From positions 5,867-69,866 of the forward strand of contig CALKUH010000050.1 of the NCBI GenBank assembly GCA_937996795.1: 64,000 nucleotides of DNA, written 5' to 3'. This stretch comes from an uncultured Verrucomicrobiota bacterium. Its GTDB lineage: Bacteria; Verrucomicrobiota; Kiritimatiellia; CAIVKH01. Positions 1 to 64,000 of this stretch are shown one piece after another. The translations under genes were made by a program, and so were the position numbers. How positions within the stretch are numbered: the first letter of the stretch is position 1; each line of letters starts with the position of its first letter. Below the pieces are notes generated by a model. It was not told where the DNA came from. It did not search any database and saw nothing but the letters and a program-made list of their open reading frames with translations.

Positions 1-98
1 GCGGCTGCAGGAAGCTCAGTCGTCGCGCGCGCTGCAATAATCCGCGCGCCCCATGCGTTCTCTCCACGGAAGCGCCACCGGATGGTGGCCACAGGAGA

Positions 99-650
99 AT
101 GATCATGAATGCATGGATGAAGACCTCGATGCTCGCGCTGGCGGTCACCGCACTCACGGCCACGGCCCAACCGGATGGCGGTCCGGGCGGACCCGGCAAG
201 GGCATGGAAAAAATGCGCCACGGCCTCGATCTCGGGCGCATGCTGGACAACGAAGAAGTCGTCCAGAAACTCGGCCTCACGGCGGACCAGGTGACGGCGC
301 TGAAGGCGCGCTTCGCCGAAGCGGAGAAGACCCTGATCAAATTGCGCGCCGACGCACAGCTCGCGGAAGCGGATGTCCGCCGCCTCATGCAGGACGACAC
401 CGTGGACCGCGCGGCCATTATGAAGGCGGTTGAAGCCGCCGGCGCCGCGCAACTCGCCGTGCGCAAGGCCATGATCGAAGAGCGCCTGGCGTTTCGTGAG
501 ATCGCCGGACCGGACGCCGCGAAGAAGGTCCGCCATCACATGGCCAAGCGGATGCAGGGCGGCGGCGGTCCCGAAGGCGAACGCCCGATGCGCAAGGAAA
601 AGAAGGAAAAGCGCGGACCCGGCGCGGGTGGCCCGCCGGTTGAGGAATAA
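99..650 (+). CDS. Periplasmic LTXXQ-motif protein (Spy/CpxP-like stress or chaperone family)
   Basis: N-terminal signal peptide (MKTSMLALAVTALTATAQP). Repeated L-T-x-x-Q motifs (LTADQVTALKARF) and a Lys/Glu-rich C-terminus, as in CpxP/Spy-type periplasmic proteins. Confidence 0.55.
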   Translation: MIMNAWMKTSMLALAVTALTATAQPDGGPGGPGKGMEKMRHGLDLGRMLDNEEVVQKLGLTADQVTALKARFAEAEKTLIKLRADAQLAEADVRRLMQDDTVDRAAIMKAVEAAGAAQLAVRKAMIEERLAFREIAGPDAAKKVRHHMAKRMQGGGGPEGERPMRKEKKEKRGPGAGGPPVEE

Positions 651-654
651 GTTG

Positions 655-700
655 GAAGCGTGATCGGTGACCGGTGATCAGTAACCGGTCACTGGTCACT
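655..700. repeat. GTGACCGGT / ACCGGTCAC palindromic short repeat (family member 1)
   Basis: gtgatcggtgaccggtgatcagtaaccggtcactggtcac lies between the convergent ends of the LTXXQ gene and murA. It shares GTGACC(A/G)GT units with the copies at 5311-5380 and 20292-20345. Confidence 0.6.
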
Positions 701-1969
701 TCTTTCCACATCGGCCCCGAGCGCCCGCAGGCGCTCGTCGACGTTTTCATAGCCGCGGTCGATGACCCCCGCGCTGTCGATGATGCTGGTGCCCTTCGCG
801 CACAGCGCCGCAATCAGCATCGCCATGCCCGCGCGAATGTCGGGCGAACTCATGTGGATGCCGTTCAGCCGCGCGGGGCCCTCGACGAGCACGCGGTGCG
901 GGTCGCACTGCACGATGCGCGCGCCCATCTCGATCAGGCGATCGACAAAGTACATGCGGCTCTCGAACATCTTTTCAAAAAACAGCATGCACCCGCGCGC
1001 CTGCGTCGCCAGCACGATGGCCACGCTCATCAGGTCCGACGGGAACGCCGGCCACGCACCGTCCTCGATTTTCGGGATCGCGCCGCCGAGGTCGCGCCGC
1101 ACGCGGAAATGGTTGTGCGCCGGCTGCACCAGCGTGTCGCCGTCCGGCTTCCACGCGACCCCGAGCTTGGAAAACGCGCGCGCGATGACGGCGAGCGTTT
1201 CGTTTTCCGGAAATCCCTCCACGCGCAACTCGCCGCCGGTCGCCGCCGCCGCGGCGAGGTAGCTGCCGGCCTCGATATAGTCGGGGCCGATCGTGTGCTC
1301 CGCGCCGCCGAGCGCCTCGACGCCCTCGATGCGGAGGCGGTTCGTGCCGAGCCCCTCGATGCGCGCGCCCATTTTGTTGAGCAGCGCGCCCAGGTCCTGG
1401 ACGTGCGGTTCGCACGCCGCGTTGGAGATCGTTGTCACACCATCCGCCGTGGCGGCGGACATCAGGATGTTTTCCGTTGCCGTGACGCTGGCCTCGTCCA
1501 GGAGCAGTGAGGCGCCGCGCAGGCGCCGTGCCGCGCGGAAGGAGAAGAAATCACCGCCCTCGATTTTGACACCCAGTGCACGGAGTCCGAGCAGGTGTGT
1601 ATCCACCCGCCGCCGCCCGATCACATCGCCGCCGGGCGGGAACAGCGTCGCGCGCCCGGTCCGCGCCACGAGGGGACCCGCGAAGAGAATCGATGCGCGC
1701 ACGCGCCGACACAATTCGCGATCCAGCCGTGAGCGCCGGATACGCTGCGCGCGCAGCGTCACCGAGTGGCCGTCGAGCTGGACATCCACCCCGAGCCCCT
1801 CGAGCAGTTCCAGCATGACGTGGACATCCACGATCCGCGGCAGGTTGCGCAACGTCACCGGCTGGTCCGTCAGCAGGCACGCCGTAAGCATCGGCAGCGC
1901 CGCATTCTTGTTGCCGACCGGACGGAAGGTCCCGGAGAGGCGCCGCTGGCCTTTGATGATGAAGCGCAT
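689..1969 (-). CDS. murA: UDP-N-acetylglucosamine 1-carboxyvinyltransferase
   Basis: Full-length (426 aa) match by eye to the MurA/EPSP-synthase fold family (MRFIIKGQRRLSGTFRPVGNKNAALP..., C-terminal IDRGYENVDERLRALGA). Confidence 0.93.
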   Translation of the reverse strand: MRFIIKGQRRLSGTFRPVGNKNAALPMLTACLLTDQPVTLRNLPRIVDVHVMLELLEGLGVDVQLDGHSVTLRAQRIRRSRLDRELCRRVRASILFAGPLVARTGRATLFPPGGDVIGRRRVDTHLLGLRALGVKIEGGDFFSFRAARRLRGASLLLDEASVTATENILMSAATADGVTTISNAACEPHVQDLGALLNKMGARIEGLGTNRLRIEGVEALGGAEHTIGPDYIEAGSYLAAAAATGGELRVEGFPENETLAVIARAFSKLGVAWKPDGDTLVQPAHNHFRVRRDLGGAIPKIEDGAWPAFPSDLMSVAIVLATQARGCMLFFEKMFESRMYFVDRLIEMGARIVQCDPHRVLVEGPARLNGIHMSSPDIRAGMAMLIAALCAKGTSIIDSAGVIDRGYENVDERLRALGADVERSDQ

Positions 1970-1984
1970 GGGGTTTTGGGGGAA

Positions 1985-2085
1985 GAAGGTGTCGGGTGTC
2001 AGGTGTCGGAGAGGAATCGAATTTACAGACGTTGTAAGGCCCCCAAAAAGTTTTTACAGACGTTGCAACTTTTTCTCCCCGACAC

Positions 2086-2092
<7 letters not shown>
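1985..2092. repeat. Intergenic composite element: GGTGTCGGGTGTCAGG left arm, two TTACAGACGTTG(C/T)AA motifs, CCCCGACACC right arm
   Basis: Read directly between the glmS stop and the murA start. Closely related copies occur at 11299-11380 and 43616-43680. Confidence 0.6.
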
Positions 2093-3912
<1,820 letters not shown>

Positions 3913-4075
3913 ACACGTGTCCTTCCCCCGAACGCGTCCACGCTGGAGACGGATCCGGGCCCTCGCATCGACCGCGCCCAGCGTGCGCGGCTATAGAAGA
4001 ATGAGACGGCATTAAGCAGCGCGCCGCGGCCTCCGTCAAGAGAGCCGCGGCGCGGGAATGAGCAATGAGGTGGAC

Positions 4076-4738
4076 TTACGGGAACTGGCCGCCGCGCGGA
4101 TAGGCCGCCGGCATGTTGGTCACTGCGCCTGAAAAGAAGAAGTTCGTGATGGTGGCCGTGCTCTTGTCCATGCTGTACACGCTGCCGCCGTAGGTCACGA
4201 CGACGCTGGCTTTGTCGTTGAAGGGCAAGGAGGAGCCACTCAATCCCTGAAACTGACCGAGATTCTTCGCGGCGGTAAGATTGATGTTTTGTGTGAAGAA
4301 CACAGGTGTGCCGGCGCCGGTGCCCGAGTTTACGCCGAGCGTCACGCACCAGGCGTTGCGCAGATCCGCGCCGCGGAATTCCGTCAGATCGCGGGCCGGG
4401 GAGATGCCCTTGGCCGCGAAGAAGGCGAAGTTGATGTTGAAGGACTCGTTCGTCGCGATTTTCTCGAAGAAGTCGTTCGAGTTCGGCAGCCCGTTCGTCG
4501 GCCAGGAAACGGAGCCGGCCGTCGCCTGCAAGCCGAGCGGGTTGCTCATGTCTTCGGCGAACATCAGCGTGTAGAGCTGCTTGCCGTTGCTGATGGTCTG
4601 GGTGACGTTGCCTTTCAGCAGCGCGTTGCTCACCGCCGGGGTCAGGATGGCGGCCAGCGTGGCGATGATCGCGATAACGACCAGCAATTCGATGAGGGTG
4701 AATCCCTTTTTCTGCAGACGGCGCAACAGCTTGATCAT
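4076..4738 (-). CDS. Prepilin-type N-terminal cleavage/methylation domain protein (pseudopilin-like)
   Basis: MIKLLRRLQKKGFTLIELLVVIAIIATLAAILTP is the classic GFTLIELLVVIAII class-III signal. A GGAG sits 6 nt upstream of this ATG. The ORF-track start at 4831 is probably too far upstream. Confidence 0.8.
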   Translation of the reverse strand: MIKLLRRLQKKGFTLIELLVVIAIIATLAAILTPAVSNALLKGNVTQTISNGKQLYTLMFAEDMSNPLGLQATAGSVSWPTNGLPNSNDFFEKIATNESFNINFAFFAAKGISPARDLTEFRGADLRNAWCVTLGVNSGTGAGTPVFFTQNINLTAAKNLGQFQGLSGSSLPFNDKASVVVTYGGSVYSMDKSTATITNFFFSGAVTNMPAAYPRGGQFP

Positions 4739-4841
4739 GATGAGCTCCTGTGGTTCTTTGAACGCGTTGTCGGCAGACCCGCGTTCACCCGGGAAAAAAG
4801 AGTACCCCGGGGGCCGCCCCGGCGTCAACACTCCGAACTTC

Positions 4842-5927
4842 GTGAAAACCAGCGATTTTGATTATGTCCTGCCCCCGGAACGGATCGCCCAGGATCCGGC
4901 GGAGCGCCGCGATGGATCACGCATGATGGTCCTCCACCGGGCCACCCGGCGATGGGAACACAAGCGCTTCACCGACCTGCCCTCATACCTGCGCGCGGGC
5001 GACCTGCTGGTCTTCAACGACACGAAGGTCATCCCGGCCCGCCTGTTCGGGCGCAAACCCGGCACCGGCGGCCTCGCCGAACTCTTCCTGCTCGAGGAGC
5101 GCGAGCCGGGGGTTTGGGACATCCTGCTGCGCTGCCGCCGCCGCCCCCATCCCGGAGGGCAGCTTGAGCTGGAGGGCGGGGGCTCCGCCGAGATTCTGTC
5201 CTATGGTGAACAAGGCGCGGCGACGGTCCGGTTCCACATCGACCGCCCGGTGCTCGCGTATTTGGAGATGCACGGGCATACGCCGCTGCCGCCTTACATT
5301 AAGAGAGTGACCGGTAATCAGTTATCAGTGACCAGTGAAGGCGCCGAACCGATCACCGGTCACCGGTCACCGGTCACGGACAAGGAGCGCTACCAGACCG
5401 TCTATGCGCGGGCGCCCGGCTCCGTGGCGGCGCCGACGGCGGGGTTGCATTTTACGCCCGGACTGCTGGAGCGCCTGGCCGCGCAGGGCATACCGCGCGC
5501 AGAGGTGACGCTGCACGTCGGGATTGGAACGTTCCGGCCCGTCAGCGCGGAGCGCGTCGAAGATCACGTGATGCACGAGGAGCGGTACTGCGTTCCCGAA
5601 GGGACCGCCCGCGCGATCGCGAACACCCGCGCGAACGGCGGACGTGTCGTTGCGGTGGGCACCACGACCGTGCGCACGCTGGAAAGTGTTTCGGCCCGGC
5701 ACGGCGCCGTCGTGGCGGATTCCGGGCGGACCGGCATCTTCATTTATCCGCCCTACACCTTCCGCGCGGTGGACGCGATGCTCACGAACTTCCACCTTCC
5801 GCAATCGACGTTGCTCATGATGATTTCCGCCTTTGCGGATCGCGAGTTCATCCTCGCCGCCTACGCCGAAGCCGTTAAGGAGCAGTACCGCTTTTTCAGC
5901 TACGGCGATTGCATGCTGATTCTGTAG
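4842..5927 (+). CDS. queA: S-adenosylmethionine:tRNA ribosyltransferase-isomerase
   Basis: The SDFDYVLPPERIAQDP N-terminus, PLPPYIKR, ERYQTVYA and AAPTAGLHFT motifs match QueA. The start is inferred as the GTG at 4842, since the ORF track begins upstream at 4581. The gene carries an in-frame repeat-derived insertion (see findings). Confidence 0.85.
   Translation: MKTSDFDYVLPPERIAQDPAERRDGSRMMVLHRATRRWEHKRFTDLPSYLRAGDLLVFNDTKVIPARLFGRKPGTGGLAELFLLEEREPGVWDILLRCRRRPHPGGQLELEGGGSAEILSYGEQGAATVRFHIDRPVLAYLEMHGHTPLPPYIKRVTGNQLSVTSEGAEPITGHRSPVTDKERYQTVYARAPGSVAAPTAGLHFTPGLLERLAAQGIPRAEVTLHVGIGTFRPVSAERVEDHVMHEERYCVPEGTARAIANTRANGGRVVAVGTTTVRTLESVSARHGAVVADSGRTGIFIYPPYTFRAVDAMLTNFHLPQSTLLMMISAFADREFILAAYAEAVKEQYRFFSYGDCMLIL
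5311..5380. repeat. GTGACC(A/G)GT repeat copy 2, in frame inside queA
   Basis: agtgaccggtaatcagttatcagtgaccagtga...gatcaccggtcaccggtcaccggtcac. It is translated as VTGNQLSVTSEGAEPITGHRSPVT between the conserved PLPPYIKR and ERYQTVY blocks. Confidence 0.65.
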
Positions 5928-5952
5928 GAAATGCCGCGCCGCGCGGCATTTC

Positions 5953-7203
5953 CTACCACGCCGGGATCCGCTCGCCCCGCACCAGGTCCTCGAACGTCTC
6001 GCGCGAGCGCACGACTTCGTGGCGGCCGCCGCTGACCATGATCTCGGCCGCGCGGGTGCGGCTGTTGTAGTTGGAGGACATCGAGAACGCGTAGGCGCCG
6101 GCGCTGTGCACGGCGAGCAGGTCGCCCTGTTGCGCGGCGGGCAGGTCGCGGTCCAGCGCGAGGAAGTCGCCCGACTCGCAGACCGGGCCGACGACATCGC
6201 CGAACACCGTGCCGTCGGTTTGCTTCACGGCGGAAATTTCGTGGTGCGCCTGGTAGAGCGGCGGGCGGATCAGGTCGTTCATCGCCGCGTCCACGATCAG
6301 GAACTGCTTGGACGGCCCCTGCTTCACGTATTGCACGCGCGTCACGAGCAGGCCGGCGTTGCCGACGATGAACCGGCCCGGCTCCATCAGGATCTGCACG
6401 CCCAGCGGCTTGAGGATCGGCACCACCGCGTCCGCAAACGTCTTCGGCAGCAGCGGCTCCTGGTCGGGGCGGTAGCGGATGCCGATGCCGCCGCCGATGT
6501 CGAGCATGCGGAACGTCGGATAGCGCGCCTTCAACTGGCGGCACACCTGCGCCACTTTTTCCGCGGCCTCCGCGTACGGCTGCGCGGACAGGATCTGCGA
6601 GCCGATGTGCATGTGAAGGCCCGCGATTTCGAGCCCCGGCAGCTTCGCGGCCCGCTCGTAGATTTGCAGGGCGCGCAGGATGTCGACGCCGAACTTGTTC
6701 TCCTTCTTGCCCGTGCTGATGTACTTGTGCGTCTTCGGGTCGACATCCGGATTCACGCGGATCGCGATCCGCCCCGTCACGCCCATCGCGGTCGCGCGCG
6801 CGGAGATGCGGTCCAGCTCGGCCTCCGATTCCACGGTGAACAGCAGGATGTTCTCGCGCAGCGCCGCGTCAATCTCGTCCTCCGTCTTGCCCACGCCCGC
6901 GAACGTGATCTTGTCCGCCGGGATGCCCGCGCGCCGCGCGCGCGCCAGCTCGCCCGCCGACACGACGTCCGCCCCCGCGCCCTCCGCCGCCAGCGTCGCG
7001 ATCACCGCTGCGTTCGAGTTCACCTTCACCGCGTAGCAGACCAGCGGCTTCAGCTCCGCCAGCGCGTCCTTCAGCGCGCGGAAATGCGCCTGGATATAGG
7101 TCCGGCTGTAGATGAACAGCGGCGTCCCATACCGTTCCGCCAACTCCGCCACCGCCACGTCTTCCGCGAACAACTGACCACCGCGATACGTAAAGACTTC
7201 CAT
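5953..7203 (-). CDS. lysA: Diaminopimelate decarboxylase
   Basis: Fold-III PLP decarboxylase signature (YAVKVNSN, GxHxHIGSQ, EPGRFIVG, CESGD). Start chosen at MEVFTYRGG, which has an upstream GGAG. Confidence 0.9.
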   Translation of the reverse strand: MEVFTYRGGQLFAEDVAVAELAERYGTPLFIYSRTYIQAHFRALKDALAELKPLVCYAVKVNSNAAVIATLAAEGAGADVVSAGELARARRAGIPADKITFAGVGKTEDEIDAALRENILLFTVESEAELDRISARATAMGVTGRIAIRVNPDVDPKTHKYISTGKKENKFGVDILRALQIYERAAKLPGLEIAGLHMHIGSQILSAQPYAEAAEKVAQVCRQLKARYPTFRMLDIGGGIGIRYRPDQEPLLPKTFADAVVPILKPLGVQILMEPGRFIVGNAGLLVTRVQYVKQGPSKQFLIVDAAMNDLIRPPLYQAHHEISAVKQTDGTVFGDVVGPVCESGDFLALDRDLPAAQQGDLLAVHSAGAYAFSMSSNYNSRTRAAEIMVSGGRHEVVRSRETFEDLVRGERIPAW

Positions 7204-7238
7204 GATAACTCCGCGAATTTTCGCGAATGGGCGCGAAT

Positions 7239-7622
7239 TTATCGAGAACTGTCCAGGACGATTCGTTCCCATTCAAGCGATGAATTTCTAAAGTTCAGAA
7301 TCAGACCAACCTTGAGACCTGTCACGCGCAGATAGTTCAGCATTTGCGCCCGCTCCACATCCGTGATCTCCGCGATGCTTTTCGCATCAACGATTACGCG
7401 ACCCTCAACCACAAGATCCGGAATGTACTCATCCACCTGCTCGCCGCGGTAGTGAATCGGATAGGACGACTGTTTTGAAAAGGAAATGGATTCAAAACGG
7501 AAGTCGACCTCAAGCGCTCGCTCGTACGTTTTCTCCCGCAATCCGCGCCCCACCTCGCCATGAACACGCATCGCGCACCCGACGATGCGGAACACCAACT
7601 CCTTCTCCAACAACTCCGCCAT
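7239..7622 (-). CDS. GxxExxY family protein (PD-(D/E)XK-like)
   Basis: ELLEKELVFRIVGCAMRVHGEVGRGLREKTYERALEVDF matches the GxxExxY family consensus. About 127 aa. Confidence 0.7.
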   Translation of the reverse strand: MAELLEKELVFRIVGCAMRVHGEVGRGLREKTYERALEVDFRFESISFSKQSSYPIHYRGEQVDEYIPDLVVEGRVIVDAKSIAEITDVERAQMLNYLRVTGLKVGLILNFRNSSLEWERIVLDSSR

Positions 7623-7662
7623 GAAACTCCCCATTCGCGCCCATTTGCGCTAATTAGCGGAG

Positions 7663-8865
7663 TTATTTCTGCCCCATCTTCGCCCGCACGCGGAGGCGGA
7701 GGGCGTTGAGTTTGATGAAGCCGGTCGCGTCGCTTTGGTTGTAGCCGCCCGCGCCCTCGAAGCTGGCCATGTGCGGGTCGTAGAGCGACTTCCGCGCCTT
7801 GCGGCCGACCACGCTCGCGGTGCCCTTGTAGAGCTTGATTCGCGCGACGCCGGTCACGTTCGCCACCGCCTCGTCCATCGCCGTCTGCAGCATCTCGCGC
7901 TCCGGCGCGTACCAGAAGCCGTTGTACACCAGCTTCGCGTACTGCGGGATCAGGCTGTTGCGCAGGTGCAGCACTTCGCGGTCCATCGTGAGCTGCTCCA
8001 CCGCCTCGCGCGCGCGGTGCAGAATCGTGCCGCCCGGCGTCTCGTACACGCCGCGGCTCTTCATGCCGACGAACCGGTTCTCGACGAGATCGATGCGGCC
8101 CACGCCGTGCTTGCCGCCCAGCTTGTTCAGCACCTGCATCACGCCGAGCGGGTTCAGTTTCTTCCCGTTCACCGCCACCGCGTTGCCGGCCTTGAATTCC
8201 ACCTCGACATACTCCGGCTTCGCCGGCGCCTGCTCCGGGCTCACGCTCAGCTTGAACATGTCCGCCGGCGGCTCGTTCCACGGATCCTCCAGGATGCCGC
8301 CCTCGAAGCTGATGTGCAGCAGGTTGCGGTCCATCGAATACGGCTTCTTCGCCGACGCCTCGACCGGGATGCCGTGCGCCTCGCAATACGCCAGCATGTC
8401 ATTGCGCCCGGTGAACTGCTTGCGGTAGCGCTCCTCGCGCCACGGCGCGATCACCTGGATGCCGGGCCGCAGCGCGTACGCCGTCAGCTCGAACCGTACC
8501 TGGTCGTTGCCCTTGCCCGTCGCGCCGTGCGCGATCGCATCCGCGCCCTCGGCCACCGCGATCTCCACCATCCGCTTCGCGATCAGCGGGCGCGCGATCG
8601 ACGTGCCCAGCAGGTAGCCGCTCTCATACACCGCGCCCGCGCGGATCATCGGGAACACGAAATCGCGCGCGAACTCTTCGCGCAGGTCGTCCACATAGCA
8701 CTTCGCCGCGCCGGACTTCCGCGCCTTCGCCTTGAGCCCCTTGAGCTCCTCCTCCTGCCCGACATCCGCCGCGAAGCAGATCACCTCCGCGTTGTACGTC
8801 TCCTTGATCCACCCGAGGATCACCGACGTGTCCAGACCGCCCGAATATGCCAATACCACGCGCAT
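7663..8865 (-). CDS. argG: Argininosuccinate synthase
   Basis: [17 protein letters not shown]-loop ATPase start with conserved ArgG blocks throughout; 400 aa. Confidence 0.95.
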
Positions 8866-8916
8866 GATGTTTCTCCGTAAAAACTACGAATCCAACCTTG
8901 TTCCGCCGCTGAAATA

Positions 8917-11298
8917 ATGCTGCATGCGGCGCACCGGTTCTTGTATCGTGTGGCTTCCAATATGCAATATCCAAACGCGATGCGGCTGCCGCCTCGAGAA
9001 CGCGCGGTGCTGGCCGCGCTGGTGGTCCTCGCGCTGTGCATGCGCGGATATCTGGCGTGGGTGGGGCAGTGGTCCACCGACCCCGACCGCGGCATCGTGA
9101 ACCTCATGGCCCTGCACATGGCCGAGGGCCGCGCGTGGCCCGTGTTCTATTACGGGCAGGCCTACATGGGCAGCCTGGAACCGTTCCTCTCGTCCTTGTT
9201 CGTACGCCTGCTTGGCCCCTCCGGTTTTGCCGTCGGCCTCGGCACGGCGGTCCCGGCGGCGCTGCTCGTGATCCCCGTCTATTTCCTCGCGCGCCGGATC
9301 GCGGGCCCGCTGGCCGCGACGCTTGCCGCTGCTTTCCTCGTGATCGGCCCCGACCCGTTCGCGGCCTACATGTCGTCCCCGCGCGGCGGCTATGCGCTGG
9401 TCCTGCTGTTCAACACCTTGATCCTGCTTCTCGGTGCGCGCATGGCCGACCGGGCGTGGCGGCGGGAACCCCTCCCCGCTTCGGATTGGCTCTGGATCGG
9501 CCTGCTCGGCGGCCTCGGGTGGTGGATCGGCCCGATGGTGGTGTCGGCGCTCGGCGCCGCGGGACTCGTGGTGCTGGTCGCGCTGCGCGGCCGCTTCTGG
9601 ATTCCCGGGATCGCCTGGGCCGCCGGCGCGTTTGTAGCCGGCGCCGCGCCGTGGTGGCTCTGGAACGCGCGCAATGACTGGCAGTCGCTCTCGATGTTCA
9701 GCAGTGTTGGCGGCGCCTCGGTGGGAAGCGGCGCCGCGCGCCTGCTGCGCCGCACCTGGGACGCCCTCGGCTTCCCCGCGCTCGGCTGGTCGTCCGCCCT
9801 GCTTATCGGGCTCGTCCTCGCGCTTTTGCTCGCCTTCGTCGGCGCGGCGTATTGGCGGATGCGCCGCGATCCACGCCCGACCGCACCCTGGGCGCTCGCC
9901 GCAACGCTCCTGTTTGTCCTGTTGTTCGGCTATGCGTACAGCACGTCCAGTTTCAACCGGACGGAAACCCTCCGCTACCTGCTCCCGCTCTATCCCGCCG
10001 TCGCGGTGCTGTTCGGCGCCGCCTGCGCCGCGGCCGGCGCCCGATCCCGCGTCCTCGCCGTCCTGATGGCCCTGCCCTTTCTCGCGCCGCATGTGGAGGC
10101 GCGCCTGCGGAACCGGGGTCCGGACTCGCGCCGCGAAGAAATTGCGACCGCCGCCGCGTTCGCGGACGAGTTGTCCCGCCGCGGGATCGACGCCGTCTTC
10201 GCCTCGTATCACAACCACTGGAAAAATTTCGTCACCCGCGGCGCGTTCCCGTTTGTCGAGCCGAGCGGTGATTGCGTGCCGCTCAATGACTGCGCCGGCC
10301 TGCTCGCCCGGCGCCCCGCCTATCTCATCTCCAAGGACCTCGAAACCTTCGCCGATGCCACGCGCACCCGCGCGACCATGTGGAAACTGCGAGGGGGCAC
10401 GGTGGCGGTGGATCTACAGTGCGCGGCCACCCCGTCGCGCCCGCTGCCGGTGACGGACGTCGCCGCCGCCACCGTGGTGCCCGGCGGTGAAGAGAGCCGC
10501 GCGGCCCTCGACCAGAACGTCGCAACCAGCTGGCGCGCGGACAGCCTCAAGGACCACCCGGCCCCGGCGCTCGAACTTCGTCTCACCCGCCCCGTGTGTG
10601 TGACCGGACTGCGCCTCTTCAGCCGCTCGTGGCGCTACCCGCTCTACACGAAAATCGAAGGCCGCGCCGCCGGCACCGAGCCCTGGCAGTCCCTGACGCC
10701 CGATACGCGTCTCACCGATTGGTATTGGAGCGGGCCGCAACTCTATGCGCGGGATTTGTACTACGCGCCGGAAGTGAGCTGCCCCCCGACCACGGTCACG
10801 GAAATCCGGGTTTCCTGCCCCGCCTCGCCGAATCGCCCCTCGTACCGGTTCTACCTCTCCGAGGTCGTCGTGCTGGAGGCCGATGTGGAAGCCGAATCCT
10901 CCACGCCGCCCGATCCCGACGCCGTGATCGCACAGTGCCGCGCCACCGGCGTCCGCGCGATGTATGCCCACCGCTGGCTCGCCGACCGCATCGGGGTTCG
11001 CTCGCTGCCCGACCTTCAAACCGACTACTCCGCGCGCCTGCGCCGCACCACCAGCACCGCGCGCGGCGGCCCGCCCCACGGCTTCACCACCATCACCAAC
11101 CTCCACCATACCGCGTTCTACAGCACCCCCGCCTGCGCCGCCCACAACCGCGCCGTGCTCGAAACCGCCGGGTGCGCCATCGCGGAGGACCCCGTGCCCG
11201 GCGGACACCTGCTGCGCGTCACCCGCGCCCCCGCCACCGACGTCGCCTTCGTCTGGACCGGCGACCTGCTGCTGCGCGACGCCCCCGACACGCCGTAG
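8917..11298 (+). CDS. Multi-pass membrane glycosyltransferase (GT-C fold, GT39/ArnT-PMT-like) fused to a C-terminal F5/8 type C discoidin-like domain
   Basis: The N-terminal roughly 400 aa are highly hydrophobic with about 10 or more predicted TM segments, typical of ArnT/PMT-like GT-C enzymes. The C-terminal ALDQNVATSWRADSLKDHPAPALELRLTRPVCVTGLRL resembles a discoidin domain. The start codon is uncertain (M1, M16 or M22). Confidence 0.55.
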   Translation: MLHAAHRFLYRVASNMQYPNAMRLPPRERAVLAALVVLALCMRGYLAWVGQWSTDPDRGIVNLMALHMAEGRAWPVFYYGQAYMGSLEPFLSSLFVRLLGPSGFAVGLGTAVPAALLVIPVYFLARRIAGPLAATLAAAFLVIGPDPFAAYMSSPRGGYALVLLFNTLILLLGARMADRAWRREPLPASDWLWIGLLGGLGWWIGPMVVSALGAAGLVVLVALRGRFWIPGIAWAAGAFVAGAAPWWLWNARNDWQSLSMFSSVGGASVGSGAARLLRRTWDALGFPALGWSSALLIGLVLALLLAFVGAAYWRMRRDPRPTAPWALAATLLFVLLFGYAYSTSSFNRTETLRYLLPLYPAVAVLFGAACAAAGARSRVLAVLMALPFLAPHVEARLRNRGPDSRREEIATAAAFADELSRRGIDAVFASYHNHWKNFVTRGAFPFVEPSGDCVPLNDCAGLLARRPAYLISKDLETFADATRTRATMWKLRGGTVAVDLQCAATPSRPLPVTDVAAATVVPGGEESRAALDQNVATSWRADSLKDHPAPALELRLTRPVCVTGLRLFSRSWRYPLYTKIEGRAAGTEPWQSLTPDTRLTDWYWSGPQLYARDLYYAPEVSCPPTTVTEIRVSCPASPNRPSYRFYLSEVVVLEADVEAESSTPPDPDAVIAQCRATGVRAMYAHRWLADRIGVRSLPDLQTDYSARLRRTTSTARGGPPHGFTTITNLHHTAFYSTPACAAHNRAVLETAGCAIAEDPVPGGHLLRVTRAPATDVAFVWTGDLLLRDAPDTP

Positions 11299-11380
11299 CC
11301 GCGGCGAAAAATTACAGACGTTGCAAACGCCGAAAAAACTTTTTACAGACGTTGCAACTTCCTCCCTGACACCCGGCACC
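11299..11380. repeat. Intergenic composite element copy 2: two TTACAGACGTTGCAA motifs plus a CCCTGACACC arm
   Basis: aaaaattacagacgttgcaaacg ... aaaaaactttttacagacgttgcaacttcctccctgacaccc lies between the glycosyltransferase stop and the nth start. Confidence 0.6.
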
Positions 11381-11402
11381 TGAAACCCTCCTCACCCCAA
11401 AA

Positions 11403-12026
11403 ATGACCCGCACCGAACGCGCGCAGTACGTCGGCCGCCGACTCGACGACTTTTTTCCGGACGTCGACGCGCCGCTCGCGCACGCCGACCCGTTTACGCT
11501 GCTCGTCGCGGTGATCCTCTCGGCGCAGTGCACGGACAAGCGCGTGAACGAAATCACGCCGGCACTGTTTGCGCTCGCCGATACGCCGCAAAAAATGGCC
11601 GCGCTGCCGGTCGCCACGATCCGCCGCATCATCCGCCCCTGCGGCCTCGCGCCCGCCAAGTCGAAGGCGATCCGCGCGACGGCGAAGCTGCTGCTGGAAA
11701 AGCATGACGGTGTGGTTCCGCGCACATTCGAGGAGTTGGAGGCGCTGCCCGGCGTCGGCCACAAGACGGCGTCGGTCGTGATGAGCCAGGCGTTCGGCGA
11801 ACACGCGTTCCCCGTGGATACGCACATCCACCGGATCGCGAAGCGGTGGAAGCTCACGCGCGGACGAAACGTCGTCGAGACCGAGCGCGATTTGAAAAAG
11901 CTGTTTCCGCCCGCCGACTGGCACAAGCGCCACCTGCAAATCATCTTCTACGGCCGCGCCCACTGCACCGCGCGCGGGTGCGACGGCCGGCGCTGCCCGA
12001 TCTGCAGCGAATTGCGGGCGCAGTGA
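11403..12026 (+). CDS. nth: Endonuclease III (DNA-(apurinic or apyrimidinic site) lyase)
   Basis: HhH-GPD motif (LPGVGHKTASVV), catalytic Lys and Asp context, and a C-terminal 4Fe-4S cysteine cluster (CTARGCDGRRCPICS). Confidence 0.9.
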   Translation: MTRTERAQYVGRRLDDFFPDVDAPLAHADPFTLLVAVILSAQCTDKRVNEITPALFALADTPQKMAALPVATIRRIIRPCGLAPAKSKAIRATAKLLLEKHDGVVPRTFEELEALPGVGHKTASVVMSQAFGEHAFPVDTHIHRIAKRWKLTRGRNVVETERDLKKLFPPADWHKRHLQIIFYGRAHCTARGCDGRRCPICSELRAQ

Positions 12027-12081
12027 TGCGCCGCCCCATTTGTCGCTTGCCCGGCGGCGGGGATCGGCTGAAGCTGTCCGC

Positions 12082-12435
12082 ATGGAACTGCTCGGGTACA
12101 TCGCGATCGGGTTGGTGGCGGGCGTGGCCAGCGGCTGTTTCGGCATCGGCGGCGGCGTGCTGATCGTGCCTGCGCTGATGCTGTTTTTTAAAGTGCCCTA
12201 CACGGTGGCCGTCGGCACGTCGCTCGCACTGATCATCCCGATTTCCCTCGCGGGCACGCTCACGCACCAGAAATTCGGCGCCATCGACTGGCGCATTTTC
12301 ACCGCCTGCGCGGTGGCGGGCGTGATCGGCGCGATCATCGGCGCGCTGCTGGTGCAGAAGGTGCCCGAGCTCTACGCGAAACGCGGCTTTGCGCTCTTCC
12401 TGCTCTACGCCGCGTGGCGGCTCTGGTTTAAATGA
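12082..12435 (+). CDS. Small TSUP (TauE/SafE)-family membrane protein, half-size
   Basis: GIGGGVLIVPALMLFF, TM-rich and about 117 aa from MELLGY. A 4-nt ATGA overlap with the downstream tatD-like gene. Confidence 0.55.
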   Translation: MELLGYIAIGLVAGVASGCFGIGGGVLIVPALMLFFKVPYTVAVGTSLALIIPISLAGTLTHQKFGAIDWRIFTACAVAGVIGAIIGALLVQKVPELYAKRGFALFLLYAAWRLWFK

Positions 12436-13232
12436 ACAGGCTCTACGACGCGCACAATCACCTGCAGGATGAGCGGTTTGACGGGCGGCGCGGGGCGTTG
12501 GTGGACGCGGCGCGCGCGGCGGGCGTGGTCCGCATGGTGGTCAACGGGTCGGGCGTGGACGACTGGCCCGCGGTCGCGGCCCTCGCGCAGCGCCATCCTG
12601 GTTTCGTGCAGCCGAGCTTCGGCGTGCATCCGTGGTACGTGCACGAGCAGCCCGCGGACTGGCCGGAGCGGTTGCGCGGGTGGCTGAAGGATTTTCCGGA
12701 AGCGGGCGTCGGCGAAATCGGATTGGACCGCTGGAAGCCGGGCCTGCCGTGGGACGGCCAGCCGGAGGCGTTCGAAGCGCAACTCCGCATCGCGGCGGAA
12801 CTCGACCGCCCCGCGAGCATCCACTGCCTGCAGGCGTGGGGCCCGCTGGTGGAACAGTTGGAGCAGGCGCCGCGTCCCGCGCGCGGATTCCTGCTGCACA
12901 GCTACGGCGGGTCCGCCGACCTGCTCGCGCGGCTGTTGCCGCTCGGCGCGTATGTGTCGCTGCCGGGTTACTTCGCGCACGAACGGAAGGCGCGCCAGCG
13001 CGAGACCTTCCGCCGCGTGCCGGGCGAGCGCCTGTTGATCGAAACCGATGCGCCCGACCAGCTGCTGCCGCCGGAGCGCGTGACGCATCCGCTCGCCGAC
13101 GGCGCCGGCCAGCCGCTGAACCACCCCGCGAACCTCGCCGCCGTGTACGCCTTCGCCGCCGAGTTGCTCGGCCGCCCGCTGCCGGACCTCGCCGCGCAGG
13201 TGGAAGTAAATTTCCAGCGTCTGTTCGGGTGA
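12432..13232 (+). CDS. TatD-family metal-dependent hydrolase or DNase
   Basis: The LYDAHNHLQ start, HxH metal ligands, and central and C-terminal TatD blocks (IGEIGLD, ETDAP). Confidence 0.82.
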   Translation: MNRLYDAHNHLQDERFDGRRGALVDAARAAGVVRMVVNGSGVDDWPAVAALAQRHPGFVQPSFGVHPWYVHEQPADWPERLRGWLKDFPEAGVGEIGLDRWKPGLPWDGQPEAFEAQLRIAAELDRPASIHCLQAWGPLVEQLEQAPRPARGFLLHSYGGSADLLARLLPLGAYVSLPGYFAHERKARQRETFRRVPGERLLIETDAPDQLLPPERVTHPLADGAGQPLNHPANLAAVYAFAAELLGRPLPDLAAQVEVNFQRLFG

Positions 13233-13278
13233 GGGGAGAAGATGTACCACGGAGACGTCTGCGCGGAAGGCTTCGTAG

Positions 13279-14058
13279 TTATTTCCCCTCCTCGCGCGCC
13301 AGCGTGCGCACCACGACACCGGCGGCGTGGAAGCCGAAGACGGCGGTGACGAAGACGGCGGAGCCGAGGCGGCCTTCGCACACCGGGCCGTCCGTGGCGT
13401 CGCCGATCGGCGACGCGGGTTCCGGCTCCGCGCACACCTGCGCCTCGATCACCGGCTCGGGCGAGAACACGCACGGAATGCCCATCGGCTTGTTGCCGCG
13501 GCCGGGCAGGCCGTAGTGCTTGCGCAGTTTCTTGCGGACGAACATCAGCAGGCGATCGTGGTGCACGCGCGCGAGGTCCGCCACCTGCACCTGCGACGGG
13601 TCGAGCTTGCCCGCGGCGGCGCCGCAGCAGACGACGGGAATCTTCCGCGCGAGGCAGTTCCCGATCAACGTCGCTTTCGCCATCACGCCATCCACGCAAT
13701 CGACGACGAAATCGAACGGCTCGTCGAACGGCCTGGCCTCGTCGTTCCGGTGGAAGAATTCCGCGCGGACACGGACCTGGCAGTCGGGGTTGATCGCCGT
13801 GACGCGCGCGGCCATGACCTCCGCCTTCGGCCTGCCGACCGCGTCGAGCACGGCGTGGAGCTGGCGGTTCGTGTTCGACACGCAGACATCGTCGCCGTCC
13901 ATCAGCGTCATCGCGCCGACGCCCGACCGCGCGAGCGCCTCGACGACCCACGACCCGACGCCGCCGAGCCCGACCACGAGCACCCGCGCCCGCGCGAGCC
14001 GCGCGAGGCCGCCGGGGCCGATCAGCCGCTCAAATCCGGAGAAACGTGGGGGAATCAT
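13279..14058 (-). CDS. tcdA: tRNA threonylcarbamoyladenosine dehydratase or ThiF/E1-like protein (TcdA/CsdL family)
   Basis: The VLVVGLGGVGSWVVEALARSGVG Rossmann motif and the rest of the fold align with ThiF/MoeB/TcdA. Start chosen at MIPPRFSGF. Confidence 0.75.
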   Translation of the reverse strand: MIPPRFSGFERLIGPGGLARLARARVLVVGLGGVGSWVVEALARSGVGAMTLMDGDDVCVSNTNRQLHAVLDAVGRPKAEVMAARVTAINPDCQVRVRAEFFHRNDEARPFDEPFDFVVDCVDGVMAKATLIGNCLARKIPVVCCGAAAGKLDPSQVQVADLARVHHDRLLMFVRKKLRKHYGLPGRGNKPMGIPCVFSPEPVIEAQVCAEPEPASPIGDATDGPVCEGRLGSAVFVTAVFGFHAAGVVVRTLAREEGK

Positions 14059-14141
14059 GGCCGCGGCAAGACAAGCGAATCCGGCGCTCGGTTGGCAAAT
14101 CAAAATTGGAAAATGGCCCCGCCCTCCCCTACACTCGATCC

Positions 14142-15221
14142 ATGCGCACTCCTCTCTACGATACCCACGTCGCCCTCAACGCCCGCATGGCCCCGTTCGG
14201 CGGGTGGGACATGCCGATCCAATACGAAGGCATCCTCGCGGAACACGCGTGGACGCGCACGCGCACGTCGGTGTTCGACATCTGCCACATGGGCGAATTC
14301 GAGTTGCGCGGACCGTCGGCCCAGGCGGACCTGGAGCGGCTGCTGACGCAGAACATCGCGACGATTGCGGTGGGCCAGGCGCGCTACGGCTACCTGCTGC
14401 GCGACGACGGCGGGTGCCTCGACGACCTGACGTGCTACCGGTTCGGCCCCGATCATTTCTGGCTGATCGTGAACGCCGCGACGTGCGCGGATGACGCGGC
14501 GTGGATCCGGGAGCGCTGCTCGGCCGGCACCCGCTTTGAGGACATTTCCCCGCGCATCGCGAAGCTCGACGTGCAGGGGCCGCGCGCGAAGGAGGATCTG
14601 GAGTCCGCGTTCGGTGTGAAGCTGCCGGACTTGAAATATTTCCGGTTCGCGCAGGTGGAGCTGGGCGGCGTGCCGGTGGTGTTGAGTCGCACGGGGTACA
14701 CAGGCGAATTTGGGTATGAACTGTATTTCCCGATGGAGCACGCGCTCGCGTTCTGGCAGCGGATCACGGCCGGCGGCGCGATCAAGCCCGCGGGGCTGGG
14801 CGCGCGCGACACATTGCGCCTGGAGGCGGGCTATCCGCTCTACGGCCACGAGATGGGCCTCGAGCGCACGCCCGTCGCGGCGGCGCGCGGGTCGTTCATG
14901 GACTTCAAGAAGACGTTCATCGGCTCCGCTGCGTGTGTCCGCGATCGCGACGCCGGCTGCGCGCGCTACCTGTGCGGCATCCGCCTGAACGGCAAACGCG
15001 CCGCGCGCGCACACGACAAGGTCATGCAGGGGGACCGCGTCGTCGGCGAGGTCACCAGCGGATCGCTGGCGCCCAGCTTGAACACCGCCGTGGCGCTGGC
15101 CTATGTGGACGCCGCGCTCACCGCGCCGGGTTCCGCGCTGGAGATCGACGTGCGCGGCACGCGCCTGCCGGGCGCCGTGGTGGCGCTGCCGTTCTACAAG
15201 GACGGCACCGCGCGTCGGTAA
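14142..15221 (+). CDS. gcvT: Glycine cleavage system aminomethyltransferase T protein
   Basis: MRTPLYDTHVALNARMAPFGGWDMPIQYEG matches the GcvT N-terminus. About 360 aa. Confidence 0.9.
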   Translation: MRTPLYDTHVALNARMAPFGGWDMPIQYEGILAEHAWTRTRTSVFDICHMGEFELRGPSAQADLERLLTQNIATIAVGQARYGYLLRDDGGCLDDLTCYRFGPDHFWLIVNAATCADDAAWIRERCSAGTRFEDISPRIAKLDVQGPRAKEDLESAFGVKLPDLKYFRFAQVELGGVPVVLSRTGYTGEFGYELYFPMEHALAFWQRITAGGAIKPAGLGARDTLRLEAGYPLYGHEMGLERTPVAAARGSFMDFKKTFIGSAACVRDRDAGCARYLCGIRLNGKRAARAHDKVMQGDRVVGEVTSGSLAPSLNTAVALAYVDAALTAPGSALEIDVRGTRLPGAVVALPFYKDGTARR

Positions 15222-15236
15222 CGGCCGCGCACCGCG

Positions 15237-16172
15237 CTACTGTTTGCTCGCGCTGAAGGAGCCCGAGTAGGTCACGGCGCCGGCGGCGGAGGTGGCGCTG
15301 CCGGAGATCTGGCCGAAGACGTTGTTGTTCACCCAGGACCCGTTGTAGGTGATGACGCCGTTCGTGCCGCCGCCGCTGACCTGCGCGGTGAAGGTGAACT
15401 GGTTGTTATTCAGCGGCGAGGTGAGCTGCTGGCCGGGGCGGATCGTGTCGCTGAAGACCACCTGGTTGGCGCCGATCAGGAGCGTAAACGATTCGCCGTC
15501 GCAGGTCGTGGGCTGGCCTTCGGGCGAGGTGCAGGTGGTGACCGTTCCGGCATAGGTCCCCGGCGCATTCGTGGAGGAATCGCCGCCGCCCCCTCCTCCG
15601 CCATTGTCATCGTCATCGCCGCCACCACCCCCGCCGCCGCTTTCGGAAATTGCATAGGCGCCGCCCAGCACGAGGACCGCGCCGCCGGCGACGAGGGCGG
15701 GTGTTTTCCATGACGCCTCACCGCTGCTCGAATCGGAAACGGGAATCACCGGCGCGGGGCCGGCGGGCGCGGGCGGTGGCGGGCTCGCGGCCACCGGGCG
15801 TTCGGACGGGCGCGGCTCGCGGAACTTCACCTCGTACCACGGCGTCTCGACCAGCGCGCCGTCGGCGTCCTGCGCCTCAATGTAGTACGAGACGCTTTCC
15901 ACGCCGCCGAGCAGGTTGGCCTCGATCGTGCCGACATAGAACCCGAGGCCGGTGCTTTTCATCGACACGCGGAACGGCGCGGCGTCGCGGAAGAGCGCGT
16001 AGTAGAGCGTGACCGACTGGGGCGTTGACGCGCCCGTGATCTTGGCCTTCATCGTCAGCGGTTGCCCCTTGAGCGCGAACGGAATCGGGTCGTGGGTGAT
16101 GACGAGGCTCGCGGCGTGGGCGGATGACGCGAGCGCGCAGGCCAGCGAAAGAGCGCAAATCAGCAAACGCAT
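15237..16172 (-). CDS. Hypothetical exported or membrane protein with a Gly/Asp low-complexity linker
   Basis: Signal peptide (MRLLICALSLACALASSAHA), a Pro-rich linker, a single hydrophobic helix (ALVAGGAVLVLGGAYAI), a GGGGGGGDDDDNGGGGGGG tract, and a C-terminal domain containing two Cys. No family recognised. Confidence 0.5.
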   Translation of the reverse strand: MRLLICALSLACALASSAHAASLVITHDPIPFALKGQPLTMKAKITGASTPQSVTLYYALFRDAAPFRVSMKSTGLGFYVGTIEANLLGGVESVSYYIEAQDADGALVETPWYEVKFREPRPSERPVAASPPPPAPAGPAPVIPVSDSSSGEASWKTPALVAGGAVLVLGGAYAISESGGGGGGGDDDDNGGGGGGGDSSTNAPGTYAGTVTTCTSPEGQPTTCDGESFTLLIGANQVVFSDTIRPGQQLTSPLNNNQFTFTAQVSGGGTNGVITYNGSWVNNNVFGQISGSATSAAGAVTYSGSFSASKQ

Positions 16173-16419
16173 GAGGGAACCTTTCGGATGAATACGCGCT
16201 ACTCTGTGCCAGATTCGCGCGCGGATGCCAGCGGAAAGAGGAAGCGGGAGTGTTCTTCAACCTAGAGTTCAGAATCGGACGACAGGATTAACGGGATGAA
16301 CAGGATGGGGTTGCGTCGGAATGGGCGTTCGCCACGCGCGTGAAGCCTGCGCACGATACAACCGGTTCCGCGTCAATCCCGTATATCCTGCCCATCCTGT
16401 CAAAATGCTCCTTTTATGC

Positions 16420-17967
16420 TCAGAAGCGCCCCAACGGGTCGCGGCGCCGGGCCTGTTCGGCGGCATGCAGCGCCTCCTCGCGGCGGCCGGCGAGTTCAAG
16501 GGCGACGGCGAGGTTGGCCCAGGCCTCGGCCTTGTCCGGACGCCGCGTGACGGCGGCTTGCAGGCGCGTGATCGCGGCGCCGGTGTCGCCGCGGCGACCG
16601 TCCATGACGGCGAGGTTCACCAGGGCGGTGACATCCTGCGGGTTGAGTTCGTCGGCGCGGGCGAGAAGCTGCGCGGCGATGTCGTCCGCGCCATCGGCGA
16701 GCGCGTCAAGGCCGAGCCCGACGTGGGCGCGCGCGCTGTGCGGTTCCACTTTGAAGGTGGACGCCCACAGGGCGCCGTCGCTGCGCCAGTCCGGCAGCCG
16801 CAGCTGGTGCAGCAGCAGGAACGTCACGACCAGCGCCGCGAGGCCGCGCCGCACGACGCGGTCGCCCATCGGCATTGCCGCGGGCAGCAGGGCGAAGCCG
16901 GCGATCAGCGCGTAGGCGTAGCGGTCGGCCATCGGGTTGTGCAGCGGGATGAGATTCGACACCGGCGCGAACGCGATGAGCAGCCAGCCGAGCCCGAGCG
17001 CGGCGAGCGGCTGGCGCGCGCGCAGGAAGAACGCCAGCCCGGGCGTGGCGAGGGTGACGATGACACCTGCGAGGAAACGCGGGTCGAACGCGCCGGACAC
17101 CGGCGCGACGATACGGTCCGCGCAGAGCGGCCACGGCGCGACAAGCAGCTTGGCGTAGTGCGCGAACAGCCAGGGCGCGGTCCACACGGTCTCCGCGCCG
17201 CGCAGCGAGAGCCCGTTCCACACCTCGCTGCCCAGCGCCTGCGGCGCGCGCGCGGCGAACAGCCAGGCGAGCCAGCCCAGCGCGACGAGCGGCAACAGGG
17301 CGTAGCCGATCGCGCCGCCCTTCGTCGCGGGGCGCTCGCGCGGGAAGCACCAGCAGATCCAGCCGATGAGGACCGGCAGCACGGCGGCGCTTTCCTTCGC
17401 GCCCAGCGCGAACAGCAGCGCGAGGACCTGGAGTGGCGCGCGCACGAGCGTGCGGCGGATCGGCATGGCCGCGAGCGCGACGCACATCCAGAACAGCGAC
17501 AGCGTGTCCTCGCGATAGGACGGCAGTTGCACGGCTTCGAGCCCGAGCGGGTGGATCGCGAACAGCGCCGCCGCGACCAGCGCGCGCCCGCGCGCCGACG
17601 GGTCGCCGTGCCGCCGCAACACCCCGCGCAGCCAGCCGAACAGCAACAGCGTGCACCCGGCGTGCAGCGCGAGGTTCGTGAGGCGGAAGTGCCACGCCTC
17701 GCGCGCGCCCCACGCGCGGTCCAGCAGGACGGAGGCGAGCAGCGCCGGCCGCTGCCCGTCGAGCACCACCGGATCGCGCACCGTCTGCAACGTCAACACG
17801 CGCGCCCACGCATCCGGCGCGGCAAGAAACGCATTCTCCTTCAGCGCCCCGTGGTCGTCATAGACAAACCCATAAAACAGCCCCGGAAGATACGGAACGA
17901 TCGCGAGCAGCAACAGCGCCACCACCGACAGGCCGCCCGGCGCGCGTCTGGGGGTCTCGGATGGCAT
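16420..17967 (-). CDS. Membrane protein with a PMT/ArnT-like multi-TM domain and C-terminal TPR repeats
   Basis: About 11 predicted hydrophobic helices are followed by TPR-like repeats (ALVNLAVMDGRRGDTGAAITRLQAAV..., AWANLAVALELAGRREEAL). Confidence 0.6.
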   Translation of the reverse strand: MPSETPRRAPGGLSVVALLLLAIVPYLPGLFYGFVYDDHGALKENAFLAAPDAWARVLTLQTVRDPVVLDGQRPALLASVLLDRAWGAREAWHFRLTNLALHAGCTLLLFGWLRGVLRRHGDPSARGRALVAAALFAIHPLGLEAVQLPSYREDTLSLFWMCVALAAMPIRRTLVRAPLQVLALLFALGAKESAAVLPVLIGWICWCFPRERPATKGGAIGYALLPLVALGWLAWLFAARAPQALGSEVWNGLSLRGAETVWTAPWLFAHYAKLLVAPWPLCADRIVAPVSGAFDPRFLAGVIVTLATPGLAFFLRARQPLAALGLGWLLIAFAPVSNLIPLHNPMADRYAYALIAGFALLPAAMPMGDRVVRRGLAALVVTFLLLHQLRLPDWRSDGALWASTFKVEPHSARAHVGLGLDALADGADDIAAQLLARADELNPQDVTALVNLAVMDGRRGDTGAAITRLQAAVTRRPDKAEAWANLAVALELAGRREEALHAAEQARRRDPLGRF

Positions 17968-17970
17968 GGA

Positions 17971-18897
17971 CTACCGCACGTAGCCGAATTTTTTCAGGAG
18001 CCAGAAGTTGCGGTCCCACTTGGGTTCGACCTTCACCCAGAGTTTGACGCGGACGGGTTTGCCGAACCAGGTGGCGAGTTCGCCTTCGGAGGAGCGTGTC
18101 ACCTTGCGCAGCAATCGGCCTTTTTCGCCGATGACGATGCCTTTTTGGGAGAATTTCTGGACGTAGATCGTGGCCTGCACGCTCCACGGCTCCGTCGTGT
18201 CGTCGAGCTCCTCGACGGACACGGCGATCGCGTGCGGCAACTCCTCGCGCAGCACGCCGAAGAGTTTTTCGCGGATGACGTCGGCGATGGCCAGCTTGCG
18301 GGGATAATCCGTGAGCACGTCCTCGGGGAACAGCAGCGGGCCTTCCGGCACCTGCGCGAAGAGCGTGGCGGTCAGCGCGTCGAGCCCCTCGCCTTTCTCC
18401 GCCGAGGCCTCCAGCCACACCGGGTCGGGCCGTTCCACCGCGTCGGCCGGGCGCTGGGCGGGCCACGCCTCGCGCAGCGCGGCGGCGCAGGCGCCGCCGA
18501 GGTCCATCTTGTTCAACACGGCGACGACGGGCAGCGTCTCGCGCTGCAATTTCTTCATCCAGCCGAGGTCCTCGTCGCGCGGCGGCTGGCTCGCGTCGAG
18601 CACGAGCAGCGCGACGTCGGCGCCCTCCGCCGCGCCGCGCGCCATCTGGTTCATCACGCGTCCGAGATCGCCCACGGCCTTGTGCACGCCGGGCGTGTCG
18701 TGGAACACGAGCTGGCCGCGCGGTTCGGTGAGGATGCCGCGCACGACGTTGCGTGTCGTCTGCGCGACGGGCGAGACGATGCTCACCTTTTCGCCGAGGA
18801 TCGCGTTCAGCAGCGACGACTTGCCGACATTCGCGCGGCCGACCAGCGCGATGATGCCGGCGCGGGACTGCGTTGCGGGTTCGGGGGTATCGCTCAC
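17971..18897 (-). CDS. era: GTPase Era
   Basis: G1 GRANVGKSS, G3 DTPG, G4 NKMD and a C-terminal KH domain; 308 aa. The inferred GTG start overlaps the stop of the upstream MBL-fold gene (GTGA). Confidence 0.9.
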   Translation of the reverse strand: MSDTPEPATQSRAGIIALVGRANVGKSSLLNAILGEKVSIVSPVAQTTRNVVRGILTEPRGQLVFHDTPGVHKAVGDLGRVMNQMARGAAEGADVALLVLDASQPPRDEDLGWMKKLQRETLPVVAVLNKMDLGGACAAALREAWPAQRPADAVERPDPVWLEASAEKGEGLDALTATLFAQVPEGPLLFPEDVLTDYPRKLAIADVIREKLFGVLREELPHAIAVSVEELDDTTEPWSVQATIYVQKFSQKGIVIGEKGRLLRKVTRSSEGELATWFGKPVRVKLWVKVEPKWDRNFWLLKKFGYVR

Positions 18898-20279
18898 AGC
18901 TCCACCTCGTCGCCCTGTTTGGGCAGGAACACCTGCGCGTGGCCGTCGCCGCGCAGCCGCTCCGCGAGCGCCTCGCGCTGGTCGGATTCGCCGTGCACGA
19001 GGAATATCCGTTTGGGTTGCGCCTTGCGCGCATAGCGCGCGAGGTCGTCGATGTCGGCGTGTCCGCTGAACGCGTTCAGCGTGGCCACCTCCGCGCGCAA
19101 TGTGAAGAGATCGCCGAAGATGCGGACCTGCGCGACCCCCTCCTGCAGGCGGCGCCCGAGCGTGTAGGACGCCTGATAGCCGACGAGCACGATGCTGTTG
19201 GCCTTGTTTTCGATGCCGTGTTTCAGGTGGTGCAGGATGCGGCCGTGTTCGCACATGCCGGAGGCGGCGATGACGATGCACGGTTTGTCCGACGCCGTGA
19301 TGGCCTTCGAGTCGTTCACGGTGATCGACGGGTGGACCCACGGCGGGCAGGTCAGGCAGCCCATCGCCGCGTAGAGTTTTTTGCCGCCTTCATCGAGGTA
19401 TTCCTGGTGCTGGTCGAACACCTCCGCAACGGCGTTCGCCATCGGGCTGTCGACGTAGATCGGGACCTGCGGGAGACGGCCCTGCAGGATCAGGCTGTTG
19501 AGGTGGTAGATGAGTTCCTGCGCGCGTTCGAGGGCGAAGGACGGGATGAGCACCTTGCCGCCGCGCGCGAGGGTGCGTTTCGCGATGTCGCACAACTGCT
19601 GGTCGGCCATCGCCGCGTCGTCGTGCCGGCGGTTGCCGTAGGTCGATTCGAGCACGAGCACGTCCACGGGGTCCATGAACTCCGGGTCGCGGATCAGCGG
19701 GAGGCCGAAGCGGCCGAGGTCCACGGCATACCCGACGCGCGCGGAGCGGCCGCCTTCCTCCAGGTCGAACACGGTCAGGGCGGAGCCGAGGATGTGGCCG
19801 GCGTCGAGATCGGTGAAGGCGACGCCGGGCGCGAGTTCGATGCGCTGGCGGTAGTCGTGTCCGCGGAGGAGCCGGATCGCGCGTTCCGCGTCGGCGCGCG
19901 AGTAGAGCGGGACCACGGGCGGCAGGCCGCGCCGGTTGGTCTTTTGGTTCAGGTATGCGGCGTCCGCCTCCTGGATGAACGCGGAGTCGCGCAGCATGAT
20001 CGGGGCGAGCGCGGTCGTGGCGCGCGTGGCGAGGATCGGGCCGGCGTAGCCCTGCGCCGCCCACCAGGGCAGGCGTCCGCAGTGGTCGATGTGCGCGTGG
20101 GAGAGCAGCGTGTGCTGGATCGACGCCGGGTCCACGGCGCGCGCGCGGTTGAGCGCCTCGGATTCCGCGCGGCGTCCCTGGAAGAGCCCGCAATCGCGCA
20201 GGACGCGGCAGCCCGCGGCCTCGATGAGGTGCATTGAGCCGGTGACCGTGTCGGTTCCGCCGAGGAATTGTAAGCGCAT
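18894..20279 (-). CDS. MBL-fold metallo-hydrolase, beta-CASP RNA-metabolising family (RNase J / CPSF-like)
   Basis: HxHxDH motif (SHAHIDHCG), beta-CASP signature blocks and a C-terminal RMMBL-like region; 461 aa. Confidence 0.8.
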   Translation of the reverse strand: MRLQFLGGTDTVTGSMHLIEAAGCRVLRDCGLFQGRRAESEALNRARAVDPASIQHTLLSHAHIDHCGRLPWWAAQGYAGPILATRATTALAPIMLRDSAFIQEADAAYLNQKTNRRGLPPVVPLYSRADAERAIRLLRGHDYRQRIELAPGVAFTDLDAGHILGSALTVFDLEEGGRSARVGYAVDLGRFGLPLIRDPEFMDPVDVLVLESTYGNRRHDDAAMADQQLCDIAKRTLARGGKVLIPSFALERAQELIYHLNSLILQGRLPQVPIYVDSPMANAVAEVFDQHQEYLDEGGKKLYAAMGCLTCPPWVHPSITVNDSKAITASDKPCIVIAASGMCEHGRILHHLKHGIENKANSIVLVGYQASYTLGRRLQEGVAQVRIFGDLFTLRAEVATLNAFSGHADIDDLARYARKAQPKRIFLVHGESDQREALAERLRGDGHAQVFLPKQGDEVEL

Positions 20280-20291
20280 CGTGATAGAGTT

Positions 20292-20345
20292 TCGGGTTAA
20301 CAGTGACCAGTGACCAGTGACCAGTGACCAGTGACCAGTAAACTA
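20292..20345. repeat. (GTGACCA)5 tandem heptamer, repeat copy 3
   Basis: cagtgaccagtgaccagtgaccagtgaccagtgaccagtaaactagtg lies in the divergent promoter region between the MBL RNase gene and the EndoIII-like gene. Confidence 0.7.
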
Positions 20346-20365
20346 GTGCGGAGAGTGTAGCGACG

Positions 20366-21055
20366 ATGGGACAGCGTGGCCATGTGAAACCGCCGGTGCG
20401 CGCGGTGTATCGCGCGTTGCACCGCCATTTCGGGCCGCAGCGGTGGTGGCCCGCGCGGACGCGGTTCGAGATGATGGTGGGCGCGATCCTGACGCAGAAC
20501 ACGGCGTGGACGAACGTCGAGCGGGCGATCGCGGAGCTGCGCCGGCGCCGCGTGCTGACGCCGCGCGCGCTGCACGATGTGCCGCCGGCGACGCTCGCGG
20601 GGTGGATCCGTCCCGCGGGCACGCCCACCGTGAAGGCCCGCCGGCTTCGCGCGTTCACGACGTGGGTGATGGAGGCGCACGGCGGTTCGCTGGCCCGTGC
20701 CCTCCGCGCGCCGGCGGCGGAGTTGCGCCGCGCGCTGCTGTCGATCCACGGCATCGGCCCGGAGACGGCGGACTGCATGGTGCTGTATGCGGCGCGCCGC
20801 CCGGTGTTCGTGGTCGATGCCTACACACGCCGTTTTTTGCACCGGCACGGATGGCTCGCGGGCGCGCCGTCGTATGACGACGTGGCGGCGCTTTTCACGC
20901 GGGCGTTGCCGGCGGACGCCGCGTTGTATAATGAATACCACGCGCTGATTGTCGCGCTCGGGAAATCGTATTGCCGGGCGACGCCGCGGTGCGGGGAATG
21001 CCCGTTGGGGCGATGGGGGCGGGTGGAGGAAGGGACGAGGGCGAGGCACGAGTGA
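20366..21055 (+). CDS. Endonuclease III-related HhH-GPD DNA glycosylase-like protein
   Basis: HhH motif (IHGIGPETADCMVLYA) and the GPD region. No C-terminal Fe-S cysteine cluster of the Nth type. Confidence 0.7.
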   Translation: MGQRGHVKPPVRAVYRALHRHFGPQRWWPARTRFEMMVGAILTQNTAWTNVERAIAELRRRRVLTPRALHDVPPATLAGWIRPAGTPTVKARRLRAFTTWVMEAHGGSLARALRAPAAELRRALLSIHGIGPETADCMVLYAARRPVFVVDAYTRRFLHRHGWLAGAPSYDDVAALFTRALPADAALYNEYHALIVALGKSYCRATPRCGECPLGRWGRVEEGTRARHE

Positions 21056-21402
21056 AGCGTGGTTTTTATCTGTGTGTGCTGGCGTTGGGGCTGGCGGGGT
21101 GTGCGTCGCCACTGCCGCCGGCGCCGGGCGTTTTGACGCCGCCGGCGCCGGGCGGGTCCATCGTGCGGGTGAACAGCCGCGATGGCTATGTGGTGGCGGA
21201 ATGTTCACTCTTGCCTTCACCGGGTGAAGAGGCCACCGTCTTTGTTGGCGACCAGCCGGTGGGCCGCCTGCGTTTTACCGGCCGGTCGCGAATGCCGTAT
21301 GCGGTGGCCGACCTCGTGGAGGGCCGGGCCCAAACGGGCGACCGCTGGCGGGTGGTGCCGCCGGAGCGGGCGCCTGACGTGGAGGCGGAAAGACAACCAT
21401 GA
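21052..21402 (+). CDS. Small hypothetical lipoprotein
   Basis: A GTG start overlaps the upstream stop. VKRGFYLCVLALGLAGCASP is a lipobox (LAGC). Confidence 0.45.
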   Translation: MKRGFYLCVLALGLAGCASPLPPAPGVLTPPAPGGSIVRVNSRDGYVVAECSLLPSPGEEATVFVGDQPVGRLRFTGRSRMPYAVADLVEGRAQTGDRWRVVPPERAPDVEAERQP

Positions 21403-21608
21403 TGACACTGGCGCAATTGATTCGAAATTTCGGCATGACCGAAATCCTGATCGTCCTGATCGTGCTGATCCTCCTGTTCGGCGCGCGCAAAATTCCGGAT
21501 CTCGCCCGTGCGCTGGGCCGCAGCCTCGGCGAATTCAAGAAGGGCCGCGAAGAGGGCGGCAAGGACGACCACGCCGGCGCAAAGCCGGGGAAGAACGGCG
21601 CGGAATAG
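21399..21608 (+). CDS. tatA: Twin-arginine translocase subunit TatA/TatE
   Basis: ILIVLIVLILLFGARKIPDLARALGRSLGEFKKG is the TatA TM helix plus amphipathic helix. The true start may be the internal ATG at 21435. Confidence 0.8.
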   Translation: MMTLAQLIRNFGMTEILIVLIVLILLFGARKIPDLARALGRSLGEFKKGREEGGKDDHAGAKPGKNGAE

Positions 21609-21725
21609 CCCGTATTCTCACCACGGAGACACGGAGGGGGAAGCGATGTTTCGGCCGGTCTCCCCCCAAAATGACCGCTCCGTGTACTCCAGCGAAGCGG
21701 GTGGTGAAAAATAGTTTCAGCGAAA

Positions 21726-22895
21726 CTACGGAGTCGCGGCGGGTTCTGCGGGGGCTTCCGCGGCTGCGGTCTCGTTGGTTTCCGCGGGCGGCGTCGGGTG
21801 GGACGCGCCGAATTCAATGAACTGCTGGAAGCGCGGATCGTCGCGGATTGGGGCGAAATCCTCGCTTTTTGCCCACGCGAGGACAAAGGCGGACCCGAAC
21901 CGGCGCGAGGCCTGGGTCAGGGTTTCCACACATTCCGTCACCGCCTGCTGCCGCGCGTGGCTGACGGCGAGGTTGTAGAACGCGACGGAATTGCCGGGAT
22001 CGGATTGCAACACCGTGCGGAAGATGTTTTGCGCATTTCGATAGTCGTTAATGGCCATCAGCGCGACGCCGAGGTTGTTTTGCACCGTGGGGTCGTCGCG
22101 CTTGATCGTCGCGAGGCGGCGCAGGTGCGAGAGGGCGTCCTGCGGTTTGTTCAGCGCGGTCAGCGCGGAGGCGGCGATTTCGTGGGCATCCTCCGAAAAG
22201 GGATCGGCTTCGATGACCCACCGTGCGGCGGCGAGGGCATTTTCGGGTTGTCCGCCGGAGAGGAACACGGAGGCGAGTTGCAGGCGGGCCGTTGTGCGCT
22301 CCGGGTCGCGGGCAAGCACGCGGCGCAGCTCGGCTTCCGCGCCGGCGTAGTCCTGTTTGTGCTCGAGGAACCGCGCCAGTTCGAGGCGAGCGGCGAGCAG
22401 TTCCGGCGCCAGTTCGATCGCGCGCCGCAACTTGGCCTCTCCGCCCGAGTGCCCGGCTTCCGCCTCCGCCGATCCTTCGCTGGTGAGAATGAGGGCCTGT
22501 TTCCAATTCTTGATGTCGTTTGCGATCGGGGTCGGCTGATCCGTGCGGGTGGCCAGCGGGATGGCCGGTTTTTCCGGAGCGGCGGCGGGCGGTGGCGCAT
22601 GGGCCGCGCGCCGCTTCGCCTTGTACTGGGTGTACCCGAGCGCCGCCGCGTACAGCAGCACCACGCCGCCGAGGCTCAGCCAGAGCAGTTTGTTGAACAG
22701 GGTCACGCGGCTGCTGTGTTCGCCGCGCCGCCGCCGGACGCGCGTGCGGTGCGCGTGGTGCGTGTGCGGCGCGGGCCCGGCGCCGGCCTGGAGGTAGGGA
22801 CGGGGGGGCTCGGGGCTCGCGGGGAGCGGATAGGATTTGCGCGCGAGCGGCGGCGCCTCGTCGCGGTGATACATGTCCTTTTTATCGGGGTCCAC
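21726..22895 (-). CDS. Membrane-anchored TPR-repeat protein
   Basis: One TM helix (LLWLSLGGVVLLYAAALGY) followed by several TPR-like repeats. Confidence 0.6.
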   Translation of the reverse strand: MDPDKKDMYHRDEAPPLARKSYPLPASPEPPRPYLQAGAGPAPHTHHAHRTRVRRRRGEHSSRVTLFNKLLWLSLGGVVLLYAAALGYTQYKAKRRAAHAPPPAAAPEKPAIPLATRTDQPTPIANDIKNWKQALILTSEGSAEAEAGHSGGEAKLRRAIELAPELLAARLELARFLEHKQDYAGAEAELRRVLARDPERTTARLQLASVFLSGGQPENALAAARWVIEADPFSEDAHEIAASALTALNKPQDALSHLRRLATIKRDDPTVQNNLGVALMAINDYRNAQNIFRTVLQSDPGNSVAFYNLAVSHARQQAVTECVETLTQASRRFGSAFVLAWAKSEDFAPIRDDPRFQQFIEFGASHPTPPAETNETAAAEAPAEPAATP

Positions 22896-22970
22896 GGGGA
22901 AGAACTAGCCGTGCCCCGGCATCAGGTCAAGCGGCGAAGCGGAATGAGGGGTTCGGGCGATACGTACAAA

Positions 22971-24164
22971 TCATGGCGATGGCGCATTGTTCAAGTACTG
23001 GAAGCCACCGGTCACGTCCCATCGAAAAACCGCAACTGCGTCGCTTATCACGAACGACCGCCCCTCGTTATCAGGATAAATCGCTGGCAACGGACAGGTC
23101 CAGTTGAAAGCCGCAAAGGGCCAAGTATTTGAACTGATACTCTTGGTGTTGAATATGCGCTGGGTTTCCACGGCAACGGCTAACGACCCAAACATTTTGT
23201 ATGTCGAATAGTTGTACCCGCCACCGTCTGGGCATGTATTGCCGAACGGCATACCGCCGGTCGAATAATAATGATCCCTCAAATAGAGCGGACCAAAAGC
23301 ACCAAACCAATTATCTCCGGCGCGAAGGTAGAGATCGACGCCGTGTGCCAGTGAGGAGGTGATATCTTCGATCAACGCATTTGCCCTCTTTCGGGATGAA
23401 GCGATGTCAAAGGCGTCTGGTTCGGACCAGCTTTCTGCGAGCACCCCATAGAAGACGCCATCCAAAAAGTCGTCCTCGGAGACATACGACGCACTAGCCC
23501 AACGAGATTCGTTATCGGAATAGGCCTCGGCACATGTGTGACCCAACCACCAATAGGGGTTGCCTGTCGCGATCTTTTGCTCGGATTGATACGGCCATGC
23601 GTATCTCCCCGTCCATAAGAGACGATTGACGAGCGTTGTCAAACCCGCGTAACCCGAAACATGGACAAAAAGTCCCGTTGTTGGCGATTCTACGAAAAAA
23701 TTAGTTGGGAGCGATGAGGCCTGCAAGAGAGCGGCTTCATTGGTCCAATACGGAAGGTCCGCGCCGGGGTTTGAAACGAACCACGCATCAAAGTTTCCGT
23801 TTGTCGAAAGTGAGTGATTCACGAAATCAGACAAGCTTCCCCGAAGACTTGATTTGCAGTGATGCAAAAGTCCCGAAGACACGCCCCTGTAGGGCAACGG
23901 CGGGGCGCCCCCACCCTGGGCCGCCGTGCGCTCCGAAACAGCGTTTCCGCACCACGTTCCGATGTTAACGGCGTAAATATGGTCCGATATCGCGGGTCGA
24001 CCCGCCAGATTGGTTGTCGAGGCGAGCGCACATGTAGCCGACACGAAGTGCGCAACCAGCCCGAGCGCCACTCTGACGCCAACAACTTTTGATGGCAACG
24101 TCCATGCGCGAAACAGCGCCAAGATAAGGGTCATAAACGTGGATGCTTGCCGGAGATGAATCAT
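22971..24164 (-). CDS. Hypothetical secreted protein (low-GC island gene 4)
   Basis: Signal-like N-terminus (MIHLRQASTFMTLILALF...ATCALAST). Rich in W, Y and N. No recognised domain. Start uncertain. Confidence 0.5.
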   Translation of the reverse strand: MIHLRQASTFMTLILALFRAWTLPSKVVGVRVALGLVAHFVSATCALASTTNLAGRPAISDHIYAVNIGTWCGNAVSERTAAQGGGAPPLPYRGVSSGLLHHCKSSLRGSLSDFVNHSLSTNGNFDAWFVSNPGADLPYWTNEAALLQASSLPTNFFVESPTTGLFVHVSGYAGLTTLVNRLLWTGRYAWPYQSEQKIATGNPYWWLGHTCAEAYSDNESRWASASYVSEDDFLDGVFYGVLAESWSEPDAFDIASSRKRANALIEDITSSLAHGVDLYLRAGDNWFGAFGPLYLRDHYYSTGGMPFGNTCPDGGGYNYSTYKMFGSLAVAVETQRIFNTKSISSNTWPFAAFNWTCPLPAIYPDNEGRSFVISDAVAVFRWDVTGGFQYLNNAPSP

Positions 24165-24293
24165 TACGCGAGACTTCACTTTATTGGGGTGCGCGTCTGC
24201 GGCGATACCTATGTGCGTAAAACAGAAGGCCGGGAAGACAAATCTGTTATTTCGATTCATAGCCGGGATTTCTATAGATTGATCATCGTTGTC

Positions 24294-24893
24294 TTATGAT
24301 CCAGAAAGTATATTAATTACGGTCCCCGAGAAAGCATCCACGGCAACGACGGCGGCATAATCGGGACCCAAGGTGTCCGCAGGCAAAAGATATCCAAAAG
24401 TAACAACGTAGACCTCCCCCGAAAGTACCGCCGTAATCGGCGCCCCTGGTTGCAGTTCGACCGTTCCGGCAATCGCGTCACTCGCGGCGGCAATTGCTTG
24501 AGTTGACGAAATCATGGTGGCACCAACGACGGAAAATACATTCGAATCGAGCAATTGAGAGCCAGAGCGTGCCTCCAACAGCATATTGCTCCATGCGCTG
24601 CTAATCGTGAGGCCTCGGATTTCGAGGTTTGTGGAGGTTGTCGCTATCAAGCTTGTGCCCATCGTTGACACAAATTCTGCGGAGCCGCTGCCTGTCAGCT
24701 TCTTAATTTCGAGGGTAACCGCATTGGTGTTTTCGCCCGGCGATATCAATATTCCTATGGTCGCCGCAGTGTTTGTCGGAATTGAGTAAAACTTTGTGAT
24801 GCTAACTTCAATGGCAATGGCTGCGGCGGGAGCGAAACAGCAACCGAGAAGACTAATTCTCCAAGCGTGCAAGCGAATAGTTTGAGTTTTCAT
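24294..24893 (-). CDS. Hypothetical secreted Ser/Thr-rich beta-type protein (low-GC island gene 3)
   Basis: GGAGA RBS plus ATG. Signal peptide (MKTQTIRLHAWRISLLGCCFAPAAAIA). About 200 aa, rich in Thr, Ser and Ala. Confidence 0.55.
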   Translation of the reverse strand: MKTQTIRLHAWRISLLGCCFAPAAAIAIEVSITKFYSIPTNTAATIGILISPGENTNAVTLEIKKLTGSGSAEFVSTMGTSLIATTSTNLEIRGLTISSAWSNMLLEARSGSQLLDSNVFSVVGATMISSTQAIAAASDAIAGTVELQPGAPITAVLSGEVYVVTFGYLLPADTLGPDYAAVVAVDAFSGTVINILSGS

Positions 24894-24906
24894 GTTAGTC
24901 TCCATC

Positions 24907-26295
24907 TTATGGCGGCAGCGTCCGTCTGTTGGGGCCACTATGATAAAGTTGGGAGGCACTGCCAATTGGATGGTTTGAGGGTATATTTCCGCCCGAGATC
25001 GCGCTGTAGTCCTGCACGACCCCAACAACATCGTAGTTATTGTGAAAAAGGGAATCAGCCCGCGATGGCCCGACGGCCCGACCATGCGGCCGATAGGTTG
25101 TGGGTGTATGTGTATGAAAATAGGCGATTGTATAGGTCGGCCTATCTATTGGTGATGGAGTTAGATGGCTATCAGAGGGCTTGCTTCTCGGTCTTACCGA
25201 TGCGTTTGTGTAGGGGCCAACCGTTGGGCCGATATCTGTCGCGGCAAATTCGTATCGTTGCGACTGGGTGTTGACCTGAATCCAGAAACCCTCCTCCCTC
25301 CGCCCCGTGGAGGTCGTGGCGGCAAGCGTATTTGACCACGCCTGGGACGTGCGCTGTATAACCGCTGTGTTCGCAATAATTTCCTGATAGCTTGGAAACT
25401 GCGCAACGAACTCCCGTTCGGTTGAAATTGCCACGGCATTCGTAAGCCATGCCGTGACCCGAACGTTGAAGGTTCCCGCCACTGCGACCACGGTTGTTAC
25501 TGCCGACGAGGGGCCGTTGGTGATTGTATACCAATTGGTTGACGCCGCCCGACGAACCTCAAACAGGTAGTTTGTCGGCGGGAACCTCGTCGGATATGAC
25601 ATGGCCATAAAGACATTTGTCATCAGAAGTGAATTTGTCGGCGGCATTACGATTAAATCGGGAATCAGAAGCTCGTAGTACGTATCGAGATTCGCCTTAT
25701 AGACGACATCTGTAGCGATGCCTGATCCGAGATAATTGGTGATAAGCGCCCAATTCGTGGGTCCTATGTCGAGAACGTTGGTCTGCGGCGGATAGTCGCC
25801 CAATGAACCGACGAGCACCTGTAGGATGCGGTTCGTCACACCATGAGGGCTGATCCACACGTTCGTGACCGACGTGGTGAAGGAAATCTGGTTTTGCAGA
25901 TACCACAAATAGGCGCCCCATGATCCGTAGGCCTCTTTTGTCCCCCTTACCCATCCCGCGTTGTCATAGATCTTGTTGGTGTGATTTCGGGAGTATGACT
26001 GGTACACCGCAACGACCGACGTCCAGGCGGCATTCGCGCTCTCGTAACCCCAGGCGAATCCCTCGTACTCCACAGCCTTGGTCGCGTTGGTGTTGATGAA
26101 GATGTTTGTGGTCCCCACAACTTCCGTGAGCTGACTGGCCATGTTGACAAGCCGATAAGCTGAAATGTTCGGATAATTTGTGAGGACGATGGGACTGAAA
26201 ACGCGATTGGTGTGATAGAGATTGGTAGTTTGAGCCTGGGCCGCGGAAACCGTTAAGAGTCCGAGAACCATTGCGATGCGACACGCACCATTCAT
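24907..26295 (-). CDS. Hypothetical secreted Asn/Thr-rich protein (low-GC island gene 2)
   Basis: Signal peptide (MNGACRIAMVLGLLTVSAAQA). 462 aa. Its stop overlaps the start of gene 3 by 4 nt. Confidence 0.6.
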   Translation of the reverse strand: MNGACRIAMVLGLLTVSAAQAQTTNLYHTNRVFSPIVLTNYPNISAYRLVNMASQLTEVVGTTNIFINTNATKAVEYEGFAWGYESANAAWTSVVAVYQSYSRNHTNKIYDNAGWVRGTKEAYGSWGAYLWYLQNQISFTTSVTNVWISPHGVTNRILQVLVGSLGDYPPQTNVLDIGPTNWALITNYLGSGIATDVVYKANLDTYYELLIPDLIVMPPTNSLLMTNVFMAMSYPTRFPPTNYLFEVRRAASTNWYTITNGPSSAVTTVVAVAGTFNVRVTAWLTNAVAISTEREFVAQFPSYQEIIANTAVIQRTSQAWSNTLAATTSTGRREEGFWIQVNTQSQRYEFAATDIGPTVGPYTNASVRPRSKPSDSHLTPSPIDRPTYTIAYFHTHTPTTYRPHGRAVGPSRADSLFHNNYDVVGVVQDYSAISGGNIPSNHPIGSASQLYHSGPNRRTLPP

Positions 26296-28187
26296 GGGGC
26301 CGCTGGTCCTCCGACGAAAAAGTTGGTCGCCAGGGTCATAAGTTTTTCCTTCAACTCGTTCAGATCTGCCTGCGAGCCTGGCGGGTGGCTAAACGTTGGC
26401 GCGGTTGCATTGATGGCGGTCCAGTGCGCACGGATTTTTGATCGCACGATGGCAAGTGCAGTAATTCCGTCTTGCGCGTCGTCGGGATTCATTCCCGAAA
26501 CAAACCCCTCCTCAAAGTCCGTGAATCCGTCGCCGTCTGAATCAAGTCCGAGCGTAATTCCGACACCTGCGACCCGATTGCTGACGGGTATAGCGTTCAG
26601 GGCGTGTTGCCCGGCGGGCTCGCCGGGCGTGTAAACTCCGTTGTAGTCCTCATCCACAAACGCGCGAATCCAGTAGTTGGACACGGGCATTCCCGCGATG
26701 GAGTAATTCATCGGGAATGAAGCGAAATACTGCTCGCCGGTCAGGCCGCCGCTGGTGATCCACGGCAGAACCGTCTGATGCGTCGCGTCCCAACTGTTCG
26801 AGCTGGTGATGGCCACCACGTACACATCGCCCGTCGCCGCGCCTGAATAGCTGATGGTTCCCCACACCGACGGCACATCCTGCATGGCAATGTCGATGCC
26901 GCTCACGTCGCCCGTGACCAGCAGCGGGTTGCCGGCGTGTGCGCCCCATGGCTCCCACGCGTCGCGCGTGAGGTTGCCGTTCACGTCCCGGAACGCCTTG
27001 ATCCAGTAGCTTTGGTGATTGCCGATCTCGCTGTTGACGTAGGCGGCGGGGCTTGTCAGCGTCAACGACTTGGCCAGCGACCAGCTTTCGGACTCCGTGG
27101 CGAAGACGACATAAACCTTCCCGGTCTCCGGGCCGGTGTAGCTGACGCTGCCGGAGACCGTGGCCGGGTGCGAGGTCGCGGCGTTCGGGTCGGTCTGATA
27201 TACCATGAGTTCACGTCCATCGGGATAGCCGTCGCCGTCCGTGTCGGTCGTCGCGTCCGCTGCTGCGTACATGCGGACGGGGTATCCGGTCTGGACCCAG
27301 TTGTTTGTATCCACCCACACGAGGTTGGTGCCGCCGGTGGGCAGGTCTTTGGCGGCGAAGCTCCAGATTTCCGGGACCAGCTCGCTGCACATGAAGATGT
27401 CGAGGCCATTGGTGAACCCGGCCGGATAGACGATGGTCATGCTGAGGCCGTTGGTAACCTTAGCCATTTTCGAGAAATAGATATTGGTGGTGGTGCTCTC
27501 CTGCAAGAGCATCATCATCATTTCGCCCCCGCCTTCCAGTTCCGCCTGGGCGGCAAGGACTTGGGCTTTCGCGTACAGCCAGTGCTCCACGTCATCAGGT
27601 TCGATAAGGCGGGCGGTGATTTGCACGCGGGCGGGGTCAAGCATTCGCTCCCAATACGCGCGGGTGTCCGGGTGCGCACGCGTGGTGTAGAGCGCGGGCA
27701 TTTTGTCCTTGAGGTAGGCAAAGGGGTCGTAGCCGGTGGCCGGGGACAGCGTATGGATCAACTGGCCTTCGAGATTGTAGAATTCGACGGCGCGCGTGAC
27801 CGGGTTCTCCGCTATGGTGACGGGGTATACCGGCACGCTGTATTCGCGGAGGCCGACCAAGCCCTTTACGAACTCCTTCGGGAACTTTTCCGCCGTGAAG
27901 GGAATTAATCCCGGCTCGCCGGGCTGGCCTTTGAGCACGAAGTCGGCAACCGGCGGCACAATGGGCAGCAGGGCGTATTGCTGCGGGACGAACCACTGTT
28001 CGAGATCGTAGATCGTCTCGACGCGGGCGGCAAAAATGGCGTCGTATTCGGCTTTGTCGAAGTAGACCGCCTCCTCCTTTTCCGTGGCGACCGCCAGTAT
28101 CAGCGTGGCGGCGAGGACGACGACGGCGAGTCCGGAAAGCAGCCGCAGGTCAACCCGTCCGAACAGGCGTTTGAGTTTCTGCACCAT
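26292..28187 (-). CDS. Membrane-anchored surface protein with two tandem roughly 110-aa repeats and TSP type-3-like Ca-binding motifs (low-GC island gene 1)
   Basis: N-terminal TM anchor (LLSGLAVVVLAATLILAVA). DTDGDGYPDGRE and DSDGDGFTDFEEG motifs. An internal repeat (SYTGPETGKVYVVFA...YWIKAF / SYSGAATGDVYVVAI...YWIRAF). Confidence 0.6.
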   Translation of the reverse strand: MVQKLKRLFGRVDLRLLSGLAVVVLAATLILAVATEKEEAVYFDKAEYDAIFAARVETIYDLEQWFVPQQYALLPIVPPVADFVLKGQPGEPGLIPFTAEKFPKEFVKGLVGLREYSVPVYPVTIAENPVTRAVEFYNLEGQLIHTLSPATGYDPFAYLKDKMPALYTTRAHPDTRAYWERMLDPARVQITARLIEPDDVEHWLYAKAQVLAAQAELEGGGEMMMMLLQESTTTNIYFSKMAKVTNGLSMTIVYPAGFTNGLDIFMCSELVPEIWSFAAKDLPTGGTNLVWVDTNNWVQTGYPVRMYAAADATTDTDGDGYPDGRELMVYQTDPNAATSHPATVSGSVSYTGPETGKVYVVFATESESWSLAKSLTLTSPAAYVNSEIGNHQSYWIKAFRDVNGNLTRDAWEPWGAHAGNPLLVTGDVSGIDIAMQDVPSVWGTISYSGAATGDVYVVAITSSNSWDATHQTVLPWITSGGLTGEQYFASFPMNYSIAGMPVSNYWIRAFVDEDYNGVYTPGEPAGQHALNAIPVSNRVAGVGITLGLDSDGDGFTDFEEGFVSGMNPDDAQDGITALAIVRSKIRAHWTAINATAPTFSHPPGSQADLNELKEKLMTLATNFFVGGPAAP

Positions 28188-28293
28188 CTTCTTTGCTCAC
28201 CGGTGTTCGCGATCCGTTCACAGCGGCCCAATGATTGAAATCCTCACTATGGTTTGATCCGGTGTCAAGTCTGTTATCCAGTAATGCTGATGC

Positions 28294-28590
28294 GTGCCCA
28301 ATGCCGATACATACCTGACCGTCGTGGCAACTGTTGTACGTCTACTCCAAGAAGAGCGCACAAAAAAGAAATTTTCCATGAATGCAGTGGCCGTGCGCGC
28401 CGGCTTGTCCCAACAGATGGTTAGCTACGTTGAGCGCGGAATGCGGAATCCAACGCTCGAAACACTTTTGCGAATTTCGAATGCCCTCGACGTTGATCTT
28501 GCGTTGATTTTGAGGCGCGCCGTCGCCGCCCGCGCTACTCCATCGGGCCGCCGGGCGTCGTGTCGTGCGGCTGCAGGTCCTCGGGGATGA
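28294..28590 (+). CDS. XRE-family helix-turn-helix transcriptional regulator
   Basis: VRLLQEERTKKKFSMNAVAVRAGLSQQMVSYVERGMRNPTLETLLRISNALDVDL matches the Cro/C1 HTH. The low-GC 5' half lies in the island, and the 3' end overlaps the convergent TPR lipoprotein gene. Confidence 0.7.
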   Translation: MPNADTYLTVVATVVRLLQEERTKKKFSMNAVAVRAGLSQQMVSYVERGMRNPTLETLLRISNALDVDLALILRRAVAARATPSGRRASCRAAAGPRG

Positions 28591-29701
28591 CGAGGGCGGG
28601 GTTGAGTTGCCGGAGCGGGACGAGGAGCTGCGGCACCCGGTCGTGTTGGCCGGATTTGGCGTAGGCCTGGGCGAGGCGCACGCCGATTTCAATGCGGGTT
28701 TCCGGGGAGAGCGTGCGCGCGCGGTGCCACGCGCGTTCGAGCACGGGGACGGCCTCGGCGTGGCGGCCTTGTTTCATCAACACGAAGCCCTGTGTGTCGA
28801 GCAGGCGCGGATTGCTGGGCTCCAGCAGCACCGCGCGGCGCGCGAGTTCGTCCGCCTCCTCCAGCGCGCGGCCCTGCTCGGCCAGCATCCACGACAGGTT
28901 GTTGGCGGCGCGCACATGGCGCGGGTTGAGCGCGAGCGCGCGCCGCAGCAAGTGTTCGGCGTCCGCGGGACGGCCCCGGCTCCACGCGCGAAGGCCCAGG
29001 CTGGCGAGCAGGTCCGGGTTGTTCGGATCGCGCGCGAGGGCCTCCTCGCCGATCGCGTCGGCGCGCGCCGACTGTCCGGTCCGGTCCATGAACCGGATCA
29101 GGTTCACGCGCTCGCCGCTGCGCATGGGCCAGGTCGCGCGCTCCGGCGGAGAGGCGGTGAGCATCCAGTAGCGGACGGGCCGCCAGGCGGTGACAAAATC
29201 CACTTCGCTGAGGGCGACCTCGCGCCCGTCGTCATACAGCACCGTGAGCGCGCCCGAGGCGGGCGCTGCCGTCACAATGGCGAACCGGCGCCCGCGCTGG
29301 CGTCCGGACCCGGCGGCGAGTTGGACCACGACGGGGCAGCCCGCGGCGACGCGGTCGCGCACCTGCGGGAGGTTGGCGTAGCTGGCGTGCGTCCACAACC
29401 CGAGGCCGGGCAGCAGGACGAGCAGCGCCTCCTCGGTGGTGAGGCCGTCGGCCTTGAGGTCGTTGAGGCGCGCGAGGTGCGGCGCGGGGTCATCGGCATG
29501 CGCCCAATAGTGGAGCAGCCATGGCACGAGCCAGTCGCCCGCATCGGAATAGGCGACGCGCAGGTGATCGGGAAACCGCTCCTTCATCATCGCGGATGGC
29601 GGGACCGGCTCCCGCTTGAGCGGCGACGGCAGCGGCGCGGTTGCGCACCCGGCCAGCAGCAGCGCGATCAGCGCCAGGCATCCGGGCGGGCGCGCGCGCA
29701 T
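28535..29701 (-). CDS. Lipoprotein with an N-terminal globular domain and C-terminal TPR repeats
   Basis: Start MRARPPGCLALIALLLAGCATAP (lipobox LAGC). C-terminal TPR-like repeats (NNLSWMLAEQGRALEEA, LLDTQGFVLMKQGRHAEA). Confidence 0.65.
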   Translation of the reverse strand: MRARPPGCLALIALLLAGCATAPLPSPLKREPVPPSAMMKERFPDHLRVAYSDAGDWLVPWLLHYWAHADDPAPHLARLNDLKADGLTTEEALLVLLPGLGLWTHASYANLPQVRDRVAAGCPVVVQLAAGSGRQRGRRFAIVTAAPASGALTVLYDDGREVALSEVDFVTAWRPVRYWMLTASPPERATWPMRSGERVNLIRFMDRTGQSARADAIGEEALARDPNNPDLLASLGLRAWSRGRPADAEHLLRRALALNPRHVRAANNLSWMLAEQGRALEEADELARRAVLLEPSNPRLLDTQGFVLMKQGRHAEAVPVLERAWHRARTLSPETRIEIGVRLAQAYAKSGQHDRVPQLLVPLRQLNPALVIPEDLQPHDTTPGGPME

Positions 29702-29705
29702 GGGG

Positions 29706-30005
29706 TCAGGGCGCGACGCGCAACTGGTCGATGACACTTTCGATGCCCGGCGTGCCGCGCACGACGCCGAGTACGCGCATGCGCTCCGCCTCGCTGCGGA
29801 CCGTGCCGCGCACGCGGGCCTGCGTGCCCTGCACATCCACGGCGTACATCTTGCTCCGCGTGACGGAATCCGTCGCGAGCCGTTCTTCAATCAGGTCGCG
29901 CGTTTCGCCGTCCGTCCCGGTCGCTTCCGGCTCCGCGGGCATGGTGACGCAACCCGCGAGGCCGAGGACCGCCACGGCCGCACATCGCTTGAGAACTGTC
30001 ATCAT
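29706..30005 (-). CDS. BON-domain lipoprotein
   Basis: [21 protein letters not shown] lipobox. ...[31 protein letters not shown] is BON-like. Lies 5 nt upstream of the TPR lipoprotein. Confidence 0.65.
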
Positions 30006-30088
30006 GTGAAGACCCCTCCTTCGTTCCGCCGCTGGACAATGCCTCGCGGCGCATTATATTCCCCCCATTCACTTCAGGAGGAACCCAC

Positions 30089-30715
30089 ATGCCGCATACC
30101 CTACCCGCCCTGCCGTATCCTGCCAACAGCCTGGAGCCGTTCATCGATGAACAGACCATGCTGATCCATCACGGCAAGCACCACGCCGCGTACGTCAACA
30201 ACCTCAACGCGGCGCTCGAAAAATACCCGGACCTGCAGGCGAAGTCCATCGAAGCGTTGATCGCCGACCTCAACGCCGTGCCGGCGGACATCCGCGGCGC
30301 GGTGCGCAACAACGGCGGCGGCCACTGGAACCACACCTTCTTCTGGAACCTGCTGAAGAAGAATGACGGCGCGAAGCCGTCCGGCGCGCTCGGCGCGGCG
30401 ATCGACAAGACCTTCGGCGGCCTCGATGCGTTCAAGGAGCAGTTCGCGAAGGCCGGCGCCACGCGCTTCGGCTCCGGCTGGGCGTGGCTGTGCGTCAAGG
30501 CGGACAAGTCGCTCTGCATCTGCTCGACGCCGAATCAGGACAACCCGCTGATGGCGGGCGTCGCGGAGTGCCCCGGCACGCCGATCCTCGGCCTCGATGT
30601 GTGGGAGCACGCGTATTACCTCAAGTACCAGAACCGCCGCCCCGACTACATCGCGGCCTTCTGGAACGTGGTGAACTGGAGCGCGGTGGAAGCGTTGTAC
30701 GCGAAAGCGGTCTGA
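30089..30715 (+). CDS. sodA/sodB: Superoxide dismutase (Fe/Mn family)
   Basis: [40 protein letters not shown] plus DVWEHAYY metal ligands. Confidence 0.95.
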
Positions 30716-30810
30716 TCGCGTCCCCATGACCTTGCGCGGGGCTGCACGGGCCTGGCCTGTGCAGCCCCGCCTTTTTTTGCGCGCAGACGCCGTTTCGGGA
30801 TGAGGCGGGG

Positions 30811-33792
30811 TCAGGCTTGGGTCGGGTGTTCCTCGCGGTGCAGGGCGCGGCGGACGGCGTCGAGCAGGTCGTCCGCGCGATAGGGCTTGGGCAGGATGCC
30901 GGAGAAACCGGCGCTCTTGAACTGGGCGAGCACTTCGTCGGGCGCATAGCCGCTGGAGACGATGGCGTTCAGGCCCGGATCGCGCGCGCGCAGGTGCCGC
31001 AGCGCCTCGCGGCCGCCCATGCCGCCGGGCACGGTGATGTCGAGGATGGCGAGATCGACGCGCCGCCCCGCGCGGAGCTCCTCGTCGAGCAGGCGGACGG
31101 CCTCTTCGCCGCGGTCCGCGACGAGCACCTCGTAGCCGGCCCTGCCCAGGGCGCGCTGCGCGAGGCCGAGGATGGGCTTTTCGTCGTCCATCACCAGGAT
31201 GCGGCCCTGCCCGGTCGCGGCGCGCGGCGCGGCGGCGGCTTCCGCCGGGAGCTCGGCGGTTTCCGATGCAGCCGGCAGGTAGAACGTAAAGGCGGCGCCG
31301 TTCCCGGGTTCCGACGTCACCTCGATCAGGCCGCCGTGTTTCTGCACGATGGAAAAGCACATCGTGAGGCCGAGTCCGCTGCCTTTTTTCTTGGTCGTGA
31401 AATACGGGTCGAAGATGCGGCCGATGAGGCGGTCCGGGATGCCGGTGCCGGTGTCGGACACGCGGACCTGCACATAGCGGCCGGGCGCGAGGCGCGGCAC
31501 CTCGTTTGCGCCGACGTGCCGGTTGGCGGTCTCGATCGTGATGACGCCGCCCGCGGGCATGGCCTGGTCGGCGTTGATGATCAGGTTCTGGATGACCTGT
31601 GTGATCTGGCCGCTGTCGATTTCCGCCCGCCACGTGTCCGGGTCGATCTTGTACACGCAGCGCGAGGCGGACCCGCGCACGGTGAAGCCGGCGGCCTCGC
31701 GGACCACGGCGCCGACGTCGTGCAGTTTCTTGATCGGCGCGCCGCCCTTCGCGAAGGTCAGCAACTGGTGCGTGAGGTCGCGGGCGCGGATGGCCGCGCG
31801 CTCCGCGTCCTGCAGCGCCTCGGCCAGCTCCGCGGGCGGCGTGCCGGGCTCGCGCGCGGCGGAGATGTTGCCGAGGATGGCGGTCAGGATGTTGTTGAAG
31901 TCGTGGGCGAGGCCGCCGGCGAGCAGGCCGAGCGACTCCAGCTTCTGCGTGCGCATGCGCTCCTCTTCGATGCGCCGCCGCTCGGAGAGGTCCTGCACGA
32001 TGGCGATCCCGCTGGTGATCGCGCCCGCCGCGTCGAACAGCGGGGCCGCGCGCAGGCTGATCCACGTGTCCTCCTCCAGCGCGATGAACCCGCGCGAGCC
32101 TTCGTGGTAGCCCTCGCCGCCATCGAGCGCGGCGCGCAGGGTCGGCAGGATGGCCGCGTCCGCCAGTTCTTCCAGCGGGGCGCCCGCGAGGTCGCGCCGG
32201 CTCTTGCGCAGCAGCGCGGCGAAGCGGTCGTTGAATTCCGTGATGCGCAGTTCGCGGTCGTAGTGGAAGACGCCGGCGGGCGCATACTCGAAGAGCAGCC
32301 GGTAGCGTTCGCCCGCCTCGCGGTGCTGCTGCATCTCGGTGCGCAGCGCGCGGTTCGCCTCCGCGAGCTCGCGGGTGCGCTGGTGGACGCGCTGTTCGAG
32401 GTCGGCGCTCAGCGCGCGCTGTTCGCGCTCGGCGGCGGCGAGGCGCAGGGCGCTTTCCCACAGCCGGTGATGCCGGGTGAAGAAATCGAGGATCAACAGC
32501 ACCAGCAGCGCGCCGAGGCCCAGGCCGATCAGCCGCCAGCGCGCGATGGACTGCAGATAGTCGTCGGCGGCGATGTCGAGGCCCAGCGCGAGGCGCACGC
32601 GCCCGTCGCCCTCCTCGCGCAGCGCGGGCACGGTGGCCGACACCCAGCGCCCCCAGCGGTCGGTGAACGGGCCGAAGGTGTAGGGCTTGGCGGTGTTGAA
32701 GAAGGTGTAGTCCTGCGGGGAGATGTCGCCTTCGTAGAGGTCGCCGGGCCGGACACGGGCCGACGGGGTCCTCGCTTCCGACGAGGCGTAGAACATGAAA
32801 CGGCCGCCGCGCAGGCCATAGAGGTAGATCTGCTGCACATCGGGAAACGCGAGGCGCGCGCGCGTCAGCATGGATTCGACTTCATGCACCACGGGGTGCC
32901 GCTCGTCCGTGGGGCTGGCGCGAAGGGCCGAGAGCAACGAGGGATCGAGCAGGTTGGCCACGCTGGAGGCGCGCTCGAGGATGGAGGTGCGCAGCATGCG
33001 TCCCGCGAGCCGCCCGAGCGCATCCGTCCCGATCCACGTCGCGAGAAACACGCCGGCGAGTGCACTGATCGTGGTCTTCAGACGCAGGGGCGCTTCGTGC
33101 TGGAGCGCGTGGCCCGTGCGCGGCAGGTGGGCCATGGAAATCGTCCACAGGGCCGCGGCGAGGCCGGCGGCGATCACGGCGCGCACGACTTCCATCGGCA
33201 GGCCGGTCCCGTGCAGCCACGCCTGCGTGTGGAGGACCTGCGACGGGCCGAGCGCGGAGGGGCCGGTGAAGAGGCCCGCGGCGATGGCGTAGAGCAACAG
33301 GAAGAAGGCGGCAGCCTTGAGCCCGCCCCGGCCGGGTCCCTCGCTATCGCGCGCGGCGCGCCGGAAGGCGAGGCTCGCGAGAAACGCGCCGGGCAGGGCC
33401 AGCCCGTAGCGCACGGCCGCCTCCCACTCCGCCGGGCCCCCGCGGGCGGCCAGCACCACGGTGAGGACGAGCAGGCCGGGGAACAGCCCGCGGCGCCCCG
33501 GCAGCGGGCCGTATGCCGCGCATCCGCGGAGGCCGAAATCGAGCAGGATCGCGAACGAGACCGCGAGCAGGCCGATGCGGAGGATCGGCGGGGCGACGGC
33601 CTCCCACGCCGGCGCGGCGCCCGCCCACCACTCATACAAGCCGTGCAGGGCGGCGAACAGGGACAGCCGTGGCCACGGCAGGCGCGAGGCGCCGTGGCGG
33701 CGGGGCGTCTGCGCGAAGGCCGCGAGGATCAGGAAGGCCGATCCGTAGAGAAAATAGATGAAATCCATGTGCTGTTGGAACGTCGCACTCAT
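30811..33792 (-). CDS. Hybrid sensor histidine kinase/response regulator (multi-TM N-terminal sensor, PAS, HisKA, HATPase_c, REC)
   Basis: About 8 N-terminal TM helices plus a periplasmic segment. H-box LAGGLAHDFNNIL, G-boxes DTGTGIP and GSGLGL. The C-terminal receiver has the phospho-acceptor Asp in LAILDITVPGG. Confidence 0.88.
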   Translation of the reverse strand: MSATFQQHMDFIYFLYGSAFLILAAFAQTPRRHGASRLPWPRLSLFAALHGLYEWWAGAAPAWEAVAPPILRIGLLAVSFAILLDFGLRGCAAYGPLPGRRGLFPGLLVLTVVLAARGGPAEWEAAVRYGLALPGAFLASLAFRRAARDSEGPGRGGLKAAAFFLLLYAIAAGLFTGPSALGPSQVLHTQAWLHGTGLPMEVVRAVIAAGLAAALWTISMAHLPRTGHALQHEAPLRLKTTISALAGVFLATWIGTDALGRLAGRMLRTSILERASSVANLLDPSLLSALRASPTDERHPVVHEVESMLTRARLAFPDVQQIYLYGLRGGRFMFYASSEARTPSARVRPGDLYEGDISPQDYTFFNTAKPYTFGPFTDRWGRWVSATVPALREEGDGRVRLALGLDIAADDYLQSIARWRLIGLGLGALLVLLILDFFTRHHRLWESALRLAAAEREQRALSADLEQRVHQRTRELAEANRALRTEMQQHREAGERYRLLFEYAPAGVFHYDRELRITEFNDRFAALLRKSRRDLAGAPLEELADAAILPTLRAALDGGEGYHEGSRGFIALEEDTWISLRAAPLFDAAGAITSGIAIVQDLSERRRIEEERMRTQKLESLGLLAGGLAHDFNNILTAILGNISAAREPGTPPAELAEALQDAERAAIRARDLTHQLLTFAKGGAPIKKLHDVGAVVREAAGFTVRGSASRCVYKIDPDTWRAEIDSGQITQVIQNLIINADQAMPAGGVITIETANRHVGANEVPRLAPGRYVQVRVSDTGTGIPDRLIGRIFDPYFTTKKKGSGLGLTMCFSIVQKHGGLIEVTSEPGNGAAFTFYLPAASETAELPAEAAAAPRAATGQGRILVMDDEKPILGLAQRALGRAGYEVLVADRGEEAVRLLDEELRAGRRVDLAILDITVPGGMGGREALRHLRARDPGLNAIVSSGYAPDEVLAQFKSAGFSGILPKPYRADDLLDAVRRALHREEHPTQA

Positions 33793-36785
33793 GAGGCTTG
33801 CGGATGGGAGGGATGCAGCGTCTGGCCCATGAGGTGCAGGAGCGCGGGCGGAGGATAGGGCTTGGCGAGGAATCCGTCCAGCGCCGCGAGCCGCTCGCGC
33901 CAGCGTTCGCGTTCTTGGGTGTAGCCGCTGGTCAGGAGGATCTTCAGCGCCGGGTGCCGCGCCCGGGCCTCCTCCGCCAAGTCGAGCCCGTTGCCGTCCG
34001 GCAGCACGACATCCGAAAACATCAGCGCAAACGGGATCTCCGGCGCAAGCAGCAGCGCGCGCGCCTCCGCGACCGTGCCCACGGCGGTGACCCGGTAGTG
34101 GTTGCGATGCAGGATCCGCGTGGTGAGTTCGCGCACGCCCGTCTCATCCTCGACCACCAGAATGTGTTCGCCGCGCCCCTCCAGCCCCCGCGCCACCGTG
34201 GTGGCGGCGGGGTCCGGCGACGCCGGAAGCGCCCCGGTCTCCTCCGTCGGCAGGTAGATGCAAAAGGTGCTGCCCTCGCCAGGCGCGCTGTGCACCTCGA
34301 TGAACCCCTCGTGCTGGCGCACGATGCCGTACACCACCGGAAGACCGAGCCCGGTGCCCCTGCCCGGTTCCTTTGTGGTGAAGAACGGCTCGAACAACTG
34401 CTCCCGCACCTCGGGGGTCATGCCGACGCCGGTATCCTGCACGCACAGGCGGACGAAGCGGCCCGGCCGCGCGCCGGGCACGGGCGGCAGGGCCCCGTCC
34501 TCCAGGCACACCACGCTCGTGGCGAAACGCAGCAGGCCCCCGCCGGGCATCGCGTCGCGGGCGTTGATCGACAGGTTGACGAGGATCTGTTCGAGCTGGC
34601 CGGCATCCGCGCGGATGGGGGGCAGCTGCTCATCGAAGTCCGTTTCGATGCGAATGTTTTCCCCCAGCAGCCGGTGCAGCAACTTGGCCGCGCCCCTGAC
34701 GATTTCGTTGAGCGCGAGGGACTCCACATGCATCTTCTGGCGCCGCCCGAAGGCCAGCAGCTGGCGCGTGAGCGCGGCGGCGCGCTGGGCGGCCCGGTCG
34801 ATTTCCAACACGTCGCTCCGACGCGGGTCGCCCTCCGCGATTTCGGAGAGCAGGATCGCGCTGAACCCGGTGATGGCCTGGAGCAGGTTGTTGAAATCGT
34901 GCGCGATGCCCCCCGCCATTCGCCCGATGCTCTCCATCTTCTGGGCCTGCCGGAGCTGCAACTCCAGCGTCTTTTGCTCGGTGACGTCCTGTTTGATCGC
35001 GATAAAATGCGTCAATTTCCCCGCGCTGTCCCGCACCGGCGTGATGGTCATTTCCTCCGTGACCAGCGACCCGTTCTTGCGGCGGTTCGTGATCTCGCCG
35101 CGCCAGACCAGCCCGGCGGTGATCGTCTTCCACATCGTGTCGTAGAACGCGCGCGCGTGGACGCCGGAGGCGAGCAGGGACGGCGTCTGGCCGACGACCT
35201 CGTGTCGCGCATAGCCCGTGTGGCGGCAGAACGCATCGTTCACCCACAGGATGCGGCCCTGCGCGTTGGTGATGACGATGCTGTTGGCGGCGGCGCCCAG
35301 CGCCGTGCGCTGGAGGCGCGTTTCCTCCTCCGCCCCCTCGCGCCGGATCGCTTGGGCGATCAACTGCGCGGCGAGGCGGAGGATTTCCTTCTCCGGCGCG
35401 GTCCAGCGACGCGGCACGCGGCCATCCGCGAAACAGATGAAGCCCCACCACGCCCGGTCCGCGACAATGGGCGCGAGGTGCACCGAGAGGATGCCGCGTT
35501 CCGCCAGCATCCCGCGCGCGGGCTCCGGCAATTCTTCAACGACGCCTCCAACCGTTTCCCCTTTCGCAAGCCGGTCGCACCAGTCTTCGAGGCCCGCGAG
35601 GGACAGGTTGCAGGAAAACGGGCGCCCGGGTTCCGCGAGCGGCGCGTGCGTGGGCGCGTTCCATTCGCAGCGCAGGGTGCTTTCCTGCGCGCCGCCCCCG
35701 GCGTCCACCTGTTGGAATAACGCGACGCGGCTGACCTCGGCCGCAAGGCCGAGCTCGCGGAGGAACGGATCGATGTGGCGGGTCCAGCCCTCGTCGCGCA
35801 TCAGGCGCTCCGCCGCCGTCGCGGCGGCCGCAAGCAGGGCGTCGCGACGCCGTGTGCCCTGCGCGAAATCGGCGTTCATCCGCTCCTGCAGCTTGGCGTG
35901 GATCGCGGTGGTGATCGCGGGCAGCAGGTTGTGCAGGATATTCCGGTCCCGGTCCGTCAGCGGCGGATCGTCCGCATACGCCTGCACGGCGACCACCCCG
36001 AGCGCCGCATTGCCGTAGCGCAGCGGGCCGCCGAGCCACTGGCGCGGGCGCGCGCCCAGGACCTCCGCCGCGCCGCTCGCCTCAAGCGCCGCGAGCCCGG
36101 CCTCGTCGAGCAGCACGGTCTCTCGGCCGTTCATCGCATATTCGGTGAGCCCGCGCCCCGGCCGCTTGCACGGCGGCGCCGGGTCCGCGCGGTCCACCCA
36201 GCATGGAAAATACAGGGCGTCGTGCTCCCGGCTGTAGAGGGCGATGTAGAAGTGGCGGGCGGGCATCACGGCGGCGAGGGCCTCGTGGATCTCGCCGCCC
36301 AGCGCCTCGACCGAGGTGGCGGCAGGCGCGGCTCGCGCAATCCGCTGTTCCGCCGCGCGGATGGCATCGCCGAGCGCGCGCTCCCGCAGGTCGCGGGCGG
36401 TGATGACGACCGTGCGCCTGCCCTCGAACACGAAATCGTGCGGGGCGCACTCCAGCGGCACCGCGGACCCGTCCCGATGCAGCGCCCGGAAGTGGATCGC
36501 GTAGCGCGCCTCCGGATGGCGGAGGTAATCGGTGAGTTCCGCGGCGGCGCGGTCACGGTCCTCCGGGTGCACCAAGTCGAGCACGTTCAGCCCCCGCAGC
36601 GCGTCGGGGTCGTGCCCCAGCACCGCGCGCACGGCCTCGCTGGCCTGCAACAGCGAGCCGTGTTCATCAAGGACCACCTGCACGTCAAAGCCGTTCCGCC
36701 ACGCGGCGGCTCCCAGCCGGTCCATCGTGTCCGCGCCGCCGATGTCCCGGCGGCCCTGCCCTGTGCGTTCACCCGAAATCGTCAT
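33789..36785 (-). CDS. Cytoplasmic hybrid sensor histidine kinase (PAS-GAF-GAF-PAS-HisKA-HATPase_c-REC)
   Basis: H-box MAGGIAHDFNNLL, G-boxes DTGVGM and GTGLGL, receiver with FSDVVLPDG. A 4-nt overlap (ATGA) with the upstream kinase. Confidence 0.88.
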   Translation of the reverse strand: MTISGERTGQGRRDIGGADTMDRLGAAAWRNGFDVQVVLDEHGSLLQASEAVRAVLGHDPDALRGLNVLDLVHPEDRDRAAAELTDYLRHPEARYAIHFRALHRDGSAVPLECAPHDFVFEGRRTVVITARDLRERALGDAIRAAEQRIARAAPAATSVEALGGEIHEALAAVMPARHFYIALYSREHDALYFPCWVDRADPAPPCKRPGRGLTEYAMNGRETVLLDEAGLAALEASGAAEVLGARPRQWLGGPLRYGNAALGVVAVQAYADDPPLTDRDRNILHNLLPAITTAIHAKLQERMNADFAQGTRRRDALLAAAATAAERLMRDEGWTRHIDPFLRELGLAAEVSRVALFQQVDAGGGAQESTLRCEWNAPTHAPLAEPGRPFSCNLSLAGLEDWCDRLAKGETVGGVVEELPEPARGMLAERGILSVHLAPIVADRAWWGFICFADGRVPRRWTAPEKEILRLAAQLIAQAIRREGAEEETRLQRTALGAAANSIVITNAQGRILWVNDAFCRHTGYARHEVVGQTPSLLASGVHARAFYDTMWKTITAGLVWRGEITNRRKNGSLVTEEMTITPVRDSAGKLTHFIAIKQDVTEQKTLELQLRQAQKMESIGRMAGGIAHDFNNLLQAITGFSAILLSEIAEGDPRRSDVLEIDRAAQRAAALTRQLLAFGRRQKMHVESLALNEIVRGAAKLLHRLLGENIRIETDFDEQLPPIRADAGQLEQILVNLSINARDAMPGGGLLRFATSVVCLEDGALPPVPGARPGRFVRLCVQDTGVGMTPEVREQLFEPFFTTKEPGRGTGLGLPVVYGIVRQHEGFIEVHSAPGEGSTFCIYLPTEETGALPASPDPAATTVARGLEGRGEHILVVEDETGVRELTTRILHRNHYRVTAVGTVAEARALLLAPEIPFALMFSDVVLPDGNGLDLAEEARARHPALKILLTSGYTQERERWRERLAALDGFLAKPYPPPALLHLMGQTLHPSHPQAS

Positions 36786-36925
36786 GGCGCCATCAATTGA
36801 TGGCGAGTGTACCCCGCGCGAGGCGCATCATCTACTGCATTTCTGCGGGCGGCGCGGGCGGGACGCCCGGGCGCGCATTCACGCTGGCGGGCGGGGCGGC
36901 GCTTCGCCATACTAAAAAGCTGCCC

Positions 36926-39643
36926 ATGTCATTCCGGTTCACACACGTTTATCGCCTTGCGCTGGGGGCGCTCGCCCTCGCGCTGGCGTCCGTGCTTTTC
37001 CTGTGGGGACCCTCCCCGCGCGAGGCGGCGCTGCTGGCGGGCGCGGCCTTCGGCGCGGGCCTGGTGCTGCTGGTGGCGCAGGAGTTCCAGCAACGCCGCC
37101 GGCTGCGCCGGTTTACGCAGGCGATCCGCCAGGTCCGTGGACAGGCGGATTTCGGCGCGCGGGTGCCGGAGGCGGATGATCCCGAGCTGGCCGAGCTCGC
37201 GGGGGAAATCAACGGCCTGCTCGGCACCCTCCAGCGCGTGCATGAGAAGCTGCTGGGCATGAACGCGGAACTTGAGCAGCGCGTGGCCGAGCGCACGGCG
37301 GAGGTCGAGGAGAGCAAGGCGACGCTGGCGGCGGACGCCGCGCGCCGCATCGAGGCCGAGCGCGCCACGGCGGAGCGCGAGCGCGTGTACCGCACGCTGC
37401 ACGAATTGTCCCCCACCGGCATCCTGCTGGAGTCCGAGGACGGCGTGATCCTCGACGCGAACCAGGCCATCTGCGACGCGCTGGGCTTCACGCGTGAGGA
37501 GCTGGTGGGCCGCAATGTGCGCTCGCTCCCGCCGCCGGGCGACCTCCCGCGCGTGGAGCGCGATCTCGAGTCTCTGCTCGAGGGCCACACGCTCTTCCAC
37601 GAGGTGCGCAACATCCGCAAGGACGGGCGCGAGTGTTCCATGGAGCTGCGCGAGCGCGCCATCACGCTGCCGGACGGACAGCGCCGCATCATCGTCGCCG
37701 CGAACGACATCACCGCGCGCAAGGCCGCGGAGGCGCGGCTGCGCGAAAGCGAGCACCGCTACCACACGCTGTTCAACACGCTGATCACCGGGTTCGGCCT
37801 GCACGAGATGGTCTATGACGCGGACGGGCGCGCGGTGGACTACATCTTCCTCGACGTAAACCCCGCGTTCACCGCGATGACCGGCCGCCGCCGCGACGAG
37901 GTCGTGGGCCGCCGCGTCAGCGAGGTGTTTCCCGGCACGGAACAATCGTGGATCGAGCGCTACGGCGAGGTCGCGCGCACCGGGCGGGCCATCGCATTCG
38001 ACAACTATTCCAGCGCCCTGCAAAAGCACTTTTCCGTCATTGCCTACAGCCCGCAGCGCGGCCAGTTCGCGGTGAATTTCATCGACATCACCGAGCAGCG
38101 CCGCGCGGAAAGCCAGCTCAAGCTGCAGGCCACGGCGCTGGAGTCGTCCGCCAACGGCATCATGATCGTGAACCGCGCGGGCGTCATCACCTGGGTCAAC
38201 CGCGCCTTCACCCAGCTCACCGGCTACGCCCGCACGGAGATCGAGGGGCGGACGCCGAATGTCCTCAAATCCGGGCGGCACGGTCCCGCGTTCTATGCAG
38301 AGTTGTGGACGACGGTCACCGAGGGCCGCATGTGGCGCGGGGAGCTGGTCAACCGCCGCAAGGACGGCTCGCTGTACCTGGAGGAGATGACGATCACGCC
38401 GGTGCTGGACGAACAGGGACGCGCGGATTATTTCGTCGCGATCAAGCAGGACATCACCGAGCGGCGCGACCTGCAGCAGCAGTTGTTCCAGGCGCAGAAG
38501 ATGGAGGTCATCGGGCGCCTCGCCGGCGGCATCGCGCATGACTTCAACAACCTGTTGCAGGCCATCACCGGCTTCAGCCACCTGCTGCTCGAAAGCCTCG
38601 ACACGCACAGCCCGCACCGCGCCGATGTGCAGGAAATCGAGCGCGCCGCGCGCCGCGCGTCCGACCTGACGCGCCAGCTGCTCGCCTTCAGCCGGCGCCA
38701 GATGATCGAGACGCGGGCGGTGGATCTCAACGCGCTGGTCGAAGGCACCGAGAAGATGCTCCAGCGCCTGATCGGCGAGGACATCGAGCTCGTGCTCGAC
38801 CTGGAGAAGGACCTCGAACCCGTCCGCGCCGACGCCGGCCAGATCGAGCAGGTGCTCGTCAACCTCACCGTCAACGCGCGCGACGCGATGCCGACGGGCG
38901 GGCGGCTCACCGTCAGCACCAGCAGCATCGTCCTGCTCAAGGAGGACACGCTGTTCAAGCCGGACGCCCGCCATGGGCGCTTCGCCGTGCTCTCCATCAC
39001 CGACACCGGTTTCGGCATGACGCCGGATGTGCAGGAACACATTTTTGAGCCGTTCTTCAGCACCAAGGGCCCCGGGCGCGGCACCGGGCTCGGGCTCTCC
39101 GTGGTGTACGGCATCATCCAGCAGCACGAGGGCATGATCCGCGTGTACAGCGAGGTCGGGCAGGGCTCCACCTTCCGCATCTACCTGCCGATCACCTCGG
39201 AGCAAAGCCGCGAGGCGGATGTGCCCGCCGAGGCTTCGGACAAGGTGCTGGCGCGCGGCCGCGGGGAGCGCATCCTGCTCGTCGAGGACGAGGCCGGCGT
39301 CCGCGATTTCGCCCTCAGCGCCCTCCGGCAATATGGCTACGACCCGATCCCGGCATCCAGCTACGCCGAGGCCGAGACGGTCTTTGCGGAGCATGAGGGC
39401 CGGTTCGATCTCCTCTTCACCGATGTGGTCCTGACCGACCAGACGGGGCTCGACCTCGCCGCCACGCTGCGCCGGAAGCGCCCCGACCTGCGCCTGCTCT
39501 TCACCAGCGGATACATGGACGAAAAGTCGCGCTGGCCGGTCATCCGCGACCGGGGCTATCCCTTCCTGCAAAAGCCCTATCCGCTCGACAGCCTGCTGCG
39601 CACGCTGCGCGCCGTGCTCGACCACCCCCCGCCCGGGGCGTAG
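36926..39643 (+). CDS. Hybrid sensor histidine kinase (2 TM plus HAMP, three PAS domains, HisKA, HATPase_c, REC)
   Basis: Start MSFRFTHVYRLALGALALALAS. H-box LAGGIAHDFNNLL, G-boxes DTGFGM and GTGLGL, receiver with FTDVVLTDQ. Diverges from the two minus-strand kinases. Confidence 0.88.
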   Translation: MSFRFTHVYRLALGALALALASVLFLWGPSPREAALLAGAAFGAGLVLLVAQEFQQRRRLRRFTQAIRQVRGQADFGARVPEADDPELAELAGEINGLLGTLQRVHEKLLGMNAELEQRVAERTAEVEESKATLAADAARRIEAERATAERERVYRTLHELSPTGILLESEDGVILDANQAICDALGFTREELVGRNVRSLPPPGDLPRVERDLESLLEGHTLFHEVRNIRKDGRECSMELRERAITLPDGQRRIIVAANDITARKAAEARLRESEHRYHTLFNTLITGFGLHEMVYDADGRAVDYIFLDVNPAFTAMTGRRRDEVVGRRVSEVFPGTEQSWIERYGEVARTGRAIAFDNYSSALQKHFSVIAYSPQRGQFAVNFIDITEQRRAESQLKLQATALESSANGIMIVNRAGVITWVNRAFTQLTGYARTEIEGRTPNVLKSGRHGPAFYAELWTTVTEGRMWRGELVNRRKDGSLYLEEMTITPVLDEQGRADYFVAIKQDITERRDLQQQLFQAQKMEVIGRLAGGIAHDFNNLLQAITGFSHLLLESLDTHSPHRADVQEIERAARRASDLTRQLLAFSRRQMIETRAVDLNALVEGTEKMLQRLIGEDIELVLDLEKDLEPVRADAGQIEQVLVNLTVNARDAMPTGGRLTVSTSSIVLLKEDTLFKPDARHGRFAVLSITDTGFGMTPDVQEHIFEPFFSTKGPGRGTGLGLSVVYGIIQQHEGMIRVYSEVGQGSTFRIYLPITSEQSREADVPAEASDKVLARGRGERILLVEDEAGVRDFALSALRQYGYDPIPASSYAEAETVFAEHEGRFDLLFTDVVLTDQTGLDLAATLRRKRPDLRLLFTSGYMDEKSRWPVIRDRGYPFLQKPYPLDSLLRTLRAVLDHPPPGA

Positions 39644-39727
39644 CCGCGCGGGGGCGGTCCGCGCCGCGGCTTGACCGTTCCGTCGTGCGGGTGTTGAATG
39701 GCTTCAGGCCCCAAGCGGAGAACTGTC

Positions 39728-40579
39728 ATGAATACCTGCCGTTTCCTGTCGATCCTGGTCCTCGGGTTTGGGTTGGTGGCCCCCGCCACGGCGGAGCGCC
39801 TCGTCATCAAAGGGTCCAACACCTTCGGCGAGGAGCTCGGCCCTCGCCTCATTGAGGACTTCAAGAAGACGCACGCGGAGTGGGAGATCGAACTCGAGTC
39901 GCGCAGCACCGGCCACGGCATCCAGGCCCTGCTCGACGGCGCGTGCGACATCGCCCCCGCCTCCCGCTCGCTTAATGATGACGAAATCCGCCTCGCGAAA
40001 TCCCGGGGCCTCACGCTGCGGGTGCACACCATCGGCTACTACGGCATCGCCGTGATCGTGCACCGCGACAACCCGGTGGGCTCGCTCGCCGACCACCAGG
40101 TGCGCGACATCTTCACCGGCGCCCTCAAGAACTGGAGCGCCGTGCGCGGGCCCGACGCGCCGATCGTTACGCATATTTCCGTGCCCGAGGCCGGCACGTA
40201 CCTCGGCTTCCAAGAACTGGCGATGGACCGGCGCCCGTACCGCGCCGACGCCGTCGCGCATGAGAGCTATGCGGATATCGCCGCCGCGGTCGCGAAGGAC
40301 CCGAACGCAATCGGGTATGTGTCGATGTCGCTGGCGGCCGGCCCGTCGGTGCGCGCCGTGAAGATCAACGGCGTGCCCGCCACGCCGATTTCCGTGTCGG
40401 ACGACCAGTATCCCTACGCGCGCCTGTTGCGTTTCTACACGGACAAGAACCGCGAATCGCTCGCCGCCCGCGAATTCATCCGCTACGTCCGCTCGCGTCA
40501 GGGCCAGAACGTGCTGGAGGACGCCGGCTTCGTCCGCCGCTTCCAGCGCCACCTCTCCTTCGGCATGGAAACGCAGTAA
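39728..40579 (+). CDS. PstS-family (PBP-like_2) periplasmic phosphate or oxyanion-binding protein, orphan
   Basis: Signal peptide (MNTCRFLSILVLGFGLVAPATA). IKGSNTFGEELGPRLIEDF and TGHGIQALLDGACDIAPASR resemble PstS/PhoT substrate-binding proteins. No adjacent pstCAB. Confidence 0.7.
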   Translation: MNTCRFLSILVLGFGLVAPATAERLVIKGSNTFGEELGPRLIEDFKKTHAEWEIELESRSTGHGIQALLDGACDIAPASRSLNDDEIRLAKSRGLTLRVHTIGYYGIAVIVHRDNPVGSLADHQVRDIFTGALKNWSAVRGPDAPIVTHISVPEAGTYLGFQELAMDRRPYRADAVAHESYADIAAAVAKDPNAIGYVSMSLAAGPSVRAVKINGVPATPISVSDDQYPYARLLRFYTDKNRESLAAREFIRYVRSRQGQNVLEDAGFVRRFQRHLSFGMETQ

Positions 40580-40598
40580 GGCTCCGCCTTCCCGCCGG

Positions 40599-42191
40599 CT
40601 ACCGCTGAGGCGTGAGCTTAACCAGCACGACATCGTTCTCGCGCAACAGCGCGCGCCCGCGCCAGACGCCGTCCGCGCCGACGTGCGTCTCGTGCTCGTG
40701 GGTCGGTGCGCCGGTCGACAGCGCCTTCAGCTCCGCCACCTGGCTGCGGGTGAGCCGGGCCGGTGCGCCCATCGCGAGATAGCGGCTGTAAGGATCGTTC
40801 ACGCCGTAGCCCGCGCGGTATTCCTCCACGCTATAGCGCCCCGGTTTCAGGCCGGCGAGCTGAAGCGCCACCGGGCCGCGCACCGCGGAGGGGCGCTCCT
40901 TGATAAAGCCCTGCTGGTTCACCGTCTTGCCATCCGGGAACGGATGCGCGAGATCCCAGAACAGGACCTGGGCGCCGCCCCCGTCGTCGGCACAGACCCA
41001 CGACGACGCATCCTCCGTCGCATACGCGCGGTCGCCAAGCCGCTGCAGGAAGGCATAGGCCCAGTAGGCCGTCTTCTTGATGCCCTGCAGGTTCATCAGC
41101 CCGAACCCGCCGTGGAACGGCTTCATCGGGATGCCCGACTCCTCGAAGATGTCGGTGAAGACCCAGTAGGACATCGACTGCGCGTGGCCGGTGCCGAGCT
41201 TGATCTGCTCAAGGATGAACGGCGCGGAGAAGTAGTCGTCGTGCACCGGGTCGCGCGACGAGTAGGACGCGCTCCACTCGGTGAAGTGCAGCTCGCGCCC
41301 CGCGAACGCCGTTTCTTCGATCAGCTTCCGCACGCGCCGGAAGTCCCGGCCGACCTGCCGCACGTTGTCCATCAGCTGTTGCTGCTGCGTGCCGAATTCG
41401 TCCAGCGCGCCCTTCACGTTGTAGGTGTGCGTCGAGAAGAAATCGAGCGGCACGTTTTCCTTCGCGCAGAACGCCGCGAGTTCCTGGATCCAGCCGCACC
41501 CCGCCGTGGACGGCCCGCCCACGCGGTAGGCCGGGTCCACGCCTTTAACCGCCGCGGCCGACGCGCGGTAGAGCTCGAAATACTGCTCCTGCGTGCCGGA
41601 CCAGAAGTAATTGTGGTTCGGCTCGTTCCACACCTCGAAGTACCACGTGCGCACCTCGTCCGCGCCGTAGCGCGCCGTGACATGTTCGGTGAAATCGCGG
41701 ACCAGCGCGGCCCACTCGTCCATCTGCTTCGGCGGCGTCACGTTGCCCTGCCACCAGAAGACCGTCTGGGTCCCGCTGGCGAGGGGCTTGGGCATGAAGG
41801 ACAGCTCGACAAATGGTTTCATGCCGATCGAGAGCAGGAAGTCGAAGAGCGCGTCGACGTACTGCCAGTTGAACTGCAGCGCGCCGCTCTTCGGGTCGCG
41901 TCGGCACACGCCCATGTCTTCGTGGAAGAGGCCGTGGAACCGGATGTACTCGAACCCCAGCTCCCGCCGCACCTCCGCGAGCTGCTGCTGCCAGTCCGCC
42001 CGCAGCCCCTCGTTCGCACGGCCCGCGCCGACGCACACGCGGTACGCGCGGTTCATCGGCTGCGACGGCCCCGCGAGATCCGCAGCAATCGTCCGCACGG
42101 CGGATTCACTGTCCGGACCGGGTGCAAGGGATTGCACGGCAAGCGCAACGGCGACGGTGGCCATATTCATATCCATGGCGTTCTCCATATT
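40599..42191 (-). CDS. Glycoside hydrolase family 39-like (beta-xylosidase / alpha-L-iduronidase-type (beta/alpha)8 protein)
   Basis: The acid/base VWNEPN motif, the nucleophile-region TEWS motif and the overall length fit GH39. Signal peptide after MENAMDMNMATVAVALAV. Start uncertain (42191, 42179 or 42167). Confidence 0.7.
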   Translation of the reverse strand, partial: NMENAMDMNMATVAVALAVQSLAPGPDSESAVRTIAADLAGPSQPMNRAYRVCVGAGRANEGLRADWQQQLAEVRRELGFEYIRFHGLFHEDMGVCRRDPKSGALQFNWQYVDALFDFLLSIGMKPFVELSFMPKPLASGTQTVFWWQGNVTPPKQMDEWAALVRDFTEHVTARYGADEVRTWYFEVWNEPNHNYFWSGTQEQYFELYRASAAAVKGVDPAYRVGGPSTAGCGWIQELAAFCAKENVPLDFFSTHTYNVKGALDEFGTQQQQLMDNVRQVGRDFRRVRKLIEETAFAGRELHFTEWSASYSSRDPVHDDYFSAPFILEQIKLGTGHAQSMSYWVFTDIFEESGIPMKPFHGGFGLMNLQGIKKTAYWAYAFLQRLGDRAYATEDASSWVCADDGGGAQVLFWDLAHPFPDGKTVNQQGFIKERPSAVRGPVALQLAGLKPGRYSVEEYRAGYGVNDPYSRYLAMGAPARLTRSQVAELKALSTGAPTHEHETHVGADGVWRGRALLRENDVVLVKLTPQR

Positions 42192-42253
42192 TTTACGCGT
42201 CGCGAAACGGTAGTAAACAAGGGCCGCGCTGTCAGCTGGAAACGATGCTGAAG

Positions 42254-43603
42254 TTATTTCAACGGTTGCGTCTGCAGCCGCTGGAGCGCCCGGTGGCCCC
42301 ACCACAAGGTGAAGAGGCCGGCGGACCAGGTCACCGCGCCGACGCCGAACCAGAGGCCGGGCGGACCGAACCAGGCGGACAGCAGCGGGTACAGCGCGAG
42401 CGGCGCGGCGATCTGGCGGTAGAGGCCGATCCAGAGCGCGTACATCGGCTGCTGCACCGCCTGCAGCAGCGACGTGGTCACGAACAGGAAGACGTACGCG
42501 AGCGAGATGAAGACCGCGATGCGCAGATACGCCGCGCCGGCGGCGATGACGGCGGGATCATTCGAGAACGCATCCAGCGCCACGCGCGCGCACAGGAAAA
42601 TGCCGATCCCGCCGGCCGCCATCAGGATGCAGCCCTCCCGCAGGGCGGTGCGCCAGACTTCGCCGACCCGCTCGATCCGCCCCGCGCCGAGGCTCTGTCC
42701 CGCGATGGCCAGCGTCGCCGAGGTCAGGCCGAGCACGGGCAGGAGGAAGACCTGTTCGATGCGCGTCGCGACGCCGTACGCCGCCACGGTGGCGTCGCCG
42801 AACCGGCTCGCGTAGTAGGTGATGACAAAAATGCCGATGCCGATGGTCGCGTGGTTCAGCGCGGCTGGCGCGCCCTGTCCGAAGATCCGGCGGAACGGCT
42901 CCGCCCGCGGCCACAGGTGCCCCACGCTTTCGCGGTCCAACAACCCCGCGCGCACGGCGCGCCGGATCATGTAGGCGAGGCCGCCGGCCTGGATCAGGAT
43001 CGTGGAGAGCGCGATGCCGGAAAGTCCCATCGCGGGCAGGCCGAACCCGCCGTACATGAACCACGGGTCGAGGCCCGCGTTCACGACCGCGCCGACGGCC
43101 AGCACGTTGCGCAGCGTGTGCGTGTCGCCGCGCGCGACGAGTCCCGCGTTCACGGCGTAGCTGCCGACAAAGAACGCCGTGCCGGCGAAAATCACGTGGA
43201 TGTAGCGCAGCGCATTCTCCAGATAGGCGCCCTCCGCGCCGAGCAGCACAAACAGCGGACGCGAAAACAGCAGGCCCAGCACGGTGAGCGCGAGCGAGGC
43301 GAGCAGGCCCAGCGAAAGCGCCTGCGCCGCGAGCAGCCGCGCGCGCGGGAGGTCGCCGCGCCCGATGGCGTGCGCGATGAGGGCTGTCGTGCCCGCCCCC
43401 AGCCCCGCGCCCAGCGCGATGATGCTGAAAAAGACGGGGAACGAAATCGACAGCCCGGCCAATGCGTCCGTGGACAGGCGTCCCGCGAAATACGTGTCGG
43501 TCAGGTTGTAGAGCGTGTTGCAGAACATCCCCACCGCCGCCGGGATCGCGATCCGCCGCAGCAGCGGTCGCACCGGCCCGGTGGTGAGGTCGTGGATGTG
43601 CAT
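42254..43603 (-). CDS. MATE-family efflux transporter
   Basis: 12-TM protein with MATE N-terminal signature (FCNTLYNLTDTYFAGRL). 449 aa. Confidence 0.88.
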   Translation of the reverse strand: MHIHDLTTGPVRPLLRRIAIPAAVGMFCNTLYNLTDTYFAGRLSTDALAGLSISFPVFFSIIALGAGLGAGTTALIAHAIGRGDLPRARLLAAQALSLGLLASLALTVLGLLFSRPLFVLLGAEGAYLENALRYIHVIFAGTAFFVGSYAVNAGLVARGDTHTLRNVLAVGAVVNAGLDPWFMYGGFGLPAMGLSGIALSTILIQAGGLAYMIRRAVRAGLLDRESVGHLWPRAEPFRRIFGQGAPAALNHATIGIGIFVITYYASRFGDATVAAYGVATRIEQVFLLPVLGLTSATLAIAGQSLGAGRIERVGEVWRTALREGCILMAAGGIGIFLCARVALDAFSNDPAVIAAGAAYLRIAVFISLAYVFLFVTTSLLQAVQQPMYALWIGLYRQIAAPLALYPLLSAWFGPPGLWFGVGAVTWSAGLFTLWWGHRALQRLQTQPLK

Positions 43604-43615
43604 GTGAAGGTGCGC

Positions 43616-43680
43616 GCTGCGCGCGCCCGGGTGTCAGGTGTCAGGTTTCGAAAGGTTCCTCCCTGACACCCGAAACCCGC
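43616..43680. repeat. Intergenic element copy 3: GGTGTCAGGTGTCAGG ... CCCTGACACCC inverted arms only (hairpin)
   Basis: gggtgtcaggtgtcaggtttcgaaaggttcctccctgacacccg lies between the gnd stop and the MATE start. Confidence 0.6.
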
Positions 43681-43692
43681 TTCCTCCCCGTC

Positions 43693-45114
43693 CTAATCCA
43701 TCCACTCCGTGTGGAAGAACTGGCCGCGCGGCTTGTCGACGCGCTCGTAGGTGTGGGCGCCGAAGAAGTCGCGCTGCGCCTGCAGCAGGTTCGCGGGCAG
43801 GACCTCGGCTCGGTAGCTGTCGTAGTACGCCAGCGCGGCGCCGAAGCACGGCACGGGGATGCCGAGTTTCGCGGCCTGCTGGATCACCCGGCGCAGGCTG
43901 CCCTGGCCGCGGCCGACGATCTTCTTGAAATGCGGGTCGAGCAGCAGGTTCGCCGGCGCCTTGCGGCGGCTGAACGCGTCGCGGATCTGCGTGAGGAACG
44001 CCGCGCGGATGATGCACCCGCCGCGCCACAGCATCGCGAGCTGGCCGAGGCTGAGCTTCCAGCCGTATTTTTCGGACGCCGCCTTCAGCAGCGCGAAGCC
44101 CTGCGCGTAGGAGCAGATCTTCGCGACGAACAGCGCCTGGCGGATGGATTCGATGAACTTCGCGCGGTCGCCCTTGTACGCGCTCTTCGGCCCGCGCAGC
44201 TTCTGCGACGCGGCGACGCGCTCCTCCTTCTGCGCGGCCATGATGCGCGCGAACACGGACTCGGTGATCAGCGTCACCGGCACGCCGAGGTCCAGCGCGA
44301 TGTTGCTGGTCCACTTGCCGGTGCCCTTCTGGCCGGCCGCGTCGAGGATCACGTCCACCAGCGGCTTGCCCGTTTCCGGGTCCGTGCGCGTGAAGACCTT
44401 GGCGGTGATTTCGATCAGGTACGAATCAAGTTCGCCCTTGTTCCAGATCGAGAAGATGTCGTGCAGCTCGCCCGCCGTCATGCCGAGGCCGCGCTTCAGC
44501 AGGTCGTAGGCCTCGCAGATGAGCTGCATGTCGCCGTATTCGATGCCGTTGTGGACCATTTTGACGAAATGGCCCGCGCCGTCGCTGCCGACCCAGTCGC
44601 AGCACGCCTCGCCGTTCACCTTCGCGGCGATCGCCTGGAAGATCGGCTGGATGTGCGGCCACGCCGCGGCGGAGCCGCCGGGCATGATGCTTGGGCCGCG
44701 CAGCGCGCCTTCCTCGCCGCCGGACACGCCGCTGCCGACGTACAGCAGGCCGCGCGCCTCGACGGCCTTCTGCCGGCGCTGCGTGTCTTCAAACCACGAG
44801 TTGCCGCCGTCGATCAGGATGTCGCCCGGCTCCAGCAGCGGGATGAGCTGTTCGATCAGCTGGTCCACAGCCGGCCCCGCCTTGACCATCATCATCACCC
44901 GGCGCGGGCGTTTCAGCGCCGCGACGAACTCCTGCAGCGTATGCGCGCCGATGATCGATTTGCCCGCCGCCCGGTTCTTGAGGAACTCATCCACCTTCGC
45001 GACCGTGCGGTTGTGCACGACCACGGTGAACCCGTTGTTCGCCATGTTCAGGACGAGGTTCTCGCCCATCACGGCCAACCCGATAAGCCCGATATCTGCC
45101 TGGGATGCGGTCAT
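43693..45114 (-). CDS. gnd: 6-phosphogluconate dehydrogenase, decarboxylating
   Basis: IGLIGLAVMGENLVLNMANNGF Rossmann start and 6PGD C-terminal domain. 473 aa. Confidence 0.95.
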   Translation of the reverse strand: MTASQADIGLIGLAVMGENLVLNMANNGFTVVVHNRTVAKVDEFLKNRAAGKSIIGAHTLQEFVAALKRPRRVMMMVKAGPAVDQLIEQLIPLLEPGDILIDGGNSWFEDTQRRQKAVEARGLLYVGSGVSGGEEGALRGPSIMPGGSAAAWPHIQPIFQAIAAKVNGEACCDWVGSDGAGHFVKMVHNGIEYGDMQLICEAYDLLKRGLGMTAGELHDIFSIWNKGELDSYLIEITAKVFTRTDPETGKPLVDVILDAAGQKGTGKWTSNIALDLGVPVTLITESVFARIMAAQKEERVAASQKLRGPKSAYKGDRAKFIESIRQALFVAKICSYAQGFALLKAASEKYGWKLSLGQLAMLWRGGCIIRAAFLTQIRDAFSRRKAPANLLLDPHFKKIVGRGQGSLRRVIQQAAKLGIPVPCFGAALAYYDSYRAEVLPANLLQAQRDFFGAHTYERVDKPRGQFFHTEWMD

Positions 45115-45177
45115 GCGAATCTCCTTAACCTGTAGCTAACAGGGCGTCCTCCCCCGCGAAACAGGGGAACGGGTATA

Positions 45178-46554
45178 TCACACCCCCCGCGGGGGCGCAA
45201 CCGGAGGGCGTCCGCGGCAACTGCGTATCCAATTCCGGTACCACCGGGCGGAGTCCTTTGGCGTGCGCTGGCCCGTCGCAAAATCGACATGGACCAGCCC
45301 GAAGCGTTCCTTGTAGCCTTCAGCCCACTCGAAATTGTCGAGCAGGGTCCAGTGGAAGTAGCCGCGCACGTCCACACCCGCCCGAATCGCGGCGTGCAGC
45401 GCCCCCAAATAGCGTTCGAGGTAATCGATCCGCGCGGCATCCCGCACGCGGCCGTCCGCGCCGACCCAGTCGGGCAGGCTGATCCCGTTTTCCGTGATAA
45501 CCACCGGCGTTTTGTAGCGCGCGTGGAAGAAGGTCGCCGCCCAATACAGGCTGCGCGGCAAGACCGCCCACCGGCACAGGCTCATCGGGGTCCCCGGCGG
45601 CAACGGCATCTCGCGGGGCCGCCCGCGCGCGTCGCCGCGCACGGGCACGCCGCTGTAGACATTCAGGCCCACGAAATCGAGGGGTTGTGCGATCACCGCC
45701 CCGTCCTCCGCCAGCGCGTCGGCCGCGGCGGCGCCGTAGGCCCGCCGCCCGGTGGCCGGTGGCCGTCCGAGGAAGATCGGGTCGCTCCACCAGACATTGT
45801 TCCATGTGGAGCCCGGCGCGACCGCCGCCATGGCGTTCATCGCGGCGCGCCGGTCCTGCTCGCGCCGCTCGTCGTGCGGCACATGCACCACGGCGGCGTG
45901 GGCGATCCCGATGGACAGGGGGCGTCGGGCGCTGGCGCGCAGCACCTGCACCGCGCGACCGTGCGCCAGCAGCGCATGGTGTGCGGCGCGCAACACCGCG
46001 GGCATCGGCAGGCGGTCGCCGGGGGCGTGGATGCCGGTGCGATGGCCGTAGTCGATAAAGCACTGCGGTTCGTTCAGCGTTATCCAGCGGTCCACACGAT
46101 CCGCCAGCCGGTCCGCCACGCGCGCCGTGTACTCCGCGAACCAGTCTGCGCTGTCGCGGTTTCGCCAGCCTCCACGCCGGTACAGGGCGAGCGGGTAGTC
46201 CCAATGGAACAGCGTGAGCCAGGGTTCTATGTGTGCGCCGAGCAGCTCGTCCACCAGCCGGTCGTAGAAATCCAGGCCCCTGGTATTTTCGCGGCCGACA
46301 CCCTGCGGCATCACGCGCGGCCACGACACCGAAAACCGGTACGCGTGCAACCCCATGCGCCGCATCAGTGCCAGATCCTCGCGCCAGCGCCGCACATGGT
46401 CGCAGGCCCGGTTGCCGGTGTGTCCCCCAAACACCGCGCCGGGCCGGCGGCAAAAGGCATCCCAGACACTGCGGCCCCGTCCGGCGGCATCGCCCTCGAT
46501 CTGGAACGCCGAGGATGCGGCGCCCCAGGCAAACGACGCGGGCCATCCGGTCAC
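45178..46554 (-). CDS. GH1 beta-glucosidase
   Basis: FAWGAASSAFQIEG N-terminal signature, the acid/base TLNEP motif and the nucleophile ITENG motif. The inferred GTG start overlaps the upstream pseudopilin stop (GTGA). The ORF-track start at 46836 is too far upstream. Confidence 0.88.
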   Translation of the reverse strand: MTGWPASFAWGAASSAFQIEGDAAGRGRSVWDAFCRRPGAVFGGHTGNRACDHVRRWREDLALMRRMGLHAYRFSVSWPRVMPQGVGRENTRGLDFYDRLVDELLGAHIEPWLTLFHWDYPLALYRRGGWRNRDSADWFAEYTARVADRLADRVDRWITLNEPQCFIDYGHRTGIHAPGDRLPMPAVLRAAHHALLAHGRAVQVLRASARRPLSIGIAHAAVVHVPHDERREQDRRAAMNAMAAVAPGSTWNNVWWSDPIFLGRPPATGRRAYGAAAADALAEDGAVIAQPLDFVGLNVYSGVPVRGDARGRPREMPLPPGTPMSLCRWAVLPRSLYWAATFFHARYKTPVVITENGISLPDWVGADGRVRDAARIDYLERYLGALHAAIRAGVDVRGYFHWTLLDNFEWAEGYKERFGLVHVDFATGQRTPKDSARWYRNWIRSCRGRPPVAPPRGV

Positions 46555-47150
46555 GGCTGCGTCCCCCACCACCACCACGGCGACTGGCCGTTGGGATCGG
46601 CCCCCATCAGGTCCGCGCGTGTTTTCGCCTGCACATGGCCGTCGAGAAACACGACGTTGTCCGTGTCGCGGTGTCGCGGGCGCACGGCCCAGTCCGTGTC
46701 CAGCGCCACGACGAGCCACGCGGCGCTCGCGAACGCGGACGCATCGCGCCCGGCGACGGCGGTCTGGTTGTCGTTCATCTTGTAGGTCGTGCAGATCTCG
46801 GTTCCATCCACCGTCGCGCAGGCGAACGTGTACCACGCGGGCCAGAGATCATCGCGGTGGAGCGTCGCTGGACAGCGGAAGACGGCGAACTGGTCGCGCA
46901 GGTACTCGCGCAGCATTGAAATCTGGCGGTGCTGCGTGTCCCAGCGCAAATCCGGCATCCGGCCGGCGTGGTCGGCGGCGTAGAAGCGCACCGCGGTTCC
47001 AATCTCGCGCAACTGGGCCGCGCACGCCGTTTGCCAGGCCGATTCCCGCGCGCGCGCCACCATCGAGACGGCCAGCGACGCCAGCACCGCGATCACGGCG
47101 ATCACGGCCAGCAGCTCGACCAGCGAGAATCCGCGCACGCGGCGTTTCAT
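46551..47150 (-). CDS. Prepilin-type N-terminal cleavage/methylation domain protein embedded in the CAZyme operon
   Basis: MKRRVRGFSLVELLAVIAVIAVLASLAVSM, with GGAGG 6 nt upstream. ATGA overlap with the upstream GH94-like gene and GTGA overlap with the downstream GH1 gene. Confidence 0.8.
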   Translation of the reverse strand: MKRRVRGFSLVELLAVIAVIAVLASLAVSMVARARESAWQTACAAQLREIGTAVRFYAADHAGRMPDLRWDTQHRQISMLREYLRDQFAVFRCPATLHRDDLWPAWYTFACATVDGTEICTTYKMNDNQTAVAGRDASAFASAAWLVVALDTDWAVRPRHRDTDNVVFLDGHVQAKTRADLMGADPNGQSPWWWWGTQP

Positions 47151-50100
47151 CGCGCGCCTCCTGGCGGCAAGGCCAGGTCGAGCACGTTGCCCTCCTCTCG
47201 CAACCGGCTTCGGAATTCGGCGTATGCCACGCTTCCGCCGCCCGCGCGGTAGGGATTTCCCGCCAGCGGCAGCATCGCCAGCGGTTCGCCATTCAGCCGC
47301 GCGCAAAGCCCGCCCGCGCCAGGCTGCACGCGGTGCAGCACCAGCAGCGGACGCCCGAATAGTTCATGCCGCAAGGCAACGCCGTCCCACGCCGCCGGCA
47401 GGACGGGATCAAGTTCCAGCCGGTCGAAGCGGCGGCGCCACCCAAACAACCGCGCCAGCACCGCGTGGACAAAAATGCCCGGGCCGCTGGAATAGACGCG
47501 CCAGCCGCCGCGCACCGGCACGCCGCCCGCGCGCAATTCCTCCCACCGGGCCGCCGCCTCGGCGCGGGTGTCGAATCGCGCATCGCTGCTGCTGAAATAG
47601 GCGTTGGCCTGGCGGCATTCCGCGTTTGCCACGGTCTCCTGCAGCGCGACCGGGTTCACGGCCAGCAGGCCGCGCACCAGCTCGTCCGCATCGCCGACCC
47701 GCGCCATCGCCTCGCAATAGCGCAGGTGCGCGTGCACATACTGCAACCCCACCTCGCGCCCGAAGAAGGCCGCCGTTTCGGCGCGCTGGAAATGCGTGCG
47801 CCGCCCGCCGCGGTACGGCACCGGCGTGTCCATTAAATGCACGCCGTCCGGCATCCAGAGCCATTCGCGCAGCAGGGCCAGGTGGGCGCGGGCCTCCGTC
47901 GGCGTGAAGAGTCCGCTGAGGATGCCGCGGTTGATCGACAGCAGGCGCAGGCGCGGCCCGGAGCTGTGGTCGGACGGATGCAGCAGCAGGCGCGCGCGGC
48001 CGTCCGCGCCGAACAGGGCGAACCCCGCGATGACGCCGTCGCGGATCAGATGGCGGTGCACGTCGGTGTGAATGCGTTCGGCCAGATCCGCGCAACGGCC
48101 CGCGAGGCCGTGCCATCCGTACCGGCGCGCGCAGGCGGCGAACCGCGTGACGGTTTCAAACACGAGCATCACCGTCCACGCGCTCGTCATCCGCTCGCGC
48201 ATCTCCGCGCGCAGCGGCTGCAAGGTGTCGTCCCAGTCGCCGTCGCGGTAGCGCAGCAGCGAGGTGCCCTCGATGCAGTCGTGTTCCAGGATGCCGAGCT
48301 GGCGCTCGACGTGATCACGCAGCGGCGTGGCGGGCCGCGGCCGATGGTCCGCGCCCATCCAGCCGACCGGCCGGTCCAGCAGGCCGGGATCGTCCGTCGC
48401 CTCCAGGACATCGCACAGCGCCTTCAGCGGCCACACCACAATGTCGCCGTGGCAGTGGCGCTGACGAATCGCGCCGTACGGCTCGAACATGAACCACTGC
48501 GGCCACAGCCCGGTGTCCGCGTCCTGCTGGGCATACACGCGGTCCAGCAGGACCGGCAGATACGCCGTCCGCCCCGTCGCGATCAGCCACTCCAGCGGGC
48601 CCTGGCATACGTCGCGCGTGCCCCATGCGCCGCCATTAAACTGTTCCAGGCCATGCGGCGTCGCGAGGTGCACGAGCGCATTGTGCGAGAACCAGGGCAG
48701 GATCGTGTCGAGCCGCTCCGCCTCCGCCACGCCCATCACGCGGACGCCACCCGTCAGGGCGGACCGGTACGGTTGCGTGCCGTCCAGCCGGTCCTCGCGC
48801 GACGGCGCAGGGCGGTCATCCGCCGCCCGGATGCGCAGGGTCGCCGACGCCGTCGTCGGCCAGGTCCATTCGAGCAGGGGCGTATCCGCATCGTGGTCCC
48901 ACACGTCCGCCGGACCGGCCGCGGCGGCGCCCGCATCGCCTTCCACGATGTAGGACGGATGCGCGGTGGACGCCTCCTCGCCCGTCACAAGCGGGCAGCA
49001 CAACACTCCGCATCCCCGCGCCATCGCGCGATACGGGCGCGCCCCGTCCACATCCAGCTCCAGCGTCGCCCGCATCGAAAGCGGCGGACCTTCGAGCACA
49101 CGCGCGGTGAAGGTTAATTCGCGCGAGGCGGCGGCGGACGACCGCACTTCCAGTGTGATTCCGCCGAACCGGTACACCCACTCCGCCGCCCGCGCGTGCA
49201 TGCCGAAGGCGGAGGGAATGCCGAGCTGCCGCCATGCCCCATCCCAGTCCACGAAGAGGCGCAGGCCGGACGATCGCTGGAGGTTCAACGGGTGCCGCAC
49301 CACCGACAGCAGGCGATGCAGGTTCGGATTGCCGCGCGTCACATGGCTGTGGAACACACCCATCGCGTACACCGTGCTGCACAGCGGTTCCGCCTCAGGA
49401 CCCGGCGGATCGCCGCACACGAGGATGTGGCCGTGCGGACGCTCGACCCGCCGCTCTTTGGCGCCAAGCACCACATGCGCGCCGGATTCGGTGAAAAACG
49501 AAAGCAGCGCCCCGTCCCTCCGCTCCTCATGACGCCAGGGACCGCCCCAGCGCGCGCGCAGTGCCGCCTCGTCCAGCGGCTCGCCGGCCAGCAGCGGACC
49601 CTCAAACCGGCCCGCCTCCGGCGGCGGCCCTTCCACGCACGGACGGCCGGGCCACGCAGTGGACGCCGCCCACTGCGCCGCCGCAGCCACGCGCCGCGCG
49701 TCGCTGCCGCCGGACGCGGACGGATGGTGGGGCACAAATTCGGCGAAAAAACGCGCCTCGCCGTGATCGCCCGCCGCCAGCCGCTGCGCCATCGACACCA
49801 GCGCTCCGCAGCCCATTTCATATTGCATCACGCGCGACGGCAGGTGCGCCGCGCGCCACGCCTCCGGTTCGCCGGTGGCGCGGAACCCGAGGCCCAGCAC
49901 CTGTAGTCCGTCGGTTGCATACGACGCCGCGCCGGGCTGGCAGCCCTGCAGCATCCACGGGAACCGCTCTCCGGCCTGCGGCTGGTTCTGCCGTGACAAC
50001 AGCACCGGGCCGGCGGCGGTCTCCAGGACCGTGTGATCCACATAGTGCGCCGCATACGCCTCGTTGATCCGCAGCGTGGCGGGCGGCGCCAGTCCGAGAT

Positions 50101-50530
50101 CCTGCGCATACAAGACGTCCCACTCCACCGCCTCCGCGCCCCGGTTCGCCACGCGGACCAGCCACGCCCAGCGCGCGGCCGCGTCGTCCAACACCAGCGC
50201 GACTTCGACGGCCAGCGCGCCGTCGTGCACGCGCCACCGCACCGCACCGTCCGCCGGCGCCGCCGCCGCGCGCGCGCGCAATCCCAGCAGTGGAACCACG
50301 CGCACAACCTTCGCGCCTGAACGGACCCGCAATACGAGCTGGAACATCCCGGCTTCGTGCGGCGACACGCGCAATGCATTGATCCGGAGGTCGCCGCAGG
50401 CCACGTCGTGAACAGCCGCCCCGCGCCCGCGCACACACAGGCCGTTCCCGCTGACCACCGTCCACGCGGGCGGCCCCCGGGGCGCCTCCAGGATCACCCG
50501 CTCGTCAAGAACCTGTGTATCCATCTTCAT
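47147..50530 (-). CDS. Large (alpha/alpha)6-barrel glycoside hydrolase or phosphorylase-like protein (GH94/GH36-superfamily-like; 1,2-beta-oligoglucan-phosphorylase-sized)
   Basis: About 1127 aa. A central WFSHNALVHLATPHGLEQFNGGAWGTRDVCQG block resembles the GGxWGxRD catalytic region of GH94-type phosphorylases. Family assignment is by motif and size only. Confidence 0.5.
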   Translation of the reverse strand: MKMDTQVLDERVILEAPRGPPAWTVVSGNGLCVRGRGAAVHDVACGDLRINALRVSPHEAGMFQLVLRVRSGAKVVRVVPLLGLRARAAAAPADGAVRWRVHDGALAVEVALVLDDAAARWAWLVRVANRGAEAVEWDVLYAQDLGLAPPATLRINEAYAAHYVDHTVLETAAGPVLLSRQNQPQAGERFPWMLQGCQPGAASYATDGLQVLGLGFRATGEPEAWRAAHLPSRVMQYEMGCGALVSMAQRLAAGDHGEARFFAEFVPHHPSASGGSDARRVAAAAQWAASTAWPGRPCVEGPPPEAGRFEGPLLAGEPLDEAALRARWGGPWRHEERRDGALLSFFTESGAHVVLGAKERRVERPHGHILVCGDPPGPEAEPLCSTVYAMGVFHSHVTRGNPNLHRLLSVVRHPLNLQRSSGLRLFVDWDGAWRQLGIPSAFGMHARAAEWVYRFGGITLEVRSSAAASRELTFTARVLEGPPLSMRATLELDVDGARPYRAMARGCGVLCCPLVTGEEASTAHPSYIVEGDAGAAAAGPADVWDHDADTPLLEWTWPTTASATLRIRAADDRPAPSREDRLDGTQPYRSALTGGVRVMGVAEAERLDTILPWFSHNALVHLATPHGLEQFNGGAWGTRDVCQGPLEWLIATGRTAYLPVLLDRVYAQQDADTGLWPQWFMFEPYGAIRQRHCHGDIVVWPLKALCDVLEATDDPGLLDRPVGWMGADHRPRPATPLRDHVERQLGILEHDCIEGTSLLRYRDGDWDDTLQPLRAEMRERMTSAWTVMLVFETVTRFAACARRYGWHGLAGRCADLAERIHTDVHRHLIRDGVIAGFALFGADGRARLLLHPSDHSSGPRLRLLSINRGILSGLFTPTEARAHLALLREWLWMPDGVHLMDTPVPYRGGRRTHFQRAETAAFFGREVGLQYVHAHLRYCEAMARVGDADELVRGLLAVNPVALQETVANAECRQANAYFSSSDARFDTRAEAAARWEELRAGGVPVRGGWRVYSSGPGIFVHAVLARLFGWRRRFDRLELDPVLPAAWDGVALRHELFGRPLLVLHRVQPGAGGLCARLNGEPLAMLPLAGNPYRAGGGSVAYAEFRSRLREEGNVLDLALPPGGAR

Positions 50531-53500
50531 GGGGGCTCCGTGCCGTGACTCCATTCGTAATACCCCGCCGGGTCGCGGGCGGACGCCGCCACCGCACGCC
50601 CGTCGACCTCCATCCTCGCAATCGTCGTCTCCGCCGGCAGATGGAGCCGGATGCGGCCGGTGAGCCGCGGCGGCGACTTCACCGACACCCCGTATCCTTC
50701 CGCGGAGCGCTCAATCCGCAGGTCCAGCGGCCCGAATCGCGTCGGCAGGGCCTCGAGCGAGAAGCCGCCCCCGTTCCACCACGCGGCGGGCGCGCCTTCC
50801 AGCAGCCAGAGGTCGTCCCCTGCTTCGCGCACGAGCATTGTGCGCACGGACACGACGTAATCCGCGCCGACCCACGTGTGCGGCATGTCCCCGATGTAGG
50901 TGCCGCGCCGGGGATCGCTCGTGACCACCTCGGCGTAGTGACGCCAACCCGGCGGGCGCCGGTCGCGAAAGAGCCGGTCGTGCAGTGCGCGCGCGTCGTC
51001 GATCCGCCCCATCACCTGCAGCGCCGCGATGTTTCGCGCCTCGTAGGGTGTGTAGAGCCACGCGGCATCCGCCGCATCGCGCCGCGCGACGTGCGCGAGA
51101 TAATCATCGTAGGTCTTCGCGATCGCCTCCGGCGTGAACACGTCGTCCGCCACCTCGCACGGAAAGAAGGCGATCGACACCGAGGTCGCGTCCGGGTCGC
51201 CGCGCTCCGCGGAACCGGGAATGAAATCAATGCCGCACTCGCTCATCGTAAGGGCCAGCGACGCGCGAACCGACGCGGCGAGCAGCGCATACTGTTCGTC
51301 GGCCCACGCGGCGGTTTCCTCCTCGCCCATCCGCCGCGCCAGTTCGGCCCCGTCGCGCCATCCGCGCAGCGCCCAGTAGTCGTCCCAGTACGAATGGTGC
51401 GGCGTGTTGTAGCCCTCGTGACTGATCGACGCGGGCAGCAGGCCGCGGTAACGTGCGCGGCGCGGATCATCCGCGGCGTAGTCGTCCTCCAGCGTCTGTT
51501 CGCGCAGCGCCTGCATGCAGCGCATCGCGCGGAGCACCGCCGGATAGTGGCGGCGCAGGAAGGCGTCGTTGCCGGTGAAGCGCGCGGTCTCCGCGACGAT
51601 GAAGATGAACTGCCCCTGCGCGTCATATTCGAGATTCGAGCCGAACCCGTCATGCACCGTGCCGTCATTGTCGAGAATCGGCGGGACCAGGCCATCCTCG
51701 CGGACCGCGCGGGCATACCAGTCGACGTAGTCCACCGCCTCCTCCACAAGGCCCAGCCGCAACAGCGCGGACGCAGTCAGCGACCCGTCGCGAATCCAAA
51801 CCCTGTTGTAGTTGCGTGAACCCGGCTGCAGCGCGACGCCGTCGCGGTTGACCAGGATGTACCCGGCCTGCGCATACAGCGTGTCCGTGACTTCACGGTC
51901 GCCGAGCGCGATTCCGGCGCGCCGCACGCGCCCCCGCCAAACATCTTCCGCGGCCTCGCGCCGCGCGGCAAATTCAGCCGAATCCACCGCCGCCGTGCCG
52001 CCGACCGTCAGCACGACGGACGTGGATGCCCCGGGCGAGAGATCAACCGTGTGCCGCGATGCAACGGATATCATGCCCGACGGATCGTCAACACCCGCGA
52101 CGCCCGACCAGCGGCCGCGCGCCGCCGCGTGCACCACATCGCCTCCGGCATGGGGCGCGGCCAGGGCTGCATCCGCCGGAGGCGTTAAGGTGTACCCCCA
52201 TCCATCCACCTCGACGCGCGTTGCATCGGCTGCCGGCCGGATGAGGACGCGATGAATTGGCGACACGCCGCCATGCTGCCATTTCGGGTTGATCTGTATC
52301 GGACGCAGCAGCAGCAGAAAATCGCCGGCCAGCGGCGCATCACCCGTTGCGGTGACGGTGTAGCGCACCAGCGTGACGTCGCGGTCGTCCAGCCGGTCCG
52401 GCATCGCGTCGATCCGGACCCGCGCGCCGGCGGCCTGCCATTCGACGGACGGCAGAGGCAGCTGTCCCTCCGCGAGCGACTGCGTGATGGCGGTGGCATC
52501 AAGCGGCGTGACCAGCCGCCCGCCGATGCGCAGGTACGGCATGAGCGCGGGACCGCGCGCGAACACCTCCAGGTTTCCATACTCATCCAGCAGGGCCTCG
52601 TGTGTCGAATCCGGCGGGCCGACGACCGTCCAATACACCTGGCGCCGGTGCAACGACTCCGGATACCAGCCGGGCGGCGCCTTCGCCGCGGCGCGTTCGT
52701 AGAGCGCGAGAGACGTGCGTTCCTCGCCGGGTCCGCGCGGGGAGAGGGTGTTGATGAGCAGATCCGCCGGGTCGTCCGCGCGCATCGCCAGGCGCGCCCG
52801 TCGCACGGTTCGCAGGTCGTGCATCAGGAGGTCGAAGTCGCCTTCGCTCTCGGGCAGGACGTCGGCTGTCCTCCACGCGCCGGATGCGTCCTCAAGTTCC
52901 CAGCGCAGATCGCGCCGCGCGGCGCGGGCCCATTCGATGCGCAGGCCGCTGATCGACTCCGGCGACGGCCATTCCAGCTCAAGCACCGCTTCCGGGGTGT
53001 CGGGATGCCAGCGCGCGGCGACCTCGCCCGCCGGGAACCTGGTTTCGCCGGCCACGTGGGGCGCGGCGTCCGGCCCGAGCACATCGAGGTCCCAGATCGA
53101 TGCGCCCCATCCGGTGGCGCGCCGTTCAATCACCACGCGGACCTGTCGTGCGGTCACGGTCGGGAAATAGATGCGGTCCAGATGCCCGTCCCCGGTGTCC
53201 ACCCGCTGCGCAACCTGCCATGCGCTTCCATCCATCGACGTTTCCACGCGATACGCGGAGGCGAACGCGGTCTCCCACGCGATGCGCAGCCCGGCCACCG
53301 GAGCCGCGCGGCCGAGGTCCACCGCGAGGTGGTGTCCGTCCTCAAACGGGCTGCTCCAGCGCGTGTCCTCGCGCCCGTCAATCGCCGCCGCCGCCGGAAA
53401 TTCGCCGTCCTGTCCGCCCGACGCCGACGCGCTCCACTGCGCACGCGGCGGCAACGCCATGGCAACCGCCGGCCATGCCGCGACCGCCACCGCGAGGAAT

Positions 53501-53550
53501 CGCAGCGCCCGCGCGCCCGGGCGCGACTTTGTGAATCCGTCCTTCTTCAT
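50527..53550 (-). CDS. Secreted protein: N-terminal F5/8 type C (discoidin) domain(s) plus a GH15-like (alpha/alpha)6 glycoside hydrolase domain
   Basis: Signal peptide (MKKDGFTKSRPGARALRFLAVAVAAWPAVA). AIDGREDTRWSS...LAVDLG...GLRIAWE and GLRIEWARAA are discoidin-like. NYNRVWIRDGSLTASALLRLG matches the GH15 W-x-R-D region. Confidence 0.55.
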   Translation of the reverse strand: MKKDGFTKSRPGARALRFLAVAVAAWPAVAMALPPRAQWSASASGGQDGEFPAAAAIDGREDTRWSSPFEDGHHLAVDLGRAAPVAGLRIAWETAFASAYRVETSMDGSAWQVAQRVDTGDGHLDRIYFPTVTARQVRVVIERRATGWGASIWDLDVLGPDAAPHVAGETRFPAGEVAARWHPDTPEAVLELEWPSPESISGLRIEWARAARRDLRWELEDASGAWRTADVLPESEGDFDLLMHDLRTVRRARLAMRADDPADLLINTLSPRGPGEERTSLALYERAAAKAPPGWYPESLHRRQVYWTVVGPPDSTHEALLDEYGNLEVFARGPALMPYLRIGGRLVTPLDATAITQSLAEGQLPLPSVEWQAAGARVRIDAMPDRLDDRDVTLVRYTVTATGDAPLAGDFLLLLRPIQINPKWQHGGVSPIHRVLIRPAADATRVEVDGWGYTLTPPADAALAAPHAGGDVVHAAARGRWSGVAGVDDPSGMISVASRHTVDLSPGASTSVVLTVGGTAAVDSAEFAARREAAEDVWRGRVRRAGIALGDREVTDTLYAQAGYILVNRDGVALQPGSRNYNRVWIRDGSLTASALLRLGLVEEAVDYVDWYARAVREDGLVPPILDNDGTVHDGFGSNLEYDAQGQFIFIVAETARFTGNDAFLRRHYPAVLRAMRCMQALREQTLEDDYAADDPRRARYRGLLPASISHEGYNTPHHSYWDDYWALRGWRDGAELARRMGEEETAAWADEQYALLAASVRASLALTMSECGIDFIPGSAERGDPDATSVSIAFFPCEVADDVFTPEAIAKTYDDYLAHVARRDAADAAWLYTPYEARNIAALQVMGRIDDARALHDRLFRDRRPPGWRHYAEVVTSDPRRGTYIGDMPHTWVGADYVVSVRTMLVREAGDDLWLLEGAPAAWWNGGGFSLEALPTRFGPLDLRIERSAEGYGVSVKSPPRLTGRIRLHLPAETTIARMEVDGRAVAASARDPAGYYEWSHGTEPP

Positions 53551-53557
53551 TCCGCAA

Positions 53558-54418
53558 TCATCCCTTCACCGCGCCGGAGGTGAGCCCGGCAATAAATTCG
53601 CGCTGCAACCCGATGAACAGCGCCATTACAGGCAGAATGGAGACGAGCGTGCCGGCCATCAGCAGGCCGTAGTCGGTGCCGTAGATGCCCTTCACCTGCG
53701 CAAGGGCGACGGCGAGCGGGAAGCGCTCGGGCGATTGCAGGATGATTTGCGGGCCGATGAAATTGTTCCAGGCGCCGATGAACGTGATGAGCAGGAACGC
53801 GCCGAGCATCGGCCGGCACAGCGGAAGCACGATTTCAAAAAACAGCCGCACCTCGCCGCACCCGTCCATGCGCGCGGCCTCAAGCAGGTCGGGCGGCACG
53901 GCGTTGAGCATCGCCTGCCGGAACAGGTACACGCCGAACGCGGGGGCCAGGCCGGGCAGGATCAGCCCCGCGAAGGTGTCGAGCAGGCCGAGGCGATGGA
54001 CAAGAGCGTAGCCCGGCGCCAGCAGGAGCGGCGCGGGCACGATCAACGCGCCGAGCACCAGCGCCGTCACCGCGGCGCGGCCGCGGAACGCGAACCGCGC
54101 GAGCGCGTAGCCGCCCATCGCCGCGCACAGCGTCGCGAGGACGCCGGACACGGACGCATAGAACACGGAGTTCAGCAGGCTCGCGCCGAACCGCAGGCTC
54201 GGGTCGCTGAAGAGGCGCGCCAGGTGGTCGAGGGTCAGGCCGCCCCAGTCCACGCCCAGCGCCCCCGCGCCGCGCGGCAGGAAATGCGCGGAGAAGAAGG
54301 CGTCGCGTGTTTTGAACGCGCCGCAGACGAGGTACGCAAACGGCGCGAGCGTCAGCAGCGCCGCGGCGCCGAGCAGGCCGTGTGCCAGCGCGGAGGACAT
54401 GCGCGCGCGCAGGTTCAT
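53558..54418 (-). CDS. Carbohydrate ABC transporter permease (MalG/UgpE-like)
   Basis: 6-TM protein with the EAA-type loop (EAARMDGCGEVRLFFEIVLPLCRP). Start MNLRARM, with ATGA overlap with the upstream permease. The ORF-track start at 54988 is too far upstream. Confidence 0.85.
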   Translation of the reverse strand: MNLRARMSSALAHGLLGAAALLTLAPFAYLVCGAFKTRDAFFSAHFLPRGAGALGVDWGGLTLDHLARLFSDPSLRFGASLLNSVFYASVSGVLATLCAAMGGYALARFAFRGRAAVTALVLGALIVPAPLLLAPGYALVHRLGLLDTFAGLILPGLAPAFGVYLFRQAMLNAVPPDLLEAARMDGCGEVRLFFEIVLPLCRPMLGAFLLITFIGAWNNFIGPQIILQSPERFPLAVALAQVKGIYGTDYGLLMAGTLVSILPVMALFIGLQREFIAGLTSGAVKG

Positions 54419-55296
54419 GACCGCGCCTCCCGCTGGAGCGCGCGCTGCAGCACGGCGATGCCCATCAGGAACAGCGCGAGCACCCAGCCGATCGCCGCCG
54501 CGTAGCCGAGGTCGCCGGTCTCGAATCCGTTCTGGTAGAGGTACATCACGATCGTAAGGCCGCGGCTCTCCGGGCCGGCCCCGCCGAGCAGGATGTAGGG
54601 CAGCTCGAAGAGCTGCATGCTGCCGATCACCGACAGCAGCGTCACGAAACCAGCCACCGGCGCGATGGCGGGCCAGGTCACATGGCGGAAAACGCTGCAC
54701 GGCCCCGCGCCGTCCACTCGCGCGGCCTCGACCAGGGACTTGTCGACGCCCTGCAGCGCGGCGAGGAAATAGATCATGTTGAACCCGGCGTACATCCACA
54801 GCGAGGCGAGGATCAGCGCGGGCATGATGTGGCGCTGCAGCCACGGGAACTCCGCGGGAAAGCCCGGCCATACGCGCGCGAGCGCGGCGTTTAGCAAGCC
54901 CTCGCGCTCGTGCAGGATCAGCGCGAACAGCGCGGCGACGAAGACGAGGCCGACGAGCGACGGCGAGAAAAACGCGAGCCGGAACCACGCGCGCCCGCGC
55001 AGGCCCGGCTGGTTCAGCAACAGTGCCAGCCCCAGCGCAACCGGCAACTGCACGAACAGCGAACCCGCGGTGTACGCGAATGTGTTCCGCGCAGCCGTCC
55101 AGAACAGCGGGTCGCGGAACAGGTCGGCGAAATTTTTAAGGCCGACCCGCACGGCCGTGTCGGGCCCGTATGTCTGCTGCAGTGCCAGTCCCACCGAGGA
55201 CACCAGCGGGAAAACCATAAACACACCGAACAGCACGACGAACGGCGCGAGAAAAATCCACGGAGCCCAAACCGGATGGAGGCGCGCGGAGGACAT
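54415..55296 (-). CDS. Carbohydrate ABC transporter permease (MalF/UgpA-like)
   Basis: EAA loop (EAARVDGAGPCSVFRHVTWPAIAP) and 6 TM helices. Confidence 0.85.
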   Translation of the reverse strand: MSSARLHPVWAPWIFLAPFVVLFGVFMVFPLVSSVGLALQQTYGPDTAVRVGLKNFADLFRDPLFWTAARNTFAYTAGSLFVQLPVALGLALLLNQPGLRGRAWFRLAFFSPSLVGLVFVAALFALILHEREGLLNAALARVWPGFPAEFPWLQRHIMPALILASLWMYAGFNMIYFLAALQGVDKSLVEAARVDGAGPCSVFRHVTWPAIAPVAGFVTLLSVIGSMQLFELPYILLGGAGPESRGLTIVMYLYQNGFETGDLGYAAAIGWVLALFLMGIAVLQRALQREARS

Positions 55297-55298
55297 GA

Positions 55299-56696
55299 TC
55301 AGGGCGTCTCCCCGGCGGACTCAAAAAATACGTTCCGCGCCATGTGTTGCCGCACGCGCTGCTCGGCTTGCGCGAGGTGCGCTCGCGCGAGCGGCTCCAA
55401 CTGCTCCACGCGGTGCAACGCATGGCGCTCGGCCTCGGCTTTCAGTCCCAGGGCCGCGTCGCCAAGCGCCGCGAGCGCAAGCCGCTGGTAGGGCGACGAG
55501 GTGCGCGCGGGCACGTGGGGCGCCTGCTCAAGATACAGACGGCCCGCCGGCTGGCCGGAGAAGAACGGGTTCGGCTCGTCGAACACCGGATCGTCCCAAA
55601 ACGTGCGGACCGCGGTGACGATGCCGGCCTCGCGGTACAGGCGGCGTGCGATGTCGCGGTTCAGATAGAGTTGCTGCGCGAGCGACCACGCGCGCTCGAC
55701 GTCCCGCGCCGCGCGCGGCAGGCCGAGCATCGTGCCGCCCATTACGCTCGTGCGCCGCCCGCCGGGCGTCCAGGCCGGCAGCGACATCACCTTGACCCTG
55801 CCCGCGAGGCCGGGCAGGTCGAGCTGCCACGCGCCGGCGAGCCAGTCCGGCAGCAGGCTGCACAACACAACGCCGTCGAGCCGCAGCCGGTTGCCGGCGG
55901 CGTCGAATTCCGGCGCGTTGATCGCGATTCGGTCCGGACCGGTGGTCCAGGATGCGATTGTTGCAAGGACATGCGCGTTTACGTCCGTCGACATCGCCAG
56001 CTGTTCGCGCGCATCGAAGAGGCCGCCGCCCGCCTGCAGCAGCAACACCTCGAGCAGTTCCGGGTTCGTTTCCCAGAGGTTCAAGAGGTAGCGGTCCGGC
56101 CGCCCGTCGCCGTCGGCATCCGCCATCAGCGGTTTCAGCACATGCACGAATTGGTCCCACGTCTGGACCGATGACAGGTCAATGCCCGCCGCCTCGACAA
56201 CATCCGCACGGTAGCCGAGCAGCACCGGGTGCACATCGTGCGGCAGGCCGTAGATGCGGCCGCGCGTGGTCCACGGCGTCAGCGACGGCGGATTGAATTG
56301 CTCTAACAAGCCGGTTTCGCGCAGCCGGTCGGTGAGGTCGAGGAACCCGATCTGCTCGACGGGTCCGCGGAACACCTGCGCCGCAATGCCGCCGTGCACC
56401 TCGACCACGTCGGGCAGCGGCGTGCCCGACAGGAAGCCGGACAGCAGGCGGCGCTGCAGCGCATCCGTCGTCAGCAGCAGCGACTCCGCGCGCGGCCGGT
56501 CCGGCGCCGCATTCCATTCCTCCAGCACCGGCGCATACATCTCCTGGTGCGGCCGCGCGAAGGTCCACAGGAGCAGGTCGGGGCGCGGGGCGTCGGGCCG
56601 CAGCGCGACGGCCACGGACGACAGCACGGCCAGCGTGCAGACGATCCAGACCGCGGGCGTCAGGGCCGGTTCGCGGTCTGTGCGGCGGGTGTTCAT
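55299..56696 (-). CDS. Extracellular solute-binding protein (family 1) of a sugar ABC transporter
   Basis: Start MNTRRTDREPALTPAVWIVCTLAVLSSVAVA, about 465 aa, directly upstream of the two permeases. The exact start coordinate is uncertain by 1-2 nt in my reading. Confidence 0.7.
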   Translation of the reverse strand: MNTRRTDREPALTPAVWIVCTLAVLSSVAVALRPDAPRPDLLLWTFARPHQEMYAPVLEEWNAAPDRPRAESLLLTTDALQRRLLSGFLSGTPLPDVVEVHGGIAAQVFRGPVEQIGFLDLTDRLRETGLLEQFNPPSLTPWTTRGRIYGLPHDVHPVLLGYRADVVEAAGIDLSSVQTWDQFVHVLKPLMADADGDGRPDRYLLNLWETNPELLEVLLLQAGGGLFDAREQLAMSTDVNAHVLATIASWTTGPDRIAINAPEFDAAGNRLRLDGVVLCSLLPDWLAGAWQLDLPGLAGRVKVMSLPAWTPGGRRTSVMGGTMLGLPRAARDVERAWSLAQQLYLNRDIARRLYREAGIVTAVRTFWDDPVFDEPNPFFSGQPAGRLYLEQAPHVPARTSSPYQRLALAALGDAALGLKAEAERHALHRVEQLEPLARAHLAQAEQRVRQHMARNVFFESAGETP

Positions 56697-59263
56697 CGGG
56701 CGGCCTTGTCGCGCGCCTGCATGTTTTCGCGCTCGGCGACCACCCGCGCCACGCGGGCCCGTTCGCGCTCGCGCGTGTCCTCCGCCGGCAGCGCCAGCCG
56801 GTACGACGCGTTGTTCGCGTCGTGGGCCCGTTCGCGGTACAGCGCGATTTCGCGGTAGGCCTTCTGCGCGATCGGGTGTTCGCGCACCCACGCGCGCAGG
56901 TCGCGGTCATGCAGCGCATTGAACAGGCTCAGGAACAGCATCGCCTGGTCGAGCAGCAGGTAGTCGGGGCTGACCGCGCCGCTGACGAGGTCCACCGAAT
57001 CGCGGAAACCGAATTGCGGGTCGCGCGCGCCAAGCCGTTCGAGCGCGCGCAGGTTGGCGACCACCTCGGCGGGAAACGCCTCAATGGCAAGGACCGACGC
57101 GTGCGGTGTGACGATCTCGTCGCGCAGATGGCCCCACCCGAGATACACGCCGTCCGGCGCGCGGCACGCGGACCAGCCCCACGCGGCGAACGCGTTTTCA
57201 CGCGCGTGCCGGATCTGCGCGTAGGCGAAGTTCTCCGCCGACCGGCCCATCAGCGTCCCGCGCTCGTCGAGCCACAGCCCGTTGATGAACTGCATGAACA
57301 AGCCTCCGCCCTGCCAGCCGGGCGCGAGGTATTCGGCGTGGTGCCGCGTCTCCGTCGCCCGGGAGAGCCGGTCCCACATCGAGGCGGGCACGCGGCCCGA
57401 GCCGGCGGCGGCGAACTGCGCGAGCCGCGCGTCGGTCCCGAGCGTGTGCAGCAGCCAGTCGCGGTTGAACGACTCCGCCGCCACATCGTAGCCGCCGACG
57501 AGCAACCCGCGCTCCGCGTCGTAAAACGCGTCCCACGCCATCGCGTCGAGCAGCCGGTCGCAGCGCGCGCGCAGATTTGGCAGGCGGACGCCCGCCGCCA
57601 TCAACCCGCCGGCCAGGTTGCCGCTGTCGAGCAGCGAGATCCAGGTGTCGTTGGTGGACGGCGCGCCGTCCTCGACATCGTGCCAGCACTGGACGAAGCC
57701 GTGTCGCGTGTTCCACCCCTCCATTGCGTCGAGCACGCGCGTGACCGCCGCTTCGGCCTCCCTGTCGGTGAGGTAGCCCCATTCCGCCGCCGCCGCGCAC
57801 GCGCTCAGGTAGAGCCCGATGTTGCTGACCGAACTCGGTCCGCGCACCTGCTGGTCGTCGGACGGCAGGCCGGTGTCCGGGTGGACCATCGACGCGATGG
57901 AGCGCCAGGTGTCGCGCGCGACGCCTTCGAGATAGCGCCGGTCCTCGTCCGGCAATCCGGGCGCGTTCGGGATGAACCCCGCGCGGGCCAGGGCGTTCGA
58001 GATCGGTGCATAGCTCATAAAACGTTCCCACACAAAACCCGACCGCGCGTTCTCGATCATCAACAGGGTGATTCCGACATCAATCCCGATGTGTGCGCCG
58101 GCGGACCAGCTGTCGTGCGGATCGAAGGCGGTCACGAACCCGTAGCGGCCCCAGGCCGCATCGGCGTGCGCCGCGCGGATGCGCCCCACCGTGGGACGGC
58201 AGAGGTCCGGCGCAAACGGCAGCGAGCCGGCGGCGGCGTAGGGCACGATGCTGCCGTCCGGCGGCGGGTCGCCGCTCGCGGGCGGTCCGCCCCACCCCGC
58301 GTACCCGCCGCGCCAGTCGGATGCGCTCAGCCCCCACACCTGCTCGTTCCACGCCGGGAACTGCGGCTGCAGGTCCACCGACCACAGGTGTTGCGCGCGC
58401 GTCGCCAGCGCGGAGTTCAGGAAGTAGTCGGCGTAGGCGTCGCGCGTTCCGCGAAAATCGATCCACGCATGCGAGAACTGGTGGGTGAACAGCGGCGGGC
58501 ACTGGATGTACGTGTACGGGCCGTAGGTGATGACCGGCTCGCGCTTCCACGCGTGCCAGGCGTCGTCGGCGAGCGGGTGCTCCGGCGCGGCGAGGCCGAG
58601 CAGGACGAGGATCATGAGTTCGTTGTACCATCCCCACCGCGCGGGCAGGAAACCGCCCTCCGGCGACCAGCCCATGCTCAGCGTGCCGTCATCGTGCAGC
58701 ATCCACGGCCACTCGACGCGCGCGATGATCCGGTCCGCCCAGGCCGCCAGCGGCGTGTCCGGCCAGTGCTGGCGGCAGGTGATCACGCCGGCGAGCAGCA
58801 GCGCGGTGTCGATCGTGGACAGTTCGGAGTCCCATCGCCGCTCGCCGGTGCCGGGCTCGACAAAGTGGTAAAAAAAACCGCGCTCGTGCGGCATCTGCTC
58901 CGCCAGGAAGCGCATCGCCGTTTCCGCTCGCCGGTACGCCTCGCCGGGAGGCAGCCAGCCGCGCGCATCGGCGATACAGAGCGCCGTGAGGCCGAACCCG
59001 GTGGCCGCCGAGCTCGCCACCTCGCCCGGCTTCCGTCCCGAGGCGTCGACGCGATCCCACACGAGGCCGGTCTCCGGATGCATCCAATCGTTGAAATAGG
59101 CGAAGCTATGCCGCGCCAGCTCCTCCACGGGATCCTCTTCCGCGGGTGCGACGTGTTCGTGCTCGGCGGGCGCAGCCGGTTCTGGCGGCCGCACCGCACA
59201 GCCCGTCCAGCATGCGGCCACCATTGCGCCCCAGAGGCCCCGTATCACCATGCGCCCCGTCAC
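56693..59263 (-). CDS. Lipoprotein with two tandem glucoamylase-like/DUF3131-type domains (GH144-like?)
   Basis: MTGRMVIRGLWGAMVAACWTGC lipobox. Two homologous halves (HPETGLVWDRVDASG ... and HPDTGLPSDDQQVRG ...). The family call rests on weak motif resemblance only. Confidence 0.45.
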   Translation of the reverse strand: MTGRMVIRGLWGAMVAACWTGCAVRPPEPAAPAEHEHVAPAEEDPVEELARHSFAYFNDWMHPETGLVWDRVDASGRKPGEVASSAATGFGLTALCIADARGWLPPGEAYRRAETAMRFLAEQMPHERGFFYHFVEPGTGERRWDSELSTIDTALLLAGVITCRQHWPDTPLAAWADRIIARVEWPWMLHDDGTLSMGWSPEGGFLPARWGWYNELMILVLLGLAAPEHPLADDAWHAWKREPVITYGPYTYIQCPPLFTHQFSHAWIDFRGTRDAYADYFLNSALATRAQHLWSVDLQPQFPAWNEQVWGLSASDWRGGYAGWGGPPASGDPPPDGSIVPYAAAGSLPFAPDLCRPTVGRIRAAHADAAWGRYGFVTAFDPHDSWSAGAHIGIDVGITLLMIENARSGFVWERFMSYAPISNALARAGFIPNAPGLPDEDRRYLEGVARDTWRSIASMVHPDTGLPSDDQQVRGPSSVSNIGLYLSACAAAAEWGYLTDREAEAAVTRVLDAMEGWNTRHGFVQCWHDVEDGAPSTNDTWISLLDSGNLAGGLMAAGVRLPNLRARCDRLLDAMAWDAFYDAERGLLVGGYDVAAESFNRDWLLHTLGTDARLAQFAAAGSGRVPASMWDRLSRATETRHHAEYLAPGWQGGGLFMQFINGLWLDERGTLMGRSAENFAYAQIRHARENAFAAWGWSACRAPDGVYLGWGHLRDEIVTPHASVLAIEAFPAEVVANLRALERLGARDPQFGFRDSVDLVSGAVSPDYLLLDQAMLFLSLFNALHDRDLRAWVREHPIAQKAYREIALYRERAHDANNASYRLALPAEDTRERERARVARVVAERENMQARDKAAR

Positions 59264-59862
59264 GATTCGCGCCTTCGGGAAAGGCGCCGTGTGGCCAGGA
59301 GCCCGCCGAGGATGAGCAACCCGGCCGAACCCGGCTCAGGCACGACGGAGAAGTCGTCAAAGATGTGGAAATCCGTGTTCACTGCCGGCGTCGCGCTCAT
59401 AAATACGATGCCGCGCACGCTCGCCGTCACGGCGTTGACCGGCGCGAGGGCGTCCTCAATCGATATCCACGTGAACGGTTGGTCCGCCGTCACATGTGTG
59501 GACTGGAGCTGATTGATGATGCCGCCCGATGAATCGAGCCACTGCACCTCAAGCCACGATTCGGAGCTCTCCACATTCACCGCGCGGATCTGGACGCCGA
59601 AGTCGTAGGTCGCTCCGCCCACGACCGGCAGCTCCTGGAAGATCCCCCGGAAGCTGTCCGCGTCGGTGTCCTGCACATCGTTGACCACGCCGAACAGGCC
59701 TGAGTTCGCGTCGCCTCCGCCGGACGTGCGCCAGCCCTGGCCGAACGTGCTCCACCCCGTGAAGTCGCCGGTTTCGAACCCGGCATTGATCAAATCGGCA
59801 TGTCCCGACAGCGTCAGGACGCAGGCCGCCGCACAGGCGGCCATCCCGGATTTTACGTTCAT
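59260..59862 (-). CDS. PEP-CTERM sorting-domain protein with an N-terminal CBM-like beta-sandwich domain
   Basis: Signal peptide. NAGFETGDFTGWSTFGQGW resembles CBM4/9-type modules. C-terminal VPEPGSAGLLILGGLLATRRLSRRR is a PEP-CTERM signal. Confidence 0.75.
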   Translation of the reverse strand: MNVKSGMAACAAACVLTLSGHADLINAGFETGDFTGWSTFGQGWRTSGGGDANSGLFGVVNDVQDTDADSFRGIFQELPVVGGATYDFGVQIRAVNVESSESWLEVQWLDSSGGIINQLQSTHVTADQPFTWISIEDALAPVNAVTASVRGIVFMSATPAVNTDFHIFDDFSVVPEPGSAGLLILGGLLATRRLSRRRES

Positions 59863-59879
59863 CGCGCGCTCCTTTCTTT

Positions 59880-60509
59880 TTAGAAACCGCCGCGGAACCG
59901 ACGCCGGCGCCACCAGGCGATGGCTGCGCCCGCGCCGCCCAACAGCGTCAGCGTGCCGGGTTCGGGCACAACCGGCCCGCCGCTGAAATCAAAGCTGTCG
60001 AAGATGCTGAAGTCCGGCGCTCCGGAGGTGTTGTGCATCTGCACGATGCCGCGCACGCTGACGGTGACGGCGTTGATGGGCGCCACCATGTTGGTGAGGG
60101 ACAGGTAGGTGAACGGTTGGTCGGCCGTTGTGTGCACGGACTGCAACTGGCTGATGAACCCGCCGACGTTGTCGAACCACTGGATCTCCAGCCACGACTC
60201 CGTGGTGTCCATCGTTACCGTGCGGAGCCACACCCCCGCGCTGTAGGATGCGCCGCCTACGATTGCGATATTCTGGAAGACGCCCCGGAATTGATCCACA
60301 TCGCCGCCGAGCATGTCGTTCACTGCGCCATACGAGCCGGCCTGCGCGTCGGCACCGACGCCGATGCGCCAGCTCTGGCCGAACGTGCTCCACCCCGTGA
60401 AGTCGCCCGTTTCGAATCCTGGATTCACCAGTGTTGCTGCGCCGGTCGCCTGCCCCCACAGGAAGCCCGCCGCCGCCACCGCCCTGATCCGCCGCCCCCA
60501 TGCATGCAT
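59880..60509 (-). CDS. PEP-CTERM sorting-domain protein, paralogue of the previous gene
   Basis: NPGFETGDFTGWSTFGQSW. C-terminal VPEPGTLTLLGGAGAAIAWWRRRR. Many identical positions shared with the 59260-59862 gene. Confidence 0.75.
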   Translation of the reverse strand: MHAWGRRIRAVAAAGFLWGQATGAATLVNPGFETGDFTGWSTFGQSWRIGVGADAQAGSYGAVNDMLGGDVDQFRGVFQNIAIVGGASYSAGVWLRTVTMDTTESWLEIQWFDNVGGFISQLQSVHTTADQPFTYLSLTNMVAPINAVTVSVRGIVQMHNTSGAPDFSIFDSFDFSGGPVVPEPGTLTLLGGAGAAIAWWRRRRFRGGF

Positions 60510-60537
60510 GACTGCACCCCCTGGCTCGTATTGCCCC

Positions 60538-61533
60538 TTACGCGGAAGACCGACCGCAGGTCTCGCGCACCACGAGACGCGGCGCAAACCGCATGTGTCC
60601 CTGGACGCGCTCGCCCACCGCAAACCGAACAGCCGCCGCGCCGATTTCGCCGAGCGGCACCTCGACCGTGGTCAGCCCTACAAAGCGCGCCGTGTAGATG
60701 TCGTCGAAGCCTGTCACCGCGGTATCCTCCGGCACGCGGATGCCTTGTTCCTTCAATGCCTGCAGCACCCCGAGCGCGGTCGCGTCGTTCAGCGCCATCC
60801 AGGCATCCGGCATCGCGCGGCCCGCCTTGAGCCAGGACGCCACCGCCGCCGCGCCGGCGCGCTCCGTGAAATCGCCGGGCAGCACATCCTCGTCCGACAG
60901 CGCGATGCCGCGCTCAAGCAAGGCGTTGCGACACGCGTCCAGGCGTTCCTCCGCGTCGTAGGTGCCGTGTGGCCCGCCGACCACGACCACGTGGCGGTGA
61001 CGACGGACCGCCACGAGATGGTCCACGAGCTGTTCCATTCCAGCCGCGTTGTCGATCACGAGCGATGAAACCCCCTTCAGGGTTGTGGGCCGGTCGAGTT
61101 GCACGAGCGGCAACCCGCGCCGCGCGATCGATTCAATGAACACATCATCAAGCCCGAGATTCATCACCACCAGCGAGTCCACCCGGCGGCCCGTCGCGAA
61201 GGACAGCAACTGTTCGCGCGCGTCGTCGTCCGACGCCGCAACCACCGTCAGGATGTGTTTGCCCATCCGCAGCGCTTCGTCACTGATCGCGCTGAGCAGC
61301 TCGGCATAAAAACCCGCCGTCACCGCTGGAAATACCACGCCGATCAAATCCGTCCGTTGCCGCGCCAGCGCCACCGCCGCATGGCTGGGCTGATAGCCCA
61401 TTTCGTCGGCGACGCGACGCACCCGCGCCGCCGTTTCCGCGTTCACGTCCCACCGCCCGTTTAGGGCGCGCGAGACTGTGCCGTACGAAACGCCAGCCCG
61501 TTCCGCCACATCAAAAAGGGTCACTTTTCCCAT
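60538..61533 (-). CDS. LacI-family transcriptional regulator
   Basis: HTH start VTLFDVAERAGVSYGTVSRALNG plus a periplasmic-binding-protein-like effector domain. Confidence 0.9.
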   Translation of the reverse strand: MGKVTLFDVAERAGVSYGTVSRALNGRWDVNAETAARVRRVADEMGYQPSHAAVALARQRTDLIGVVFPAVTAGFYAELLSAISDEALRMGKHILTVVAASDDDAREQLLSFATGRRVDSLVVMNLGLDDVFIESIARRGLPLVQLDRPTTLKGVSSLVIDNAAGMEQLVDHLVAVRRHRHVVVVGGPHGTYDAEERLDACRNALLERGIALSDEDVLPGDFTERAGAAAVASWLKAGRAMPDAWMALNDATALGVLQALKEQGIRVPEDTAVTGFDDIYTARFVGLTTVEVPLGEIGAAAVRFAVGERVQGHMRFAPRLVVRETCGRSSA

Positions 61534-61626
61534 ATCGTCAGCGCTTACGGTACGCCGCGTGCTTACGGCTGTCAACGCTGCTTTTTTAGGAAAGCGCGGG
61601 GCGTTCTGCCGGCCCGCGCGGATTTG

Positions 61627-63975
61627 CTACTGGCTGAGCACGGTGTATTCGCGGGTGGCGTCGTTGAAGTACACCTCCGCGAAGGACAGGTCGGCCCAGA
61701 TGTCCGCGCCGTTGCTTTCCGCCACGCCGGTGAACGGGGGGGTCAGGGTCGGCGGGTTGTTGTCGCCCCAGTTGGCGGACCATCCGCCGTTGGCGGCGAA
61801 CTTGAACTGGACGCGGCCGCCGGCGAAGAAGCCGGCGTACCACAGGTTGTTGTCCACCAGCCGCATCGGTGTGCCCGCCGGGTTCCAGCCGTTGAACGAG
61901 CCGGGCAGCGCCATGCTCGTGTGGTTGCGGCGGATCGGATTCGCCGCGAGCGGGCTGGTGCCGTTGCGGTACTCGTAGAAATTCCAAAATCCGTCGTTGT
62001 CGGGGTCGAGCCGCGCGTCATTCTGATCATTCGGGTTCAGGCCGTAGCTGGTTTCCCACGCGTCGGGCATGCCGTCGGCGTCCGTGTCCTGGATCGTGAC
62101 CTCGACCGAATACAGGCGCGTCTGCTCGTTGAACCGCACGCGCAGGTCGCCGTTCAGCGTGCCGTTGATGCGGATGTTGCCGCCGCCGGCCTCCGCGCCG
62201 CCCGAGGCGGGCACGTCGAAGTCGGACTGGTTGTTCTCGCCCCAGTTCGACGCCCACGCGTTGTTCGCCGCGAACTTGAATTGCAGGCCGGTGACGCCGC
62301 TCACCGTCGCGGTGTATTCCCATGTGTAGTTCGCGACGAGCCGCATCGGCGCCGCCGCCGGGCTCCACGCGTTCAACGTGCCGGGCCAGTGCATCGACGC
62401 ATACGCGCTGGCGAAGTTCGCGACGCGCGGGTTGGTGCCGTTCTGGTACTCCTGCAGGTTCGTGAAGCCGTCGCCGTCCGGGTCGAGCCCCGCGTCGGAC
62501 GCATCGTTCGGATTGAGCCCGTTCGCCGTCTCCCACGCGTCGGGCATGCCGTCGCCATCCGTGTCCGCCGGCGGCACGAGCGAGATCGTGTACACGCGCG
62601 TCTGCTCGTTGAAGAGGAACCGGTACACGCCGTTCAGCGCGCCGTTCACCACGATGTCCGCGCTGCCGTTCTCGGCCGTGCCGAGGACCGGCAGATCGCG
62701 ATCGGTCTGGTTCGCCTCGCCCCAGTTCACCGCCCAGCCGTCGTTCGCCGCGAACTTGAAGCGGAACGCGCCGCTCGTGATCCCGAGGCGGGCCTCCCAC
62801 AGGTAGTCGTCAACGAGCCGCATGTTGCGCGCGGCGGGGTTCCAGCTGTTCTGCACGCCCGCGACGGCGAGCTGCGCGTACGCGCTGCGCATCGGATCAA
62901 CCACGCGCGGATTGCTGCCGCGCTGGTACTCGCGCAGGTTGCTGAACCCGTCGCCATCCGCGTCGAGCGCGGCGTCCGACGAGTCGTTCGGGTTGAGCGC
63001 GTATTCCACCTCCCACGCGTCGGGCATGCCGTCGCCGTCCGTGTCCACCGGCGGCACGAACTCCACGCGGTACGCCAGCGTGCGCTCGTGGAAGGTGAAC
63101 CGGTACAGGCCGTTCAGCGTGCCGTTCACCACGATGTCCGCGCGCCCGGCCTCGGCGACCTGGTTTTCCACCGGCAGGTCGCGGTCAGCCTGGTTCGCCT
63201 CGCCCCAGTTCGACGCCCAGCCGTCGTTCGCGGCGAACTTGAAGCGGACGCCGGTCGCGTTGGCCAGCGGAAGCTCCGCCTGCCACAGGTGGTCGCCGAC
63301 GAGCCGCATGTTGCGCGCCGCCGGGTTCCATCCGTTGAACGTCGCCGCCACGGCCATGCGCGCGTGGTCGGAGGCGTAGGTCAGCTCCGTGCCGAGCCGG
63401 CCGTTGATGAAATAGTAGCCCTGGCATCCATAGTCCGAGTAGCCGCTCGGCGTCGCCGCCATCGGCTGGCCCACGCCCACGCCGCTGATCTGCAGGTAGT
63501 AGAGCCCCGCCGGGACCTGCGCGCGGATGCGCGCGCCGAGCTGGTCCGCCGGATTGCTCACCGCCACCACGATCCAGTTCGCGTCGAGCAGGCGGACCTC
63601 CAGGTCGAGGTTGCCGCCGAGCTTCGTGGTCGACACGTCGTTCGTGTGCTGGAAGGCGGAGATCGTCAGGTCGATGCCGCCCGACGGCGCGTAGACGTGG
63701 AAAAAGTCGACATCGTTGTACCCGTAGTAGCCGAGGATGCCGCGGTTCACGAAGTTCTGGCTGTTCGGCTCGGCGATCCAGTCCACGCTTACGACCTCGT
63801 TGCTGCCGGTCAGGATCAGCGGACGCGAGGTGCCGAGGGTCGGCGCGCCGAGGTCCTCATCCGCCCGCGCGCCGAGCCGCTGCAGCATGATGGACAGGTC
63901 GTCCTCCGGGTTGTTCGCGTGGTAGTAGTCGCCGCGGCTCCATTGCGACACGTTGCCGCCGTAGCTCGCGCCCAT
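61627..63975 (-). CDS. Large repeat protein (5' end probably beyond the window): PPC-like domain, then four tandem roughly 125-aa Trp-rich repeats, each followed by TSP type-3-like Asp-rich Ca-binding motifs
   Basis: Four repeats follow the pattern FNGWNPAARNMRLV..W......FKFAANDGWASNWGE....DTDGDGMPDAWE..LNPND.SDA.LD.DGDGF.NL.EYQ.G.NPRV. The ORF reaches the right edge of the window. Confidence 0.65.
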   Translation of the reverse strand: MGASYGGNVSQWSRGDYYHANNPEDDLSIMLQRLGARADEDLGAPTLGTSRPLILTGSNEVVSVDWIAEPNSQNFVNRGILGYYGYNDVDFFHVYAPSGGIDLTISAFQHTNDVSTTKLGGNLDLEVRLLDANWIVVAVSNPADQLGARIRAQVPAGLYYLQISGVGVGQPMAATPSGYSDYGCQGYYFINGRLGTELTYASDHARMAVAATFNGWNPAARNMRLVGDHLWQAELPLANATGVRFKFAANDGWASNWGEANQADRDLPVENQVAEAGRADIVVNGTLNGLYRFTFHERTLAYRVEFVPPVDTDGDGMPDAWEVEYALNPNDSSDAALDADGDGFSNLREYQRGSNPRVVDPMRSAYAQLAVAGVQNSWNPAARNMRLVDDYLWEARLGITSGAFRFKFAANDGWAVNWGEANQTDRDLPVLGTAENGSADIVVNGALNGVYRFLFNEQTRVYTISLVPPADTDGDGMPDAWETANGLNPNDASDAGLDPDGDGFTNLQEYQNGTNPRVANFASAYASMHWPGTLNAWSPAAAPMRLVANYTWEYTATVSGVTGLQFKFAANNAWASNWGENNQSDFDVPASGGAEAGGGNIRINGTLNGDLRVRFNEQTRLYSVEVTIQDTDADGMPDAWETSYGLNPNDQNDARLDPDNDGFWNFYEYRNGTSPLAANPIRRNHTSMALPGSFNGWNPAGTPMRLVDNNLWYAGFFAGGRVQFKFAANGGWSANWGDNNPPTLTPPFTGVAESNGADIWADLSFAEVYFNDATREYTVLSQ

Positions 63976-64000
63976 GATCGGCGCCCAGAAACCGGTGTCC

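Follow-up and report, generated by a model that had tools for sequence, protein, structure and literature searches.

A probable inducible catabolic operon for β-1,2-glucan in a Kiritimatiellia-like diderm, with one enzyme from an uncharacterised family

β-1,2-Glucan is a rare bacterial sugar polymer. Published loci of a logic similar to the one described here include lin1839–1841 of Listeria and SGR_2426/2427 of Streptomyces griseus (PMC12369401), as well as a locus of Ignavibacterium album (PMC8861115). In Listeria innocua, lin1839–lin1841 encode the phosphorylase SOGP (Lin1839), the GH3 β-glucosidase Lin1840 and the Sopn-binding protein Lin1841. The Gram-positive cluster of Streptomyces griseus contains a GH1 enzyme (SGR_2426, specificity residues W291 and Q229) and a GH193 enzyme (SGR_2427); neither an SOGP nor a G5-like gene has been described there. 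The locus analysed here is of a type already known, and one of its enzymes, G5, comes from an uncharacterised family. It is located in a 64-kb window (the whole stretch of DNA that was analysed) and is very probably an inducible catabolic operon for β-1,2-glucan (sophoro-oligosaccharides) in a Kiritimatiellia-like diderm.

Eight minus-strand open reading frames, G1 to G8, form the body of the locus and are followed by gnd. Reading of the sequence bears out the gene list, order and coordinates of an earlier sequence-only reading, which had described these eight genes as an operon. The eight stand, but the unit probably starts three genes upstream of G1. Its first gene would be a LacI gene, whose promoter and operator are conserved, and two PEP-CTERM genes come next. 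It would comprise about 11 genes, or 12 with gnd (43693–45114, minus strand; Pfam NAD_binding_2 and 6PGD, cluster members named phosphogluconate dehydrogenase). The 6-phosphogluconate dehydrogenase gene gnd adjoins the operon, separated from G8 by a 63-nt gap and preceded by its own AAGGAG Shine-Dalgarno sequence; its membership in the operon is uncertain. The order LacI, two PEP-CTERM genes, G1, solute-binding protein, two permeases, G5 and SOGP is common to the relatives L002 and L003, the comparison reaching only into SOGP in L002, where the contig stops. The pilin gene G7 is also kept in L003. The unit would presumably form a single transcript.

The LacI-family transcriptional regulator (60538–61533, minus strand) matches NCBIfam LacI-family models of the RbsR/CcpA/PurR-like kind (9e-52). 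Its place in the gene order is kept in L002 and L003, and 18 of 80 distant loci have a LacI homologue within 10 kb of the G5-family gene. Directly in front of its ATG at 61533, a candidate σ70 promoter and LacI-type operator were read on the minus strand (61536–61575). The promoter consists of TTGACA (61575–61570), a 17-nt spacer and TACCGT (61552–61547), and is overlapped by the near-palindromic operator CGTAAGCGCTGACG (61549–61536), the sole site in the window matching itself on both strands. In both relatives the flanks have diverged around a conserved TTGACA, −10 element, operator and ATG. The regulator is the probable repressor of the unit. A consensus promoter scan found no promoter and is uninformative on promoters here; a terminator scan with 11 terminator-like sites versus 9.8 expected is equally uninformative on terminators.

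The junctions between the genes are short. ATGA overlaps are present at G1/G2 (56693–56696), G3/G4 (54415–54418), G5/G6 (50527–50530) and G6/G7 (47147–47150), and a GTGA overlap at G7/G8 (46551–46554). G2 and G3 are separated by 2 nt, as read before, and G4 and G5 by 7 nt, a gap absent from the earlier account. All six overlap sites quoted there are present; the GTGA at 59260–59263, however, joins G1 to an upstream PEP-CTERM gene that was not listed, so that 4-nt overlaps occur at five of the seven internal junctions. The statement that every junction is such an overlap is therefore overstated, the true set being four ATGA, two GTGA and two short gaps, and the "seven consecutive" overlaps had been listed with only six sites. 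Since third codon positions in the window contain 5.7% A and 41% G, and TGA makes up 18 of 35 stops, the chance per junction is about 3% for ATGA and about 21% for GTGA. Chance alone would hardly give four in-frame ATGA starts; the two GTGA sites are weak and hinge on the start codon chosen. In an independent JGI gene call the start of G1 is shifted 13 codons downstream and that of the GH1 gene G8 8 codons upstream. G1 may start at the ATG at 59251. Overlaps of the ATGA/GTGA kind at G1/G2, G3/G4, G5/G6 and G6/G7 recur in two relatives (82% and 67% identity between the G5 orthologues), and in L003 the upstream ATG that could serve as another start of G6 is closed by a stop codon. Translational coupling would fit such short junctions, overlaps and gaps alike, and the Shine-Dalgarno-like motifs within the preceding genes. 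Outside the operon, 4-nt overlaps are found as well (ATGA at 33789–33792), and they are no peculiarity of it.

G6 (47147–50530, minus strand, 1127 residues), earlier called GH94-like, is an SOGP by sequence. It matches the SOGP-specific Pfam domains SOGP_N (PF21958, 2.6e-58) and SOGP_2nd (PF21250, 4.2e-37) and is, over residues 49–1114, a full-length homologue of the 1,2-β-oligoglucan phosphorylase of L. phytofermentans (LpSOGP; GH94; 5H3Z, E = 2e-167). Each of the 15 residues published as ligand contacts is retained (N156, Y159, Q630, R639, D640, W766, D768, R916, R925, E926, Y931, H933, Y1013, S1014 and S1015). This covers the catalytic Asp, both the −1 subsite and the phosphate site, and those +1/+2 residues that set β-1,2 specificity (PMC5309861). 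G8 (45178–46554, minus strand) is a GH1 β-glucosidase of 458 residues, as had been proposed (PF00232, 3e-132), presumably cytoplasmic and passing the cut-off of the NCBIfam GH1 β-glucosidase equivalog TIGR03356 (500 versus 478.5 bits). Its sequence is generic for GH1 and contains the catalytic motifs TLNEP and ITENG.

G1 (56693–59263, minus strand) is a lipoprotein with the lipobox VAAC (Cys18) and two SGL-clan domains (PF10091, 3e-72; PF11329), which agrees with its earlier label of a DUF3131-like lipoprotein and adds GH144 to it. Residues 46–432 form the GH144 endo-β-1,2-glucanase domain, matching XcSGL (8XUL, 2e-56) and CpSGL (9e-36). E215, D152, F259 and Y321 occupy its catalytic and clan-defining positions; retained are a general acid, a candidate base, and the Phe and Tyr that define the clan. 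The second, DUF3131-type domain (about 438–800) matches the GH189 domain 8WY1 (4e-20) and EeSGL1 (8XUJ, 4e-9); D611, D546 and D772 are conserved within its subfamily.

The assignments of SOGP, GH144 and GH1 support the β-1,2-glucan phosphorolytic pathway that had been guessed from motif resemblance. It is highly improbable that the target is another β-glucan (laminarin, cellodextrin or a mixed-linkage glucan) and G6 a cellodextrin or laminaribiose phosphorylase. GH94 does include β-1,4 and β-1,3 phosphorylases, the structural neighbours of G5 in Foldseek include cellobiose phosphorylases of GH94, GH1 β-glucosidases are often broad in specificity, and the nearest solved relatives of the solute-binding protein bind various oligosaccharides. 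However, the extra N-terminal domain of G6 is found only in SOGP, LpSOGP is its sole sequence match in the PDB, the +1/+2 residues Q621, Y1004, R907, R916, N138 and Y141 are conserved, and the known members of GH144 are specific for β-1,2-glucan only.

Phosphorylases are reversible, so that the direction of flux is taken from the context only, and both G1 and G5 are predicted to be extracytoplasmic. These properties would also suit a locus that remodels or synthesises the cell's own periplasmic β-1,2-glucans, with a synthetic SOGP and a GH189-type transglycosylase (cyclase) as the second domain of G1, which is quite unlikely nonetheless: the subfamily of this domain does not keep the nucleophile position of GH189 (E1442), and Leu-Asp replaces the His-His pair, as in hydrolytic SGLs. 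Moreover, a LacI repressor, an ABC importer and a β-glucosidase, with neither a glycosyltransferase domain nor an exporter in the locus, are the make-up of a catabolic locus.

The importer is encoded by G2 to G4, all on the minus strand and all recognised by Pfam as previously named. G2 (55299–56696) is a family-1 extracellular solute-binding protein of an ABC sugar importer (PF01547, 6e-9). Its best PDB relatives are oligosaccharide binders (about 1e-9), and homology to the characterised sophoro-oligosaccharide binder Lin1841 is not detectable (E = 0.47). The permeases are the MalF-like G3 (54415–55296; PF00528, 1e-15) and the MalG-like G4 (53558–54418; PF00528, 2e-14). Homologues of G3 adjoin G5-family genes in 39 of 80 loci, and in 30 of 80 a G4 homologue immediately precedes the G5 homologue.

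Three small proteins accompany these enzymes. PEP-CTERM protein a (59880–60509, minus strand, 209 residues; PF07589, 7e-6) consists of a signal peptide, a domain of about 150 residues and a C-terminal PEP-CTERM sorting signal. Its paralogue b (59260–59862, minus strand, 200 residues, 55% identity) has an AAGGAG Shine-Dalgarno sequence in front; the AlphaFold model of b is unusable (pLDDT 36). Both match CBM_4_9 below threshold (E = 0.1 for a, 0.16 for b), and protein a is possibly a surface glycan-binding protein. G7 (46551–47150, minus strand, 199 residues) is a prepilin-type, pseudopilin-like protein, consistent with its earlier call (PF07963, 5e-7; TIGR02532, 27.3 bits versus a cut-off of 16.3). 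Its match to DUF1559 is weak, its C terminus carries an H-X9-DG motif, HRDTDNVVFLDG, and an orthologue is found at the equal position in L003.

G5 (50527–53550, minus strand) is a secreted protein of 1007 residues from an uncharacterised GH15-like family. It contains a signal peptide, a discoidin/CBM32 domain (40–160) and a second discoidin-like domain (185–272); these are followed by a β-sandwich (305–516), an (α/α)6 barrel (524–906) and a C-terminal β-sandwich (907–1001). With 15 bits against a PF00723 cut-off of 22, G5 is not a GH15 member. Hence, the description "discoidin plus GH15-like" holds for fold and motif and fails for family membership. Identity to GH15 proteins with an N-terminal β-sandwich (1LF6 bacterial glucoamylase, 1ULV glucodextranase, 5Z3A isomaltose glucohydrolase-type and 9JU0 dextran dextrinase) is only 12–18%, and an hhalign comparison with an A. 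niger glucoamylase sequence gave no match. GH15 enzymes act on α-glucosides, whereas G5 sits in β-1,2-glucan loci and has two extra discoidin domains.

The family of G5 is large and uncharacterised, and in many phyla its genes neighbour those of β-1,2-glucanases. Among 80 loci from other species, 51 have a GH144 or SOGP gene no more than 10 kb from the G5-family gene; for the 48 loci with at least 7 kb on both sides of it, the count is 37. The Ideonella alba locus, for example, reads LacI, TonB-dependent receptor (TBDR), GH144, solute-binding protein, two permeases, G5 and SOGP. That G5 is not an enzyme but binds glycans or serves a structural role, or that it acts on an unrelated glycan and is a neighbour by chance, is unlikely. 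The catalytic part has no family assignment above threshold, two discoidin binding modules are present, no GH144 or SOGP gene was found near the G5-family gene in 29 of the 80 species loci, and some closer homologues stand alone. Against this, a complete set of acidic and aromatic residues, including the GH15-type Y-x3-W-x-R-D motif and W-D-D, is at least 93% conserved in 167 sequences with a median identity of 31%, and synteny with GH144 and ABC permeases recurs in many phyla. The confident structure model, predicting a complete (α/α)6 barrel, would likewise favour an enzyme.

Beyond the family memberships, conserved residues, gene order and overlaps observed, we infer the activities, the protein localisation and the regulation of the β-1,2-glucan catabolic operon as follows. 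The LacI-type repressor would bind the operator overlapping its own promoter. Once the unit is induced, both PEP-CTERM proteins would work outside the cytoplasmic membrane together with lipoprotein G1, where the GH144 domain, judging by its conserved catalytic residues, would cleave linear or cyclic β-1,2-glucan endolytically into short sophoro-oligosaccharides, the second SGL-clan domain probably adding a further glucanase-type activity. G5, with its two binding modules, would handle the glucan or oligosaccharides in the periplasm, most likely as an inverting glycosidase for structures that GH144 cannot finish. The oligosaccharides would be imported by G2 to G4, presumably powered by a shared ATPase of the MalK/MsiK type, since none is encoded in the operon. 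Cytoplasmic SOGP would then phosphorolyse oligomers of DP ≥3 from the non-reducing end to glucose 1-phosphate and sophorose, and G8 would convert sophorose to glucose.

With the Listeria cluster, the locus shares its proposed cytoplasmic logic: the ABC import of sophoro-oligosaccharides, phosphorolysis by a monomeric four-domain GH94 SOGP and a β-glucosidase finishing sophorose. It differs in that the β-glucosidase is GH1 rather than GH3, the solute-binding protein lacks detectable homology to Lin1841 and the host, a diderm, belongs to the PVC (Planctomycetes-Verrucomicrobia-Chlamydiae) group. The extracytoplasmic GH144 fusion and G5, the PEP-CTERM proteins and the pseudopilin go beyond that cluster. 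A GH1 instead of a GH3 exo-enzyme beside an SGL-clan glucanase and an ABC transporter is likewise found in Streptomyces griseus. With the SGL (GH144) clusters of Ignavibacterium album (IALB_1177–1187) and Xanthomonas (XCC2207/XCC2208), the locus shares an extracytoplasmic GH144, an ABC importer and a GH94-type phosphorylase; in the literature searched, no G5-family member was found to be discussed as a component of these clusters. Unlike the Gram-negative SGL clusters, it contains PEP-CTERM proteins and a pseudopilin instead of a TonB-dependent receptor, its GH144 domain forms a fusion with another SGL-clan domain, and it lacks a GH35 transglucosylase. The widespread form of the locus, with LacI, TBDR, GH144, solute-binding protein, two permeases, a G5-family gene and GH1 or SOGP, shares its core with these Gram-negative clusters.

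The glycan-utilization genes belong to a succession of twelve minus-strand ORFs that runs from 61575 to 43693, with a longest gap of 63 nt, in a window with a G+C content of ~69%. The sequence-only reading had proposed an operon of eight genes herein, joined throughout by 4-nt start/stop overlaps. All eight genes are found where it had placed them: a lipoprotein (G1, 56693-59263), a solute-binding protein (G2, 55299-56696), two permeases (G3, 54415-55296; G4, 53558-54418), a GH15-like protein (G5, 50527-53550), a 1,2-β-oligoglucan phosphorylase (SOGP) of GH94 (G6, 47147-50530), a pseudopilin-like protein (G7, 46551-47150), and a GH1 enzyme (G8, 45178-46554). As for the junctions, the claim is right in substance but overstated. 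Read directly on the minus strand, the G1/G2, G3/G4, G5/G6, and G6/G7 junctions are ATGA stop/start overlaps and the G7/G8 junction is a GTGA overlap, whereas a 2-nt gap separates G2 from G3 and a 7-nt gap, left out of that reading, separates G4 from G5. A further GTGA overlap (59260-59263, minus strand) joins G1 to an upstream gene absent from the original list. Because A occupies only 5.7% of the third codon positions in the window and TGA accounts for roughly half of the stops, the chance expectation per junction is ~3% for ATGA and ~21% for GTGA. The four ATGA overlaps are genuine. Both GTGA overlaps depend on the start codon chosen: G1 and the GH1 gene begin at other positions in an independent annotation of the source contig. 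Two relatives, with G5 orthologues at 82% and 67% identity, retain the overlaps, and in the more distant of the two a stop codon shuts the alternative upstream ATG of G6. At ~69% G+C, 4-nt overlaps are ordinary. One more ATGA stop/start overlap occurs at 33789-33792 (minus strand) between two ORFs of ~1000 aa, which shows that overlaps of this kind occur commonly in the genome and are no peculiarity of the operon. The operon evidence observed comprises the shared strand, the four ATGA overlaps with their conservation, and a conserved candidate promoter and operator upstream of LacI, and the unit would be transcribed as a single messenger. A consensus promoter and terminator scan is uninformative, with terminator-like matches at chance level.

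The transcription unit is probably longer than the eight genes, reaching upstream of G1. Two mutually paralogous PEP-CTERM proteins (a, 59880-60509; b, 59260-59862), both with sub-threshold similarity to CBM_4_9, are encoded there, and the gene of a LacI-family regulator (60538-61533) precedes the pair. The AlphaFold model of protein b, calculated from a two-sequence alignment, has a pLDDT of 36 and is unusable. Directly before the LacI start codon, a promoter-like element, TTGACA-17 nt-TACCGT, is read in the sequence of the minus strand, overlapped on the same strand by the near-palindrome CGTAAGCGCTGACG as a candidate operator. Both the element and the near-palindrome are kept in the two relatives, where the flanks have diverged. 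A GC hairpin with a T run (61594-61619) lies ahead of the promoter element and after the upstream gene. From these sequence features, we infer a putatively autoregulated transcription unit starting at ~61540. Just upstream of the operon, 61627-63975 (minus strand, cut by the window end) encodes a repetitive protein of 782 aa, in which about four copies of a ~150-aa module alternate with thrombospondin-type-3-like DxDxDG calcium-binding repeats; its NCBIfam matches are MtsD and the Amuc_1099 pilus-like family.

At the opposite end, gnd (43693-45114) follows after the 63-nt gap, with a Shine-Dalgarno sequence of its own. Its protein clusters at 90% identity or above with proteins from Kiritimatiellia metagenome-assembled genomes, which agrees with the presence of the PEP-CTERM and H-X9-DG proteins. 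Downstream of gnd, the gene table of the source contig lists, within 40599-43603 (minus strand), a MATE/MurJ-like transporter (42254-43603) and a GH39 glycosidase (~40599-42190). Elsewhere in the window, the G+C content drops from ~68% to 52-60% over 22971-28187 (minus strand), a stretch with four successive, secreted-looking ORFs of 429, 263, 462, and 631 aa. Neither Rfam nor tRNA searches find anything in the window, which excludes an rRNA operon as the source of the low G+C content; the stretch is probably a horizontally acquired island.

The phosphorylase G6 consists of 1127 aa, has no signal peptide, and shows the four-domain SOGP architecture, matching PF21958 (SOGP_N, 2.6e-58), the SOGP-specific extra N-terminal β-sandwich (Ndom1), as well as PF21250 (4.2e-37), with PF21270 at 25.6 bits just below the cut-off of 27. 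In the PDB, its sequence has a single relative, the enzyme of Lachnoclostridium phytofermentans (LpSOGP, 5H3Z; E=2e-167), aligned nearly end to end along residues 49-470 and 603-1114. In LpSOGP, the catalytic Asp is D760, the −1 subsite contains R630, D631, W758, and E917, the phosphate site is formed by Y922, H924, S1005, and S1006, and sophorose is bound in the +1/+2 subsites by Q621, Y1004, R907, R916, N138, and Y141 (PMC5309861). These contacts were mapped from the printed 5H3Z alignment, with the chain numbering offset (+1) checked on five residues. All fifteen have identical equivalents in G6: the catalytic Asp (D768), four in the −1 subsite (R639, D640, W766, E926), four in the phosphate site (Y931, H933, S1014, S1015), and six in the +1/+2 subsites (Q630, Y1013, R916, R925, N156, Y159). 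The only contact that differs is the water-mediated G623 of LpSOGP, which is replaced by Asn. The SOGP domains, the homology to 5H3Z, and the fifteen kept contacts support the β-1,2-glucan phosphorolysis suggested initially.

The lipoprotein G1 (856 aa) starts with a lipoprotein signal (VAAC) and contains two domains. Residues 46-432 form a GH144 domain, which matches PF10091 (3e-72), XcSGL of Xanthomonas (8XUL, 1.7e-56), and CpSGL of Chitinophaga (5GZH, 8.6e-36). The general acid is E215 in YNELM (CpSGL E211/XcSGL E239), and D152 in STIDTALL is the acidic residue at CpSGL E142, the proposed base position. The clan-defining Phe (F286) is F259 in PPLFTHQ, and the clan-defining Tyr (Y367) is Y321 in GGYAGW, which pairs with the Tyr of GYAAH in CpSGL; in this loop, the phmmer alignment of G1 with XcSGL is out of register. 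Residues ~438-800 (56693-57958, minus strand) probably add another domain of this clan (SGL, GH-S). Its nearest solved relatives are the GH189 cyclization domain of cyclic glucan synthase (8WY1, 4e-20) and the GH192 glucanase EeSGL1 (8XUJ, 4e-9), and it is also homologous by sequence to 4GL3. For all its homology to GH189 (β-1,2-glucanotransferase), the domain is no GH189-type catalyst and is not read as a cyclase: the column of the GH189 nucleophile (TiCGS E1442) is not conserved—E689 in G1 and K, R, or A in most relatives—and the His-His pair (H1536/H1537, on which the TiCGS chain numbering offset of +1003 was verified) corresponds to L771-D772, as in hydrolytic glucanases. The reading of an inactive domain whose acid was lost to the Met of GGGLFMQ is dropped as well: this Met aligns with E1400, and the acid/base position (TiCGS E1356) is D611, an Asp, in place of the clan's Glu, in 119/120 subfamily members (P0169-P0288). 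Because of this invariant Asp acid, the nonconserved nucleophile, and the Leu-Asp pair, the domain is read, as far as its residues indicate, as a putative second hydrolase-type domain. Its subfamily consists mostly of stand-alone "glucoamylase family" proteins from Elusimicrobiota, Lentisphaerae, Kiritimatiellia, and Chlamydiota, and strictly conserves GGGLFMQ, as opposed to MFEY in cyclic glucan synthases.

The importer is composed of the permeases G3 and G4 and of G2, a family-1 solute-binding protein of the SBP_bac_1 superfamily. Between G2 and the sophoro-oligosaccharide binder Lin1841 (5YSB), no homology is detectable (E=0.47, 12.4 bits), and other family-1 oligosaccharide binders outscore Lin1841 against G2. 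G8 is a GH1 β-glucosidase, passing the NCBIfam equivalog TIGR03356 with 500.1 bits (cut-off 478.5) and matching PF00232 (2.9e-132), and its translation contains both catalytic motifs, TLNEP and ITENG. G7 belongs to the prepilin-type proteins, carries an H-X9-DG motif, and occupies the same position in the one relative whose contig extends that far. Far from the operon, at ~4080-4740 (minus strand), an ORF of ~210 aa begins with a second prepilin-type N terminus, KKGFTLIELLVV; pseudopilin-like proteins recur in this genome.

The uncharacterized enzyme of the locus is G5. The N-terminal discoidin domain is its only Pfam match, and the other ~850 residues match nothing in NCBIfam or, by sequence and profile, in the PDB; the PDB profile search with the catalytic part returns solely discoidin/CBM32 matches. 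Its AlphaFold model is confident (pLDDT 87, pTM 0.84) and consists, in this order, of a signal peptide, two discoidin-like domains, a β-sandwich, an (α/α)6 barrel, and a C-terminal β-sandwich. Among the 50 Foldseek matches listed, a GH94 cellobiose phosphorylase ranks top by E-value and glucoamylase 1LF6 has the highest target-normalized TM-score. Two GH15 features are found in residues ~520-906, namely the (α/α)6 barrel with an N-terminal β-sandwich and a Y-x3-W-x-R-D motif. The latter (Y581-x3-W585-x-R587-D588) has the spacing of Y48/W52/R54/D55, the substrate-binding motif of GH15. Membership in GH15 itself is rejected: PF00723 scores 15.0 bits (E=0.012), below its cut-off of 22, and covers residues 580-618 only. 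Sub-threshold GH15 matches at one motif also occur in 11 of 18 G5 relatives. A hhalign comparison of the G5 family with an approximate A. niger glucoamylase sequence gives no meaningful alignment (probability 0.2).

Residue conservation in the family was determined from an alignment of 167 sequences with a median identity of 31%. Conservation herein is 98% or higher at each of E641, D643, H711, E712, W722-D723, D785, D787, E837, R839, E874, D888, and H891. Candidates for the GH15 catalytic pair, a general acid in W-E-E and a general base, are W722-D723-D724 and E837 (or E874), with ~98-99% conservation. By a crude rule, 110 of the 159 complete N termini are signal peptide-like, and several of the rejected ones also resemble signal peptides. 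Taken together, the model and the conserved residues describe G5 as a presumably active, extracytoplasmic glycosidase that resembles GH15 but lies outside it.

A word-indexed search returned only 18 relatives, as if G5 were a very rare protein, but an exhaustive library search yields thousands: 17,897 representatives at E≤0.001, including 2215 at E≤1e-30, the best 150 of which are all full length (150/150). The word-indexed search missed the family because the discoidin domain swamped the index; a common N-terminal domain is thus able to hide a large family from this type of search. The best 80 loci come from Gemmatimonadota, Ignavibacteriota, Proteobacteria, Fibrobacterota, Planctomycetota, Bacteroidota, and others. 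In 51 of them, the G5-family gene has a GH144 or SOGP homologue no more than 10 kb away, and this holds for 37 of the 48 that have at least 7 kb on both sides; in 30/80, the G5 homologue is directly preceded by the second ABC permease. In Ideonella alba, the locus encodes LacI, a TonB-dependent receptor, GH144, a solute-binding protein, two permeases, a G5 homologue, and SOGP, and a Gemmatimonadaceae genome adds GH1 and a MalK-type ATPase to this core. In an Ignavibacterium album metagenome-assembled genome, the G5-family gene (L053:9362-12523) directly follows a TonB-dependent receptor and GH144, I. album being a species with a published β-1,2-glucan cluster (IALB_1177-1187; PMC8861115). In the literature searched, which covers sources other than subscription journals, reports on GH144/SOGP clusters do not mention a G5-family protein, and neither a characterized family member nor anything on the neighbors of XCC2207 was found.

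At this locus, the analysis shows which families the proteins belong to, which residues are conserved, the gene order, and the synteny; for every component of the following scheme we infer activity, localization, and regulation. G1 would capture and endo-cleave the glucan at the surface, possibly aided by the PEP-CTERM proteins, and G5 would process the products in the periplasm. After import by G2-G4, G6, acting as an SOGP on DP 3 or more and not on sophorose, would phosphorolyze the oligosaccharides to glucose 1-phosphate and sophorose, and G8 would hydrolyze sophorose, with the LacI repressor controlling the unit. Herein, G5 could represent a new glycoside hydrolase family acting on β-1,2-glucan-derived substrates, which we put forward tentatively; just as tentative is the part of this reading that sees the family as a secreted, discoidin-bearing, core yet overlooked component of β-1,2-glucan loci in many phyla. 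In its sharpest, speculative version, G5 would cleave what GH144 and the β-glucosidase cannot, for example branch points of periplasmic glucans. That it acts on the α-1,6 linkage or on the limit glucopentaose of α-1,6-cyclized β-1,2-glucans is an unlikely version. CpSGL and a β-glucosidase are reported to leave a nondegradable glucopentaose from these glucans (2026 preprint, bioRxiv 10.1101/2025.04.21.649730), and G5 might speculatively be considered for this step because its nearest folds are α-1,6-acting GH15 enzymes. The G5 family comprises more than 2000 sequence clusters, occurs in at least 600 species genomes, and accompanies GH144 and a sugar importer across phyla. This makes G5 a tangible candidate that can be cloned, both for a missing step in the degradation of β-1,2-glucan and for a new CAZy family.

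β-1,2-Glucans are symbiosis, virulence, and osmoregulation factors in many bacteria, and, to our knowledge, the enzymes degrading them have been found only since 2014. Loci of this type are known in Listeria, Ignavibacterium, Bacteroides, and Streptomyces, and the present one brings their catabolic scheme to the Kiritimatiellia/PVC lineage with another outer-envelope format. It is a variant whose glucanase has two domains, whose envelope toolkit differs, and which includes a member of a widespread uncharacterized enzyme family (G5). Where other loci contain a TonB-dependent receptor, PEP-CTERM proteins and a pseudopilin are found here instead.

Follow-up and report, generated by a model that had tools for sequence, protein, structure and literature searches.

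Why should a gene for a pilin-like protein lie between two genes for glycan-degrading enzymes, overlapping both of them? The question is raised by a 64-kb stretch of DNA from an uncultured Verrucomicrobiota bacterium (hereafter the window), in which a sequence-only reading had reported a gene with a canonical class III signal. This gene is real and lies on the minus strand, the strand having been left unstated in that reading. In translation, its product begins with MKRRVRG followed by FSLVELLAVIAVIAVLASLAV, that is, a basic leader of seven residues, Gly-1, Phe+1, Glu+5 and then about 20 hydrophobic residues, as is canonical for class III signals. The protein was recognised by Pfam N_methyl (PF07963), scoring 29.6 bits where the gathering threshold is 21.2, and by TIGR02532, scoring 27.3 bits where 16.3 are required, and we infer that the leader MKRRVRG is cleaved off. 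Residue -1 is mostly Gly or Ala in the subfamily described below, where Phe+1 is nearly invariant, and Glu+5 (E12) is invariant in 31/31 subfamily members as well as in 22/22 members of the broader family. All sequences compared here are metagenome-derived; the window itself was assigned to Kiritimatiellia because cluster-mates of its 6PGD protein with at least 90% identity bear the names Kiritimatiellae or Kiritimatiellia.

The overlaps that the same reading had described with the GH94-like and GH1 genes are likewise present. Upstream, the GH94/SOGP-like gene for a protein of 1135 aa ends in a TGA that overlaps the pilin ATG (ATGA), and downstream the stop codon of the pilin gene overlaps the GTG of a GH1 frame beginning VTGWPASFAWG (GTGA). 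Both four-nucleotide [AG]TGA overlaps are kept in three orthologues with 60-75% identity, in two of which the GH1 start is ATG. The GTG start of GH1 in the window is likely rather than certain, because automatic gene callers begin 27 nt further upstream. Comparison of the pilin gene with its orthologues gave dN/dS values of 0.17-0.19, pointing to purifying selection, and its GC3 is 0.80. The gene is thus almost certainly genuine and under selection, and encodes an exported pilin-type protein. A second prepilin-type gene, also noticed in the earlier reading, was confirmed at 4076-4738 of the minus strand (N_methyl, 34.4 bits); its product begins with MIKLLRRLQKKG followed by FTLIELL and contains no H-X9-DG motif, and the gene stands alone between glmS and queA.

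Table 1. Features of the pilin gene and of the surrounding locus (positions in the window; enzyme activities are predicted).
Feature	Position	Strand	Evidence or remark
GH1 beta-glucosidase, no signal peptide	45178..46554	-	TIGR03356 500 bits; PF00232 E 3e-132
Pilin-like gene, 199 aa	46551..47150	-	Translation; N_methyl and TIGR02532 above cut-offs; predicted pilin fold; dN/dS; H-X9-DG/DUF1559 prepilin-type family, beta-1,2-glucan-locus subfamily
C-terminal Trp motif P-W-W-W-W-G	46563..46580	-	Within subfamily signature D-P-x-G-x-x-P-W-[WY]-x-W-G
H-X9-DG motif, H160 RDTDNVVFL D170 G171	46638..46673	-	Sequence
Mature N-terminal alpha-1 helix, residues 8-60, with Glu+5 (E12) and Cys43	46971..47129	-	Model helix 10-60
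Leader peptide MKRRVRG ending in Gly-1	47130..47150	-	Sequence; predicted prepilin-peptidase cleavage before Phe+1
Shine-Dalgarno AGGAGG	47157..47162	-	6 nt before pilin ATG, within 3' end of SOGP gene
1,2-beta-oligoglucan phosphorylase (SOGP, GH94-type) homologue, no signal peptide	47147..50554	-	Pfam SOGP_N, SOGP_2nd; PDB 5H3Z E 2e-167
1007-aa secreted protein	50527..53550	-	N-terminal F5/8 type C (CBM32-like) domain, then about 850 aa unannotated
Two ABC sugar permeases (53558-54418 and 54415-55296)	53558..55296	-	Pfam BPD_transp_1
Extracellular solute-binding protein of ABC importer (SBP_bac_1)	55299..56696	-	
GH144-type (PF10091) endo-beta-1,2-glucanase homologue	56693..59263	-	Pfam Glycoamylase 3e-72; PDB 5GZH and 8XUL
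Two paralogous small secreted PEP-CTERM proteins (59880-60509 and 59260-59862)	59260..60509	-	56% identical to each other (BLASTP)
LacI-family regulator heading the locus	60538..61533	-	Pfam LacI and Peripla_BP

The protein is a member of the H-X9-DG/DUF1559 prepilin-type family, combining an N-terminal prepilin signal with an H-X9-DG motif near the C-terminus, and JGI names the orthologue P0004 by this family name. Further features shared with the family are an alpha-1 helix with an NLRQ-type segment and an F-x-C-P motif accompanying the H-x9-D-G motif near the C-terminus. TIGR04294 matched 23 of the 31 subfamily members (best E 5.6e-6), the window protein itself giving no match at E<=0.1. 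Many homologues of the subfamily carry precomputed matches to PF07596 (DUF1559, SBP_bac_10), whereas the score of the window protein (17.1 against 23.3 bits, over residues 33-62 only) falls below the gathering threshold, so that it is a divergent relative and not a formal Pfam member. Its shortness, its position below both family HMM thresholds and additional subfamily-specific motifs set it apart from the family at large, and what distinguishes it from generic members is a fixed genomic and regulatory context in beta-1,2-glucan loci. At 50% identity, the public sequences of the family fall into 465,432 clusters, and in P. limnophila its 68 genes form the largest paralogue group, two of them being essential (PMC10632474). 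No function has been assigned to it in the literature that we searched, and papers on DUF1559 call its function unknown, in keeping with the previous description of a prepilin-type family that is expanded in PVC bacteria and has an unclear role.

With GspG/PulG/EpsG and type IVa pilins such as T. thermophilus PilA4, the protein shares the leader, Phe+1, Glu+5 and the hydrophobic alpha-1 helix. This likeness is limited to the N-terminal ~60 residues, however; the window gene lies outside any gsp or pil operon, and its product has a larger head with motifs of its own. An assignment as the major T2SS pseudopilin GspG was rejected, as the TIGR01710 score (24.7 against 88.85 bits, model positions 1-56 of 134) is far below the equivalog cut-off and no gsp genes are nearby.

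The head domain carries the signature of the subfamily, consisting of the motifs C-T-[DT]-Y-K-x-N-D, D-x-D-W and P-W-[WY]-x-W-G with invariant Trp, Tyr, Asp, Asn and Lys residues. Within the H-X9-DG motif, the subfamily shows no variation at H160 and G171, and at least 90% of its members keep D170; in the C-terminal Trp motif, W195 and G196 are invariant, with P191 and W192 again reaching at least 90%. Cys43 and Cys93 are invariant too, which is consistent with a periplasmic disulfide. Two AlphaFold models of the protein (pLDDT 82 and 92.5) both consist of a 50-residue alpha-1 helix and a beta-sheet head, and the packing of the long N-terminal helix on an antiparallel beta-sheet is that of the alpha-beta roll of the type IV pilin-like superfamily; the C-terminal tail is ordered in the deeper model (pLDDT 93-96). 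The whole protein is accordingly modelled as a single type IV pilin fold. A lectin-like C-terminal domain had been suggested, but the C-terminal part belongs to a pilin head, whose Trp/Tyr-rich motifs are conserved, and the models show no additional domain; since both match pilins only, neither a lectin-like nor a solute-binding fold was accepted for this part. Sequence searches found no solved structure for the head domain, the PDB profile matches to pilins and pseudopilins being restricted to the N-terminal helix.

The operon around the gene, formerly described as a CAZyme operon, indeed encodes glycan enzymes and can now be specified as a beta-1,2-glucan utilisation locus, in which homologues of SOGP, a GH144-type glucanase, a beta-glucosidase and an oligosaccharide importer are co-located (Table 1). 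By inspection, the N-terminus of the GH144 protein is lipoprotein-like (..AACWTGC..). The 1007-aa F5/8C protein is kept in all four loci of the window type. PEP-CTERM matches were obtained for both small secreted proteins, which are kept in loci L089 and L093, and it is only on the L089 and L093 homologues that weak, sub-threshold CBM_4_9 matches were seen. A GH1 enzyme tied to beta-1,2-glucan has been characterised in S. griseus (PMC12369401), and known beta-1,2-glucan clusters have a matching composition (PMC12369401, PMC12102758). The clusters of Listeria innocua (lin1839) and S. griseus (SGR_2423-2427), as described there, share with the window an SOGP or a beta-glucosidase together with a sophoro-oligosaccharide ABC importer, and some clusters of this set have an SGL (beta-1,2-glucanase) gene nearby. 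In contrast, neither a pilin-like gene nor a small PEP-CTERM protein is reported in the cluster descriptions that we consulted, which makes both specific to the PVC versions described here.

The pilin belongs to such loci beyond the window as well. A head-domain profile separated a subfamily (119-325 bits) from the remainder of the family (at most 99 bits); this subfamily is small and orthologous, and occurs in Kiritimatiellia and related PVC bacteria. All ten subfamily members examined, the window protein included, are located in GH144 loci, which come in three architectures: GH144-SBP-perm-perm-F5/8C-SOGP-PILIN-GH1 (window, L004, L006 and, in part, L008), SOGP-GH144 / GH144-MFS divergent from PILIN (L009, L089, L091, L093), and LacI-x-x-PILIN-GH144-SBP-perm-perm (L095, L096). 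The GH144 context is thus held despite rearranged gene order and despite identities to the window protein of 36-45%. The importer varies between the loci, being either of the ABC type with an SBP or of the MFS type without one, and the pilin is kept in both. The three outgroup members closest to the subfamily lack a beta-1,2-glucan context and lie outside glycan loci, and SOGP or GH144 genes were found in 0/79 generic family loci. An association of the whole family with CAZymes is unsupported, as no Pfam dominated among 95 neighbours of 59 generic loci, GH53, heparinase, T2SSF and secretin each appearing once or twice; the gene caller used in this survey, and in this survey alone, merges some adjacent genes.

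Regulation pointed in the same direction. The LacI regulator of the window also heads loci L093, L095 and L096. A palindrome, AATGTAtACGTTTACATT, precedes the pilin ATG by about 25 nt in 4/4 MFS-type loci, and a related site lies directly upstream of the LacI gene that heads the pilin operon in L095 and L096, against a background of one match in 1.09 Mb. We regard AATGTATACGTTTACATT as a candidate target of the LacI protein. The operator of the related loci was not found in the window at up to three mismatches; a weak candidate palindrome, CGTAAGCGCTGACG, is located there 12 nt before the lacI ATG. A promoter and terminator scan revealed nothing beyond chance, and no site between the SOGP, pilin and GH1 genes.

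The pilin is, in our judgement, very probably dedicated to the beta-1,2-glucan regulon. Its link to glycans, for which the earlier reading could draw on one operon, is now much stronger than a single operon implies, given that the subfamily occurs only in beta-1,2-glucan loci, in three gene orders and with a LacI-type operator. This comparative link between subfamily and locus is a new result, and we found no report that links prepilins or pseudopilins to the use of polysaccharides by PVC bacteria. Co-translation with the neighbouring enzymes is not supported as a clue to function: lacking signal peptides, the predicted SOGP and GH1 proteins presumably stay in the cytoplasm, and the position of the pilin gene within the locus differs in other lineages.

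What, then, may a pilin contribute to such a locus? Most likely, the protein is induced by the substrate and serves, as a pilin or pseudopilin subunit, in an extracytoplasmic step of glucan capture or translocation, a mechanism that we infer from the observations above. Glu+5 is the residue that pilins require for filament assembly, and its invariance, along with a predicted pilin fold that extends over the whole protein, suggests that the protein is built into a filament of the pilus or pseudopilus type. Of the idea that the protein serves substrate capture or presentation rather than a pilus, capture or presentation at the envelope therefore stays the leading hypothesis, whereas the pilin fold and the invariant Glu+5 speak against its second half. 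As the pilin is kept with ABC-SBP and MFS importers alike, its role is probably upstream of the inner-membrane transporter.

Our main explanation, which we put forward tentatively and rate as somewhat short of an even chance, is that of a glucan-binding filament subunit. Upon induction of the locus, the precursor would be inserted into the inner membrane and cut after Gly-1 by a prepilin peptidase encoded elsewhere, and Glu+5 would permit its entry, as a substrate-specific minor subunit, into a T2SS or T4P-type filament likewise encoded elsewhere. The head domain with its subfamily-invariant motifs would bind beta-1,2-glucan or its oligosaccharides, so that the pilin might help to capture soluble glucan and pass it on, possibly via a secretin; the lipoprotein GH144 glucanases would receive it first and the ABC or MFS importer next, and SOGP and GH1 would complete the breakdown in the cytoplasm. 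Polymer recognition by pilins has precedents. Neisseria ComP is a pilin that recognises DNA. In Planctomycetes, pili-like fibres bind dextran, which is then internalised (PMC5394234), and C. bescii is reported to regulate its pilus expression in response to xylan (10.1101/614800), as is Trp146 to mediate the interplay between type IVa pilus and exopolysaccharide in M. xanthus (PMC12691611). What the proposal shares with ComP, M. xanthus PilA and the C. bescii pilins is that the head of the pilin recognises a polymer, through which the filament acquires the ability to capture it or take it up. The genes of those pilins lie within or close to pilus loci, and experiments have addressed what they bind, whereas the window pilin is only proposed to bind and resides inside a catabolic glycan locus of a Gram-negative PVC bacterium.

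Several points weigh against this main explanation. Among all large ORFs scanned in the 64-kb window, there was no prepilin peptidase, T2SS or T4P gene, and neither the window nor any subfamily locus examined contains peptidase, secretin, ATPase or platform genes, so that processing and filament entry are predictions made from the protein sequence. The conserved aromatic residues may, alternatively, form a contact surface for other proteins. Furthermore, the PEP-CTERM proteins, whose homologues match CBM4_9 weakly, and the SBP are already candidate binders, and a further binder is therefore not obviously needed. Nor did the operator search yield more in the window than the weak candidate upstream of lacI.

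A cargo-specific pseudopilin is an alternative that we consider somewhat less likely than the main explanation; here the protein would be co-induced, join a T2SS pseudopilus and recognise or push out the GH144 lipoprotein(s), the F5/8C protein or the PEP-CTERM proteins. A parallel exists in Klebsiella, where transport of the lipoprotein pullulanase PulA to the cell surface depends on the Pul T2SS, although we know of no cargo-dedicated pseudopilin encoded beside its cargo. In favour of this alternative, the pilin stop overlaps the GH144 start in L095 and L096, the MFS-type loci have a divergent promoter region common to the pilin and the MFS-GH144 operon, and GH144 is the only enzyme in every subfamily locus for which the relevant region is covered. 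Lipoprotein-type N-termini on the GH144 proteins are in line with such a cargo, as is the fact that some family members lie in canonical machinery operons, a point that equally favours the main explanation: in L025, tandem H-X9-DG pilins immediately follow a gspF-like gene, and in L024 a secretin gene is next to a family member. Weak TIGR01710 GspG matches were obtained for 31/31 subfamily members, but they cover the N-terminal helix only and lie far below the cut-off. Moreover, the GH144 partners range from 425 to 1000 aa and vary in domain make-up, whereas the signature of the pilin head is strictly conserved, a pattern more in keeping with a ligand that stays the same, namely the glucan, than with a protein cargo that varies.

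In a further alternative, the protein would be a membrane-anchored periplasmic accessory outside any filament, with a class III-type N-terminus that does no more than tether the head to the inner membrane; there it would bind oligosaccharides, assist in the manner of a chaperone or act as a sensor in beta-1,2-glucan use. In its favour, filament machinery is encoded in none of the loci. The Pfam identifier of DUF1559, SBP_bac_10, and an archaeal precedent, the sugar-binding proteins of Sulfolobus with class III signals (PMC3047682), lend this alternative some appeal; we nevertheless deem it improbable. A plain anchor needs neither the invariant Glu+5 nor the nearly invariant Phe+1, which are determinants of filament assembly and processing, and the head is predicted to be that of a pilin and not a periplasmic-binding-protein fold. 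In addition, the pilin is kept in SBP loci and in MFS loci without an SBP, so that its role is unlikely to depend on a particular kind of transporter. The resemblance to the bindosome (Bas system) of Sulfolobus extends to a class III signal on a sugar-uptake protein co-encoded with sugar transporters (PMC3047682), the uptake role being a proposal in the case of the window. Bindosome proteins, however, are true ABC solute-binding proteins to which a class III signal was added, whereas the window protein is modelled as a pilin throughout and its locus has a separate SBP_bac_1; with no periplasmic-binding-protein fold following the signal, a bindosome-type protein was dismissed. That the gene is one of many paralogous pseudopilins that came to lie in the operon by chance, with no specific glucan link, is very improbable, for although the family is huge (the 465,432 clusters mentioned above), its neighbours are heterogeneous with no dominant Pfam among the 95 surveyed, and the nearest outgroup members (3/3) lie outside glycan loci, the synteny of 10/10 examined subfamily members with GH144 nearly refutes it, and the LacI-type operator in front of the gene, purifying selection and the strict subfamily signature all oppose it.

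These results bear on how PVC bacteria (Planctomycetota, Verrucomicrobiota, Kiritimatiellota and Lentisphaerota) handle glycans. They are major polysaccharide degraders in which glycan capture and passage across the outer membrane are unsettled, and their genomes carry tens of H-X9-DG/DUF1559 paralogues. Synteny and an upstream LacI-type operator tie the subfamily firmly to one substrate of defined chemistry, whose enzymes and oligosaccharides have been characterised, and the subfamily thus offers a first testable sugar-linked function for the H-X9-DG/DUF1559 family. To the known beta-1,2-glucan pathway, it adds non-enzymatic parts, the pilin and the small PEP-CTERM proteins. One may further speculate, with little confidence at present, that the family consists largely of interchangeable substrate-induced pilins, each of which fits a shared T2SS- or T4P-like machine to capture one polymer and import it by retraction. 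If this were true, the family would be to PVC bacteria what SusD/SGBP-type capture of glycans is elsewhere, and would underlie the polysaccharide-binding fibres and 'selfish' uptake observed in the PVC phyla, the beta-1,2-glucan subfamily being its first member to which a ligand can be assigned.

The sequence-only reading had proposed a prepilin-type gene carrying a class III signal and sharing ATGA and GTGA overlaps with its neighbours, and the sequence together with the Pfam and TIGRFAM scores bears this out. The gene occupies exactly 46551-47150 of the minus strand and encodes 199 aa starting with MKRRVRG/FSLVELLAVIAVIAVLASLAV, that is, a basic seven-residue leader ending in Gly-1, then Phe+1, Glu+5 and a run of hydrophobic residues; the scores are 29.6 bits with Pfam N_methyl (cut-off 21.2) and 27.3 with TIGR02532 (cut-off 16.3). 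Its ATG, with AGGAGG 6 nt on the 5' side, shares ATGA with the stop codon of the gene upstream (1135 aa; a 1,2-beta-oligoglucan phosphorylase homologue, SOGP), and at the other end GTGA combines its stop with the GTG at which the GH1 frame (VTGWPASFAWGAASSAFQIEGD...) starts. Gene callers place the GH1 start 27 nt upstream of this GTG; however, the GTG is favoured, since the [AG]TGA overlaps on both sides are kept in three orthologues (75, 65 and 60% identity), two of which use ATG as the GH1 start. No promoter- or terminator-like sites were found between SOGP, pilin and GH1 in a site scan. With a GC3 of 0.80 and a dN/dS of 0.17-0.19, the pilin-like gene is a real gene.

Its product carries the H-x9-D-G motif (H160...D170 G171) and other hallmarks of the H-X9-DG/DUF1559 family, e.g. 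F-x-C-P. The PF07596 score is 17.1 bits (threshold 23.3). TIGR04294 leaves the window protein unmatched at E<=0.1 but matches 23 of 31 close relatives; one orthologue bears the H-X9-DG family name at JGI. The sequence comparison thus identifies a probable divergent member of this family. Modelling predicts one pilin fold for the whole protein, so that the lectin-like C-terminal domain considered by the sequence-only reading is absent; a lectin module and a periplasmic-binding-protein fold were both rejected on this ground. Glu+5, which pilins require for filament assembly, is invariant among the relatives, and this points to incorporation of these proteins into a filament. Together with the pilin fold, this speaks against the earlier view that the protein is not part of a pilus.

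Signature positions were derived from 31 subfamily members, i.e. pilin-like proteins orthologous to the window protein. E12, C43, Y57, D60, P66, Y83, C93, P94, W106, T121, K124, D151, H160, F168, G171, V173, W195 and G196 are invariant, and Q73, Q76, Y123, N126, D127, D153, W154, R159, N165, D170, D185, G188, P191 and W192 are conserved in at least 90%. The two invariant cysteines, Cys43 and Cys93, would be consistent with a periplasmic disulfide. The resulting subfamily motifs are C-T-[DT]-Y-K-x-N-D, D-x-D-W and D-P-x-G-x-x-P-W-[WY]-x-W-G. The wider family lacks most of them; its only prominent positions are W70, C93-P94, H160 and D170-G171-H172. With so many invariant Trp, Tyr, Asp, Asn and Lys residues, the head surface resembles what is expected of a carbohydrate-binding site.

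Features of the window, with sites and a second pilin gene in related loci (L numbers, from metagenome assemblies)
Feature	Position	Strand	Remark
LacI regulator	60538-61533	-	
Two paralogous small secreted PEP-CTERM proteins	59880-60509, 59260-59862	-	
GH144-type (PF10091) glucanase	56693-59263	-	Lipoprotein-like N-terminus; homologue of endo-beta-1,2-glucanase 5GZH
Solute-binding protein (SBP)	55299-56696	-	
Two ABC permeases (perm)	54415-55296, 53558-54418	-	
1007-aa secreted F5/8 type C protein	50527-53550	-	
SOGP homologue	47147-50554	-	Pfam SOGP domains; PDB 5H3Z, E 2e-167
Pilin-like gene	46551-47150	-	
GH1 beta-glucosidase	45178-46554	-	
6-Phosphogluconate dehydrogenase, MATE transporter, GH39			Downstream of GH1
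Weak operator candidate	about 61536-61549		Palindrome CGTAAGCGCTGACG, 12 nt before lacI ATG
GC-rich perfect palindrome	45183-45196		GCCCCCGCGGGGGG
PBP_like_2 binding protein	39698-40579		
Three large hybrid histidine kinases	30811-33792, 33789-36785, 36797-39643	-, -, +	PAS/GAF, HisKA, HATPase, receiver domains
Four consecutive ORFs	22971-28187	-	429, 263, 462, 631 aa
queA	4581-5927		
Second prepilin-type gene	4076-4738	-	220 aa
glmS	2086-3912		
Generic H-X9-DG/DUF1559 pilin	L095:13607-14296	+	229 aa
Predicted operator sites	L009:9901-9914, L089:9967-9980, L091:10045-10058, L093:9967-9980, L095:7650-7663, L096:1891-1904		

The composition of the surrounding locus agrees with that of published beta-1,2-glucan clusters, including a characterised beta-1,2-glucan-associated GH1 (PMC12369401, PMC12102758). 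SOGP and GH1, the translationally coupled partners of the pilin, lack signal peptides and are therefore presumably cytoplasmic. All four window-type loci have kept the 1007-aa secreted protein, which lies between SOGP and the ABC permeases; annotation covers only its first ~160 residues (F5/8 type C, CBM32-like), and since the remaining ~850 aa match nothing in Pfam or PDB, it is a candidate new beta-1,2-glucan-acting enzyme. The GH144-type protein (about 850 aa, GH144 domain at residues about 45-432) has a second region matching DUF3131 and the PDB chain 'Glycosyltransferase 36' (8WY1; residues 438-556), and may be a two-module enzyme. The PEP-CTERM paralogues are 56% identical and both begin with NPGFETGDFTGWSTFGQGWR after the signal peptide; the anchor is clear in one and weak in the other (17.9 bits, below the 20.7 cut-off). 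This pair, for which we propose candidate surface glucan-binding proteins that appear undescribed for the beta-1,2-glucan pathway, recurs in L089 and L093, where the homologues give weak, sub-threshold CBM4_9 matches, and more distantly in L095 and L096. The palindrome GCCCCCGCGGGGGG overlaps the region of the GH1 stop, 5' of the gene for 6-phosphogluconate dehydrogenase. It might serve as an attenuator or form an RNA hairpin; lacking a T-run behind it, it was not called in the terminator scan. The 6-phosphogluconate dehydrogenase falls into clusters of at least 90% identity with proteins labelled Kiritimatiellae or Kiritimatiellia bacterium, which places the source among Kiritimatiellia MAGs of the PVC superphylum.

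Clustered at 50% identity, the H-X9-DG/DUF1559 family is vast: 465,432 cluster representatives match at E<=1e-3, and 223,586 still do at E<=1e-10. The matches listed include Kiritimatiellae, Verrucomicrobia, Planctomycetes, Lentisphaerae, Armatimonadetes and Omnitrophota. With the head domain alone as a profile, the small subfamily (119-325 bits) is set apart from the rest (at most 99 bits). Among the loci compared, all from metagenome assemblies and assessed computationally, GH144 loci hold every context-examined subfamily member (10/10), in three architectures: (a) GH144-SBP-perm-perm-F5/8C-SOGP-PILIN-GH1 (window, L004, L006 and, partially, L008); (b) (LacI-x-PEP-CTERM-)SOGP-GH144 beside a GH144-MFS operon from which PILIN diverges (L009, L089, L091 and L093; pilins of 36-41% identity); and (c) LacI-x-x-PILIN-GH144-SBP-perm-perm with a 4-nt pilin/GH144 overlap (L095 and L096). 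No glycan-locus context was found for the three nearest outgroup proteins (P0052, P0054 and P0057), and, among the matches listed, neither SOGP nor GH144 genes occur in the 79 other family loci taken from the genome scan; the GH144-locus link is thus specific to the subfamily and not to the whole family. Generic members have heterogeneous immediate neighbours. In other phyla these include machinery genes, with a gspF-like gene directly upstream of tandem H-X9-DG pilins (L025) and a secretin adjoining a family member (L024). Directly after its GH144-CBM9 gene, the beta-1,2-glucan locus L095 also encodes a second, generic pilin, and next to that an unannotated protein of 399 aa. A lipoprotein-like ORF of ~140-160 aa often comes after the DUF1559 gene in Planctomycete-type loci (L034, L049, L051, L068, L081, L086, L088 and others); by eye, these ORFs resemble each other in sequence (e.g. 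...GC..VTGTVTxDGKP...). The ORF has no Pfam name and may be a conserved partner.

In all four type (b) loci, the region between the divergent pilin and MFS genes contains a palindrome of LacI/GalR-type operator shape, AATGTAtACGTTTACATT, ~25 nt upstream of the pilin ATG. In both type (c) loci a similar site, TTGTAACCGCTTACAA or ATGTAAGCGGTTACAA, closely precedes the lacI gene at the head of the pilin operon. Against a background of one hit in 1.09 Mb from other PVC loci, this predicted operator is specific to beta-1,2-glucan loci, and we infer that the pilin belongs to a LacI-controlled glucan regulon in the related loci. The window has no site at the search threshold, and its pilin is simply inside the operon. 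A weak candidate, CGTAAGCGCTGACG, precedes the window's lacI.

Beta-1,2-glucan loci thus have as a fixed component a protein under selection that combines a pilin fold with a class III signal. No prepilin peptidase, T2SS or T4P genes occur in the 64-kb window; a peptidase encoded elsewhere would cleave the precursor, and the product, induced by the substrate, might then become a minor subunit of a T2SS- or T4P-type filament. Since the pilin is retained with either an ABC importer plus SBP or an MFS importer, its site of action would be extracytoplasmic, at a step before the inner-membrane importer. As the most likely role, though still a tentative one, we suggest that the head binds glucan, which would thereby be captured and perhaps delivered by retraction to the GH144 lipoproteins. 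This reading is favoured because the aromatic-rich head signature is constant whereas the GH144 partners are very variable (425 to 1000 aa). The main rival, a cargo-specific pseudopilin that helps the PEP-CTERM proteins or the GH144 lipoprotein to be secreted or displayed at the surface, would have a parallel in PulA and the Pul secreton; given the same variability of the GH144 partners, we regard it as somewhat unlikely. Precedents further favour glucan binding: Planctomycetes pili-like fibres bind dextran, which is then internalised (PMC5394234), and two other reports link pili to polysaccharides (10.1101/614800, PMC12691611). A membrane-tethered accessory outside any filament is improbable beside the invariant Glu+5. 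Chance co-location with the glucan locus is highly implausible beside the ten of ten GH144 loci.

The second prepilin-type gene noted in the sequence-only reading is also present (MIKLLRRLQKKG/FTLIELL...); flanked by glmS and queA, it stands alone and has no H-X9-DG motif. The three hybrid histidine kinases adjoin the PBP_like_2 binding protein right next to the glycan locus. The four consecutive ORFs, flanked by TPR proteins, gave no Pfam match except one TSP3 repeat in the last.

Of the earlier interpretation, the glycan link and the envelope role stand, and the exclusion of a pilus and the lectin-like domain do not. The prepilin-type family and its PVC expansion, with function stated as unknown in the literature, and beta-1,2-glucan clusters were already known; the accessible text of the cluster descriptions (PMC12369401, PMC12102758) reports no pilin-like gene. 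The closest conceptual parallel is the archaeal bindosome, in which sugar-uptake proteins carry class III signals, although these are true solute-binding proteins (PMC3047682). Literature searches found no account of prepilin-type genes in PVC polysaccharide loci. What is new is that a glycan utilisation locus appears, from these comparisons, to have taken up a pilin-like protein as a dedicated component under shared regulation.
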